DNA of 64,000 nt. Origin: Rebecca billardiae RCC1528. Lineage: Eukaryota; Protista; Haptophyta. Shown here piece by piece: positions 1 through 64,000 of the stretch. Numbering within the stretch: the stretch's first letter is position 1; the number at the start of each line of letters is the position of its first letter. The position numbers and the translations under genes were made by a program. The notes beneath the pieces are model-generated. The model was given only the letters and a program-made list of their open reading frames with translations, did no database searches and was not told where the DNA came from. Location of the stretch: positions 930,001 to 994,000 of the forward strand of contig OZ251239.1 in the NCBI GenBank assembly GCA_965240325.2, written 5' to 3'.

Positions 1-10767: not shown

Positions 10768-13700
10768 ACGACGGACAACGAGGGCGCGGAGGAGGAGGCG
10801 GCGGCGGCGGCGGCGCGAACGCCGAGCGGCGGCGGCGCGCGGCCGAGCGTACGCGCGCGCCGCGCGATCGCAGCCGCCGCCGCCGCCGCCGCCGCGCCGC
10901 TGCTGCCGCCGCCGCCCGCGGGCGGCTCGCGCGTGCGCGCGGCGCTGCGCGCCGCGCTCGCCGAGCCCGAGCCCTCCACCGACGCCGCGCAGCTCGCCGA
11001 CTCTCTCCTCGGCGCGCTCTGTGGCACGCCGGCGCTGCTCGAGCGAGCGTCCGCGCGGCCGCACGCGATGAGCCTGTTCTGTGAGTTTGTCCCGTACGCG
11101 CCTCGCGCGCCGGGCGCGGGCGGCGGCGGCGGCGAGGCGGGCGGCGGCGAGGGCGGCGCGTCGGCGGGCGGCGCGGCGGGCGGCGGCGCGTGGCCGGGCC
11201 GCTACGGCTGGGTGGTCGACGGCGGCGCGCCGGGCGGCGCGCCGCGCCCAACCCTCGCGTCGCGGGAGCAGTGCCCGCCGCGCGGCTCCCGCGCCGTGTG
11301 CGCGGCGTGGCTTCGGCTCTGGGCCGCCGTGCGCTCCCCGGGGCGGCTGCCGTGCGCGCCCGCGCTCACCGCGGCGCTGCTGCGCGGCGTCGCCTCCGCC
11401 GAGCCGCAGACGCAGAAGCTCGCGCTCAGCGCGGCGCTCCGACTGCCGTCCCTCGAGCGAGCGAGGCCGCACGCGGCCGCGCTCGCGCGCGTGGCGGACG
11501 GCGTCACGTTTCGGGACGCGCTCGCGCAGCTGCGGCTGCAGGGCGGCGCGGGCGCGAGCGGCGGCGGCGGCGCCGCCGACGCCGCCGCCAACGCCGCGGC
11601 GGACGACGAGGAGGGCCCGGAGGACGGCGCGGGCGGCGGCGCCTTTGTGCGCGAGACGGCGCGTGACGCGCTTGTGCCTCTGCTGTGCCGAGTGCTGTTC
11701 GGGCGCATGCTGCAGCGAGCGGGCCGCGGCGCGACCAAGGCGACTGCCGCCGCGCGGCGCGCGACGGTGCTCGCGTGGTGCGGCGCCTCGCTGCGCCCCG
11801 CCGAGCTGCGCACGATGGTGGCGCTGGCGCTGGCGCCTTTTGAGCCGAGCGGCGGCGGCGCGGACGGCGGCGGCGGCGCGGACGGCGGCGGCGGCGCGGA
11901 CGGCGGCGGCGCGGGCGGCGGCGGCGCGGACGGCGACGGCGGCGGCGCGTTTGCGCCCTCGTCCGCCGCCGCGGACGGCGGCGGCGCGGACGGCGCGAGC
12001 CCTCCGCTCGTCGCCGCCGTGGCTCGGGCGAGCGGCGCGCAGCGCGCCGGCGCCGTGCGGATGTGTGCGGACATGCTGACGCACTGGGGCGCGCGCGGGC
12101 TTGCGCCCCACGCGGCCGCGGTGAGTGCGTTCGCGCTCGCCGCCCTTGTGCGCGCCGCCGCGGCGGTGCACGCTCTGGCGCCCAGTGGCGCGGCGGACGC
12201 GGAGCCGCCGCCGCTGCCCAGCGCCGTGCTCGCCGCCGCCGGCGGCGCCGAGCCGTCCGAGACACTGTCGGGCGCGCGCGAGGCGCGCGCATCCGCGCTG
12301 CGACTGTGTGCGCAGCTGCTCGCGGCGTTTCCGTCCGCGCTCGGCCGCGGCGCGTGGGCGCGGCACGTGTGCGCCGCGGCCACGCCCGCGCTGCGCGCGC
12401 TGCCGACACTGTACACGCAGGCATCCTCGGCGCAGCTCGAGCTCGCGTGCGCGTGCGCGGCCGAGCGCTCGCTCTGGGGTCTGCTGGCTGACACCCCCGA
12501 GCTGCTGCGAGCGCCGATCGAGGCGCTCGGCGCGCGACGCGTGGCGCCCGCCGTCGCGGACGGCGCGCTCCGCGTCTGCGAGGCGCTGCTTGACGCGGAC
12601 GGCGAGGAGGGCGGCGCGGCGCCGCGCGGCGGGGCAGCCGCCGGTGCCGCGGGTCGCGCTGCCGCCGCCGGCGCCGCCGACGCCGCCGACGGCGCTCACG
12701 ACAGCGCAGACGGCGCCGCTGCCGCCGCAGCCGCCGCCGACCCCTCGCCCCTCGACGCGCACGCGCCGCTGCTGCTCGCGCAGCTTCGTACGTACCTCGG
12801 CGCGACGCTCGGCTCGGGCGCGCGGCGCGCGCCCGGCGGCGCGTCCGCCGCCTCGGCCGCGCGCGCGCTGCGCGTGCTCTGCCTCCTCGCGCCCAGGGTG
12901 CGCGCGGCCGCGGACGCCGACGCGCTCGCGAGCCTGCTGCTGCCGTGGATTGGCGCGCGCGCGCGCGCGCCGCCCAGCGTGGCGGTTGGCGTGCTCGACG
13001 TGCTGGGCGCCCTCGCCGGGCGCGTGGAGCGCGCGGGCGCGCTCGCCGACGCGCTCGGCGCCGCGTTCGGCACGAGCCCGCCCGCGCTCGCCGCCGCCGG
13101 CGCGGACGGCGGCGGCGGCGGCGCGGCGCAGCGCGCGCGCGCGCTGCTGCGCGCCTACACAGCACTCGCCGCCGCGCGCCCCGAGCTGGAGCTCGGGCGC
13201 ACCGCCGCGCTGCTTCGCGGGCTGGCGGGCGACGAGCACGCCGGCGCTCCCGCCTCCGCGCAGCCGCCGCCGCCGCCGCCCAAGCCGGGGCGGGACGCGA
13301 TCCTCGACCTCGAGCGCGGGCTGGACGCGCGCGCGCGCGCGCTCGCCGGCGCCGTCGACGAAGCCAGCTTCCTGCGCGGCGCGAGCGCGCGCGCGCTCGC
13401 TCCGCTGTGCCATGCCCTCGTCGCCGAGGTGGTGGGCGTGCGCGGCGCGGAGGCGGCCGGCGGGACGGAGGCGGCGGTGCGGCACGCGAGCGCGGCCGCG
13501 CTCACGCGGCTCGCGCGCCACGCCGCGAGCCGCGCGGCCGAGGCGCGCGGCGCGGCCGAGGCGGCGGCGTGGCGCGCCGCGCTCGAACATTCCGTGCTCC
13601 GCGCCGCGCGCCCAGCGTTTAGTGGCCGCGTCGGCGCGGGTGCGGACGAGGGCGTGACGCGGGTGTACGCGCGCGTGCTCGCGACCGCGCTGCGCGCCGA

Positions 13701-14285
13701 CGCGGGCCTCGCGCCGCAGCTCAGCCTGCTCGTCGCGCCGCTCGGCGGCGCGGCGGACAGCGCGCTCCTCGACGAGATCGCGGACGTGCAGCACGCGGCG
13801 CGCCGGCGCGCGCTCATGCGCATCGCGCCGCGCGTGCGCGCTCGCGAGATGCCGGCGGCAGCGCTCGCGCGCACGCTGCTGCCGCTCGCGGTGGCGTACG
13901 CGTGCGCGGAGGGCGCGGCGTGGGCGGAGGCGGGCGACGAGGCGGCGCGGCTGCTCGGCGCGATCGCCTCCGCGCTGCCCTGGCGCGCCTACGCCGGCCT
14001 CCTGCGCACCCTCCTCGCCCGCGCCGACGATGAGGCCGTGAGCGCCGCGGTGGAGCGACGGCTCTCTCGCGCGCTCGGAAACGTGATCGCGGAGTTCGCG
14101 GCGCCGCACGCGCGCGCGGCCGCGGAGGGCGAGGGCGGCGCCGAGGCGGAGGAGGGCGGCGCGCGCGGCGGTGCGCAGGAGGAGGAGGCGGAGGAGGACG
14201 AGGAGGAGGAGGAGGAGGGGGGCGCGCCCGCCGACGACGGCGCCGCGCCCGCCGCCGCGCCGCGCGCGGGCGCGCCCGCCGCCGC

Positions 14286-14316
<31 letters not shown>

Positions 14317-17300
14317 GCCGACGCCGACCGCGCGGCGCGCGTGCGGCGCGCGCTGCGGCGCACGTGGCTGCCGCTGCTGTACGCGCGGCTCGAGGCGGCC
14401 GCGCCGCCGAGCTCGCGCGAGGCCGGCGGCGCGCGCCCCGGCGACCCCATCGTCACCGGCGCCAAGGCCGCCGCGGGCGCGGCGGGCGGGCGCGGCGGCG
14501 CCGAGCGCGGCGGCGCGTCGCGCGGGCGCGCGCACCGGCTGGCGCTCGCGCTGCCGCTGCTGCGCTGCCTGCAGGCTCTGCCGCGCGACGAGTTCAGCGC
14601 GGAGCTGCCGCGCCTGCTGCTCCGCGTGTGCGCCGCGCTGCGCTCGCGCGACGAGGACGTCCGCGCCGCCGCGCGCGCCGCGCTCTGCGACCTCGCCGCT
14701 GCCCTCGGCCCGGCGCATGCGGCCGCGGTCGCGCGCGAGGCGCGCCGCGCGCTCTCGAAAGGGTTTGAGCTGCACGTGTTCGCGGTGACGCTGCACGCGG
14801 TGGTGACGCGCGTGTGCGAGGGCGCGCCGCCGGGCGCGCTCGACGAGTGCGTCGGCTACCTCGCGCGCCTCGCCACCGACGACGCCTTCGGCGCCGCCGA
14901 GGCGCGCCGCGCAGTCGCCGCGCACGCGGCAAAGACGCGCGAGGCTCGGCAGGCCGGCGGTCGCTCGCTTCTCGTGCTGCGAGCGCTCGGCGAGAAGGTG
15001 ACGTTCGCGCCGGCGGCGCTGAACGCGCTGCTCGCGCCGCTGCTGCAGCGCTGCGCGGCCGCGGCGGCCGCCGACGCCGACGCCGACGCCGCCGGCGACG
15101 CGGACGGCGCCGATGCGGAGTTCGGCGACGGCGCGGCGGCGGGCGCGCCCGGCGGCGGCGCGGGCGGCGGCGGCGAGCTGCGATCTCGCGAGGCGAGATT
15201 GGAGCGGGCGCTGGCGCACATCGCGGCGGGCGTGCGCGCCAACCCGACGGTGGAGGCGCGCGCACTGTGCCGCTTCGTGCGCGGGATGGTCCTCCACGCA
15301 CTCGCCGACGCCGACGACACGCACGCCGCGGCTGGCGGCGGCGGCGGCGGCGGCGGCGGCGCGGGCGGCGGCGGCGCCGCCGCCGCCGCCGACGGCGGCG
15401 GCGGCGCGCGCGCGGTCGCGGCGCGCGCGCGCCGCGACGCCGACGCCCGGCTGATCGCGAATGGCGCGCGCGCGGGCGGGCGCGGCACCGCGCTCCCCGC
15501 CGCGCCCGCGCGCGCGCTCGCGCCCGCGTGGGCCGCCTTCGCGCTCGCGCTGCTTCGCGACGCGCTGCGCGGCGGCGCGCGCGCACGCGTGCGCCTCTGC
15601 GAGCCGTCGCACGCGGCGCTGCTGCCGCCGCTGTGGCCGGTGCTGGCGCGGTGCATCGACCACCCGCACCCGCGGCTGAGCGCGCTCGCGCTCAGCCTGA
15701 CGACGACGCTCGTGCGCGCGCCGCCGCCGCCGCCGCCGCCCGCGCCGCCGCCCGGCGGCGCGCACGCCGCCGCCGAGCCCGCCGCCGAGCCCGCCGCCGC
15801 CGCGCCGCGCGCCGCGCTGCTGCGCGCGTGCCTGCGGCGCCTGCAGACGCTCAGCGCGCAGCACGCGGCCGCGGGCGCGGCGGCGGAGGACGACGACCTG
15901 GGCGCGGCGGTGCGCGCGCTCGCGGCGCTCATACGCGCGCCGCCCGTCGCGCGGCGCGCGCCGAGCGCCGCCGCGCCCGCCGCCGCGCCGCCCGCCGCGC
16001 CGCCCGCCGCCGACGGCGCCGGCGCGGGCGCGGACGGCGGCGCAGACGCGGACGCCCTGTATGCGCGCGCGGACGCGGACGCGGACGAGCGCGACGGCGG
16101 CGAGGAGGAGGAGCTGGAGGGGGCGGCGGCGGCCGCCGCCGACGGCGCCAACGAGGCAGCCGATGCCTCCGCCGACGACGCGGCACAGCCGCCCGGCGGC
16201 GGAGGCGGCGGCGGCGGCGCGCGGCGGCGGCGCGCGGCGCGCGCGGCGCGCAACGCGCCAGCTGCTGGCACGCTGAGCGACGGGCAGCTGAGCTGGCTGC
16301 TCGACTGGTGCCACGCGCGGCTGCAGCACACGGCGCCGCCGGCGTGCGTGTTCGCGCTGCTCCGCGCGATCATCGGCCGGCGGTACGTCGCCGACCGCCT
16401 CTACGCCATCGGCGAGCGGCTGTGTGAACTCGTCCTGACGGCGGACGACGCAACGGCGCGCGACGAGGCCGGCGCGCTTGCGGTCTCGATCCTTCTTCGG
16501 TACCCGCTCGGCGACGCGCGGGCGCACGCGTGGCTGCAGCGGTTCGCGGCGAGCCTGGCGTTCTCGCGCGTGGACGGGCGGCGCTCCGTGCTGCGCGCGT
16601 ACGCCGCCGTGCTCCGCAGGCTGCCGCCCCGCGCCCTCGCCAAGTGGTCTCAGCTTTTATTCGTGCCGCTCGTTCCGAGGCTCTCGGCCGAAGCCGACGC
16701 GCAATGTCGGGAGAGCGTGCGGCTGTGCGCGCGCACGCTGCTCGCGAGGCTCGCGCCCGCGACGGGCGACGGCGGCGATGGCGGGCGCGCGCTCGGCGCG
16801 CTGCTGCGCCTCGTGCTGCTCTGGCTCACGGCGGAGGATCCGCTCATGCGGTGCGCGCGCGCCGCGCGTGCTCCACACACACAGCCGCGCGCCGCGCGCC
16901 TGTGCGCGCGCGCGCGCCCGCGCGCGCCGCGCGCGCCGACTGACGCCGCGCGCGTGCGCGCCGCGCGCGCCGCGCGGGCGTGCGCAGCGGAGCGGCGGCG
17001 CAGGTGGCGGCGCTCGCGGCGCCGTTCCTCACGCCGGGCCCGGGCGGCACGGCCGCCGCGCTGCTCGCCGCACTCAGCGCTAACCTTGCCGACGCCGCGG
17101 CGGACGCGGACGCGGACCGCGCCGAAGCCGCGGCCGCGCCGACGCGCGCCGCCGCCGAGGCCGCCGACGGCGGCGGCGGCGGCGGCGACGGCGGCGGTGG
17201 CAGCGCTGAGCGGAGGCCGCCGCCGCCGCCGCGGCGCACGGACGGCAGCTGGGCGGCGGCGTACCAATGCGTGCGCGCCGTCGAGGCGTGTGTCGGCGCG

Positions 17301-18519
17301 GACGCCGCCCTCGCCGCCGACCCGTCACTGCACGAGCTATGGGCCACCGACCTCCTCCCGCGCCTCTGCGCATTTCCACACCTGTGGGTGCGCGTGGGCG
17401 CGGCGCGGCTTGTCGGTGCGTGCCGCGCGCCGCGCGCCGCGCGCCGCGCCGCGCCGCGCCGCGCGCGCGCCTGGGCTGAGCGCGCGGGCGTGCGCGCGCG
17501 GGCCCGCGCTGCCGAGGTCTGGGCTGGCCCCTGAGCACCGCCGCCCGCCCTCACGCCCGCCGCCACGCCCGCCGCCACGCCCGCCACACGCGCTCTCGGC
17601 TGCAGGCTGGTACCTGGGCGCTCTCGCGCCGTCGGCCGCCGATCCCGCCGCCGCCGCCGAGCTGCTGCCGCCCGCGGACACGCCGACGCTGCTTGCGCTG
17701 CTGCGTGCGGCGTGCGCGCAGCTCACGGACACCGCCGGTGCGCCCGACGCGGCGCTCGCGACGCAGGCGGCGAAGAACGCGCTAGCGGTGTGCCTCCGCC
17801 TGCAGGGCGGACCGCCGCAGAACTGGCCGACGGAGGAGGACGAGGCGGCCGCGCCGCTGCGCGTGTGGCTGCGCGGCCGGCGCGCGGCGCGCGCCGCGCG
17901 GCGCGACGACGACGACGAGGAGGATCAGCACGGCGCGCGCGGCGCCGCGGACGTCGTCGACGCCGCCGCGGCGGACGCGGACGACGACGCCGCCGACGCG
18001 GACGCCGACGGCGGCGCGCTGTGCTGGGTCATCCCCGCCGTCGTCCGCCGCCTCGGCGCGCGCGCGCGCGCGCCCGCCGCGCGCGCCGCCACACTTAGGC
18101 TATACGGCGCGCTGGGCGCGCATCTCTCTCCCGCCGCGCTGCGCTGCCTGCTGCCGACGGCGCTGACGCCGCTCGCGTTCGCCGCGGACGATCGGTCGGG
18201 CGCGGTGGACGAGCCCTCGCGCGCGCTCGCCGCCGGCGTGCTGCAGCTCTTCCAGGAGCGCGCGGGCGACGAAGCCTACTTGCAAGCGTACGCGCGCGCG
18301 CGGGAGGCGCTCGCGCGCGCGCGCGTCGCGCGCCGCAGGCGGCTGGCGGTCGAGGCGGTAACGGACGTGCTGGGCGCGACGAAGCGCAAGGCGGACAAGC
18401 ACCGCGCCAAGCACGCGTCCAAGAAGCGCAAGCTGCACGCGCAGAAGCGCCAGGCGTCCGCCGCCGGCGGCCTCGGCTTTGGCAAGGCGCGCAAGCGCGC
18501 GCGCCGCGCCGCGCCGTGA
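7909..18519 (+). CDS. UTP20: UTP20 / DRIM, small-subunit processome HEAT-repeat protein. Predicted exons 7909-16850, 16988-17415, 17606-18519 (~3427 aa)
   Basis: N-terminal HRFRTVAQRVAAVD..LDKWRELDLS; central LRSRDEDVRAAAR..LSKGFELHVFAVTLH; late LRYPLG..F..SLAFSRVDGR; basic C-terminal tail. Two GT..CAG introns (137 and 190 nt) restore a sensible frame. Confidence 0.88.
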
Positions 18520-18651
18520 TGCCAAGCAGCCAGCAGGGCAGCAGGCGCCCGGAGCGGCCGGAGCCGGCCGCCTCGACAACGTCGCGCCGTTGCTCCTTGT
18601 CAGCAGCACGCCTAGTAGCATATATCATCAGCATATCATCAGCATATCCGA

Positions 18652-18684
<33 letters not shown>

Positions 18685-19525
18685 ATATATATATATTTAT
18701 GCTGTCTAGCCGTCCTCGCGAACGTCAACGCCGACGCCATCTGCTGGCCGAAGGTGGGCACGCTGCCTGGCATGTCGATGCCAAGGCGGCTGCCTGTGTT
18801 CCTACTCAGTGGGATTTACGTGTCCTCATGCAAAGGCGAGCGGCAGCAGATGCGGTGGGCATGCCGCGCCGAAAGATGTTGGTCGGTGCACGCGACGCGC
18901 CACCCGCGTGCGAGCCGCAGCCGCCGGCGACGCAGGACGCGACATGGCTGGATGCCCGCGCCACGGCTGCAGAGCCCGAGAAGCCGATGATATGGCGATC
19001 GGAGATCTTTGGCCGGTATATAACAGAAAATGCCGGACGGACTGTTTGTCCGGGAGCAGCTCGTTGAGGCCATGGTCCGGTAGAGGGCGATGGAGCTGAT
19101 GAGCGGCGCTGGCGCCTGGCGTCCGTGTCGTCCTCTTAGACAATCAGTTATTGTACCAATAACCCCACATATATATATAAATATATAAATATATATATAT
19201 ATGTGTGTACCGCCGCGGCGCTAGCAGCTGCTGTGCTGGTGCATCCGAGTCCGAGCATTATAATGTGCATGAGCAGTAGTAGCAGTACTTGATGATGCGA
19301 TAGCAGGCGCTGCAGGCGGACTGCGGCGCTGATGTGATACGCACGGATGATGACGACGACGACGGTGGCGGTGGCGCGCGTGCGCGCCTGAGATTGCCAA
19401 GCTCACTCAAAGTCGTCAAATTTTGTCAAAGCTATGGACGTACTTTACGTACAGCAGTACTTTACGCGACAATAGCCGCGTCGTACTAATATCAAAACCA
19501 GTTTCCAGGTCTCTCTTCGGAGAGC

Positions 19526-19596
19526 GTGCGATGAAGGATGGCGCGGCAACCTGCCACCGTGAGCCTTACGCACGTTAATAAAACAAATAAACTGTA
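19526..19596 (+). promoter_or_regulatory. Conserved ~70-bp module (hairpin plus AT-rich tail) 30 bp upstream of the NYN gene ATG; second copy at 53598-53649 + 56453-56467
   Basis: gatggcgcggcaacctgccaccgtgagccttacgcacgttaa is identical in both copies and is followed by aacaaataaactgta. The regulatory role is inferred from position only. Confidence 0.55.
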
Positions 19597-19626
19597 GCTG
19601 GCTAGCTGCTGCATCCCAAGCACACG

Positions 19627-20428
19627 ATGGCGGCGGCGATGCATCGTGCGCTGCTGATGCGACGCTGTGCACGCCCTGCATCGGCCGCGCCCTGCGTCGG
19701 CGCCCTGCGTCGGCCGTGGCGGCGCTTCGCGCACGCACAGGGCGCGTCGGACCGCCTCCCCGTCGCCATCTTCGTCGACCTCGACAACGTCAAGCCCGAC
19801 CTCTTTGGCGACGACGACGTGCATGCGTGGGTCCAGCCGTTCAAAGCGTTTGCGCGCGCCGCGGGCGAGCTGGTGCGCTTCGACGCGTTCAGCAACCTGG
19901 CGACGCGGACGTACGAGTCGCGAGAGGAGCGGAGCCGGCTCGAGGGCGCGCTCCTCGAGCAGGCCTGGCACGAGTGGGACGGCGAGCACGCGGCGAGCGG
20001 CGTGGATGACGAAGGCATCCTGCGCTGCGGCGTGTGCGGCCGCAGGATGAAGCTCAACCGGAAGGACGTCAAGAAGGGGATGACGGCCGAGGACAAGCTG
20101 GTGAAGCACATGCGAGAGCTGCACGACAACGAGCAGCGCAAGCGGATCAACCGCGCCAACATGCTGCGCGGCAAGGGGCGCGCCAAAATCCTCCAGAGCG
20201 ACAAGGTGCAGAAGTACAACCTGGCGGTGCTCGGGCGCAGCGACAAGCCCGCGCTCGGGCCGACGCGCACGCGTAGCGGCAGGCCGCGGAACGAGCTGGT
20301 GCCGCGGCTCCGCGCGCACGGGGTTAAGTGCGTCGCCGCGCAAGACGTCGACCTCGAGCTGCGCAAGGGCGCCGAGAGGTGGCTGAGGAGCGTGCGCGCC
20401 CAGCACCGCAACACGGACGCGCACACGA

Positions 20429-20485
<57 letters not shown>

Positions 20486-20985
20486 CAGGCACGGCGGCGG
20501 CGCCGCCGAGCGCGACGAGGCGAGAAGAGGGCGCGGAGATGCGCGCTGTCGGCTCGGTCGGCCAGCCGGATGCCGAGGCGGCGGCGCTGCGCGGCTGCCT
20601 GGTCGTCGTCTCGGAGGACAAGGGCTTCCGCGGCCTGCTCGGCAACGCGCGCGAGCACGGCTTTGTCGCGATCACGGCCACTCCCGCCAGCTTGCGGCAG
20701 ACGCCGGGGCTCTTGCTAAGTGCGGATGTTGTGCTCACGGCGTCGGGCGCGCCGCCGCGGCCGCCGCGAGCCGGCGGCGGCGGGGCCGAGCGCGCACACC
20801 CCGAGCAGGGCTCGTCGGCGCACGCCCCGAGCATGCGCGTGCTGCTGGGCGAGCTCGAGGCCTCCGCGCTCACACCGCGCGGTGCCTGGCTCCTCCGCGC
20901 AGCGTGCACCAGGCAGCACCAGCAGCTGGAGCGGCGCCGCGCGCCGCGCGACGACTTCATCAGTGGTGTCGATAGTCGTGGTTGA
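19627..20985 (+). CDS. NYN-domain (PIN-like nuclease) protein with an inserted C2H2 zinc finger, 452 aa, intronless
   Basis: VAIFVDLDNVKP; CGVCG...LVKHMRELH; QDVD; LVVVSEDKGFRGLLGNAREHG. Arg/Ala-rich N-terminus resembling a transit peptide; (AD)n tract. Confidence 0.8.
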
Positions 20986-22136
20986 CTACTACATAATGAC
21001 GACGCGATACGTGTGTTGACGATATTACAAGTGCGACAGCAGTAGTGGTTGCTGCTGAGAATGATCTGGCTGACTCGCAGTACCTGAGTGTCGACTGTCG
21101 GCGCGCGGCCGCCGGCCCGCGGGCAGGTGAGCTGCTGCTGGCATTCGGAACGCTCGCGAGGACACGGCGGCAGGGGCGCTCCCCGGCCACGACAGCGAGG
21201 GGCTGGGGATACATGCGCGCTCTCGTGTGCTGGTTGCGCGCGCGATCGCGATCGCACGCGCGCGCGCGCGCTCGCCTTTCACACAGGACGGGTCCGGCAG
21301 CGAGCTCATCGCGGCACGACGCCTCGGATGCACGCGGAGAGGGGATGCATGCGCGGCATCATCACGGGGTAGGAGAATCACCGCGTCCGCTCGAGCGATG
21401 CTGCTTGAGGCTGCCGTCAGCCGCGTGCGTTTCAGGCTTTCGGAGCGACAGCCTGCGGCGTCGCCGCCGCGACGGCAGACAGGAGCGGCGCTGCATAGAC
21501 CGGATGCGGGACTGCCTGCAGTAGCGTCGAGAACTGCTCAGCATCGCATCTTGGACACAAGGAGCAGCGCGCAGCTATCGTCGCCACAGCCGTGCCGTCG
21601 CCACAGCCGTACCAGTCCGCCACCGCTGTGCCGGTGTCAACGCGTCTCCGGCCAGGTTTGGCGGGCGCGAGGGAATGCATCGTTGGGCGACGAGAAGACG
21701 ACGCGAAAAGGGAAATCGTCAAGAACCCGGCGGGTAAAAAGTTAAAAACCCGCCGGCGGTCGAGACGTCGTCGAAAGCTACGGTGTTCATCAGTTTGACT
21801 TGAAACCAGGTCGAGGACTGAACAACGCGTCTGTGACTTAGAATCGGGGTGTCAGTGGGTCAGCCAGTCCGACAGTGCCGCGAGCTGAGCGTCGATCTGA
21901 AAGATGCGCGCGCGAGAGCCGCAGGCCGCAGCTGCTCGCCGGAGCATCCCTCCACTCAGCGCGCACCGCCGAAGCTACCCATTGCAGTCCCAGGTGCGCC
22001 GTCAGACGCAGACTCGCCAGAGTCTCAGCGCGCCTGACATGAGCGCCCGCCCGCGCCCTCGCCGGACCGCGCGCGGCCGACGGGGCGCACTGACCCGCCC
22101 GCCGCCACAGAGGCCCGCCCAAAGCCGGCTGCGCGC

Positions 22137-22806
22137 TCACTTGGTGTACTGCTGGATCGTGTAGTACTTGAGCGCCGACATGCCCGCCTCCGGGTAGTCC
22201 TCCATCGTCACCTGAGCGCCGTGCGCGCGCGCGACGGCAGCGGACGTCGTATGAGCGCGGCGGCGCGAGAGGGGCACCAAGCGTCTCGCGCGCGCGTGCG
22301 CACCTTGAGCGTCTGGTTCTCCGTCTCGACCTCGAGCTTCCCCACGTACTTGACCCGCTCGTCGTTCTTGATCGTCCAGTCGCTGCCGAGCACGTCGCGG
22401 AAGGCGCTGTCCAGCTCCTGCGAGCCACGGCGCGCGGCGTGCACCGCGTGAGAAGCGCGAGCCATGTCGCGCGCGCGCGCTGCGGCCCGCGCGTCGCGGG
22501 GCCGCGGCCGCACCTGTGCGCTCATCTTGTAGGTGTAGATGGCGCGGTACTGCGACTTGTACAATTCGCGGCGGTCCTGGCCCTCCGGGACCTTGAGGCC
22601 TGCACGCGTGGCGCGCGGCCGGTGGCAGCGGGCAGGGGCGTGCTCAGGGCCGGCGCGCGCGCGCGCGGTGCTGCACCGCGCCGACCGGCGCGGCGGCGCG
22701 TCGCGCCGCGGCGCGGAAGGGCGCGCGGCTCGCCGAGCCGCGCATCCCTCCCGCGAGCCCGCCCCCGCGCGCGCCTCGCACCGAAAAAGGCTTCCGCGGC
22801 GCTCAT
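22137..22806 (-). CDS. 4-exon orphan protein, 99 aa (exons 22806-22782, 22599-22514, 22417-22304, 22211-22137)
   Basis: Three GTGCG..CAG introns join in phase to give MSAAEAFFGLKVPEGQDRRELYKSQY...KYYTIQQYTK*. Exons show strong C/G third-position bias. Confidence 0.75.
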
Positions 22807-23093
22807 CGGTCAAGTGGGAGCAGCTGGCTGTGCCCGGTGTCGCGACTGCGCCTTGGCCAACCGACCAAAGCGCCCGCTCGCAACGCGCGGGCCGCCATCT
22901 TTGAACGTGAGCCGGACTCGCCCGCCCGAGTGCGCACTGCGGCACTGCGCAGCCGCGCGCCGGACTGCGCTTTTCGAACCCCCCGCGTGAACGCTGGGCG
23001 CGAATTCAGCGTCGCTCCCACGGTGGGGGCAGCGCAGCCGGGCTGGGGCTCATCGAGGGTCGCATCGTCGCGACGAGCACGCGCGCGCGCGCG

Positions 23094-24378
23094 ATGGACG
23101 GTCCGGCCGAGGCGCCCTCCGCGGCGCCCGACGCGCCCACATCCGCCGAGCCCGCCGCCCGCCGCTCCACCCGCCGCCCCGTGCCCAAGGCGCCGCACGA
23201 CGCGTCGCCGGTCGCGAGCAGCGCCCGGCGCACGGCCGGCGGCAGCGCCAAGCGCGAAACGTCCGAGCGCGGCGCGCGCTCGGCGGCGGGCGGCGGCGCG
23301 CACGAGGCGGACAGCTCGCAGCCGCCACGCAAGCGCCTGCGCGCCACGCTCTTCCCGTCCGGTGCCACGCCCGCCGCGGGCGCCGACGGCGGCGGCGCAT
23401 CCGGCGCGCCCGGCGCCGCCGACGCCCACGCGGACGCGGGCGGCAGCGGCGACGACGCGGGCGCGGCTGGCGCTTGTGCCGGGGGCGCGGCGCGCGCGGC
23501 CACGAGTGGCGCCGTGCCGCCAGCGGGCACGCCCGCGGTGACGCCCACCACCACGCCGCGGCGTAAGGGCGGCGGCGGCGGCGGCGGCGCCAAGGCGGCC
23601 GCGAGCGGCGGCGGCGGCGCGCGCCGCGGCGGGCACGGGCCGCGCAAGTCGCACGCGCTCGAGGAGGACGAGCTGCTCCGGCAGCGCGGGCGGGGCAAGC
23701 GCGCCAGCCCCAAGCCCACGCCGCGCGCCGCGGCCGACGCCGCGCCGCCGCAGCCGCAGCCGCCGCAGCCGCAGCCGGGCGCGCCCAGGCCCCGCGCGTC
23801 ATGTCCGCACCTCATTGACGCGCCGTGGGCGCGCGCGTACGCGGCGCTGCACCACCTGCTGTGCGCGCGGCCGCGGCGCTGGTGCTTCTACGAGTGGTTC
23901 TACGCGCCGATCGACCGCGCCTTCTTCAAGCCCGCCGTCTCCGACTTCCAGGCCTGCCTGGCCGAGTGCGGACTCGGCCACGTGAGTCGACTCACGCGCG
24001 CTGAGTGGTCGTTCGTGCGCGCGCTCATAGGGCGGCCGCGGCGCGCGAGCGCGGCGTTCTTCGCGGCGGAGCGCGGCCGGCTCGGCGCGCACCGCGCCGC
24101 CGCGCGCGCGCGCGGCGTCGGCCGCCTCGCCGTCGGGCAGCGCGTCCTCGCCTTCCACCCGCGCGTGCGGCAGCTCCACGCGGGGGCCATACTGACCCCG
24201 GCAGGTGCAGGCTACAAGGTGCAGTTCGCACGGCACGAGCTGGGGGTGCAGACGGTCGGGGACCACCTGCTCGACGCGGAGGAGGAGGCGTCCGCGCTGC
24301 CGCCCGGCGGCGCAGCACTCGGCGCCGGCGGCGCGGGCGCGCTCGCGTACGCCGAGGTCGGCTTCGAGTGCGCGCTGC

Positions 24379-24415
<37 letters not shown>

Positions 24416-25945
24416 GGCGCGGCGCGGCGCCGCTTCGCTTGGCGAGCTGGGCGCGTGCGGCGGCGGCGTGTGCGCCACGCTGCCGGGCGGCGCGCACGCG
24501 TCCGCCGCGCGCGCCGCCGCGCGCACCGCCGAGCTCCAGCTCGGCCTCGAGGCGCGCCGCCTCCTCGAGCGCAAGCAGCTCACGCTTGCCGAGCTTGAAG
24601 CGACCAACGGCGCGGTCGAGTCGGGCGAGCTGGCGCTTGGGGCGGAGGAGGAGCGCCCGGCGCGCGCGGAGGACGAGGGGCAGGTGTGCGCGTGGACGGG
24701 CGGCGCTCCGTGCTGCGCAGGCTGCCGCCCCGCGCCCTCGCCAAGTGCTCGCGCTGCCGGCTCAGGAGCGCATGGCGCGCGCGCGCGCGCTGGCGGACGC
24801 GCGTGTGTGCGGGCGGGCGGGCGGGCGCGCCGACACGTCTGCGGGCGGCGGGCGTGTGCCGTGCTCACGCGCGCGCGCGCGACGCACGCTCCCGCGCGCC
24901 GCGCCGCGCGCCGGCGCGCAGGAGACGGCGCAGCCGCCCCGCGCTCCCAAGCCGGAGCCGGAGTCAGGCGCGGCCGACGGCTCCGCACAGCCGCCGCCGG
25001 CCGGCAGCGCGGGCGCTGAGGCGGCGGCGGGCACAGCGGGCGCGCCGCCCTCGGAGCGGCCCGCGGCGGCGGCGGCTGCCGCGGCCGAGGCGGACTCTGC
25101 AGAGACGGTGGCGGTCAAGTGCCACTACCACTGGCTGCTTGACTCGCTCGAGCGGACGAATGCGCAGCTGGAGCCTGTGCTGAGCAGGCTGCGCGCGGCG
25201 GCGCGCGAGCGCGCGCGCGCCGACGCGGCGGCCGCCGCGCTCGGCGGCGCGGGCTCGGGTGGCACGCCGCCGCGCGCCGTGAGCGAGCTCGCGCATCAGT
25301 GCTCCGCGTCGGCCGTCTCCATCGTGCAGGACGCGCTGCGCACCACCGCCGCGGCAGCGGCGGAGCAGCGCGCGCCCACGCCGCCCGCGGCCGCCGCCGC
25401 CGCCGCACCGATCAGCCTGCCCCCGATGGCCGAGCAGCTGGTGACGCAGTGCGTGGCGCTGCTGCTGCGCGTGCGCGCGCTCGCCGGCACCGACGCGGGC
25501 GCGGAGGACGTGCTGCTGCTCCTCGAGTCGAGCCTCGCCGAGATCTCGCCAAAGGTGCGCGCCGCGCACGCGCAAGCGCGCAAGCCCGGCGGCGCGGCCG
25601 AGCGGCGGGCAGCAGCGCGCCCTCTCACCGGAGTTGCCGGACACCGCCCGCCGCCCGCGCGACCCTGCGCGCCGCTGTGCGCCCTGGCCGCGCCGCCCGC
25701 CGCCCGCACGCGCGCAGGTCGGCGGCAACGCGGGCGTGTTCAGAGAGGTGCGCGCCGCGCTCTCGTCCATCTCGTCGCTGCTCAAGAGCGCAGCTGCCGA
25801 GCGCTCGGCGGCGGCGGAGAGCGCCGCGATGGTCGCCGCGGCGGGGCAACCACTGCCGCCGCCGCCGCAACATCAGCCCACGCGCGAGTCAGCGACAGCT
25901 GCCGGCGCGGCCGGATCGCCGCAGCAGTGTCAGCCGTTTGCCTAG
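23094..25945 (+). CDS. LIN9: LIN-9/ALWAYS EARLY homolog (DIRP plus Tudor-like), DREAM/MuvB complex. Exons 23094-24683, 24922-25554, 25718-25945 (~816 aa)
   Basis: RRWCFYEWFYAPIDRAFF..FQACL..LTRAEWSFVRALIGRPRRAS.AFFAAER, then LAVGQRVLAFHP..LHAG.IL..YKVQF. Two phase-0 GT-AG introns. Confidence 0.9.
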
Positions 25946-26237
25946 CGCAGATATATATATAGCAGTCGTCGTCTAGTAGCAGATAGTCGTCTCTCTCTCT
26001 CTCTCTGATGCTACTCTCTCTCTCTCTCGAGGCGCGTCGTCAGCAGACGTCAGCTGACTCAGCTGATGTCACGATGAGTCGTACGACGACGACGACGTAG
26101 TGATTCGCGAATACACAGACGCGACGACGAACGAGTCGAACGACAGCGCACTACTGAGTACGACTGAGCTTGCTGACTTGCGCCCTGCTTGCGCGGGCCA
26201 TCACTGGAGCCATCGTCAGGCGCGCATGGGCGGGCCA

Positions 26238-29200
26238 TCAGGTCGGCGACAGGGCCGCGGCGCGCGCTGGCGGCAGCCCCGGCTGCGCGCGTAGCCTTGG
26301 CGTGATGGGCTGCCATGTCGGGGCCGCTATGTCCGGCAGGCTGAGCGAGGCGGGGAGCGGAGGAGGGAGGCTGCCGCCGTGCAATCGATGGCGGCTGTGC
26401 GCTGCGGGCGAGGGCCTGGCGGAGGGGCGCTGCTGCGTGCGCGGGCTCAGCTCGGCGCCCTCGGCGCCCTCGAGCGCGCTCGCCTCGGCGTCGTTCGCGC
26501 GGCGGTACAGCGCCTCCGCCTCCTCGCCGTCGCCCAGCTCCCGCAGCGCGTCCGCGAGGCCGCGCATCGACGCGATCGTCTGCGGGTCGCTCTCGCCCAG
26601 GGCCTTGCCGCGGCCGTCGAGCGCGCGCCGGTGCAGCGTCGCCGCGTCGCCGAGCCGGCCGGCGGCGTGGTGCGCGTGCGCGAGGTTCGATGCGGAGCTG
26701 AGCGTGTGCGGGTGCTCGTCGCCGAGCGCCTCCTCTCGCGCGCGCAGCGCGCGCAGCCGCAGCGCCGCCGCCTCGTCCAGCCGTCCGCGCGCGTGCAGCA
26801 CCGCAGCCAGGTCATCGACCGACGCGAGCGTCTCGGCGTGGTCTGGCCCAAGGATGCGCTCGCGCGCCGAGAGCGCGCGCGCGTGCAGCGCCTCGGCCTC
26901 GTCAAGCTCGGCGTGCGCGTGCAGCGCGGCGGCGAGCGCGCTGAGCGCGTCGAGCGCCTCCGCCTCCTCCGCGCCCAGCGCGCGCTCCCGAGCCTCGAGC
27001 ACGCGCCGGCGCACCGCCACCGCCTCGGCCGCGCGCCCGTCCTGCGGCTCGAGCAACTCGGCGAGGGCGCACGCGATCGCGAGCGTGTCAGCGTGGTCGG
27101 CGCCGCGCGCGGCCTCGGACGCGCGGAGCGCGCGGCGGTACGTCGCCTCGGCCTGCTCGAGCCGGCCGTTCGCCGCGAGCACGGCCGCGAGCGCGCCCAT
27201 CGTCCCCACCGTCTCCGCGTGCGCCTCGCCGAGCGTGCGCGCCTGCGCGTCGAGCGCGCGCGTGAGCATGGCTTCCCCGTTGGCCACCTCGCCGGCGGCG
27301 TGCGTGGCGAGGGCGAGGGCGGAGAGCGAGCGCAGCGTGTCCGCGTGCTCGGGGCCGAGCGTGCGCTGCCGCGCCTCGAGCGTGCGCCTGTGCAGCGCCG
27401 CCGACTCGCGCAGCCGGCCCACCGAGTGCAGCATCGCCGCGAAGTTGCTCGCCGTCCGCAGCGTGAGCGCGTGCTCAGCGCCGAGCGTGCGCGTCTGGCG
27501 CTCGAGCGCGCTCGTGTACAGCGGCTCGGCCTCGTCGGAGCGGCCCTGCGCGTCGAGGACGCACGCGAGGCTGGAGAGCGTGCCGAGCGTGTCGGCGTGC
27601 TCCGCGCCCAGCGTGCGCTCCGACGCGCCCAGCGCGCGCCGGTGCAGCGCCTCCGCCTCCTCGAGCTGTCCCATCGCGTGCAGCACAGATGCGAGGTCGG
27701 TGCACGCCGCGAGCGTCTCGGGATGCTCGGCGCCGAGCGCGCGCTCGGAGGCGGAGAGCGCGCGGCGCTGGAGCGCGGAGGCCTCGTCGAGCCTGCCCTG
27801 CGCGTGCAGCACCGCCGCGAGGCTGCTCAGCGACGCGATCGTCTCCGCGTGCTCCAGCCCGAGCGAGCTGTGCGCCGCCTCGAGCGAGCGGCGCTGCAGC
27901 GCCGCCGCCTCGTCCAAGTCGCCGCCGGCAAAAAGGGCCGCCGCGAGGTTGTTGACCGACGAGATGGTGCGCTTGTGGCTCGGGCCGAGGTGGCGCTCGC
28001 GCGCGCCGAGCGCGCGGCGGTACAGCGCCTCCGCCTCGCCCAGCTGCCCCTGCGCGTACAGCACCGCCGCCAGCCCGTTCACCGAGTGCACCGTGTCGGC
28101 GTGCTCGGCGCCCAGGGCCTTGCCGCGGCCGTCGAGCGCGCGCCGGTGCAGCGCTGCCGCGTCGCCAAGCCGGCCGGCGGCGTGCAGGATGTGGGCGAGG
28201 TCGGAGGCGGCGGCGAGTGTGCTCGGGTGGTCCGGGCCGAGCGTGCGCTCCTCCGCCTCGAGCACCCGCCGCTGCATCGCCGCCGCCGCCTCGCCCTCGC
28301 CTCTCGCCGCGAGCACGCACGCAAGCGCGTGCGTCAGACCGAGCGTCTCCGCAGCCGTGGCGCCGGCCGCGCGCTCGCTCGCGCCCAGCGCGCGGCGCAG
28401 CAGCGCCTCGGCCTCCTCGAGCTCGCCGAGCGCGTGCAGCACGTGGGCGAAGCTGCTCAGGCTCCGCCGCGTCTCCGCGTGCTCCTCGCCCAGCGTGCGC
28501 TCGCGCGCCGCCGCCACCTTGCGCAGGTTGGCCGCGGCCTCGTCCAGCTCCCCGCGCGACTGCTGCACAGCCGCGATGCTCTCGACCGAGCTGAGCGTGA
28601 GCGCGTGCTCGGCGCCGACGGTGTCCTCCGCGGCCTCGAGGGCGAGGCTGTGCAGCCCCTCCGCGCCGTCGAGGTCGCCCTTCGCGTGCAGCACCGCGCC
28701 GAGCTCGTTCAGCGCGACCAGCGTGCTCGGGTGCTCGGGCCCGCACGAGCGCTCGAGCACGCGCACGATACGCCGGCGCAGCGCCTCGGCTTTGGCCAGC
28801 TCGCCCGCGGTGCCGAGCGCGCGCGCGACCTCGCGCGCGGCCTTGAGCGTGAGCGGGTGCTCGGCGCCGAGCGTGCGCTCGCGCGCGAGCATCACGTGGC
28901 GGGACAGCGCGCCTGCCTCCTCCAGCGCGCCGCGCGCCTGCAGCACCGACGCGAGCGCCGCGACCGTCTCGAGCGTGCGCGTGTGCTCGCGCCCGAGCGC
29001 GCGCTCGCGGCACGCGCGCGCGCGCCGCAGTAGCTCCTCCGCCTCGCCGAGCGCGCCGTGCGCGTGCAGCGCGGCGGCGAGGCTGCTGAGCGACTCGAGC
29101 GTGTCCGGGTGGCTCGTGCCCAGCGTGCGCTCGCGCGTCTCCAGCGCGCGGCGCAGCAGCGCCACCGCCGACTCGAGCTGCCCCGAGAGACGGAGGACCG

Positions 29201-30902
29201 AAGCCAAATCGCCTAGCGCCGCGAGTGTGTGCGCGTGCTCCGCGCCCAGCGTGCGCTCGCGCGCGCCGAGCACGCGGCGGTGCAGCGCCTCGGCCTCGCC
29301 GAGCTGCCCGCTCTCCGCCAGCACGTTCGCCAGGCTCGCCAGCGCGCTCAGCGTCTCCGCGTGCTCCGCGCCCAGCGTGCGCTCGCGGCCGAGCACGGCG
29401 CGGTCGAACAGCGCCGCCGCCTCGTCAAGCTCGCCGCGGTCGCGGAGAGAGGCGCCGAGCGCGACGACAGAGGCGAGGGTGTCGGCGTGCTCGGGGCCGA
29501 GCGTGCGCTCGCGCGCCTCGAGCGCGCGTCGGTGCAGCGCCGTCGCCTCGACCAGCCGCCCCTTCGCGTGCAGCACCGTCGCGAGCTGCTCGGTCGACGC
29601 GAGCGTGTCAGCGTGCGCGGCACCGAGCGAGGTGCGACGCGCGCCGAGCGCGCGCCGGTGCAGCGTCGCCGCGTCGTTGAGCTGGCCGAGCGCGTGGAGC
29701 ACGTTGGCGAGGCTGGCGAGCGAGCGGAGCGTCACCGGGTGCTCCGCGCCCAGCCTGCGCTCCCGCGCCTCCAGCGCCTCCTGGTGCAGCAGCGCCGATT
29801 CCTCGTATCGGCCCTGCGCGTACAAATTGCATGCCAGCTCGTACTGCAGGTCGGGGCCGGGCGCGGCCGGGCGCGCGCCCGCGACGCAGCGCGCGAGCGC
29901 GGCGGAGAGCGCGCGCGGGACGAAGGGGAGCGAGGCGAGCGTCGCCGCGCCCGCGCCGCGCACGCCGCCGCGCCGCCGCGCCGCGAGCCACGCGATGTGC
30001 CCGCTGAGAAGGGACTCGGCCTCGGCTAGCCTGCCGTTGGCGCGCAGAAGGTTCGCGGCCGCGCACGCGAGCTGCGAGTCGTCCGGCCGGGCGCGGAGGA
30101 GGCGCTCGGCCTCGGAGGCGAGCCACGCGCGCACCGCCGCCTGCGCGCCCTCCTCCACCCGCGCCATGCCGCCGGGCACCGCCGCCTGCGCGTGCAGCGC
30201 GATGCGGGCATGGTCCTCGCTGCGGCTCGCGCGCGCGCGCCGGATCGAGAGAGCGGACACGGCGGCGAGCATCTGCGCGAAGTGGTGCGCGAGCGCGTGG
30301 TCGAAGCGCTCGCGCTCGCGCGGCGGCATGTGCATGCTCACGCCCTTCCCGCGCAGCGCGCACGTGCCCAGCTCGAGCAGGCACCACGCGCGGCTGAGCA
30401 GCACCGGCTGTGACCACGGCCACAGCAGCGCGACCGCGCGCTCCGCCGCGTCGATCGCGGGCGTCAGGCAGGACTCGAGGAAGCCGTCGCGCAGCGGCTC
30501 GGCCCACTGGCTGCTCATCAGCAGGCACGTCCACACGCACTCGTCGTCGCGCACCGCCTCCTCCAGCGCCGCGACCACGTCGCCGAACGCGTGCTGCCAC
30601 GGAAAGAGCGCGAACACAACGCCCGTCCGGCCGACGCGCGAGGCGGGCAGCGTGGCGAAGTACGAGGTGCGGCCGGGTTTGGTCATCGGCTTGACGATCT
30701 CGTGGCACACGTCCGTCACCGTCAGCGCCTCGCCCGCGGGGCGCACCTCGCCGCTCCACGGGCGCACCCACGTGCCCGCGATGCTTTGGCGCGCGGCCGC
30801 CCAGTGCGCGAGCTCGCGAAGCACGTCGATGCGCACGCCGCGGCCGGCGGTGGAGGCGGTGGTGAGCGTGCGCGCGGGCATCTTCGGCGGCGGGCCCGTC
30901 AT
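26238..30902 (-). CDS. TIR/HET-like domain plus ~26 KLC-type 42-aa TPRs, 1554 aa, intronless
   Basis: LTVTDVCHEIVKP and ALLWPWSQPVLLSRAWCLLE match the protein at 1343-3964. Repeats LAxVLHAxGxLxEAxALHRRALxARERTLGAEHxxTL. Confidence 0.87.
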   Translation of the reverse strand: MTGPPPKMPARTLTTASTAGRGVRIDVLRELAHWAAARQSIAGTWVRPWSGEVRPAGEALTVTDVCHEIVKPMTKPGRTSYFATLPASRVGRTGVVFALFPWQHAFGDVVAALEEAVRDDECVWTCLLMSSQWAEPLRDGFLESCLTPAIDAAERAVALLWPWSQPVLLSRAWCLLELGTCALRGKGVSMHMPPRERERFDHALAHHFAQMLAAVSALSIRRARASRSEDHARIALHAQAAVPGGMARVEEGAQAAVRAWLASEAERLLRARPDDSQLACAAANLLRANGRLAEAESLLSGHIAWLAARRRGGVRGAGAATLASLPFVPRALSAALARCVAGARPAAPGPDLQYELACNLYAQGRYEESALLHQEALEARERRLGAEHPVTLRSLASLANVLHALGQLNDAATLHRRALGARRTSLGAAHADTLASTEQLATVLHAKGRLVEATALHRRALEARERTLGPEHADTLASVVALGASLRDRGELDEAAALFDRAVLGRERTLGAEHAETLSALASLANVLAESGQLGEAEALHRRVLGARERTLGAEHAHTLAALGDLASVLRLSGQLESAVALLRRALETRERTLGTSHPDTLESLSSLAAALHAHGALGEAEELLRRARACRERALGREHTRTLETVAALASVLQARGALEEAGALSRHVMLARERTLGAEHPLTLKAAREVARALGTAGELAKAEALRRRIVRVLERSCGPEHPSTLVALNELGAVLHAKGDLDGAEGLHSLALEAAEDTVGAEHALTLSSVESIAAVQQSRGELDEAAANLRKVAAARERTLGEEHAETRRSLSSFAHVLHALGELEEAEALLRRALGASERAAGATAAETLGLTHALACVLAARGEGEAAAAMQRRVLEAEERTLGPDHPSTLAAASDLAHILHAAGRLGDAAALHRRALDGRGKALGAEHADTVHSVNGLAAVLYAQGQLGEAEALYRRALGARERHLGPSHKRTISSVNNLAAALFAGGDLDEAAALQRRSLEAAHSSLGLEHAETIASLSSLAAVLHAQGRLDEASALQRRALSASERALGAEHPETLAACTDLASVLHAMGQLEEAEALHRRALGASERTLGAEHADTLGTLSSLACVLDAQGRSDEAEPLYTSALERQTRTLGAEHALTLRTASNFAAMLHSVGRLRESAALHRRTLEARQRTLGPEHADTLRSLSALALATHAAGEVANGEAMLTRALDAQARTLGEAHAETVGTMGALAAVLAANGRLEQAEATYRRALRASEAARGADHADTLAIACALAELLEPQDGRAAEAVAVRRRVLEARERALGAEEAEALDALSALAAALHAHAELDEAEALHARALSARERILGPDHAETLASVDDLAAVLHARGRLDEAAALRLRALRAREEALGDEHPHTLSSASNLAHAHHAAGRLGDAATLHRRALDGRGKALGESDPQTIASMRGLADALRELGDGEEAEALYRRANDAEASALEGAEGAELSPRTQQRPSARPSPAAHSRHRLHGGSLPPPLPASLSLPDIAAPTWQPITPRLRAQPGLPPARAAALSPT

Positions 30903-31028
30903 CGCCGCCCCGGGCCGCGTGGACAGGGCTCACGAGTACTGGTAGTAGTACGTATCTGCCCCGGCCCCTTCCAGACGACGGCGAGAAGCCCGAGGAGGTG
31001 GGATCCGCGGCGGATCGCGTTGAATCTA

Positions 31029-31518
31029 GGGAAAACCCCGGAAGTCCGACGAGGACCGACCGAGCAACCAGAACTCCGACAAACCTCCGCATCTCAGCAC
31101 GGCGATTTCCGGACTGGCACCCCCGCCAGTTTTCCGACGGCCAGAAGCTTCGGGAGCGAGCAAATGGCGCCGCTCGCCCGCAACGCGGAAGATACCGCTC
31201 GCGGCGAACCGGCGCGAACGCCCGCCTTGTATTCGGGCGGAGTACCCTAATGAGCGGGGGTGGGCACTTTCGTATTGCGCGCAGCCTGACGCCCACCCGC
31301 GACGAAACGACGCCGTCGACTCCTCCCGCCCGGACCGCCGCCGGAACGTTGCTCGTCAATTAGTTAGAGAAATGCGACGCCGGGGGGCGCGCCGCAAAAC
31401 TTGCTCCCGAGCTCGCCACGAGGGACGATCGATGCCTCGCACGACGTTAAGGGGGTACGCCTGCCACGCGCGCGGGCGTCGTGCGCGCGCCGCGTGGTCG
31501 CGCGCGGCGCATCGCGCG
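31029..31518 (+). repeat. Left TIR of the MULE
   Basis: Reverse complement of 48305-48794, near-identical except for a 13-nt block (31426-31438) and a few substitutions. Confidence 0.93.
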
Positions 31519-34500
31519 CGCGTGTGTCTTCGTTCGCGCGCGCGGCGTGCGCTCGCGCATGTCGTCACGCCGTGCGTTCTGCGTCGTTGCGCGGCGTCGT
31601 GCCCGCGTGCCGCGCGCAGGCCGCCGCCGCCTGCGGGGACGACTCCGACTGCGACGAGCTTCGCGAACGGGGCTGCTGTGGACGTGGTGTACGAGCAGGG
31701 TGCACCGGCAGTCCGTGCTGTGGTCGCGGCGCTTGGGGTCGGCGCACACGGGCGAGTGCAGACGTACGTCCTCCGGGCTGCCGAGGGAGTGTCTGCTCAT
31801 GCGTGGGCTGCGGTCCCTGGCGACACCGTCGGTGCGTCCGCGGATGGAACAGTCGAGGGCGCAGGCTCGTTGAAGAGGGTGCCAGCGGCGCACGTGCGTG
31901 CGCCGCCCGCCGGCGAGCAGTGCGCCGAGCAGGGGCAGGGCGCCGAGCAGGGCGCCGAGCAGGGCGCCCTGCTCGGCGCCCTGCTCGGCGCCGAGCCGGG
32001 CGCCGAGCAGGGCAAGCAGGCCGCCGAGCAGGGCGCCGAGCCGGGCGCCGAGCCGGGCGCCGAGCAGGGCGCCGAGCAGGGCGCCCAGCCGGGCGCCGGG
32101 CAGGGCGCCGGGCAGGGCAAGCAGGCCGCCGAGCAGGGCGCCGAGCCGGGCGCCGAGCAGGGCGCCGAGCAGGGCAAGCAGGGCGCCCAGCCGGGCGCCG
32201 GGCCGGGCGCCGAGCCGGGCGCCGAGCAGGGCAAGCAGGCCGCCGAGCAGGGCGCCGAGCCGGGCGCCGAGCAGGGCGCCGAGCAGGGCGCCCAGCCGGG
32301 CGCCGGGCAGGGCGCCGGGCCGGGCGCCGGGCCGGGCGCCGAGCAGGGCAAGCAGGGCGCCGAGCAGGGCGCCGAGCAGGGCGCCGAGCAGGGCGCCCAG
32401 CCGGGCGCCGGGCATGGCAAGCAGGCCGCCGAGCAGGGCACCGAGCCGGGCGCCGAGCAGGGCGCCGAGCAGGGCGCCCAGCCGGGCGCCGAGCAGGGCG
32501 CCGAGCAGGGCGCCGACGGCCGGCCGGCCCGCCACGGCAGCACGCGCGTGGGCGGCGGCAGCTACGCCGCCCAGGGCATCCAGCAGGAGGCTGCGGGGCA
32601 GCGCGGCGCGCAGGGGGCGGCTCACCACAACGGGCGCGGCGGCGTGCGGACGCGGGCCATGCGCCGCCAGCCGCCACTTGCGCCACCCGCCGAAGCGCTG
32701 CCCGGCGTCACCTCGGCGCCGGCGCCGCCGTCGGCGCCGACGGCGGTCGCAGGCGTCACGGCGGCGCCGGCGGCGCCGCCTGCGGCCGCCGGCGGCCCCG
32801 CGACAAGCGACGAACGCGCCGAGCCGCCACGCGCACCCGTCGCAACGCTGGCGCCGGCGCCGCCGCCGCCGCCGGCGCCGACGGCGGTCGCCGGCGTCAC
32901 GGCGGCGCCGGCGGCGCCGCCTTCGGCCGCCGGCGGCCCCGCGACAAGCGACGAACGCGCCGAGCCGCCACGCGCACCCGTCGAAACGCTGGCGGGTGCC
33001 ACCGGCGTCACCGCGGCGGCGCCGGCGCCGCCGCCTGCGGCCGCCGGCGGCCCCGCGACGCGCGCCGAACGCGCCGAGCCGCCACGCGCACCCGCCGAGG
33101 CGCCGGCGGCTGCCACCGGCGTCACCGCGGCGGCGCCGGCGCCGCCGGCGCCGGCTGCGGCCGCCGACGGCCCCGCGGGCGTCAACTCAGATGACGCCGG
33201 TGGTGCTGCCTCGGGCGAGGTGGCACGGGCGGCGACGGCGTCGACCGCGACGCGCGCCGAACGCGCCGAGCCGCCACGCGCACCCGCCGAGGCGCGGGCG
33301 GCTGCCACCGGCGTCACCGCGGCGGCGCCGGCGCCGCCGGCGCCGGCTGCGGCCGCCGACGGCCCCGCGGGCGTCAACTCAGATGACTCCGGTGGTGCTG
33401 CCTCGGGCGAGGTGGCACGGGCGGCGACGGCGTCGATGGGTGGAGCGGCGGCTGGCGCAGCGGGGTCGCACTCCCATGCACCACAGCAGGCGCCCGCCGC
33501 CGCGCAACCCGGCGGTGGCGGCCACGCTGACGACGGCGGCGGCGTCTACGGCAGCGGCGACGGCGGCTCACGCGAGCTGTTCGCGATGAGCGATGTCTTG
33601 CAGCACGTGGATCATTTCTTCAGCGGCATCTACGGGAAACGCCGGAGGTTCGGCGGAGACACGCCCGCCGCGCCGGCGCAGGCGCACGCGCACGTGCTGG
33701 TGCGCCCCAGCGCGGTGGCGGATGCGGACGCGCGGACGACGAAGCACGGGCCGCAACCGAACAACGGCCGATTGGTGCCGGCCATCCTCAGGTTCAACCG
33801 CGCGTTCGCGTCACGGCATCTCGGCGGCGGCGGCGGCACGGTCCGCGTGGTGAACGTGGTGTGCGATGCCACGAACAACAAGCACTTCGGCGTGCTCACG
33901 GATGCCGACGCTGTGCGCGAGCTGTGCGCCTCGGGCGCCTTGTACACGCGCAGCGAGGTGGACGATGCGGTGCGCGAGTTCTACGCCGGCGCCGCCGCGA
34001 GCGTCGGCGGCTCTGTCTCTGAGCTCGCCCTGCGCGCAGCAGGCGAGCACTTCGGTGTGCACGGCCCGTTGCCCTACGTCCTCGACGCGGACGTGCGAGT
34101 CGCCTTAGCGGACGCTGAGGCCGACGACGATGGCGTCGCAGGCGGCGACGCGCCCTGGGTTCACCGGGCGCTTGCGTTGCCCTCGATGCGGCGCTCGGGA
34201 CAGGCGGTGTTCGGCCTCCCCGCCGTGGTTGCACAGGCGCCCTCCTGGTGCGCGCTTGTGCCCACGCCGCTGCGGGCGCCCGCTGAGCAGGGGACGTCGC
34301 CTTTGCTGCACGCCGCCGTGGCCGTGGTGGACTACCGGTCCGTGGACACCGACGACACCGACGAGTCGGAGCCCGTCGTCGGCGCGCACGCGTACGCCAT
34401 CCGCTTCGAGAAGGGCTGGCGCCTCCTCACCTTCGCCACGCGGCCGCCCAGTGGTGCGGCGGGCGCGATGACGGCTGCGACGTGCACGGACCTCACGGTC

Positions 34501-37071
34501 GACGCCTTCGCCGCCGCCGTCAGCCGGCGTGAGGTTGCTGCGTGCGAGCTGCAGTCAGCGCCGCCGCGGGCCATTGCGCCCCCCGTCCAGCACGCCGCCC
34601 CCGCGCTCCACGACTCGCCGCCCAGCCCGGACGAGACGGACGCGTTGCCGCCCCGCCCGCGCCGGGACGTGGTCCCGACGTCCACGGACGTGCTCATGGG
34701 CGCCTCCGCGGTGTGCAGCGCGCTCGGCATCGGGCCATGCCATTGGGCGCCCGATGGCGACCCGCCCGGGCTCATGACGAACGCCGCGGCCATCGCGGAG
34801 GCGGCGCTCACGTACGTGCAGTCGAACTACGACGTGATTGGGGGCACGGCGGCGTCGGCGGACCTGCTGCACACGCTCCACCAGATCATGGTCGCCGGCC
34901 GCCCGCAGCGCTCGTTTGACAGGCCTCTCCCCCGGCCGGGCGGTGGGACGCGCGTGCGCGTCGCAGGCGTCGTCGGCGAGCTGCCCGTCCATGAACAAGA
35001 GCTGATGCTCGCCTCGAAGCACACGTGCGTCGCGGCGGCCATCGCGTGCGCCTCGGCGCTCGTGCTGCGCGTCAAGGCGGCACACCTGCGATACGACGCC
35101 CTCGCCGACGTCAGCGTGGGCGATGGTGCGTCCTTCGAGGCGGCGGACTACCTCACCAAGGTGCGCATCGTCAGCGCACGGCTCGTCGCGCCCGAGCGGA
35201 AGAAGCGGCTCACCTTCGAGCTCCTCGCCGTCTCCGAGGATAACGCCGGTGCTTACGACCGCGTGCTCAACGCCGACACGAGCTCGCGGGCACTCCACCG
35301 GGACGAGGTGCTCGAGTTCACCTACGTGCCTTCGAAGACGCGCTCGTGGAAGTCGACGGAGGCGCTGTCAACGCACAGCCGCGCGGCGGCCGGCGACGAC
35401 GCCGACGCCGGCAACTTCGGCACGCTGTTCTTCGTCCCGCACATGCGCGACCCCGTGAAGGCAGCCGCCCTGGCGCGCCCGCCGCCTGCCGGGACGCCAC
35501 CTGCCGCGCCGCCCGTGGGTGCGATTGTGGACTTTCGCCCCTTGTGCATCAGCGTGTGGGCTGACATCGTCCCGTTCTGCCAGGATCGGCTCTGGACGCA
35601 CCCGGCGGACCCAGTCACCGGCAAAAGCAGCGGCGTGGACGCGCCGAAGATGTACGCCGCCGCGCTCCACAGGCGCGCGCCCTCGCTGGCGCGGCACGTA
35701 CAGGCGGCGCCAGCGCGCAAGCGTCGCCTGAACGAACGCGGCGCCGACGCGGGCGGCGCGGGCGGCGCCGCCGGTGGGCGTGTGGTGGCGCGCCGGCCGG
35801 TCGGCGACCCGGGCCGCGTCGCCGTCACACGGCCATCCGCCGTCGCGCGCGCACCCGGGCCACCCGAACAGGCGACGCGCATGTGCACCGAGCTCGCTGC
35901 GGCCCACGCCCAGCTCGCTGAGATGGTGCACGGCATCCCCAACGCAATGGCACAAGCGATCGGACAACTCGCTGCGAACGACGCCAAGCGCCAGAAGGAC
36001 TACGAGGCCTGGCGCGCGGCGGACGACGAGCGGCGCCGGCAGGAGCGCGCGGCGGACGAGGCCTGGCGCCAGCAGGAGCGCGCGGAGGCGGCGCGCCGAC
36101 GCGACGAGGATCGCGCGGCCGCAATGAAACGTGACGAGATCGCGAGCGCGATGGTGGCGTCTATGCAGGCGTTGACGCAGTTCATGATGGACCGCAGCGC
36201 AGGTGGCGCACAGCCCGGCCCGCACGCGTCGGCGCACGCGGCGTGCGTCCAGCTGCCAACAGGCGAAGCACCGCACGGCGCGCACGCCCCGGCTGCGGGC
36301 CCGTCGGTGAGCGCTGCGTCCGCTGCGCCCACGTCGCGCGCACCCACGGCACGGCGTGGCGCGCCGCCGCCGGTCGCATTCGGCCAGCGCGCGCGGCGCC
36401 GAGTGCCGCCCCCTGACTCGCGTGTGCCCGCCAGGCCGCTGCACTGTCGCTCCGTGCGCCGGCCGCGCAGGCCGACGAAGCCCCCGCGGGCCAGCCCCCG
36501 CCGGCCGCGCAGTAGACGCCGACCCACAAGGGCGCGTCCTGACGTGCCCACGCGCCGCCCACAGGTGCGCGCACACACCACATCGGGCGGCGCCAGCCGT
36601 GCGCACGCCGAGCGGCGTGTACGCGCAGCCCTGGCTCAGTCGCGCCCGACCGCCCCCGTGCGCGCGCGCGCGTCGCGGTGGCGTGCACAGGCTGCGCGCC
36701 ACCCGGGGCGGCCACGCGGGTGGCCGCCACCGCTGGCAGCATCTGGCCACGAGCTCGGCACCCGGGGTGCCGGCGGAGTGGCTCGTCGGAATCGCCGTGG
36801 CCTGAGCCCGGTTCTCCGAGCACACGGCCACAGGCACCCCCCCGGCCAGCGCCTCTGCGCCACTCGCAGTGACGGCGCCACAAGGGCCTACGGCGGGGCC
36901 CGCCGAGAAGGTCTTAGCGCAGGTCTTAGCGGGATGCAAGCAGCGCCACGCGCGACAACACTGATACACGCCGCCGGGGGCCCACACTGTGCCGGCCCGT
37001 GCTATGTCGTCGTCAGCTCGGACGCAGGCCGGCCGGCCGGTGCCGTGAGTCGGCGCCTGTCGTTCTGTTAG
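31372..37071 (+). CDS. MULE accessory gene (mudrB-position ORF) of unknown function; true start and 3' exon structure uncertain
   Basis: 1899-codon ORF starting inside the left TIR. (GAEQ)n and Ala/Pro repeats, globular coding-like segments at 33580-35700 and a coiled coil at ~35880-36190. The first ~80 and last ~230 codons look intron-like. Confidence 0.65.
31915..32515 (+). repeat. 12-bp coding minisatellite (gagcagggcgcc/gagccgggcgcc)n, ~50 units
   Basis: Seen directly; encodes [15 protein letters not shown] units. Followed by ~126-bp and ~192-bp tandem duplications at 32700-33435. Confidence 0.9.
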
Positions 37072-40000
37072 CTGGCACCTGGCGTGCTCAGGCGGCGTGG
37101 TGCGCACTCAACGTACCCCTGCAAGGGTGATGTAGCTCGCATGAAGTGCGCCAGACGCCCCTCGTTGTTGTCGCGCGCCGAACGCGCCTCCAGGGGCGCC
37201 GTCGCCGACACCACCGCGCCGAAGTGGCAACGGCCGTCGTACACCACGGCCATCCACGTCGTGCCCAACTGCGTGACGTCCAGACGCTGCAAGGCGCGCC
37301 GCGTGCGCTCGTCACGCAGGCGCAGGTGCGCATGCGTGCTCACGGCGACGCTGCCCTTGCGCCCGCCGTCGTCAGTCCGCCGCCAGCGAAGGCCCGGCCG
37401 CGTCTGCACGGGGTACAACCAGACGTTGTCGGTGAACGCGCGCCACGCCGCCTCCTCCGGCGTAGCCCCGCCGCGCAGCTCAAGGACCACCAGCGGCAGG
37501 CCCGTGGCGCGCGCCGTCGCGACGTGCGAGCCCCACGCCGACCACGCACCAGCGCGCGCCGCATGCGCGCCAGCGCCGTCGCCCGTGTACCGGGCGCCGC
37601 GCGCGTACGCGCGCGCCGCTGCTCCCAGCGTCCGCACGCCTCCAGTATGTCGCAGTGGCAGTGGCAGCACCTCCTGCCAGTCCTCGTCCTGCACTTCGAG
37701 TCCTTGGCCGGTGCGGGCCCGGGGGATGGATGCTGGCTTGACGCCAAGCATGCCGAGCGCGCTTGCCGCCGACGCCGTGGCCGACGCCGTGCCGAGCGTC
37801 TCGCCCGGTCCGTGCTCGTCCTCCCACGACGCGATGTACGAGCACACGCCGTCGCGCAGCGTCTGCGCGCGCGCGTTGGCGGCGGGCAGGTCGGCCCGCA
37901 CGCCACGCGTGTCGTGCGCGAGCCACGCGTGAAAGTAGCAGTCGCCATCGCCGGGAACGTCCTGCACGCTCGTGCCGCCGCCGAAGAGCTCGCGGATGGC
38001 CGCGGCGACGTTGCCGTCGCCATCCACGCCGCCGGGTGCTCCGGTCTGTGCACCAGCCCGCGCCTCGGGCGGCAACGCCGGCGGCAGGGGCAGCACGGGG
38101 AAGCCCAGGCGCTCGAGCAGGACCGCGGCGTCGTCCACCGGCGCGTGCACGTGTGCGGCGGCCGCCGGAGCCACCGCAGCCGGCGCAGCCCCGTGCCCGG
38201 CGGGCGCCGGCGCCGCCGCACCCGCGTCCACGGTGGCGTCCGTCGCCGCCGCGGCGCGCGGCGCGGCTGCGCCGCGTGGCGCGGCATCACCCGCCGTCAC
38301 GTCAGCGCGGCATCGCTCCGCCGTCACGTCAGCGGCGGTCTCGCCCAAGGCCAGGCGCAGCCCCAAGCCCACGTCGCACCGCCATGCCCCGTCGGAGCCG
38401 TCGAGAGGGACCACCTCGGTGCCGAACGCGCTCGGGTCCAGCGCATCCACCTCGCACCCGCGCCGCCTGGACGCCAGCCTCACGTGCGCGTCCGCAGCCG
38501 GCTGGAACGCACTCCAGCGCGACGCCGGCAACACCCCGTGCGCGCGCGGGGTGGCCTGCGGCGCAACCACTGCGTAGAACTGCCGGCGAGGACACACGTT
38601 GCGCACGATGGCCACCCAGCCGGTGCCCATCGCCCCGACGTCGAGCGTGCGCAGGACGCGTGCGTGCGTCTCGCGTCCCAGGCTCAGGCGCGCTTCGCAC
38701 AGCGGACGTGCGTCCGCGTGCGCGGCGCCTGCGTCGGGCGTGTCGGCGCGCCGGCGCTTCGCGCCGGCGCCCCCGCGAGCGCGTGGCGCCGCCGGCGCCG
38801 GCGGCACGCGCACTGCCGTCGGAGGATACCACCGCACGTGCTCACGCATGGCGACGCCGTGCACGTCGCGAGCTCGGCGTGCGTAGGCCATGTCGAAGAC
38901 GAGGAGGTGCACGCCGGCGGCGCGAGCGACTGCCGCGTACCACTCAGGGCCATCGCACGTGTTGCCCGGGCTGCTGACGTACCCGTCGCACGTGTACTCC
39001 GCCGCTCGCACTGCCAGCGTCACTGCGTCGTCCAGATCGCGCACGCCCTGGCCGGGGGTGTGCCACGACGACGAGTCGTCGGGGGCCACCATGCGCAGAG
39101 CCCGCAAACGCGCCTGCCCAGCTTCGTCGCCACCTGCGCTCTCCGGGGGAAGTGCGCGCACGTCAGCGCCGCACAAGCCGATGAAGCGCGCCTGCGCTCG
39201 CAGGTCCTCTGCCGACTCGGCCGGGCCCAGCGCGCCACCCCAGCCGACGGAGTGCTCGGTGGGCGTGGCATGCGCGTGCGCGGCCAGCCACGACGCGGCC
39301 GCCGCGCGCAGGCGCCGCGCGCAGCACGCCCACCACAGGGCCTCAAGCGTGCTGGGCGGACGCGCCCGCGCGTGCGCGTGCGCGAGCACCGCGTGCAGCA
39401 CGTCGTCACCGTCGGCTGGCACGGGCAACGGCTGTGCGGCGCCCGCGCCCCAGAGGTCGTCGAGCACTGCCTGGGCGCAGCAGAGCCGTAATCGGGCGAA
39501 TTCGGCGTCGTGGTCGTCTGCGCCGGCGGCGGCGTCGGCGGCGTGGAACAGGCGCACCGGCGCGTGGCGGTCATCGCCCGCGGCGCGCGCTCCAGCGTCG
39601 CGCACCGGCAGACCAGTGCGCGCCAAGTGGGCGACCGCGTCGTCCGCGGTGGCGACGGCTGTGTCGTCCGCGGCACCAGACGTGCCACGCGCCGTCCCCA
39701 GCAGGTCGGCGCCTGCGCGCGTTGGGCCCGGCGTCGGCACCGACCGCGCCGCCGACGATGGCCCCGCCGTGGACGCGCGGGCGCCCGCCGCCTGGCGCGA
39801 AGCCGGCGGCAGGCGCCCATCCGCGGCCGCACCGCCCGCGTCGTCGGCGGCGGCCGCAGTCCGAGGGCGCTTGGGCGCGCACGGCGCAGACGCGGCCCCC
39901 GCGCCCGCGCGGGAGGTGCCAGCCGCGGCGCCCGCCTGGCCTGCGGCGCCTGCGCCCGCGCCGCCGCCGCCAGCCAGGACGTCCGCCAGGCCCGCCGCCG

Positions 40001-43000
40001 CCGCCGCGACGTCGTGTGCGCCTGCGTGCGCCCACACGTGGGAGGCCGCGTTCGGAGCGGCGCCGCCCGAGCCCCTCGCGCCGCCACTGCCCTCGGCGGG
40101 CACGGCGGGCGACGCGTGCGCGCGCGCCAGCTCGGCGGGGGCGGCGGCGGCGCGCGCAAACTGTGCCAGCACCTTGCCCGTCGTCGCGCTGGACGCGCCG
40201 AATGCGTCACCGGCCGTCTCGCTGAGCGTGGGCCACGGTGCTGACAGGCCGCGACTGCACATGAACATGGCTGCCCTGCCCCGACCGATGCCAGGTATGC
40301 GCCGCAACGCCGCGAGCACTGCGGCGCTGTCGTCAGCGAGGCGCGCGTACGCCGACTCGGACTCCGCCGCCTCCGCCGGTGGCTCTGCCGCGCCCGCGCG
40401 CGCCCGAGGGACTCGCGCACCCGGTGGCGGTGGCGCGTGGGCGCCGGGCCACGGGGGGCGGAAGGGATGCTCAGTCGCCGCCAGCGGTACTGTGTCGCCC
40501 GTGGCCGGCAGCGGCTCCGCGGCGTGCGCGCGCGCGCGCGCGGCGGGCGTCGTGCCGGCGTCCGCGCCACTGCGCGGGCCCGTCGTGCCCTCAGGCGGTG
40601 CGGCCGGCCGCTGCGTGGCGGCGTTTGGCATCGGTGCCGTCGCGAAGCCCATGCGTACGCCGGTGCCGCCAAGTGCCTGCGAGGCGATCGCGCGCGCGCA
40701 GTGCCGGCGCGGGCCGCCGCGCGCGCCCGCGCCCGCCGCGGCGGCGCCGTCGCGCGTCTGGGCGGCCGCCGGCTGCGCGCGCCCGGGCGCGGGCGCCGCC
40801 GCGCCGCGGCCCCCGCGGCCGCCTGCGCGGCCCCCGCGCGCGCCTGCGGTGCGCGCGGGGTCGCCGCGCGCGGCCCCACCGCCGTGCTGTCCGCGCATAC
40901 GGTGGTATGGCACGTCCTCCGGCCTCGCGCCGCGCGGCCCGTCGGGCGCCGCCGCCTCGCCCGCCGCGGCTGCGCGCGCTTCGCGCAGGCGCTTCCACGC
41001 CCCCGCGACGAGCAGGAAGTAGCAGCACGTGCACATGTACAGCCCGCTGTCCAGCGCGCCGAGGTGCCACACATACTTGCACTGCGCGGGCGAGTGGATG
41101 AAGCAGGCGCAGCCCTGGCACGCCAGTCGGGGGTCGATCGGCGGCGAGTCCGCCGGCCACGCCGCGCTGAGGTCCGCGGCCTCGGGGTCGAAACACGCGC
41201 AGCAGCGCAGTTGCGCGGCGGCGGTCGTGCCGGCCGTGTACGTGGCAAAGTGGCGACGTCGCTGGTTCGCAACCACACCCTCGCGGAGCGGGCCGGCCAC
41301 GCGCACGAGCACGTTAGTGTCGTCGAGCACGTGCGTGTGCGCGATGCCGTACAGGTGCTCCGGCAGCCCCTCGAGCACACGCGCGAGCTCGTCGCGGTGC
41401 GCTTCGCGCACGCGCCGGGCGAAGTCGCCGTCCGGGGCTTGCTCCCTCAAGGGGCGCACGTACGACGCCGCGGATTTGCCCAACTGCACGCGCGGCGCGC
41501 GCGCGCGCGGTGCGCGCGGGTGGCGCGCCCCGGCGCGGCCCTCCCAGAACGCCAGCCGTCGCGCCGAGGACGCGGGCCTGCCCACGCGCGCGGGCACCGC
41601 TGGCATGGCCACGTACTTTTCGAGCAGGGCGCGCTTGGCGAGAGCGGGCAGCAGCAGAGCCGCAATGGCGTCCTCCAGGCGCTGGGGCGGTGTGATGACG
41701 TCGAGCTTGGTGATGGCCACGACGCGCCCGAGCGTGTCCACCCGGGTGTCGTGTGCGTCGCGCTCGACCCGAAGGCCCACCTGCGCGAACCACGTCTCGC
41801 AGCGCAGGTCCTGGGGCAAGCACGTGCCCATGGCACGGCCGACGGAGGTCGCCACGCGGCAGAAGTGCATGCACGGCAGGCGCTTGCGGCGCAGCAACGC
41901 GCAGCACCGGAACTCGTCGAGGTACACGTGGCGCGGCGCCGAGCCGTCCGTGGTGTTGAGCATGCGCAGGGCACCTGCGTGCGGCCCGTCGAGGACACGG
42001 TGCACTTCCACCTGAGAGAGCGTGCGCGCCGTGCTCACCTGCTGGCGCACGTATTCCAGGTGCCGTGGCGGCAACCCGTGCACCTCATCATCGGCGTCGG
42101 GCTTCAGGGCGTGGCGCACGGCGACGCTGCGGTGCGTCGCGTAGAGGCGAAAGAGGTTGTCGTGCAGGTCGAGCAGCATCCACACCGGGCCCTGCGCCTT
42201 GCGCACCGGCAGCAGCCAGTGCATGAAGGACTCCGCCGGCGCGGACGTCACGTAGCCGCGCAGGGACACCGGCGCGAAGCACGGGAAGAGCTCCTCGCGG
42301 GGGATGACGTCGAGGATGCGCTTGGCCGACTCTGGCATCTCCACCCAGGCGGCCTCCCACACCTCCTCGGTCAACGCGTCCACGCACGCGTCGAACACGC
42401 GCAGGATGGTGGGCACCTCGTTCGCCGAGTGTGCGTAGCCCGTGATGAAGGTCTGGCGCTTGTGGAACGTGCACAGGAAGAGGTGCCTGCGCGGGCACAG
42501 CAGCTTCCACGCGCCGCGCAGGCCCTTCTGGCCGTCCGAGATGGTGACGCCGTTGGGGTCGTCCCACACAGCCGCCCCGCCGAGGTGCTGCATGAGGTAT
42601 CCGACGTGCGCGCACCACGAGTCCAGGCACTCCACGTCGACGATGTACGACACGCACAAGACGAACAGCTGCCGGTTGGCGTTCACGGCCAGCGTGACGA
42701 AGAGCATGCCTGCGTCGCGCGCGTGCGTGCGCGCGGGCAGGTCAGACGGGCGGGCGCTGAGGCGGCACGGACGCACGCGGCGTCGCGAGGGCGTGCCCGG
42801 GTGCGGCGGGCGCGCGCACCCGCGCGCTTCGCGCCACCGCTGGCGGGGCGGTGCAGGAAGCACGCGTCGCTGAACGCGGCCGTGTTGCCCTTCGCGTGAA
42901 AGTGCTCGCGGTAAAGCGCCTTGGCCTGCTTGGGCACGTAGTGGAAGCCACCCACTGCCTTCTTGCCGCGCACGTCAGCCAGCGCCTTCTGCACCTCCGC

Positions 43001-46000
43001 CGCGTCGGGGTTGAAGGCCGCGCGCTGCGCGCCCGCCGGCAGCCCCTGCTGCACCTCGTCGTGCACGCGGCCGAACATGGCCAGCAGCGCGTCCTCGACC
43101 GAGTTCTCGTGGAAGATGATGGGCGCGACCTCGTTGCCCTCCTGCGACAGCGACGCGCACACTGCCACGAGGTCGCGCGACATGGCCGTGTCGTCCCCGT
43201 AGATCTCGGCGCGCGCTTCTTTGTGCGCTCGCGCGATGAGCGATTCACCCATGGGGAGCTCTGCGTCCAGCTGGCGCGCGACCTCTCGTGCTTGCTGCGG
43301 GCCGTAGCACAGCTGCGCGTGCGTGGTCCCGCGCCGGGCCAAGCGCGCCTTCCAGTCCTCGACGATCGCCCGCCCGAGCTCGTGTTGGGAGTACGGCGTC
43401 GTGCGCACGCCCGGCTGGTTGGTCGGGCGCGGCAGCGAGCCGATGGGGTGTTCCTCGGACCCCTTGCCCATGCGCAGGTTGCGGCACATGGAGCCGTGCG
43501 CGACCGAGCGTTGCACGGCCCACGGCGGCGCGCCAAACGTGTCCACGTACTTCGACGGGCCCACCACCACCACGGACGGGCACCCGGGCGTGGGGCATCC
43601 GATCGTCAGCTTGGCGCGGTCGACGCGCCGCGTCGGCGGCATGGCCCCCCGGTGCAGCGCGCACTCCGAGGCGTGCGTGAGCGCGTCGGCGAGGCGCGGG
43701 TACACCTGGCGCACCATCGGGGGCTCGAGCAGGGTGGCGTCCGCCTTCACCTGGGAGTACGGGCGCGGCGCCCGCAAGCCCATTTTCCTCCACAGTGCCA
43801 GGGGCCGGAGCTCGAGGCGGTGCGCTGCCGCCGACGTGCTCGCCGAGGTGCTCGACGGCGCGGAGTAGCGGAAGTACCCGGCGTCACCGCCGTGGTGCAG
43901 CGACTCCGGCGCAACAAGCCGGGCGCCGGCCTGGCCGGCGCGGGGCTCGGCGGGACCGGTGGAGGGCGGCTGCGCGCGAGCGACGATGGGTGGACACGGC
44001 ATGAGGGCAGCCAGCGGGTCGCGCGCGCGAGCGGCGTCGCTGTCGGCGGACTCGTCCGCCTGCAGTGCCGCCTGCGCCGCGCGCGCGCGGGCGTCCGCGC
44101 AGTCGTCGTCCGCGATGCCCTCCTCCCAGTCGCGCACGTCGATGGCGGCACTGGCGGGATCGGCGTCCGTGACGAGCGGCTCGCCGCGGGCGTCGGACTC
44201 GCCGACGCGCATCGTCGGCCAGTCCGCGCTCAGGGCGAACAGCGGCGCGTTGCCGCGGGCGGCCGCCGTCGTGTGCGTCCTATGGCCCACGGACGCGTCG
44301 ACGAGGGGCACTCCACCGCGCGCCCATGCGGGCGCCGACTTCTCCGTCGCCAACGCGTCGGCAAGGTGGCCACCGAGGTGGGCACGCTGGCCGGCGTGCA
44401 GGGCCAGGGCGAGGTCCCCGCCGGACAAGAGGCCACCTGCGTGCGGCAGCGCAGGGAGGGCCCTCAGCCGCGCGTCGTCGTCGTCATTGCCGCCGTCGCC
44501 ACCGGAGGCGCCGCGCGGCTGCGGCGGCGCGCGCGAGGCGCAGCCGGGCGGCTGCGCGATCACCGCGCGCGCGCTGCTGCTGTCGAGGGGCGGCCCCGCC
44601 GGGTGGAGTGGCGGGCGCGCCGTCGCGGCGCACACAGCAGCGCCGGGCACCGTCACCGCGACGCAGGGCACGGCGTCGCCCGCAGCGCAGGGTGCGCCCG
44701 GCGCTGGCGTTGCCACGCGAGCGGGCGAAGAGTGCCCATCGCCAGGCCGCGGCGACGCGGGCTCGTGCGCGCCCGGCGCGTCCGAGCTCGAGCTTTGGCG
44801 GGCGCCGGTGTGCCGCAGCGGGGCGGACGCTGCGTCGGGGCGACGCACGGCCGTGGGCGCGCGCGGCCCGACAGCCGGGTCGTCAACGCCATCGGCGCGT
44901 GGGGGCCGCGCGCCCTCGTCAAAGGGGGCGCCCACGTGCGCGCCCGTGCCGTGCGCGGCCGCGGCGGTGGGCGCGCGCCCACCGCCGTCGGCGTGAGGCG
45001 CGGGGTGGCCGCCCGCAAGCCCCACGACGTGGGGCACGGCAGGCGCCGCTGCGCGCTCATGTGCGAGCTGCGCGCCGTCGGCAGCGCACACGGGCAGCGC
45101 CAGCTGCAGCGCCGACTGCGCCCAGGCCCGCTGCTCGTGGTCCGACGGCGCCTGCTGGCCGTGCGCCGCGGTCGGCAGGTCGACCACCAGGCGGGAGACG
45201 TACTCGTGGTGCGCAGGCGAGCCGAGCCGGAAGCGGGCGTCAGCGCCAGCGCGCGTGGGCTCAGCCCCCCAGCGCAGCCTGGTCTCAAACGAGTGCTGGA
45301 GCCCGCGCTCGAGGGCGGGCACGAGCCGATACGGCGTGGGAGGCGGGTCGGAGCGCGCCGCGCACGGCGTGGCGGCGGGGCGAGGCGCGCTCGGCGGCGG
45401 CGTGAACGAAGCGCGGAATGTGTCCGCGAGGCCCCGCCCCCCGAATGAGAACACAGCCTTCAGGACGAGCGCGTCCGCCGCACCCTGACGCGTAGGCCTC
45501 TTGCGCGAGGACGACGGCACGGACCCCGAGGACGCGGCGCGCGCACTGGGGGCCGAGCGGTGATGCCACATGGCGGGGAAGATGTGCACTGCACCTGCGC
45601 TTTCCTGCAGGGCAACGTCGCCGTGCAGCGGCACGGCGTCGGCGCGCGCACCGGGGGGGCGCGCGCCGACCGTCTGCAGCGGGAAGGGATTGGTGGGCAC
45701 ACTTTGCGGCAAGTGCAAGAGGACCACTGCCGTCCACAGATGGTCCTCGTCGGTCGTGCCGTCGACGTGCCACCCGTACGTCGTGACGTCGCCGTCGTCG
45801 CACGTGCCGCGGCCCCCGTCGGGCGGACGCATCGGCCGCCCGAAGACATGCCAGGCCGTGAGGTCGAGCGCGTCGAGGCCGCGGACACCGTCAGAGGCGT
45901 CGCCGCGGAACAACGAGCTCACGACGCCCTTCAGCGCCGCCACCACGCGCTCAAAGGCGCGGCACCCCAGCACCGAGCGCGCAGAGGAGCCGTGGTCGCC

Positions 46001-47974
46001 CACCCCCCAGCGCCGCTGCGCGGCCGCCTCGCCGCCCGCGTCCGCGGACTGGTACGCGTGCACCGTGCGCAGGAGGCCGCCACCCTCATCCAGCAAGGGC
46101 ATGGACGCATCGCCGTCCCCGCCGAGGCCTGCGTGCTGCAGCACGTACTCGCGCAACGGGCCAACCAGCACGCCCATGTCCATGTCCAAACGCTGCGGTG
46201 CCGCAGCGGCGGCACCAAACGCGGCCTGCAGCGCGCGCCCAACCGCGGTGTTATGCGCGAGCATGTCGTCGAGGCTGGGCGCGGGCGCCGCCGCAGGCGT
46301 CGGCGCCAGCGCGTCGCCCAGCGGCGGCTCGCCTGCAGGCGGCAGCGCGCGCGGCACCACCACGGCGGAGGCAGGGCGCATCGCGCCCGACGCCGCGCTC
46401 GTCACCTCGTCGCGCCACGGCGCAGCGGCGCCCACGACAGCGTGCGCACCGCACAGCGTCAGCACCAGCGTCACTGGCGGCTGCGAGACGGCCGCGCCGG
46501 CCACGAGGGCCTGCGCGAAGGTGGCGTCGAGCAAGGGGTGCAGACGCGCGCCCTCGCCGACGTGCACCAGCGCGGGCGCGAGCGGGATGACCACTGCCCA
46601 CACGGTGCGCTCGGCGATGGTGGAGGCGGCCCGCAGCAACGGCCGCGCCAGCCACCCTTCGCGCAGCGAGCCGTCCTCGCACGCGGCCACAAAGGCCGCA
46701 AGACCGGCGTGGCCGTCGGCGACCACGGCAGCACGCAGCCTGACGGCGGCTGCGCGCACGGCGGCGTCACGTCCAGCGGCGGCGCCGGACGTGGCAGCGC
46801 GCGGCGCTCCATCTGCCGCCACCCCTTCGCCGGCCCCCACGACGGCCTGCGAGACGGCGCCGAGCCACGCCAAGCGGGCGCTCTCGAGTTCCGCACGCAG
46901 CTGCTGGTCGCGCCAGCGTGCCTGCTCAGCCGACGCGGGAACGAACGCGCGCGGCTGCGCCGGCACGGGCGCGCAGAGCGCGCGTACGGCAGCGTACGCC
47001 TGCGTGCGCAGCTCCGCCGCTCGCGCACGCAGCGCGTCCGCGCAGAGGCTGCTGCGGCCTGCTGGCCACGACGCCACGCGCTCGAAGGCGACGAACAGAG
47101 GCTCGGACTGGCCAGCGTCCGCGCCGAAGACGGCGCGCGCGTAGTACATCACCGCCTCGGACGGGCATGACAGCGGCGGGCACGGGGGGGGCGCGCCCGT
47201 CCAAGCGCCCGACGGCGCCGCCGCCGCCGCCGTCGTCGCCGGGAGCACGTCGTCGACGCCTCCGCCAGTCCCAGCACCTGGGCGGGCATCCGGACGGGGG
47301 GCGCACAACGCCGCCAGAGCCAGCTTCGTCCGGAACGGAGCGGCGGCCCAGGCCGCACGCACTGCCCACGCGCATGCGCCCTGCGCGTGCTCAGCGGCGC
47401 GTGCGTGCTGCCCTGGGGTCGGCGCCGAGGACGACGGCGACAGCGACTCCGCGCCACCCGAGCGGCGCGCGTGGGACGTGCCTGCGGGCGGCGGCGCCGG
47501 TTTCCCTCCGAGCGCCGCTGCGGACGCCGTCAGTCGCGCCGTCTCCGCGAAACTGCCCTCCTCCGCCAGAGCCCCGTCGGCGGAAGCACCACAGGCAGCG
47601 CGCACGGCGATCTGCGCGACGGCCCTGAACCAAAGGGCCGCCGCGCACACGCGCGCCACCGAGTCCGCGCGCTCACGCAGCGCGTCCGGGTGCGAAGCCA
47701 ACAACTCCGCACACTCCACCACAGTGAGCAGCGCGTCGGCGCCGCTGCCACCCCATACGCGCGGCACTGTGACCTGCGCGGCGGCGGCGCCAAGGCCCAC
47801 GTCGGTGCTGTGGACCACGCCGAGGGTGCACAGCACCAGACCAAAGGTGAACGTCCACGGGGCTGCTGCCGAGGAGAACTGCAGCGTGCACAACGCGTCG
47901 TCAGCCGCTGCGATCACCGCGTCCACGAGCAGCAGGTCGTCCTGACTGCTGGGGCCGGCGGACACATGCCGCAT
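37068..47974 (-). CDS. Multidomain MULE transposase, ~3598 aa if only intron 42819-42710 is spliced: 2OG-Fe(II) oxygenase, MuDR Zn finger, DDE, SWIM, PHD, HhH, degenerate OTU, OTU
   Basis: A 110-nt GTGCGC..CGCAG intron joins the two ORFs in frame: FSDACFL..AG|MLFVTLAVNAN..ISDGQKGL..CTFH..TSAPAESF. Also CPTPGC..HGSMC, RCC..LPCMH, CCAC..CQGCACFIH..C..CTCC, IPGIG, VPGDGDCYF..CHF and WHVD..HHRS. Confidence 0.85.
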
Positions 47975-48304
47975 GCCCGCCTGCGCGGTACGTGCCAGCA
48001 CGTGCGGCGGAGAGGCAAACGCAGGCGCGCGCGAGCACACACACGGGGCACATCGTCAGACAGGGGACGGGGGCGCATGGGAGTGGTGCGGTGTGCGCGC
48101 GCGCGGCGGCGCACGCCACCAACATCGCTGCCGACCACACACACCCGCCCCGGCCCACCGCGACCTCGCACCATTCACGAATCACGAGTGCGACTTGCCT
48201 GCTCGTCGCGGCCGGCGACCGTCGACGCCTCAGACCGACTCGGATGCGAGAAGGGGGAACTCCTGCGAGGGGAGGCCGCAGGGAACAAGAACGGTCGGTG
48301 CGTG

Positions 48305-48794
48305 TGCGCGATGCGCCGCGCGCGACCGCGCGGCGCGCGCACGACGCCCGCGCGCGTGGAAGGCGTACCCCCTTAACGTCGTGCTCACGCCCAGCCCTCC
48401 CTCGTGGCGAGCTCGGGAGCAAGTTTTGCGGCGCGCCCCCCGGCGTCGCATTTCTCTAACTAATTGACGAGCAACGTTCCGGCGGCGGTCCGGGCGGGAG
48501 GAGTCGACGGCGTCGTTTCGTCGCGGGTGGGCGTCAGGCTGCGCGCAATACGAAAGTGCCCACCCCCGCTCATTAGGGTACTCCGCCCGAATACAAGGCG
48601 GGCGTTCGCGCCGGTTCGCCGCGAGCGGTATCTTCCGCGTTGCGGGCGAGCGGCGCCATTTGCTCGCTCCCGAAGCTTCTGGCCGTCGGAAAACTGGCGG
48701 GGGTGCCAGTCCGGAAATCGCCGTGCTGAGATGCGGAGGTTTGTCGGAGTTCTGGTTGCTCGGTCGGTCCTCGTCGGACTTCCGGAGGATTCCC
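48305..48794 (-). repeat. Right TIR of the MULE
   Basis: Reverse complement of 31029-31518. Confidence 0.93.
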
Positions 48795-49206
48795 TTGAAT
48801 CTATCCGCGCTTTTCGTGGACGCGGTTCGCCTCGCACACCTCGCGGGAACCGTTCAGGCTCACTTTTGTGGTTGCGCCCCACTCATGAGTGAGTAAGACG
48901 TGTTCCTCAGAGGCTTCTCATGATCCACTTAGATCACTTTAGATGCAGTTCGTCAGCTATCGGGTACAAGTGTTATTACCTACCGTATGAATTGAGCTGC
49001 TGGGCGAGACTTTGGCGTTACTTACATGTCGAGTCAAGATGCAACTTGGAGACTGCATGCATGCGCGGGTGATCCCTAGACTGATAGTGACGGCTTTGTA
49101 ACGACGCAGGACTTTGCTCCTAGAGGACGCACGACCGGTCCAAGGGCGGGAAATTTTCGGAGGCATGTTCCGTTGACCGGGCCCACCGGAGCGCTCGCGG
49201 CGATCA

Positions 49207-50331
49207 ATGCCGCCATCATCGCGCGAGCTCGACTTGAGCCACTGGCACGAGGAGGCCAGCGTGCGCGCGCGCGTGTGCGCCATCGGCATCAGCTCGGCGC
49301 AGGCGCTGGCCTCCGCGTCGATTGTGCTCGTCCTGACCACGGACAACGGCGCGCCGCCCTCCTCGCGCACGCGCACGGCGTGCGTCGTGCTCGCGTTGCT
49401 CGCGTGCCTCGCGTCCACGCTGCACGCCGTGCTGCAGCCGAGCGAGCGCGCGCGCGCGCATGCGATTGCAAGCTTCGCGTACGGCGATGTCCATCGGATC
49501 ACGACTGACCCCGAAGCGCCGGCGAGCCTCGAGCAGCAGCTGGAGAATGCCGAGCGATGGATCCGCGTCATCACCGGAGTCGGCACGGCGCGGCCGACGC
49601 GCTACGGCTGCACACGTCCTCAGCACCAGCGGGCCTCGCGCACGGAGGCGGGCACGCGCGAGCCAACGCCAACGCAGCCCAAGCGCCCCTCGCGCGCCCG
49701 AGTGCACCCGCTCCTCTCGCCCCAGTCGGCTCTGCACGACTCGATCACCTCGGCGCATGCGCTCTACGCGCAGACGGCGCGCCGCCTCCAACGCCGTGGC
49801 CGCGAGCACGACGTCGAGGCGGATGGCGCGGAGCGGCAGGCCGTCGAGGGCGTCTCGACTCGGCCCGAGTACGAAGCGGTGCTGCGCGCGCCGGAGAACG
49901 CGATGGGTGAGAGCTGGGCCGACATGGACCGGCGCAGCACGCCGCCCTTTGAGCGCCAGCGGCCACAGCCGGCGCGCGCCGCGCCCGCGGCCGCGCGGCT
50001 CGTCCAGTCGCGGCCGGTGACCGGTGCGAGCCACGTGCCGAGCTACACGACCGACGCCGAGGCCTCGTTCCGACCCACCATCGTACGTTGGCAGCCGACG
50101 CCCGCGCCGCAGCTCGACCACCCCCGCGCGCGTCTGGCCGCACAGCGCTCGCCCCGCCAGCCCCGGCTGCCGCCCGTGTTTGTGCCGCGGGGTCCCAACA
50201 CGCCCACGCCGGTCCCGCTCACGCTGCAGCCTTCGAGCGAGTCGGGCAAGGCAGGCTCGAACGTGGAAGACGAGACATGGACGACCACCGCGGTGGAAAC
50301 CCCCGCATCGTCGGCGGCGGGCCTCATCTGA
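49207..50331 (+). CDS. Two-TM protein with a SLATT-like N-terminal domain and disordered C-terminus, 374 aa
   Basis: WHEEAS..(TM1 AIGISSAQALASASIVLVLT)..(TM2 ACVVLALLACLASTLHAVL)QPSERARAH..AS..YGD, resembling the SLATT post-TM2 P.E.A..H.....Y pattern. Confidence 0.55.
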   Translation: MPPSSRELDLSHWHEEASVRARVCAIGISSAQALASASIVLVLTTDNGAPPSSRTRTACVVLALLACLASTLHAVLQPSERARAHAIASFAYGDVHRITTDPEAPASLEQQLENAERWIRVITGVGTARPTRYGCTRPQHQRASRTEAGTREPTPTQPKRPSRARVHPLLSPQSALHDSITSAHALYAQTARRLQRRGREHDVEADGAERQAVEGVSTRPEYEAVLRAPENAMGESWADMDRRSTPPFERQRPQPARAAPAAARLVQSRPVTGASHVPSYTTDAEASFRPTIVRWQPTPAPQLDHPRARLAAQRSPRQPRLPPVFVPRGPNTPTPVPLTLQPSSESGKAGSNVEDETWTTTAVETPASSAAGLI

Positions 50332-50355
50332 CGACTGCGGGACTCATCAGACTGA

Positions 50356-50926
50356 CGGAGCGTTGCGCCAGCTGGACAAACGCGAGGACGCTAGCTTTCG
50401 TAGATCACGAAGCTACGGAGGGCCTCTGACGAGAGTCGCCTTCGGATCGGGGCCCTCACCCGCTGTGCCGCATCGGCGCACGCTCGGCGGGCTACGTTTG
50501 CGCACGCCGTGCAGCTCGCGGTGCGTGCGTGTCGGCTAGCTGGCACACTGCTCCTGACGCACAAGTCGAATGACCGCAGCTGGGATGCCCTTTCGCGCGG
50601 CAAGGACGCGTGCGAGGCCGGTCGCTGCGGCCGAGCGGCGTGACCGTGCCGCCTGCACGCTGGGCGCCCATGGACGTGGCTTCGCCGCGCGCGCTGAGGC
50701 TGGCGAGCGTCGCGACCGAGTTCCACGACGCGTGCGACGCGCCATCTGCCCGCTTCCGTGCCTCCGACGCACGTTTTATGCGGGCAACGGCCATCGCCCG
50801 CCCATGCGGCGGCGAAGCCGCCATCCGCCGCGCTTTGCCGTTGGACAGAGCGCAGAACATTTCGTTTTGAAAAGCGCAGATCTGAAAAGACCGGAAGGCG
50901 TTTGTCCAGCTGGCGCAACGCCCCTG
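50356..50926. mobile_element. Candidate MITE, ~570 bp
   Basis: Perfect 24-bp inverted repeat gcgttgcgccagctggacaaacgc at 50360-50383 and 50898-50921; possible TGA duplication at 50353-50355 and 50927-50929. Confidence 0.55.
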
Positions 50927-51412
50927 TGATGACGACTTCGGTGGCACGCGGGCGCGGAGTGCAGGGCGGAGCGCGGAGCGTGGAGCCCGCGCCGCGGGCC
51001 CTCCGTATGCAGGGTTTTCGGTGAGCTTTGGGGTGGCCTCATCAACTTCCAACAAAATCACCCGCCTCATCACGGAGCTACTGATCGCCGCGCCTGTCGG
51101 AGCAGCTGTGTGCGTCTCCGATCGTCGTATTCTGCTGAGCAGTATTGAGTATTAACACTAAAACTGTACAGTAGTCTGTACAGGTAGGCTGAGTTGGACG
51201 CTCGGCGGACGGCAAAGATGTGCGTGACTGCGTGCCGCAGTGAGGGCAACATACCCGCGCGAGCTGCCAAGAAAAGGCAGCTCGCCTGGCTTGCATCGGC
51301 GTGGAAGAGCCTAGCGTGGTGCTCTGGTCTAGGCTTGCTGGCGAGAGCGTCCGACTGGGACGCCAACGTCGGAGCTGTGGCAGTGCAGGAAGAGGCGCTC
51401 ACTTGAATTTCA

Positions 51413-53398
51413 GGCAGACCCCTTATAACGGGGGTGAACCCCAATTTTATTGCTCCGGCGGCCGCAGAGGGAGGAGGAGGGAAGGAGGAGGAGAGGAGAG
51501 GAGAAGAGAGAAGGAAGGAAGGAGGAGGAGAGACAAAGGGAGCTTGATGCTGTCGCCATTGGCATGTGCCATTCGCGACATTTTTGGCGCAAGGCGCGGC
51601 GGCACTCGTTCGCGGCACCCGCCGGCGCCACACGCGGCGGCGCGCTCTCCGCCGTGCGCACCGCCGTGGCGTGCGCCATCATCGGCTCGCGGCGCGCCTC
51701 TGCACCGGCGGCGCTGCGTTGTGCCCCGCAGCTGCTGCACCCAAGCAGGGCGGCGGTGCAGCCGGCGCACGCGTACCACCCGCGTCAAACCGGGCCGTGC
51801 ATACGCTGCCCGCACACCGGCTTGAGCCGCGGCGCAGCTCGGACGTGGGCGTGGGCGTGAAGACGCCCGAGCCAGTGCGCCCGCCTGGCCGTCAACGCTC
51901 AGCCGCGCGCGCCGTCGCCACCGTGAGCGTCGGCGTCGGCGACTCGCCACCGACGCTGAGCGCCGCGGGCGCGGGCGCGGGCTCAGGCGCGCTGCCGCCC
52001 GCCGCTGTTGGCACGGCGCTCGACGTGTCGAGCGGGCGCAGGCACACCCCCTAGACGCGCGCCAACTTGCTCGAATGCATCACGACGTCCCCAATGATGC
52101 CCGCCGCGCCGCCCGCGCACGGCTCAATCCTCTTCTGTCTGGGCGGCCTCGCGCCCACGCCACCGCGCAAGCGCGCGGTCGCGGCGTCGATGCGGTACGC
52201 GGGCGCGCTCGTGCGCGCGAGCGGAGGCGAGCGGCGCAGGCCGGGCAGCGTGAGTGCCGCACGCTTGTGCGTCGACAGCGCCGCGGTCGTCCTCGGGCGC
52301 GGCATCGCCTCCAGCCTCAGCCTTGGCGGGGCTGCGCGCGCCTGCTCCTCCTCTGTCAATGCCAAGCATGGCACACGCCTTTGCCATCGTGCGCACGCGT
52401 GACGGCAGCAGCGCCCTGGCGCCATTCGCCCCCACTGGCTGCCCGCGCAAACACGGACGACCTCAGGCCGCTTCTCTGCCCACGCCCCACACGCGGCCTC
52501 CTCGTCGGGCGCATGAGACTGCCCGTGCAACAATGCGAATGTTTGTCACCAAAGGCGCGGCAGCACGGCCCCACCCATCGGCTTTCTCCTCTTCGACCTT
52601 GTCGTCCGCCGTCTGTGTTTGATGTCGGCGAGACCCGGTCCGCTCATCATCAACACGCCCGGCCACGTATCAGTGCGGCGCTGGCCGCCGGCAGAGCCTA
52701 CGACGCGCACAGACTCGCGCTCTTGGCACTCGACCATGTGAGCATGGCTCCGCCCATCAAGCCTTCGACTGGCCGTTCGAGCCGTGATGGCATGGTCGCG
52801 CTTGCCCGTTGCCGCCGATCGACATCGGTGCGCGGCCGCCGGTGCAGCGGCAAAGTCGGGAGTAGATAACGCGTCTACTATTATTATTCATGGGCGGCTC
52901 AGCTTTGATTACAGATCGGGCTCGATTTTGATTACGAAAGATGGTTCTTTGATCTTTTCCATATGTAGGTGCACACATCAGCTAGTGGCCGATATGCACA
53001 TTTGGTGTTGCGACCCCGCGCCAGCAAGTACTTTAGATATGCTTTTTGCGTTGCGACCCCGTGCCAGCGGGTACTTTGAATACGCTTCTCGCGTTGCGAC
53101 CCCGTGCCAGCGGGTACTTTGAATACACTTTTCGCGTTGCGACCCCGTGCCAGCGGGTACTTTGAATACGCTTCTCGCGTTGCGACCCCGTGCCAGCGGG
53201 TACTTTGAATACGCTTTTGCGTTGCGACCCCGTGCCAGTGAGTACTTTGAATACGCTTTTGCGTTGCGACCTCGGGCAACATCTTGTAGGACGCAATATC
53301 CCGACCCCGCGCCAGTGAGCTTCTCCCTATCAAACATTTTCATATGTTTTGATCATACGGGACCCCGTGCCACTCACCCCCGGTACAAAGGGTCTGCC
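51413..53398. mobile_element. Non-autonomous TIR element with 8-bp TSD, Merlin-like, 1986 bp
   Basis: TIR GGCAGACCCcTTaTAaCGGGGGTGA versus GGCAGACCCtTTgTAcCGGGGGTGA; TSD GAATTTCA at 51405-51412 and 53399-53406; GG termini; subterminal tandem repeats. Confidence 0.8.
53007..53280. repeat. 42-43-bp tandem repeat, ~6 copies (gttgcgaccccgtgccagcgggtactttgaatacgcttytcgc)
   Basis: Contiguous units without spacers; partial gacccc motifs continue to ~53373. Confidence 0.9.
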
Positions 53399-55217
53399 GA
53401 ATTTCATCAGCATCGTCTTGCTCGTGGCGTAGTCACGATCTTGAAGGTCGTCGGGTACAGTCATGCCACTCCATGGCTAGTGAGAGCGCATGGCATCGTG
53501 AGCAGCAGTCGCGGGCTGCTACGTATTGTAACGAAATCTCGCCTGCCTGAGCTGTGTGCGTCTCTTATGACTTATTCTTAGACCTAGTAAACTGTGTGTG
53601 CGATGACGATGGCGCGGCAACCTGCCACCGTGAGCCTTACGCACGTTAAGGTTGTCCTGGGAATCCGGACGCCGCCCGCCGAACCGTTCGAACAGCATGG
53701 CGCCGCCGCCCGGCGCACGCGCAAGGACACGCCGCAGGAGGACCTGGGCGTGATATGCCGCGATTTCGCGCGCGAGGCGGTGCGCGTGAGGAGCATGCGC
53801 ACCGGAGGAGACCTCACAGACGCGCGCGACATGGACAACGACTGCGCAAGGCATCTGAGTTGATGACCGAGGCCGAGAAGTGCCGGAGCCATCAACGACA
53901 ACGACAAGTGGATCAAGCAGGCGAACACCACCATCAAGCACGAGCGAGAGGTCATTCGGGATGTCGGCAAGCTTCGTACAGCATATCTCGAAGGCGCCGC
54001 CGCACGCCTCGCGCGCTGTGCCAAGTGCAGCCGCATGGCTGAGGCTCCCGAGGGGCTGCGCTCGCTTGCCGTCCCGTGACGGAGGGCACGACATCGACAC
54101 GGGCGGGCTCAACACCGCCAACCGCCCGCCGGGGCAGGCCGACGAGACCCAGAAGCATGCGTTGTACTCATCGGACGCGCTCGGCGCACTCTCAGGTCGT
54201 GTTGGGCGCCCATGCGCGCGCGCGTGCTGCTACGAGCACCACGACAAGCCCAAGCGTGCACTCGGCGGCATGCGCGTGAGCCCTGTAGCTCCGTCAGACG
54301 CCCGTGACATGGTGTCACGGACGTGCTCGCCGCAAACAATTGCAACGAAACCCGGGCGCGGACGGGCTCCCGGGTCCGAAATTTGGACGGAAGTTGGATA
54401 TATTAGGACCCACATTTCCTAAAATTGGGCCATATTGGGCTGTTACTTAACAGATATTCGCATTTAATTTTATGTCCGACTTCCGTCCAAATTTCGGACC
54501 CCGGAGCCCGTCCGCGCCCGGGTTTCGTTGCAATTGTTTGCGGCGAGCACGTCCGTGACACCATGTCACGGGCGTCTGACGGAGCTACAGGGCTCACGCG
54601 CATGCCGCCGAGTGCACGCTTGGGCTTGTCGTGGTGCTCGTAGCAGCACGCGCGCGCGCGTGGGCGCCCAACACGACCTGAGAGTGCGCCGAGCGCGTCC
54701 GATGAGTACAACGCATGCTTCTGGGTCTCGTCGGCCTGCCCCGGCGGGCGGTTGGCGGTGTTGAGCCCGCCCGTATCGATGTCGTGCCCTCCGTCGTGGG
54801 ACGACGCAAGCGAGCACAGCCCCTCGGGAGCCTCAGCCATGCGGCTGCACTTGGCACAGCGCGCGAGGCGTGCGGCGGCGCCTTCGAGATATGCTGTACG
54901 AAGCTTGCCGACATCCCGAATGACCTCTCGCTCGTGCTTGATGGTGGTGTTCGCCTGCTTGATCCACTTGTCGTTGTCGTTGATGGCTCCGGCACTTCTC
55001 GGCCTCGGTCATCAACTCAGATGCCTTGCGCAGGTCGTTGTCCATGTCGCGCGCGTCTGTGAGGTCTCCTCCGGTGCGCATGCTCCTCGCGCGCACCGCC
55101 TCGCGCGCGAAATCGCGGCATATCACGCCCAGGTCCTCCTGCGGCGTGTCCTTGCGCGTGCGCCGGGCGGCGGCGCCATGCTGTTCGAACGGTTCGGCGG
55201 GCGGCGTCCGGATTCCC

Positions 55218-56429
55218 CAGGGACCGTCGCTCGCACTTTCCGCGGCTGCGAGTAGAGTGAACTCGCACTCGCACTTTTGAGGGGACTTTGCGAGTGCACT
55301 GCGAGTTGAACTCGCAGGCCCACTGGGCGGAATGGGCGGCTGCGAGTGCGAGTGCGAGTAAACTCACTCGGAGTAAAGTGCGAGTCCCAACTCGCAAAGT
55401 GCGAGTCCCAACTCGCAAAGTGCGAGTCCCAACTGGCAACGTGTCCGGGGGCGCAGCCCCCGGACACGCCCAGCGGGGGGTCCGGGGGGCCTCCCCCGGG
55501 GCCCCGCCGGCCTGAGGCGAAGAAAATTTTTGGCCCTATTTGGCCCTATTAGAGCATGCCTTACACCCGACCCGCCGCCCTGACCACCCTGCCACCGCGC
55601 CTGCGTCGCCAGCTGTTTGTCGGCGCGCGACACCTTCTTGAAGCCCGCAGCGAGGAGGCCCGATTGCTTGAGCTGCTTCTCGACGGGCATACTCACCGAC
55701 ATGCCCACCTGCTGCATGGTCCGCTTCGCCCCCAGCGCTGCCTCGTCCGCCTTGATGGAGGCCTTCTTGCTGTACTCGGTCAGCGGGTGCATCGTCTTCA
55801 GGTGGTTGCCCGCGTTTGTGATCGTGAAGACCGACTTGCCCCCCTTCGAGCGCACCTTGTCGAGGGGGAGCGTGAAGCGCTGGCCGCATCCCGGCATGAC
55901 GCACACGTGCGTGTACAGCTTCGGGTTGCTCGACTGACTGCCCACCTGAACGTACGAGAAGTCGGTCGGCGCCGCTTGCGAGATGGGGTGGACGTGCGTC
56001 CACAAGAGCGAGACACCTTTGCCGTTGGGGGGCAGATCGAGCCAGGCCGGGTCGATCACCCCGCGCTGGTTCGACAGCGACCAGACGGTGATCTCGGCAG
56101 CCGGCGCCGACGCAGGCGCCGAAGCGACCGGCGCCGCCGATGAGCTCGCCATTTGCCGCCCTGGGCGGGGGCAGCGAGGCTTTGACGCTTTGTGACTCGC
56201 CTGCCGTGCAGGCGGTCACGAGGCCGCCCAGGGACTCGCACTTCTGCTCGCGCCAACTCGCATACTCGCGCTAGACCGCACCTTGCGAGTACCTTTGCGA
56301 GTTGACTCGCAAGCCCGCTGGGCCGGATCGGCGCCTTGCGAGCGCGAGTGCGAGTGCCCTGCTCGCACTCGCGCTCGCGCCCTGCTCGCACTCGCACCGC
56401 GAGTGCCTCGCTGCGAGCACCAGCCCCTG
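55218..56429 (-). mobile_element. Internally deleted hAT element, 1212 bp
   Basis: TIRs CAGGGACCGTCGCTCGCA / CAGGGGCTGGTGCTCGCA; 8-bp TSD GGATTCCC at 55210-55217 and 56430-56437; many ctcgca/tgcgag subterminal motifs. Confidence 0.88.
55364..56152 (-). pseudogene. Truncated hAT transposase N-terminus (BED zinc finger only)
   Basis: SLLWTHV..CVMPGC..TITNAGNHLKTMH; the ORF runs into subterminal repeats with no DDE core. Confidence 0.75.
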
Positions 56430-56498
56430 GGATTCCCAGACGACAACCTTAAAACAAATAAACTGTAACCGTCTCTGAAGGGGTGCCGTCCGGCCACG

Positions 56499-57242
56499 AT
56501 GGCGACCACTTCTCCTCCGCCCAACATAATCCGATCCATGTTGCCGTTGCTGGCCTGCGCGGCGGTCGCAGGCGGCTCGGCGGCTCGGCTTCGCGCGCAG
56601 TTCCTGGCGAACGGCGGCCTCGCCGTCACAGAGCGCGCGCTACCGGCGGACGGCTTCGAGCGCGTGCGGACGGAATGCCGCCGGCTGCGCGCGCGCGTCA
56701 AGCCGGAGGTGGGTTCCATCGCGCAGGGGCGGCTCGGGTGCCACGTGCCCGCGGGCACGGCCATCGCCGACGAACTGCTCGGCCCCGACATGTGCAGCCG
56801 CGTCGGCGCGCTCCTCGGCGAGCCCGTTGCCCCGCGCGATTTTCCCGTCGAATTGCGAGTTTATCCAAAGGGCGCGTCGATGCCGCCGCACAGCGACACG
56901 CTCCTCTTCACGCGCCCGCACGTCGAGCTCGTGCTGACGGTGGACAACGACTCGGACTCGGAGACGCGCTGGCGCGGCGCGGACGGCGCGCTGCACGGCC
57001 GCTGGCTGCCGCCAAACTCGCTGCTCGTCGTGCTCGCGGGAGGGTGCGAGCACGCGGTCACGCCCTCCACGCGCGGCGAGCGGCTGATTCTGAAGGCGCT
57101 GCTGGCGCCGACGAGCGAGTGCGCGCCCGCGGTTGGCGGTGCGATCGAGGTCGCGCGGCGCGTGTACCGGGGCAGCGCGCCGCCCGCTAAGGCGGCGCGC
57201 ACCGGGGAGCGCCAAGCACGTGCCTCCCGCCGGAGTCGGTGA
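56499..57242 (+). CDS. 2OG-Fe(II) oxygenase (P4H-like), 247 aa, possible N-terminal targeting peptide, intronless
   Basis: ELRVYPKGASMPPHSD..ELVLTV..EHAVTP..GERLILK (HxD..H..R). Hydrophobic MLPLLACAAVAGG at the second Met. Confidence 0.85.
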   Translation: MATTSPPPNIIRSMLPLLACAAVAGGSAARLRAQFLANGGLAVTERALPADGFERVRTECRRLRARVKPEVGSIAQGRLGCHVPAGTAIADELLGPDMCSRVGALLGEPVAPRDFPVELRVYPKGASMPPHSDTLLFTRPHVELVLTVDNDSDSETRWRGADGALHGRWLPPNSLLVVLAGGCEHAVTPSTRGERLILKALLAPTSECAPAVGGAIEVARRVYRGSAPPAKAARTGERQARASRRSR

Positions 57243-57614
57243 CTGATGATGATCGGTCCGCGCAGCTGCTGCGCTCGCCGCCTACTCTGCTCAGCCAAGG
57301 GCGGTAGGTAGCCCAGCCTGCCGCTGCTCGCACACCCGCGTCGGCGGCATTGCTCATCTGCCAGGTGACGGGCGATGATGAGGCGAGCTCTCAGACGCGA
57401 GCAGACGCAGTGAGATGTCCGCGGTGAGCGCGGCAGACGGCTTCACGGCTAGTCCACATGTGGTGCAACAGCCCGAACAGGGGCAGACGACTTCGGCCCC
57501 GCTCCGGAGTGCCATGCTTTTCATATATATTGAATGAACCCACCGGCGGATGCGCCATCGACATCAATCTGCTGACCAGCGGCAGCTGCCGCGCCTGCCC
57601 GCAGCCCGGACCCT

Positions 57615-57960
57615 CGCGGCCAAGGGAGTGATACTAGATAGCCGTAGTAATTAACTGCTTAGTGCTTAGTAAACGAGGGTCCCATTTACGACTTTACGAG
57701 GGTCGCCGGGCAAGCCACTCGGTGAAGGCCCCGTGCGATGTGTGCGCCCGGGTCCGGCGTATTATTTGTTTTTCCGTTCCGGGTACCCGCTGTGTATGAA
57801 AAGATACAAGAATACGGTCGTATCGGTCCAGAGTCCGGCTTTCTCCATTGAAACACAGTGCTGCAAAACACCGGCGGACCCGGGCGCACACATCGGTCTC
57901 GCGACCGACACGCTTGGCTTTAATGCCCGACCCTCGTTTACGGCTATCTCCCTTGTCGCG
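57615..57960. repeat. Imperfect nested palindrome (MITE-like)
   Basis: gtaaacgagggtc 57669-57681 / gaccctcgtttac 57929-57941; gatgtgtgcgcccgggtccg ~57737-57756 / cggacccgggcgcacacatc ~57875-57894; agatagccg / cggctatct outside these. Confidence 0.6.
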
Positions 57961-58038
57961 GCCTTCATTTCCTTTCACTCGGACCTTTGCACGAAGACGG
58001 TCCGTCGGTCGTATGAGACGTAATACGTATGACGTCGT

Positions 58039-61000
58039 TATTGGGATTACCGCAAGCTCCGAGCGTCTCGAGCCCTGCTAAAAGCTCACCGCGCACGACA
58101 GGACGGACGCCACCGCGAGGATCACATGCCTCGCGATCTCATCAGCTCTCAAGCCTCTGAACCTGGCCCTTATTTCCGGCGCTCTTGCGCCGGGCCAAAA
58201 CAGCGATCGAGCTCCGATCGCTCCTGGGCTCGGGGCGGTAGTATCATCGCCGTGCCGACTTACCCAGATTTTGCCGCGATCAGCCAATCGGCGATCGCAC
58301 CGTCCGTCCTGTTGCCGCTCAACTTTGTACCACTGCTTCTCGTCCATGTCCGGTGCTGCTCACCTGCTTTCCTTGGACAAATCCAGTGTACCAGCATGAC
58401 GCCCGCGCTGCTCCGCGCTGCTCCGCGCTGCTCCGCGCTGCTCCGCGCTGCTCCGCGCTGCTCCGCGCTGCTCCGCGCTGCTTTGCGCTGCTCCGCGCTG
58501 CTCCGCGCTGCTCCGCGCTGCTCCGCGCTGCTCCGCGCTGCTCCGCGCTGCTCCGCGCGCTCCGCGCTGCTCCGCGCGCCCCGCGCTGCTCCGCGCTCCC
58601 GCGCCGCTGCGCCCGCGCTGCTCCGCGCCCGCGCCGCTGCGCCCGCGCTGCTCCGCGCTCGCGCGTCTGCTGCCGCGCGCGTCCTGGACGCGCGCGCTGC
58701 CAGCCACTGCTCCGCAGCAGCTGCTGCCGCCGGCCCGCCTGATGCGGCGCCAGCCCTGACACCCCAGCGGCAACGCCATCTGCTGAGATGCGTGCCCCAG
58801 ACTGTGCCAGTTCATCCGCACTGCTGCTCTGCAGCAGCTGCGCCGCCGGTCTGCCTGCTGCAGCACCGGCCCTGACTCACCGCCGGCGACGCCATCTGCT
58901 GAGATGCGCGCCCCTGGCCTCGTCAGCTCAACACCCCCCCTCGACAGCCATAGCCGCGAGCGAGTAGCACCGCTCATCGCGCGCGCGTCGGGTGTCGCAC
59001 ACCATGATGGCGTCGACGTGCCACTCAAACGTAGCAGCGTCGTCCGTCGCCTTCGTCATGATGTCGGCGTGGTACATTGACCTCACGCCACGTACTCCGC
59101 CTCCGTCGAGCTCAGCTGGGCCATAACCTGCAGCCCGCTGCTGTGCCACGACACCGGCGATCCATTGTAGAAGACAATGATGCAGCCACCCGTCGACCTC
59201 CACCCGGATTCCCCTGGGTTGTTAGACCAAACAGAGTCACCCAAAGTGAGCAAGTCGTCGAGCTCGTCAATCTCCGCGCGCTGGACCAACGCCTTGTCCG
59301 CGTCGGTCAGCCTCGCGCGCGCCGCTGCCTCTGGCAGCCGTATCCGCGTGCTCGCGTTCGTGCCGAATCGCTCGAGCCCGCCATCGATCGCCTCTGCGAC
59401 CCGCGGCAACCCGCCCGCATCTGCGCGGCGGTCCCGCGCCAAAGTTGCGCCGGTGGTATATCATACCACCAGTGCGACTGCGCCCATGGCGCGCCCGCAC
59501 CGCCCCGATCGCCGGCCTGCGGCATCGGCGGCTGTGCGCCCGTGCGCCCGCGCTGCTGCGCCCGCGCTGACCCGCGCCCGCGCTGCTGCGCCCGCGCACC
59601 TGTGCTACGCGGCGGCCCGCCAGCATCTGCTGCGGCCCCGCGCCGGGATTCCGTCGGCGGGATCCGACCCTGCCGACCCAGGCTGTGTCGCTGACGCGCC
59701 TGCTCCGCCACGCCCGCCCTGCGGCGTCGGCGTCGACGGCTGTGCGCACGCGCTGCTGCGCCCGCGCGCTGTTCCGCGCCTGCGCTGCCGCGCCCGTGCG
59801 CTGTTCCGCACCTGCGCTGCCGCGCCTGCGCGCTCCGCGCCCGCGCTGCTGCGCTCGCGCGCTGTTCCGCGCCCGCGCTGCTGCGCCCGCGCGCTGTTCC
59901 GCGCCCGCGCTGCCGCGCCCGCGCGCTGTTCCGCGTCCGCGCTGCCGCGCTCGCGCGCCGACGCCGACGCATCTGCGTCGCCGTCGTTCCTGACGTCGAA
60001 CTCCGTCGCGTCGTCGTCACCGGCGTCGGCCGGCGGCTCGCCGCCGTCGCCGTCATCGTCCTGCGCCGCGCGGCGGCCCGCCAGCATCTGCTGCGGCCCC
60101 GCGCCGTGATTCCGCCGGCGGTATCTGACCCTGCCGACCCGGCTGCGTCATCGACGCGCCTGTCCCGCCACGCCCGCCCTGCGGCGTCGGCGTCGACGGC
60201 TGTGCGCCCGCGCTGCTGCACCCGCGCTGTCCCGCGTCCACGCTGCTGCGCCCGCGCCCCGACGTTGACGCATCTGCGTCGTCGTCGTACCCGACGTCGA
60301 ACTCTGTCGCGTCGTCATTCCCGGCGTCGGCTGGCTGCTCGCCGCAGTCGCCGTCATCCGCGCCCGCGCTGCTGCACCCGCGCTGTCCCGCGTCCACGCT
60401 GCTGCGCCCGCGCCCCGACGTTGACGCATCTGCGTCGTCGTCGTACCCGACGTCGAACTCTGTCGCGTCGTCATTCCCGGCGTCGGCTGGCTGCTCGCCG
60501 CCGTCGCCGTCCTCGTCCTCACCGTCGGCGTCACCGCCGACCGGACGATGTCCGCCGCTTACCGCGGCGCCGTCACCATCACCCACGTACGCGCCACCGT
60601 CAGGTGCGCCCAGCGACGAGTGCCCCCCCTCGACCAGGTCGGTCTCGTCGATGCGTACGTCACGCAAGTGAAGAGACGTCCGTCGTCTACACGACATACG
60701 TACCAGAGTACGTTGAAGCCACGGAGCTGCTCCGCGCGCGGCGCGCGCTGATCGCCGCCGCCGCTGCCTCCTCCGCCCTCGCAGCCAGTCGGTATCTCTC
60801 CGCCGTCTTGGCCGCCGCCACGATCCCCGCCGTCGCCACCGCCGCCTGAGCCAGGCGATGAGCTTCGTGCGTGGACGTGTGGGTGCCGCCGCCACCACCG
60901 GGCGTACGACCACCTGGTTCGGTGCGCCCAGCGCCGCCGAGCCACTGCCGCGCGCTGCTGCGCGCACACACGCCGCACCGGCGTCCTGCGCCGTGCGTGT

Positions 61001-62960
61001 GCTTCCGACGCCTCAGCGTCGGGTCCCCACCTGCCGCCGAATGATCTCGGCCCGCAGCATGGAATCGAGCTGAACCTCCCGGCGTGGGCCGAGTGCCATG
61101 CACTGCCCCGCCGTCACCCCGCACTCGCGCCTTGCGCGCGCGCGGATACTGCGACTCAAAGATCGCGCCAGCGCCGCCGTCTCGGCGGCACTGCCAGCTG
61201 CGCCTCGCGTCAGCTGCAGACGTAGTCTCGGCACCGCTGCGCCGCCCCGTCATGATCCCGCGCTCGCGCCTCGCGCGCGCGCGATTCCCGCGACTCAACA
61301 GTCGCGCCAGCGCCGCCATCTCGGTGGCACTGCCAGCTGCGCCTCGCGTCAGCTGCCGGCGTAGGACCAGTGCCAAGCACTGCCCGCCGCCGTAACGGCG
61401 CTCGTGTCGCCAGATTCCACCCGGACGATTCCGATAGATCCGGGTGTGCCAACCGCCGGACCTGTGTCCAGTCCGGTCGTGCCAGCCGTGCCAGCCGGAC
61501 CGCAAAACCCAGTCCAGCTGCCAGCCGCCATCCGGTGCCCTAGACCACCGGACAGGTTGATGAGCCAGCCCCTCCGAGTAGATCGCCGAGCCCGCCGTCG
61601 CCGCCGTCAGCTGCCGTGCAGCCACCCGGCGCTCGGGGTGCGTGCTCGCGCCGATCGTGCCAGTAGCGCTGCTCAGTCATCCGCCGCTGCACGCAGTAGT
61701 TCTCCTGCACCAGCTGCATCCGCTCAGATCCAATCGTGAGCTTCCGGGAGGCTGTCGTGTCGGGCTCATCACCGACAGGTACTGTTCCTCCCAATCGACG
61801 CGAAGTTCCGCGTCCGGGCCATGCGCGGAGATGATGCCGATGATCCCTGGCATCGTAGCGCCATGCCCCATCGAGAGCGTCGCCAGTTTGCCCGCGCTCT
61901 CGGCCAGGAACCTCTGCTGCATTCCATGCGACGCCAGAGTTCCTCGTTCCGCCCATCCTGCAACCGCGGCCGCTCGTGCCCATCAGCCCAATCGATGAGA
62001 AAGGACAGTGCGGACAACTCCCTCCCTGGGGTTGCTGCGCGCATATTGGGATTACCGCAAGCTCCGAGCGTCTCGAGCCCTGCTAAAAGCTCACCGCGCA
62101 CGACAGGACGGACGCCACCGCGAGGATCACATGCCTCGCGATCTCATCAGCTCTCAAGCCTCTGAACCTGGCCCTTATTTCCGGCGCTCTTGCGCCGGGC
62201 CAAAACAGCGATCGAGCTCCGATCGCTCCTGGGCTCGGGGCGGTATTATCATCGCCGTGCCGACTTACCCAGATTTTGCCGCGATCAGCCAATCGGCGAT
62301 CGCACCGTCCGTCCTGTTGCCGCTCAACTTTGTACCACTGCTTCTCGTCCATGTCCGGTGCTGCTCACCTGCTTTCCTTGGACAAATCCAGTGTACCAGC
62401 ATGACGCCCGCGCTGCTCCGCGCTGCTCCGCGCTGCTCCGCGCTGCTCCGCGCTGCTCCGCGCTGCTCCGCGCTGCTCCGCGCTGCTCCGCGCTGCTCCG
62501 CGCTGCTCCGCGCTGCTCCGCGCTGCTCCGCGCGCTCCGCGCTGCTCCGCGCTGCTCCGCGCTGCTCCGCGCTGCTCCGCGCGCTCCGCGCTGCTCCGCG
62601 CGCCCCGCGCTGCTCCGCGCTCCCGCGCCGCTGCGCCCGCGCTGCTCCGCGCCCGCGCCGCTGCGCCCGCGCTGCTCCGCGCTCGCGCGTCTGCTGCCGC
62701 GCGCGTCCTGGACGCGCGCGCTGCCAGCCACTGCTCCGCAGCAGCTGCTGCCGCCGGCCCGCCTGATGCGGCGCCAGCCCTGACACCCCAGCGGCAACGC
62801 CATCTGCCGCTGAGATGCGTGCCCCAGACTGTGCCAGTTCATCCGCACTGCTGCTCTGCAGCAGCTGCGCCGCCGGTCTGCCTGCTGCAGCACCGGCCCT
62901 GACTCACCGCCGGCGACGCCATCTGCTGAGATGCGCGCCCCTGGCCTCGTCAGCTCAACA
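58039..62960 (-). mobile_element. Non-autonomous Ty1/Copia-derived LTR retrotransposon, 4922 bp
   Basis: LTRs 58039-58933 and 62044-62960; TSD GTCGT at 58034-58038 and 62961-62965; PPT GAGGGGGGG at 58934-58942. Relics RSTGG..SPVSW..LSSTEAEY and ADIMTK (RNase H) and RDVRIDE (integrase C-terminus). Confidence 0.92.
58405..58640. repeat. 10-bp minisatellite (gctgctccgc)n inside the LTR; second array at ~62410-62680
   Basis: Seen directly; unit number differs between the two LTRs. Confidence 0.9.
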
Positions 62961-63262
62961 GTCGTATATTTGTGTCTGCTGCACGTCTGTGCTGTGACGA
63001 GTGACGCCCATATTGTCGGGCATATTGAGACTGACTTACGTGTACGTGACGACTTTCGAGACTGCGCCGCGCCGCGGGGACGTCCCCCTTCCCCTGCCCG
63101 GCCCGGGCGGGCCCGAAGTCGAACGAAGGCGCATGATTGTTATTGCGTAAAGTTTAGTGGCGTGCTTGAGAGCTGCATGCAGAGAATCCGTTTATTGCCC
63201 AGCCGGAGCGGCGCGCGCGGCAGGCGACGAGCTCGCGAGCAAGGAAGCGTCAAGCACCTCCG

Positions 63263-64000
63263 ATGCCGAAGGCCCGCAACACGAGGCGGAAGGAGAAAGC
63301 GGACTCCTCCCCTTGGAAGGGGCGTGGCCGTAAAGTTGCGTCGGACCATCCGGACGACGACGATGGCGTGCAGCTCTTCGCGCAGCAGCTCCGCGCCGCC
63401 GCGGGCGGGGTCGCGGGTAATTTGCAGGAGCTCTCGCTGTGCGCGCATGCCCTGCAGTACGCCTCGCCCCGCGTGCGCGAGCTTGCCGCAGACACGCTCG
63501 CGGAGCGCGGCGCCGACCCGGAGGCGCGCGCACGCGCGGCGAGCTACGGCTCGCCCGCCATCGAAGCGCTCGCGCACGCGCTCGAGTGTGACCACGCCGA
63601 CGTCCGCATCGCCGCGGCGCGCGCGCTTGCTCAGCTGGTGCGGAGCCAGGCGGTCGGGCTGCGCGCAGCCGGGTGCGCCGGCCGCGCGCTCGCGGCCGCC
63701 CTCTCGGACGAGAGCATGCCCCTGCGCGAGGCCGCCGCGGCCGCGCTCGCGAGCATCTTCTCGCCCCTCGCCACGTTCGGCGCCGATGGGGACTTTGCGC
63801 TGGACGGCGAGGCTGACGACTGGTGGCGTCCGATCGCGGACGGCGTGCTCGAGCTGCTCAGGGCGGGCGGCGTGAGCGAGGCCGGGCGCAGCGCCGCGCT
63901 GGACCTGTGCCTGTACGCGACGTGCTCGGTGTACGGCTTCGCCGAGCTCGCGATCGCGCGCCAGATCCCGCCGCTGCTCATCGCGCTCGCGGAGGACGAG
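63263..64000 (+). CDS. HEAT/ARM-repeat protein, 3' end outside the window
   Basis: ATG at 63263 gives MPKARNTRRKEK.. and the frame stays open to the edge. SPRVRELAADTLA, HADVRIAAARALAQL and ESMPLREAAAAALASI are HEAT-like. Confidence 0.75.
   Translation, partial: MPKARNTRRKEKADSSPWKGRGRKVASDHPDDDDGVQLFAQQLRAAAGGVAGNLQELSLCAHALQYASPRVRELAADTLAERGADPEARARAASYGSPAIEALAHALECDHADVRIAAARALAQLVRSQAVGLRAAGCAGRALAAALSDESMPLREAAAAALASIFSPLATFGADGDFALDGEADDWWRPIADGVLELLRAGGVSEAGRSAALDLCLYATCSVYGFAELAIARQIPPLLIALAEDE

Follow-up and report, generated by a model that had tools for sequence, protein, structure and literature searches.

Organization of the element and its insertion site

The window (the whole stretch of 64,000 nucleotides analysed here) contains a structurally intact, recently inserted Mutator-type transposon in the genome of a very GC-rich eukaryote. 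The element is delimited by long terminal inverted repeats (TIRs) and a target-site duplication (TSD), and its genes are arranged as follows.

31020–31028, unstranded: left TSD, TTGAATCTA, read directly and the same as 48795–48803
31029–48794: whole element, 17.8 kb
31029–31522, plus strand: left TIR, approximately 489–494 bp
31372–37071, plus strand: second ORF, 1,899 codons, convergent to the transposase gene
37068–42709, minus strand: transposase exon 2, 1,879 codons and a stop, with the second Asp and the Glu of the DDE core, the SWIM-like, PHD-like, and HhH motifs, the pseudo-OTU, and the OTU
42710–42819, minus strand: predicted intron, 110 nt, GT..AG, from sequence reading
42820–47974, minus strand: transposase exon 1, first ATG at 47974, with an N-terminal region of ~700 aa lacking an assigned domain, the 2OG domain, a long linker, the Zn finger, and the first Asp of the DDE core
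48301–48794, minus strand: right TIR
48795–48803, unstranded: right TSD, TTGAATCTA

In the repeat comparison, the inverted ends matched at 99% over 404 nt and at 95% over 84 nt. When they were aligned, the left and right ends were the same at positions 10–397, the only mismatches within positions 1–397 falling at tip positions 6, 7, and 9, and beyond position 397 a 13-nt dissimilar block was followed by approximately 80 nt with two mismatches. Mutator elements and MULEs have TSDs of 8–11 bp (typically 9) and TIRs that are often long (100–500 bp); here, an exact 9-bp duplication flanks both ends and the TIRs are ~489 bp. The near-identical TIRs of ~490 bp and the exact 9-bp TSD described in an earlier note on this DNA were thus borne out by alignment and direct reading, and the two long convergent ORFs that it placed inside the element were found as frames in both directions. 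The insertion lies upstream of a host gene with TPR repeats, approximately 126 bp from its start codon. The host genes nearby are likewise giant, intron-poor, GC-rich ORFs (e.g., UTP20, 3,536 aa).

The ORF listing contained two long minus-strand frames, 42683–48040 and 37068–42863, in which 1,740 codons (exon 1 frame) and 1,879 codons (exon 2) are free of stops, compared with ~19 stops expected by chance in each. In both frames, GC3 exceeded GC1 and GC1 exceeded GC2 over the full length, including the long low-complexity Ala/Gly/Pro/Arg linkers that space the modules. The intron separates the first catalytic Asp from the second, and its removal joins the two frames (...FSDACFLHRPASGGAKRA-G-MLFVTLAV...) into a predicted protein of ~3,600 aa, rebuilding a MULE-like D1-to-strand junction; when the intron is retained, the frame stops at 42683, ahead of the second Asp. 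The earlier note had called this intron "in-frame": its length and its GT..AG ends were recovered by sequence reading, but the term itself is wrong, because excision shifts, and so restores, the reading frame. From the open frames, we infer that both minus-strand frames yield a single transcript or protein.

In the convergent second ORF, coding-like composition was confined to ~31780–32600 and ~33430–36130, and the first ~100 and last ~300 codons looked non-coding. Mini-satellites lie in frame at 31914–33436 and include an array of 52 copies of a 12-nt unit at 31914–32516. This ORF had no match in Pfam, NCBIfam, or PDB, and neither mudrB nor any other protein in these databases showed similarity to it.

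Domains of the predicted transposase

The modules of the predicted protein are listed below from the N- to the C-terminus; all are on the minus strand.

45431–45838: 2OG-Fe(II) oxygenase-like domain, PF13640-like (hhalign, custom HMM, protein atlas)
45761–45769 and 45560–45571: iron motifs, HxD and the distal His in MWHH
45458–45460: candidate 2OG-binding Lys (in LVLKAVFSF), unaligned
43484–43597: Zn-finger-like Cys...His/Cys stretch, CPTPGC...HGSMC, upstream of the DDE core (motif)
42222–42874: MULE DDE core, intron-interrupted (Pfam MULE PF10551 and motif positions)
42866–42868, 42534–42536, and 42231–42233: D1, D2, and E of the DDE core
41859–41906: SWIM-like motif, CC-x9-C-x-H (motif)
41016–41204: Cys-rich PHD/RING-like finger (motif)
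40278–40298: helix-hairpin-helix (HhH)-like motif, IPGIGRG (motif)
38541–39488: pseudo-OTU module, OTU1 (BLASTP to P0001)
37146–38018: OTU-like cysteine protease module, OTU2 (P0001, profile against PDB, protein atlas)

Among 24,736 models, Pfam MULE PF10551 was the sole plausible family for the catalytic core, with a score of 16.4 bits against a gathering cut-off of 27.6 (E 0.012). The match covered positions 17–95 of the 99 in the profile, and the 16 positions missing from its start fall within exon 1. D1 occurs in FSDACF, D2 in TISDGQ, and E in PAESF, with spacings of 74 (D1–D2) and 101 (D2–E), and by spacing only, the position 18 residues ahead of the Glu, where a Trp is conserved, is taken by a Phe. 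CTFH places its His at D2+24; the catalytic residues of Muta1 are D214, D283, H307, and E419, and its His is therefore also at D2+24 (PMC5225508). Homologue searches retrieved no relatives of the core, and no domain of either giant protein passed a Pfam curated cut-off.

Of the eight domains named in the earlier note, the DDE core (through its sub-threshold PF10551 match and D/D/E spacing), the degenerate and intact OTUs (through P0001 and a three-sequence profile searched against PDB), and the 2OG-Fe(II) dioxygenase (through a custom profile, shuffled sequences, and the protein atlas) gained tool support, whereas the Zn finger, SWIM, PHD, and HhH stayed at the motif level. The Zn-finger-like stretch had no profile match, and its WRKY-GCM1/FLYWCH type was judged by Cys/His spacing only. 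The SWIM-like motif, also without a profile match, departs from the canonical CxC...CxH. The Cys-rich finger has the pattern C-x2-C-x24-C-x2-C-x4-H-x4-C-x15-C-x2-C, with H-x4-C in place of H-x2-C, and approximates the C4HC3 cross-brace of a PHD; it had no Pfam match up to E 10, and its recognition in the protein atlas was low and pointed to no family. The "histone reader" of the earlier note was not supported as worded: neither profile nor embedding backed the PHD call. Approximately 90 aa around the HhH motif were similar to the N-terminus of one distant relative, P0001, in which the motif is conserved (E 2e-4).

P0001 was the one relative found among 1.8 billion representatives, and BLASTP also related it to OTU2 (E 3e-21) and OTU1 (E 9e-10); it keeps the HhH–OTU order at 32–36% identity. 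OTU2 retains the catalytic Cys (DVPGDGDCYFHA; DVPGDGDC) and the C-terminal His (CHFGAVV), as expected from the D-G-x-C and His of OTU PF02338, and its Cys motif aligns with those of viral OTUs and EschOTU. In OTU1, the Cys is replaced by Asp (PADGDD) and the His by Gln (QFYAVV), and OTU1 is therefore a pseudo-enzyme. Neither module had a Pfam OTU match. With a profile of three sequences (OTU1, OTU2, and P0001), the top three of 177,635 PDB sequences were OTU domains (E 0.01–0.06), and the protein atlas placed OTU2 at 0.93 to OTU clusters. The AlphaFold model of the OTU had a pLDDT of 42, and its top 50 Foldseek hits were mostly OTU structures, but at E ~1.

It is conceivable that the long frame does not encode one protein and that internal promoters, internal starts, or alternative splicing generate separate oxygenase, transposase, and OTU products. 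The low-complexity linkers between the modules would suit such an arrangement, as would the calling of P0001 as a stand-alone HhH–OTU protein of 585 aa and the sole run found in the transcript check, in which contigs were sparse and depth was zero at intron 42819–42710. However, the 1,740 and 1,879 codons contain not one in-frame stop, and coding composition persists across the linkers. Furthermore, the frame upstream of the P0001 Met stays open as far as the contig end and still resembles the element protein, so P0001 may represent only part of a longer protein, called in truncated form. We therefore consider separate products unlikely.

The oxygenase-like domain was compared with a custom profile built from 11 reference phage proteins, all verified as PF13640. 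In a comparison fixed beforehand, hhalign matched the region to this profile at P 0.0012 with a probability of 19%, and hmmsearch scored it at 13.4 bits (E 4e-6 for one sequence). None of 2000 shuffled sequences reached this score or exceeded 4.1 bits; when the window was divided into 642 six-frame pieces, this region alone stood out, and nothing else in either giant protein scored. WHVDG and MWHH align, in order, with the invariant H.D and H of the 11 proteins. In the protein atlas, the region lay at 0.93 to PF13640 clusters, which made up 76 of its 100 nearest clusters. The match was carried mostly by a 27-residue stretch (IFPxxW..H), and the expected 2OG-binding basic residue is set off by an insertion of ~30 aa. 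The region had no match in Pfam, NCBIfam, PHROG, or PDB, and a word-based homologue search, a metagenome scan, and a viral scan were all empty. Its single-sequence AlphaFold model had a pLDDT of 32; both this model and that of the OTU are of low confidence and therefore establish no fold.

These empty searches, the hhalign probability, and the pLDDT would also be expected if the stretch were a chance or decayed resemblance, in which case only the transposase–OTU fusion would be real and the N-terminal half would have another function or none. This seems improbable, given the hhalign and HMMER significance values, the lack of any shuffle or other window sequence that comes close, the placement of both iron-binding motifs on the correct profile columns in the correct order, and the independent indication of PF13640 by the protein atlas. 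On these sequence comparisons, the domain is probably an iron/2-oxoglutarate oxygenase. The "oxidative eraser" proposed in the earlier note was likewise not supported as worded: the domain matches the prolyl-4-hydroxylase-like PF13640, no Pfam model matches it, those of the TET/JBP, JmjC, and AlkB families included, and in sequence it resembles protein hydroxylases rather than TET, JmjC, or AlkB. MULEs are known to capture host fragments (PMC6431247), but it is very unlikely that the accessory modules were passively picked up from host genes, as in Pack-MULEs, and contribute nothing to the life cycle of the element, considering that they are in frame with the transposase, keep their catalytic residues (Cys/His in OTU2 and HxD...H in the 2OG domain) and coding composition, and retain the HhH–OTU order in a relative only 32–36% identical.

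Proposed mechanism and significance

The reading that we consider likely is that of a structurally intact, probably autonomous cut-and-paste MULE whose two-exon transposase of ~3,600 aa carries an oxygenase and OTU modules as extras, and the autonomy proposed in the earlier note fits an element with such a giant multi-domain frame. In MuDR, the terminal repeats also serve as promoters of two inward-facing genes. By comparison, the ~490-bp inverted ends of the present element would be bound by the transposase and may likewise act as promoters, with the convergent second gene occupying the mudrB position. The protein would be ordered as N-terminal region, 2OG domain (HxD...H), Zn-finger-like DNA-binding stretch, DDE core with SWIM-like and Cys-rich fingers, HhH, OTU1, and OTU2. 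Its DDE site would cut and rejoin DNA with a 9-bp stagger; the ends and the duplication are observed, and the catalysis is presumed. OTU2 is a putative ubiquitin or ubiquitin-like hydrolase that may protect the transposase complex against removal through ubiquitin or, alternatively, process the giant polyprotein into functional parts, and the dead OTU1 may act in binding. The oxygenase would be a hydroxylase of a protein substrate rather than a demethylase of DNA or histones.

An anti-silencing or chromatin-remodelling role of the accessory domains is a conjecture. In its fullest form, one polyprotein would carry its own counter-defence, with the Fe/2OG hydroxylase and the pseudo-OTU/OTU deubiquitinase acting on host chromatin or ubiquitin pathways where transposition takes place, and splicing of the intron in the core serving as an on/off switch. 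We regard this as quite unlikely; if true, it would be a self-contained enzyme combining transposase and host manipulation, of a type undescribed for cut-and-paste elements.

Should the fusion prove real and functional, it would rank as the largest described Mutator transposase and, in the literature searched, the first with an in-frame 2OG-Fe(II) oxygenase. The host-manipulating enzymes of transposons (VANC, SET, TET/JBP, Ulp1, and OTU) would gain a new enzyme class, and such cargo would extend to an algal-type genome that is extremely GC-rich and has been little studied. The element would also offer a compact test case of whether a transposon-borne OTU is a deubiquitinase or a self-processing protease, and of the regulation of activity by an intron in the catalytic core.

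Comparison with known transposons

The element resembles MuDR/MULE transposons, such as maize MuDR and Aedes Muta1, in its 9-bp TSD, TIRs of several hundred bp, two convergent genes, DDE core with a CxxH 24 residues past the second Asp, and insertion near the 5′ end of a host gene. In contrast to these, it is approximately three times larger, its transposase frame encodes ~3,600 aa rather than roughly 500–900, an intron divides its catalytic core, its second gene lacks similarity to mudrB, and the core is so isolated that Pfam MULE stays sub-threshold and no core relatives were retrieved.

MULE transposases of Medicago truncatula carry a papain-like protease of the OTU superfamily C-terminal to WRKY-GCM1/MULE/SWIM (Babu, Iyer, Balaji and Aravind 2006, PMC1702500), and an OTU on a MULE transposase has also been interpreted as a polyprotein-processing protease (PMC1702500). 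The C-terminal position of the OTU is an architectural trait shared here, whereas the present element has two tandem OTUs, the first without Cys and His, an HhH ahead of them, and a GC-rich protist-like host. MULE–PHD fusions have been published from Ciona, C. elegans, and Rehavkus (PMC1702500, PMC6446971). Rehavkus, which is recorded only in arthropods and annelids (PMC6446971, PMC1702500), shares with our element a 9-bp duplication, inverted repeats (reaching 400 bp), a finger of PHD type past the core (motif-only here), and a mini-satellite inside the end 3′ of the transposase (the 12-nt array here). However, Rehavkus has one ORF, whereas the mini-satellite here lies within the frame of a second.

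TET/JBP dioxygenase genes occur in fungal EnSpm, Harbinger, hAT, IS3EU, and KDZ transposons (Kojima 2025, PMC12730594). In both cases, an enzyme of the 2OG-Fe(II) superfamily travels with a cut-and-paste element, on the theme of counter-silencing cargo, but the fungal enzymes are encoded by separate genes, whereas ours is PF13640-like and in frame with a MULE transposase. Epigenetic enzymes on other transposons include VANC of VANDAL and the SET genes in Phytophthora MuDR. Helentron/Helitron2 and Ginger1 transposases contain OTU-like proteases (PMC6431247, PMC2836005) and thus also place an OTU cysteine protease inside a giant transposon protein, although their transposases are of a different class (rolling-circle Rep/Hel or integrase-like DDE).

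The full architecture, which the earlier note took to be undescribed, has precedents in the published MULE–OTU and MULE–PHD fusions (PMC1702500, PMC6446971). No in-frame 2OG domain was found in the literature searched, and apart from this domain, only the size and the pairing of OTUs in tandem look new. With an architecture already published in part, the element is still a MULE, and it extends a known transposon type in an unusual manner rather than founding a new one.

Boundaries and surroundings of the element

The 17.8-kb element is a real, intact Mutator-like transposon (MULE) with a giant multidomain transposase frame on the minus strand and a second ORF convergent with it. The features of the window on which the argument draws are as follows.

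Features discussed in the text (window coordinates)
7909–18519, plus strand: homologue of UTP20 (small-subunit processome), with Pfam UTP20_N, UTP20, and UTP20_C
26238–30902, minus strand: gene for a 1,554-aa protein with TPR_10/TPR_12 (NPHP3/kinesin-light-chain-type) repeats, the left neighbour of the element
31029–48794: MULE
31372–37071, plus strand: convergent ORF of the element
37146–38018, minus strand: last OTU-like module (OTU2)
38541–39488, minus strand: pseudo-OTU preceding it in the protein (OTU1)
45431–45838, minus strand: putative 2OG-Fe(II) oxygenase domain

An inverted-repeat search identified arms at 31022–31425 and 48398–48801 (404 nt, 99% identity) and a second pair at 31439–31522 and 48301–48384 (84 nt, 95%). 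When both ends were read, the left boundary was placed at 31029, where the element opens with GGGAAAACCCCGGAAG..., and the right boundary at 48794, with TTGAATCTA directly flanking the element on the left (31020–31028) and the right (48795–48803). The ends and target-site duplication claimed in the earlier note were thus correct to the base. In the aligned ends, positions 10–397 were identical and the sole mismatches in the first 397 bp fell at tip positions 6, 7, and 9; beyond position 397, a 13-nt unlike block was followed by approximately 80 nt with two mismatches. Within the window, a 32-nt tip probe found two sites only, namely the two element ends. These mismatches (GGGAAAACCCC versus GGGAATCCTCC) lie at 31034–31037 and 48786–48789, and an asymmetry of the two ends at the transposase cleavage site may be deliberate. 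The identity of the terminal repeats was discarded as an age clock because the ends of DNA transposons need not match at insertion, so it is the perfect duplication, together with the uninterrupted reading frames, that underlies calling the element young.

The GC content across the window ranged from 62% to 84%, at which long ORFs arise by chance on both strands, so that ORF length alone is weak evidence. The UTP20 homologue is a single ORF of 3,536 codons in DNA of 81–84% GC. Giant size, few introns, and extreme GC content occur among host genes of this genome, and the presence of the UTP20 homologue marks the genome as eukaryotic. The element lies approximately 126 bp upstream of the ATG of the TPR-repeat gene, which is a typical landing place for MULEs, and it may affect the promoter of that gene. 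An Rfam search of the element gave no match.

Transposase gene, predicted intron, and catalytic core

Two minus-strand frames, 42683–48040 and 37068–42863, were stop-free over 1,785 and 1,931 codons, respectively, against a chance expectation of approximately 19 stops per frame (stop frequency about 0.011 per codon), and both showed GC3 (0.8–0.98) > GC1 > GC2 in all 300-nt bins. Removing the 110-nt intron predicted in the earlier note (minus strand, 42819–42710; first bases GTGCGC, last bases CGCAG) brings the two frames into register (...AAFSDACFLHRPASGGAKRA-G-MLFVTLAVNANRQLFVLCVSYIVDVE...), and the predicted spliced product from the first ATG (47974) is approximately 3,598 amino acids long. 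When Pfam was run on the whole ORFs and on nine pieces, the sole plausible family was MULE (PF10551), whose score of 16.4 bits (E 0.012 in a search of 24,736 models) fell short of the 27.6-bit cut-off; nothing was found beyond this sub-threshold match. The match begins at profile position 17, at the second residue of exon 2, which fits a gene model in which exon 1 encodes the first 16 positions and, with them, the first Asp. Without splicing, the frame ends at 42683, ahead of the second Asp, so splicing would be needed for activity. One public run of unstated type contained the sequence as sparse, low-depth contigs with zero depth at 42700–42899, none of which spans the intron, and is uninformative on splicing.

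The sole predicted intron (42710–42819) sits within the DDE core, where its retention cuts the protein short before the second catalytic residue. In P elements, splicing serves as a regulatory switch, and splicing of the predicted DDE-core intron could, by analogy, play the same role.

On direct reading, the motifs FSDACF, TISDGQ, and PAESF supply D1, D2, and E of the catalytic triad, at spacings of 74 (D1–D2) and 101 (D2–E), and a CTFH motif places a His at D2+24. Because these motifs and their spacing are accompanied by the 9-bp duplication and the long inverted repeats, we regard the membership of the element in the Mutator superfamily as secure. The element is probably autonomous. No relatives of the DDE core were retrieved by a word-indexed homologue search or a metagenome scan, and the phmmer search of the DDE piece against the PDB returned only noise. 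PHROGs and NCBIfam searches yielded nothing meaningful. Among the Cys/His motifs that the earlier note had assigned to the transposase, the pattern of the Zn finger (CPTPGC...HGSMC) was present, as was a SWIM-like CC-x9-CxH rather than CxC, but neither had a Pfam profile match. The candidate PHD finger is likewise a Cys/His pattern, which had no Pfam match and was unrecognised by the protein atlas (a protein embedding search).

Oxygenase-like and OTU-like modules

The oxygenase-like piece had no match in the curated libraries (Pfam, PHROGs, and NCBIfam); phmmer against the PDB returned noise; a word-indexed homologue search, a metagenome scan, and a viral scan found no relatives; and a tblastn search of its core against phages gave no match. 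Its single-sequence AlphaFold model was useless (pLDDT 32) and was left out of the fold search. The atlas search placed the prolyl-4-hydroxylase-like family PF13640 in 76 of the 100 nearest clusters (top score 0.93), which was taken as a lead only. A reference profile was therefore built by aligning 11 annotated cyanophage and rhizobiophage oxygenases (22–47% identical to the first reference), all 11 of which were verified as PF13640. With hhalign, the stretch 45386–46198 on the minus strand matched this profile with a P value of 0.0012, with WHVDG aligned to the invariant H.D and IFPAMWH-H aligned to LIFP..W.YPH. In HMMER with all filters off, the 135-aa core scored 13.4 bits (E 4e-6, for one sequence), while none of 2000 shuffles exceeded 4.1 bits and the reversed sequence scored -2.3. 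Sliding windows over both giant proteins scored above 2 bits only where they overlapped this region, and when the 64-kb window was translated in six frames and cut into 642 pieces, only two scored, both of which cover it (9.8 bits; next best 0.9). One 27-residue stretch supplies most of the signal, and the Lys presumed to bind 2OG (in LVLKAVFSF) comes after a low-complexity insertion of approximately 30 amino acids. On these statistics, 45431–45838 is probably a prolyl-4-hydroxylase-like 2OG-Fe(II) domain; the earlier note had named a 2OG-Fe(II) dioxygenase here. Its further label of an oxidative "eraser" is made less likely by the assignment to PF13640, a family whose enzymes are mainly protein hydroxylases.

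The curated Pfam OTU models gave no match to the C-terminal modules, phmmer of OTU2 against the PDB matched only a 16-residue motif, and a word-indexed homologue search and a viral scan with the OTU profile found no relatives. An exhaustive HMMER search of the last 1,200 amino acids against 1.84 billion representatives recovered a single relative, the 585-aa protein P0001 (E 7e-14). Its BLASTP matches, which keep the order of the modules, were to OTU2 (E 3e-21, 32% identity), to OTU1 (E 9e-10), and to the region of the HhH motif (E 2e-4). P0001 is encoded on a 3-kb Logan contig, L001 (1–3076; sample ERR14847150, 73% GC), which carries one HhH-like stretch and one OTU that keeps Cys and His, at 32–36% identity. 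No stop interrupts its frame as far as the 5' contig end, and the similarity persists upstream of the called Met; P0001 may be the tail of a larger related giant transposase or may be a host gene. A three-way alignment of OTU1, OTU2, and P0001 showed an invariant VP-DGD-..HA.LAH and a C-terminal GT.W.A.V....F.AVV. The catalytic Cys (DGDC) and His (HF.AVV) were retained in OTU2 and P0001, whereas Asp and Gln replaced them in OTU1. When the three-sequence profile was compared with all PDB sequences, the top three matches were OTU domains, comprising two viral L-protein OTUs (E 0.01) and EschOTU (E 0.057). The atlas search likewise returned OTU clusters, the best of which was mostly haptophyte. 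The AlphaFold model of OTU2 from the thin three-sequence alignment was poor (pLDDT 42), and its top 50 Foldseek matches were mostly OTU structures with E about 1. We accept an active-looking OTU with a pseudo-OTU before it, in line with the intact and degenerate copies of the earlier note. Support for the OTU pair and for the oxygenase comes from sequence statistics rather than from structure or function, and an anti-silencing role is a conjecture.

Plus-strand ORF and comparison with known elements

The plus-strand ORF starts within the left inverted repeat. It had no match in Pfam or NCBIfam, and phmmer against the PDB returned noise. Its composition was coding-like only at approximately 31780–32600, where the 12-nt mini-satellite described below lies, and 33430–36130, so the possibility that it is coding throughout was rejected. 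Between the coding-like ends of the convergent genes, 36130–37068 (approximately 940 nt) is open in the plus frame, compositionally non-coding, and Arg/Pro-rich in translation, and may be a 3' UTR or a disordered tail. Mini-satellites occupy 31914–33436, in frame and just inside the end 3' of the transposase, and consist of a 12-nt unit in 52 copies, encoding GAEQ-type repeats, and of Ala/Pro-rich repeats of 114–192 nt.

In several fungal transposon superfamilies, a list from which MuDR is absent, TET/JBP-family 2OG enzymes are encoded as separate genes (PMC12730594). In the literature searched, whose coverage was incomplete, no MULE transposase was described with an in-frame 2OG domain. C-terminal modules are known from other MULE transposases: fusions to an OTU protease, for which polyprotein processing was suggested, are described in Medicago, and fusions to a PHD finger in Ciona and C. 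elegans (Babu et al. 2006, PMC1702500). In the Muta1 transposase, residues D214, D283, H307 (D2+24), and E419 have been tested by mutation (PMC5225508), and the CxxH His is at D2+24 in both proteins. By spacing, not alignment, a Phe (42285–42287) 18 residues ahead of the catalytic Glu takes the place of Trp401 (E-18), a residue important for function in Muta1. In Rehavkus elements, 9-bp duplications occur together with a PHD finger and with inverted repeats that reach 400 bp, and a mini-satellite lies close to the 3' end (PMC6446971). This mini-satellite is their defining feature, and the 12-nt array of the present element lies in the equivalent position.

Follow-up and report, generated by a model that had tools for sequence, protein, structure and literature searches.

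A candidate 2OG-Fe(II) oxygenase domain of the P4H/PKHD type in the transposase gene of a giant Mutator element from the haptophyte Rebecca billardiae

Introduction

Chromatin and epigenetic enzymes borne by transposons reveal how mobile DNA fights host silencing. Plant MULEs that carry a Ulp1 protease are known, and the mobile elements of haptophyte-type algae have been little studied. Collagen-type prolyl 4-hydroxylases (P4H), which belong to one branch of the 2OG-Fe(II) oxygenases, normally use Lys, not Arg, for 2-oxoglutarate. Several fungal DNA transposons (Kyakuja-Dileera-Zisupton, KDZ, and others) encode TET/JBP dioxygenases (PMC12730594). That article also cites plant VANDAL Mutator elements that carry anti-silencing factors, and a Phytophthora MuDR that carries a SET domain.

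The window analysed here is a stretch of 64,000 nt from R. billardiae RCC1528 (GCA_965240325.2, contig OZ251239.1 positions 930,001-994,000). An earlier note had placed a 2OG-Fe(II) dioxygenase domain in it, upstream of a MULE transposase core. Such a domain is still the best reading of the segment, although neither a curated profile nor a structure prediction establishes it; the sequence similarities that we observed point to the P4H/PKHD branch of the superfamily.

Results

The host element is a giant Mutator copy

The candidate domain lies within a complete Mutator-type element with the following features.

31029..48794, minus strand: whole Mutator-type element bearing the domain, 17,766 bp, with inverted repeats and a target-site duplication
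31020..31028, no strand: left target-site duplication, TTGAATCTA, the same 9-mer as at 48795-48803
48795..48803, no strand: right target-site duplication, TTGAATCTA, a perfect 9-bp match to the left copy
31029..31522, no strand: left terminal inverted repeat, about 490 nt, detected as inverted pairs
48301..48794, no strand: right terminal inverted repeat, detected as inverted pairs
31372..37071, plus strand: second ORF, convergent, 1899 codons, repeat-rich, without a family match

Both hallmarks of Mutator/MULE elements, a duplication of 9-11 bp and long inverted repeats, are present at 31029..48794, and the two terminal repeats are 99% complementary. With its 9-bp duplication and 99% complementary repeats, the element is intact and was inserted recently. 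No diverged copies were found in low-coverage DNA contigs, probably from the source sample, and no paralogue turned up when the window was searched for one. The size of the element (17.8 kb) and that of its predicted fusion protein (~3,600 residues) are unusual for Mutator elements.

The oxygenase-like motifs share a reading frame with the transposase

48040..42683, minus strand: ORF A, 1785 codons, with the domain, a zinc finger and the motif FSDACFLH
42820..48040, minus strand: exon 1 of the long transposase gene (ORF A up to the inferred donor), first in-frame ATG at 47974
42710..42819, minus strand: inferred GT-AG intron, 110 nt, phase 1, from ORF A to ORF B, read from the sequence
37068..42709, minus strand: exon 2, with the MULE core, a SWIM-like motif, an OTU-like motif and a long stretch of low complexity
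43487..43597, minus strand: zinc finger C-x4-C...H-x3-C, residues 1482-1518, read from the sequence
about 42462-42713, minus strand: MULE catalytic core, Pfam PF10551, below cut-off
41859-41906, minus strand: Cys/His SWIM-like motif
37926-37949, minus strand: OTU-like motif DGDCYFHA

ORF A and ORF B would form one spliced protein of ~3,600 residues: with the inferred intron borders (donor G|GTGCGC, acceptor ACGCAG|GC) ...AKRA is joined in frame, by way of a Gly codon, to MLFVTLAVNAN. By eye, D...D motifs and a Cys/His finger of the transposase can be made out; PF10551 stayed below its cut-off of 27.6 bits, scoring 15.4 bits (E=0.025) at residues 51-134 of ORF B. The four motif strings quoted in the earlier note were all found in a single minus-strand frame, that of ORF 48040..42683, which also encodes the zinc finger (1482-1518) and the motif FSDACFLH at residues 1723-1730. 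The C-x4-C...H-x3-C finger is likely a DNA-binding domain of the WRKY/GCM1 type (PMC1702500). The same transposase probably carries an OTU-type protease as well.

The DNA is 77% GC here and long ORFs are present in all frames, so that ORF length alone is weak proof of coding. In the frame of the domain, GC content was 0.75, 0.56 and 0.87 at the first, second and third codon positions, with zero stops, and the remaining five frames contained 1-4 stops each over the same segment. The order GC3 > GC1 > GC2 was kept over the entire length of exon 1. On codon-position GC and stop counts we rejected a high-GC artefact for the domain frame. Within the first 1400 residues, residues 721-840 have the lowest content of Ala, Gly, Pro, Arg and Ser and the highest content of aromatic residues; they form a compositional island of globular type. 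Low-complexity loop expansions occur throughout ORF A.

Layout of the domain

45443..45880, minus strand: oxygenase-like core, residues 721-866, candidate double-stranded beta-helix (motifs, neighbours, alignments, block test)
45761..45769, minus strand: H758-V-D760 in TYGWHVDG, candidate Fe(II) ligands (likeness to YbiX; invariant H and D columns)
45635..45700, minus strand: insertion of ~22 residues (781-802), rich in Pro, Gly, Arg and Ala, after the LLHLPQS strand; a gap in all YbiX/PiuC rows
45560..45562, minus strand: H827, candidate distal Fe(II) ligand (alternative H826); the invariant His of the family in MAFFT and hhalign
45473..45547, minus strand: insertion rich in Ser and Arg, about residues 832-856, which separates the distal-His strand from LVLKAVFSF, read from the sequence
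45458..45460, minus strand: K861, candidate ligand of the 2-oxoglutarate C5-carboxylate, opening the last strand, from resemblance by eye

The motif TTYGWHVD occupies residues 753-760 (window 45784-45761, minus strand) and is followed in the same frame and strand by LWTAVVLL (residues 768-775). The distal-His segment, AGAVHIFPAMWHHRS, occupies residues 815-829 (window 45598-45554), and VLKAVFSF residues 859-866 (window 45466-45443). The spacing between the two candidate His ligands, H758 and H827, is 69 residues, compared with 62 in YbiX; in human collagen P4H the corresponding pair, H412 and H483, is 71 residues apart (PMC2767507).

A Lys had been noted where Arg is usual. K861 is indeed there, but at +34 from H827 and not at the usual position of the basic residue, about +10, which is a Ser in this protein. 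A role of K861 as ligand would require a 23-residue insertion before the last strand. Judged by eye (no tool paired the two), K-A-V-F-S-F is similar to R-V-A-S-F-M-W in YbiX and to R-V-A-V-T-W in PiuC. Another basic residue, R834, lies within the Ser/Arg-rich insertion at +7 from H827, and hhalign pairs it with the Arg of 'TRG' in YbiX.

Standard searches and structure prediction

Standard homology searches returned no relative of the domain. No oxygenase domain was found with Pfam (whole ORFs and three sub-segments), NCBIfam or PHROGs at E up to 10, and phmmer with a 296-residue region gave 0 matches among 1.84 billion representative proteins. Word-index protein searches gave no matches, either at E up to 0.01 or at E up to 10. 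A phmmer search of the PDB with the domain produced irrelevant weak matches only, tblastn against phages left the domain unmatched, and scans of metagenome loci, in which the domain and the MULE core served as queries, brought up no relatives.

For the domain as a single sequence, AlphaFold2 arrived at no confident fold (pLDDT 33.1). With a borrowed alignment of cyanophage PiuC pLDDT was 38.6, but this run amounts to threading and is no independent evidence. Only two short strands were modelled, TYGWHVD and TAVVL.

Similarity to the P4H/PKHD branch

In a feature search of the ESM-Atlas, the domain reached a recognition of 2598 and a top score of 0.92, a value to be read against the tool's own statement that a first hit of at least 0.9 is obtained for 4-10% of shuffled proteins. 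The named neighbours were nearly all PF13640 (2OG-FeII_Oxy_3), P4H-alpha-like or PF25238 (OGFOD2-like) proteins, and the best of them came from haptophytes and diatoms. As a control, a segment just as long was taken from this ORF (recognition 1762, top 0.80) and had no 2OG family among its neighbours; the Atlas signal is therefore not an artefact of composition.

Direct alignments gave short matches to the same families. Aligned by MAFFT with cyanophage PiuC and Escherichia coli YbiX, residues Y755, H758, D760, G816, P822 and H827 fall in invariant columns. BLASTP against E. coli YbiX aligned TYGWHVDG with TYGFHVDG (7/8 identical, E=0.012 for this single comparison). With hhalign, a 12-member YbiX family matched the distal-His segment over 31 columns (P=0.006, probability 6%), in which G, P, H, P and R line up; overall, probabilities were 0.4-6% and each match covered one motif. 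The GGEL-type strand of the family is poorly matched in the domain.

A profile of the YbiX family was then used to score three colinear blocks, picked by family information alone. The domain itself reached 22.8 bits (z=4.4), a value attained by 0/2000 shuffles (maximum 20.8), and the best unrelated sequence among 624 stop-free tiles of the window scored 14.3 bits. The full-sequence HMMER score was matched by 3/3000 shuffles with the PiuC plus YbiX profile and by 17/3000 with the YbiX family; for this branch the counts ranged over 3-41/3000 (p = 0.001-0.014). The YbiX-family p-values are flattering because this family was picked once its similarity had been noticed; with the cyanophage PiuC family, which was chosen beforehand, p was about 0.01-0.03. 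In conclusion, the similarity to the P4H/PKHD branch is specific and modestly significant in these sequence comparisons.

The earlier note had leaned towards the TET/JBP and AlkB enzymes, while leaving the substrate open. A TET/JBP- or AlkB-kind oxidase stripping methyl marks off the DNA or RNA of the element would be biologically sensible, since an anti-silencing role suits a transposon, and TET/JBP-carrying DNA transposons are known in fungi (PMC12730594). However, the AlkB-family profile behaved as expected by chance: its block scores were reached by 153/1500 and 143/1500 shuffles (p about 0.1), its HMMER score by 354/3000 shuffles, and its hhalign match (P=0.04) missed the AlkB catalytic blocks. 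Neither Tet_JBP (PF12851) nor the AlkB-type model (PF13532) of Pfam matched at E up to 10, and no ESM-Atlas neighbour belonged to a TET/JBP or AlkB family; the comparison with TET/JBP consisted of the Pfam model and these neighbours. In the same comparison of branches, the YbiX and PiuC profiles scored above chance and the Atlas neighbours were PF13640 and PF25238; every positive similarity leads to the P4H/PKHD branch. We regard a TET/JBP- or AlkB-type nucleic-acid oxidase as very improbable and rejected it. The branch indicated here is thus another than the one towards which the note had leaned.

Discussion

What the segment may be

The reading that we favour, by a little over even chances, is that residues about 721-866 form a protein-hydroxylase module that uses Fe(II) and 2-oxoglutarate, of the P4H/PKHD (PF13640-like) type but highly diverged, with loop insertions, and not a base demethylase. 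The segment would adopt a double-stranded beta-helix fold interrupted by two low-complexity loop insertions. Fe(II) would be held by H758, D760 and H827, and the distal carboxylate of 2-oxoglutarate by K861 (or R834). Because the positive signals are from P4H/PKHD, with AlkB at chance and TET/JBP absent, a protein substrate is likelier than methylated bases; catalysis and this substrate class are predictions from sequence likeness. The module may modify protein side chains by hydroxylation, with proline as the likeliest residue, in a host factor or in the Pro-rich linkers of the transposase itself, and could serve the Mutator transposase as an accessory enzyme supplied in cis.

Two other readings, each of which we consider unlikely, have to be weighed against this hydroxylase module. 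The segment could descend from a P4H/PKHD-type enzyme and now be an inactive relic, or a structural or binding module, in which the insertions and the displaced ligand ended catalysis. Two large low-complexity insertions within the core, the absence of Arg or Lys at the canonical +10 after H827, divergence beyond detection by any profile, and the failure of AlphaFold2 to find a fold despite a family alignment are all consistent with such a loss. However, the three metal ligands are all kept in correct local contexts, the element, whose inverted repeats are near-identical, has kept this frame open and codon-biased, and loop expansions are found ORF-wide and hence are not by themselves marks of decay.

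It is also conceivable, with a similarly small probability, that there is no oxygenase domain at all and that HxD...H is a chance resemblance in an unrelated, possibly disordered region of a GC-rich ORF. The empty standard searches, the lack of an AlphaFold2 structure and hhalign probabilities of at most 6% are what such a resemblance would give; the ESM-Atlas returns a first hit of at least 0.9 for 4-10% of shuffled proteins, and the HMMER-based p is only 0.001-0.014. Yet the Atlas neighbours are the very superfamily that had been independently predicted from the motifs, and the control from the same ORF had none of them. The three correctly spaced, colinear blocks outscored all 2000 shuffles and every natural decoy, the AlkB negative-control profile stayed at chance, so that the test does not simply reward composition, and the segment stands out from its surroundings by a globular-type composition. 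Should the segment be no more than a relic, or its likeness be due to chance, the element would still be a well-preserved giant Mutator, otherwise ordinary.

Extending the hydroxylase reading to the whole protein is speculative. An active prolyl-hydroxylase-type oxygenase and an OTU-type deubiquitinase might together rewrite marks on the transposase or on the machinery with which the host silences or degrades, which we consider quite improbable. If this were true, hydroxylation and ubiquitin rewriting would shield the element by a counter-defence at the protein level, unlike the DNA-level TET/JBP strategy of fungal transposons.

Comparison with known systems

The closest enzymes are YbiX, PiuC and the prolyl 4-hydroxylases (PF13640; PF25238, OGFOD2-like). 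The iron motif TYG[FW]HVDG of the domain is near-identical to that of YbiX, the next hydrophobic strand ends in PQS as in YbiX, and the distal-His pattern aG-x3-[YF]P-x4-H-x3-P is common to both. The H-to-H distance of 69 lies within the 62-71 of YbiX and human P4H, and a basic residue opens the putative last strand, where collagen-type P4Hs use Lys. In contrast to YbiX/PiuC, the domain has two insertions of about 22-25 residues, its basic residue is not at +10, and the PKHD_C domain is absent from the element protein; R111, D113 and the GGEL strand, invariant in YbiX, are not conserved. YbiX, PiuC and P4H are free enzymes of 200-550 residues, whereas the domain is embedded in a predicted protein of ~3,600 residues.

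A literature search for an oxygenase domain in Mutator elements found no report on point. The fungal TET/JBP transposons are likewise eukaryotic cut-and-paste DNA elements with cargo from the 2OG-Fe(II) superfamily. Their oxygenase is of the TET/JBP branch and that described here is P4H/PKHD-like; because the branches differ, the likely substrate class would differ too (protein, not 5mC). The transposase is KDZ in fungal KDZ elements and Mutator here, and the TET/JBP oxygenase is encoded by a neighbouring gene, whereas the domain is fused in the transposase frame. The present element shares with Mutator/MuDR elements that have accessory functions the 9-bp duplication and long inverted repeats, as well as coding capacity beyond the DDE transposase for enzymes that possibly act on host proteins or chromatin. 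If the favoured reading is true, a P4H-type oxygenase in a Mutator transposase would add a protein-modifying class to the TET/JBP, SET and VANDAL factors.

A recently inserted Mutator element and its reading frames

GC content across the window ranges from 62 to 84%. The features that concern us are the following:

31029-48794: single Mutator-type element, defined by terminal inverted repeats and target-site duplication
48040..42683, minus strand: ORF A, 1785 codons
42863..37068, minus strand: ORF B, 1931 codons
42819..42710, minus strand: candidate intron, 110 nt, canonical GT-AG, phase 1, proposed from the sequence alone
31372-37071, plus strand: convergent ORF, 1899 codons, repeat-rich

Each end of the element carries a terminal inverted repeat of about 490 nt, and the two are 99% complementary (repeat pairs I1 and I10). 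A perfect 9-bp target-site duplication, TTGAATCTA, is present on both flanks (31020-31028 and 48795-48803). Both features are hallmarks of a Mutator/MULE transposon of recent insertion. With the putative intron removed, ORF A would read in frame into the MULE core (the transposase catalytic region) of ORF B, giving a product of about 3,600 residues. Among sequencing runs, a low-coverage DNA data set, probably from the source sample, was the sole one to contain this stretch; it was found in no RNA run. ORF B contains a Cys/His SWIM-like motif and matched the Pfam MULE model PF10551 weakly, below threshold (E=0.025). An OTU-like cysteine-protease motif, DGDCYFHA, was also observed near its C-terminus (residues 1639-1646; window 37926-37949, minus strand); no OTU match to ORF B was obtained in Pfam at E up to 10. 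The convergent ORF had no family match; it carries repeats of 12-nt period at 31841-32500 (Ala-Glu-Gln-Gly-type) and units of 141-192 nt at 32714-33436.

Elsewhere in the window, 126-bp tandem repeats form two arrays about 24 kb apart (1412-2971 and 26471-29795; repeat families D2, D5 and D9), 60-82% alike both within and between arrays. A 10-kb region (8000-18000) has 81-84% GC compared with 62-70% in its flanks, and is dense in GCC/GCG/GAC-type periodic repeats of 9-15 nt (D3, D4, D7 and D8). A nested near-perfect palindrome at 53659-55217 has inverted arms of 184, 228 and 333 nt, 98-100% complementary, around a 68-nt centre (pairs I2-I4), which makes it foldback-like in structure over about 1.5 kb. 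Finally, there is a direct duplication (58039-58647 and 62044-62705; spacing 4005 bp). Its copies are 100% identical for 300 nt or more, and 10-nt and 16-nt tandem-repeat arrays follow each of them (D6, D12, D14 and D19).

The candidate domain lies in a coding-type frame

The earlier note had placed four oxygenase-like motifs in one frame with a zinc finger. This was borne out: all four were found in ORF A at the expected coordinates, within a candidate core at residues 721-866 (window 45443..45880, minus strand):

T-T-Y-G-W-H758-V-D760, ORF A frame, minus strand
LWTAVVLL, residues 768-775, minus strand
AGAVHIFPAMW-H826-H827-RS, ORF A frame, minus strand
VL-K861-AVFSF, ORF A frame, minus strand

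The C-x4-C...H-x3-C finger (residues 1482-1518) and the FSDACFLH motif lie about 600 and 960 residues downstream respectively. Because long ORFs occur in all frames of such GC-rich DNA, the coding character of the frame was checked. GC3 (0.83-0.96) exceeded GC1, which exceeded GC2, along the entire ORF A; in the domain region (GC1 0.75, GC2 0.56, GC3 0.87) this was the sole stop-free frame. Residues 721-840 form a compositional island, in which Ala+Gly+Pro+Arg+Ser falls to 0.32 and aromatics reach 0.15; no other part of the first 1400 residues has as high a sequence entropy.

The core resembles prolyl-hydroxylase and PKHD-type oxygenases

An ESM-Atlas feature search with the domain had a recognition of 2598; its top score was 0.92, and 4-10% of shuffled proteins also attain 0.9. 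Named neighbours were essentially all PF13640 (2OG-FeII_Oxy_3), P4H-alpha-like or PF25238 (OGFOD2-like) clusters, the best-scoring ones from haptophytes and diatoms. An equal-length control segment of ORF A (residues 290-585; recognition 1762, top score 0.80) had no neighbours in oxygenase families; the signal is therefore segment-specific and not a composition effect.

Two PF13640 members, the Escherichia coli PKHD-type hydroxylase YbiX and PiuC of phage P-SSM2, were used as seeds together with collected PiuC relatives. Unguided MAFFT alignment of the core with this set left Y755, H758, D760, G816, P822 and H827 invariant. BLASTP against YbiX paired TYGWHVDG with TYGFHVDG (7/8 identical, E=0.012 in a single comparison). 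With a 12-member YbiX family taken from plasmid records, hhalign gave an alignment of 31 columns in the region of the distal His (P=0.006, probability 6%), in which G, P, H, P and R matched up; the same motif was matched with PiuC alone at P=0.14. The distance from H758 to H827 is 69 residues, compared with 62 in YbiX and 71 (H412-H483) in human collagen prolyl 4-hydroxylase (PMC2767507).

Composition-preserving shuffles attained the real full-sequence HMMER score in 3/3000 cases with a PiuC plus YbiX profile, 41/3000 with PiuC and 17/3000 with the YbiX family. A colinear test was run with the three most informative 12-column blocks, selected solely on the YbiX family. The real sequence, whose blocks fell at DGDVTTYGWHVD, PLHGDVALQESA and GAVHIFPAMWHH, reached 22.8 bits, and none of 2000 shuffles attained this value (maximum 20.8, z=4.4). 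The real sequence also ranked first among 624 stop-free tiles drawn from the window in all six frames; the best of the other, unrelated tiles had 14.3. Four 10-column blocks gave 5/2000, and the PiuC profile 23/2000 and 64/2000. The YbiX-family values are optimistic, since that family was picked after the similarity had been noticed; the PiuC figures come from a family chosen in advance.

Insertions in the core and failure of general searches

Pfam, NCBIfam and PHROGs profiles gave no relevant match to the domain even at E up to 10. With the 296-residue region, phmmer against 1.84 billion cluster representatives (E up to 0.001) returned zero proteins, a self-match being absent as well, and a word-index search came back empty at both E limits used, 0.01 and 10. 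No relatives were found among PDB sequences, phage genomes and metagenome contigs, nor a paralogue elsewhere in the window. AlphaFold2 reached a pLDDT of 33 from the single sequence and 38.6 with a borrowed cyanophage PiuC alignment, the latter model having strands at TYGWHVD and TAVVL and nowhere else. Run either way it predicted nothing of any confidence, so that the lack of a predicted double-stranded beta-helix, which the earlier note held to count against the domain, cannot be applied here.

Compared with YbiX and PiuC, the core contains two insertions: about 22 residues rich in Pro, Gly, Arg and Ala (781-802) after the LLHLPQS strand, and about 23-25 Ser/Arg-rich residues that separate the distal-His strand from LVLKAVFSF. 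These plausibly explain the failure of profile HMMs and AlphaFold2, but would fit a decayed domain just as well. They also account for the lack of a basic residue where one would be expected, about 10 positions past the distal His: R834, which hhalign pairs with a YbiX Arg, is at +7 from H827, and K861, at the start of a strand-like segment, is at +34. Eight hydrophobic strand-like segments could be assigned by eye to the eight strands that make up a double-stranded beta-helix.

Nature of the module

All sequence similarity found points to the prolyl-hydroxylase/PKHD branch; those of its members that have been characterised act as protein hydroxylases. Collagen-type P4Hs use Lys at the 2-oxoglutarate-ligand position, and the Lys reported where Arg is usual, K861, is indeed present and compatible with this. 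We lean, a little beyond even, towards the reading that a very long Mutator transposase carries, in its accessory N-terminal half, an Fe(II)/2-oxoglutarate oxygenase module of P4H/PKHD type. H758, D760 and H827 would be the candidate Fe(II) ligands and K861 or R834 the candidate co-substrate ligand; the module would most likely hydroxylate a protein, be it a host factor or, in the transposase itself, the Pro-rich linkers.

That the domain is homologous but now an inactive relic is unlikely. A chance resemblance without such a fold is similarly improbable, given the oxygenase-free Atlas control and the three-block result. The proposal of a 2OG-Fe(II) domain upstream of the MULE core is partly supported, by the in-frame motifs and the P4H/PKHD similarity, but not in its leaning to TET/AlkB. 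An AlkB-family profile, built as negative control and branch test, gave a single hhalign match outside the catalytic motifs (P=0.04) and chance-level scores in block tests (153/1500 and 143/1500 shuffles) and HMMER (354/3000). Pfam Tet_JBP and AlkB-type models gave no match, and TET/JBP and AlkB families were absent from the Atlas neighbours. A nucleic-acid oxidase of this type was rejected as very improbable.

Comparison with known elements

DNA transposons with TET/JBP genes have been described in fungi (PMC12730594, where VANDAL anti-silencing factors and MuDR and Harbinger elements with SET domains are also cited), and WRKY/GCM1-type fingers in MULE transposases (PMC1702500). No oxygenase domain was described for any Mutator element in the literature searched, and the element would be a variation on a known kind, the transposase with accessory enzyme cargo.
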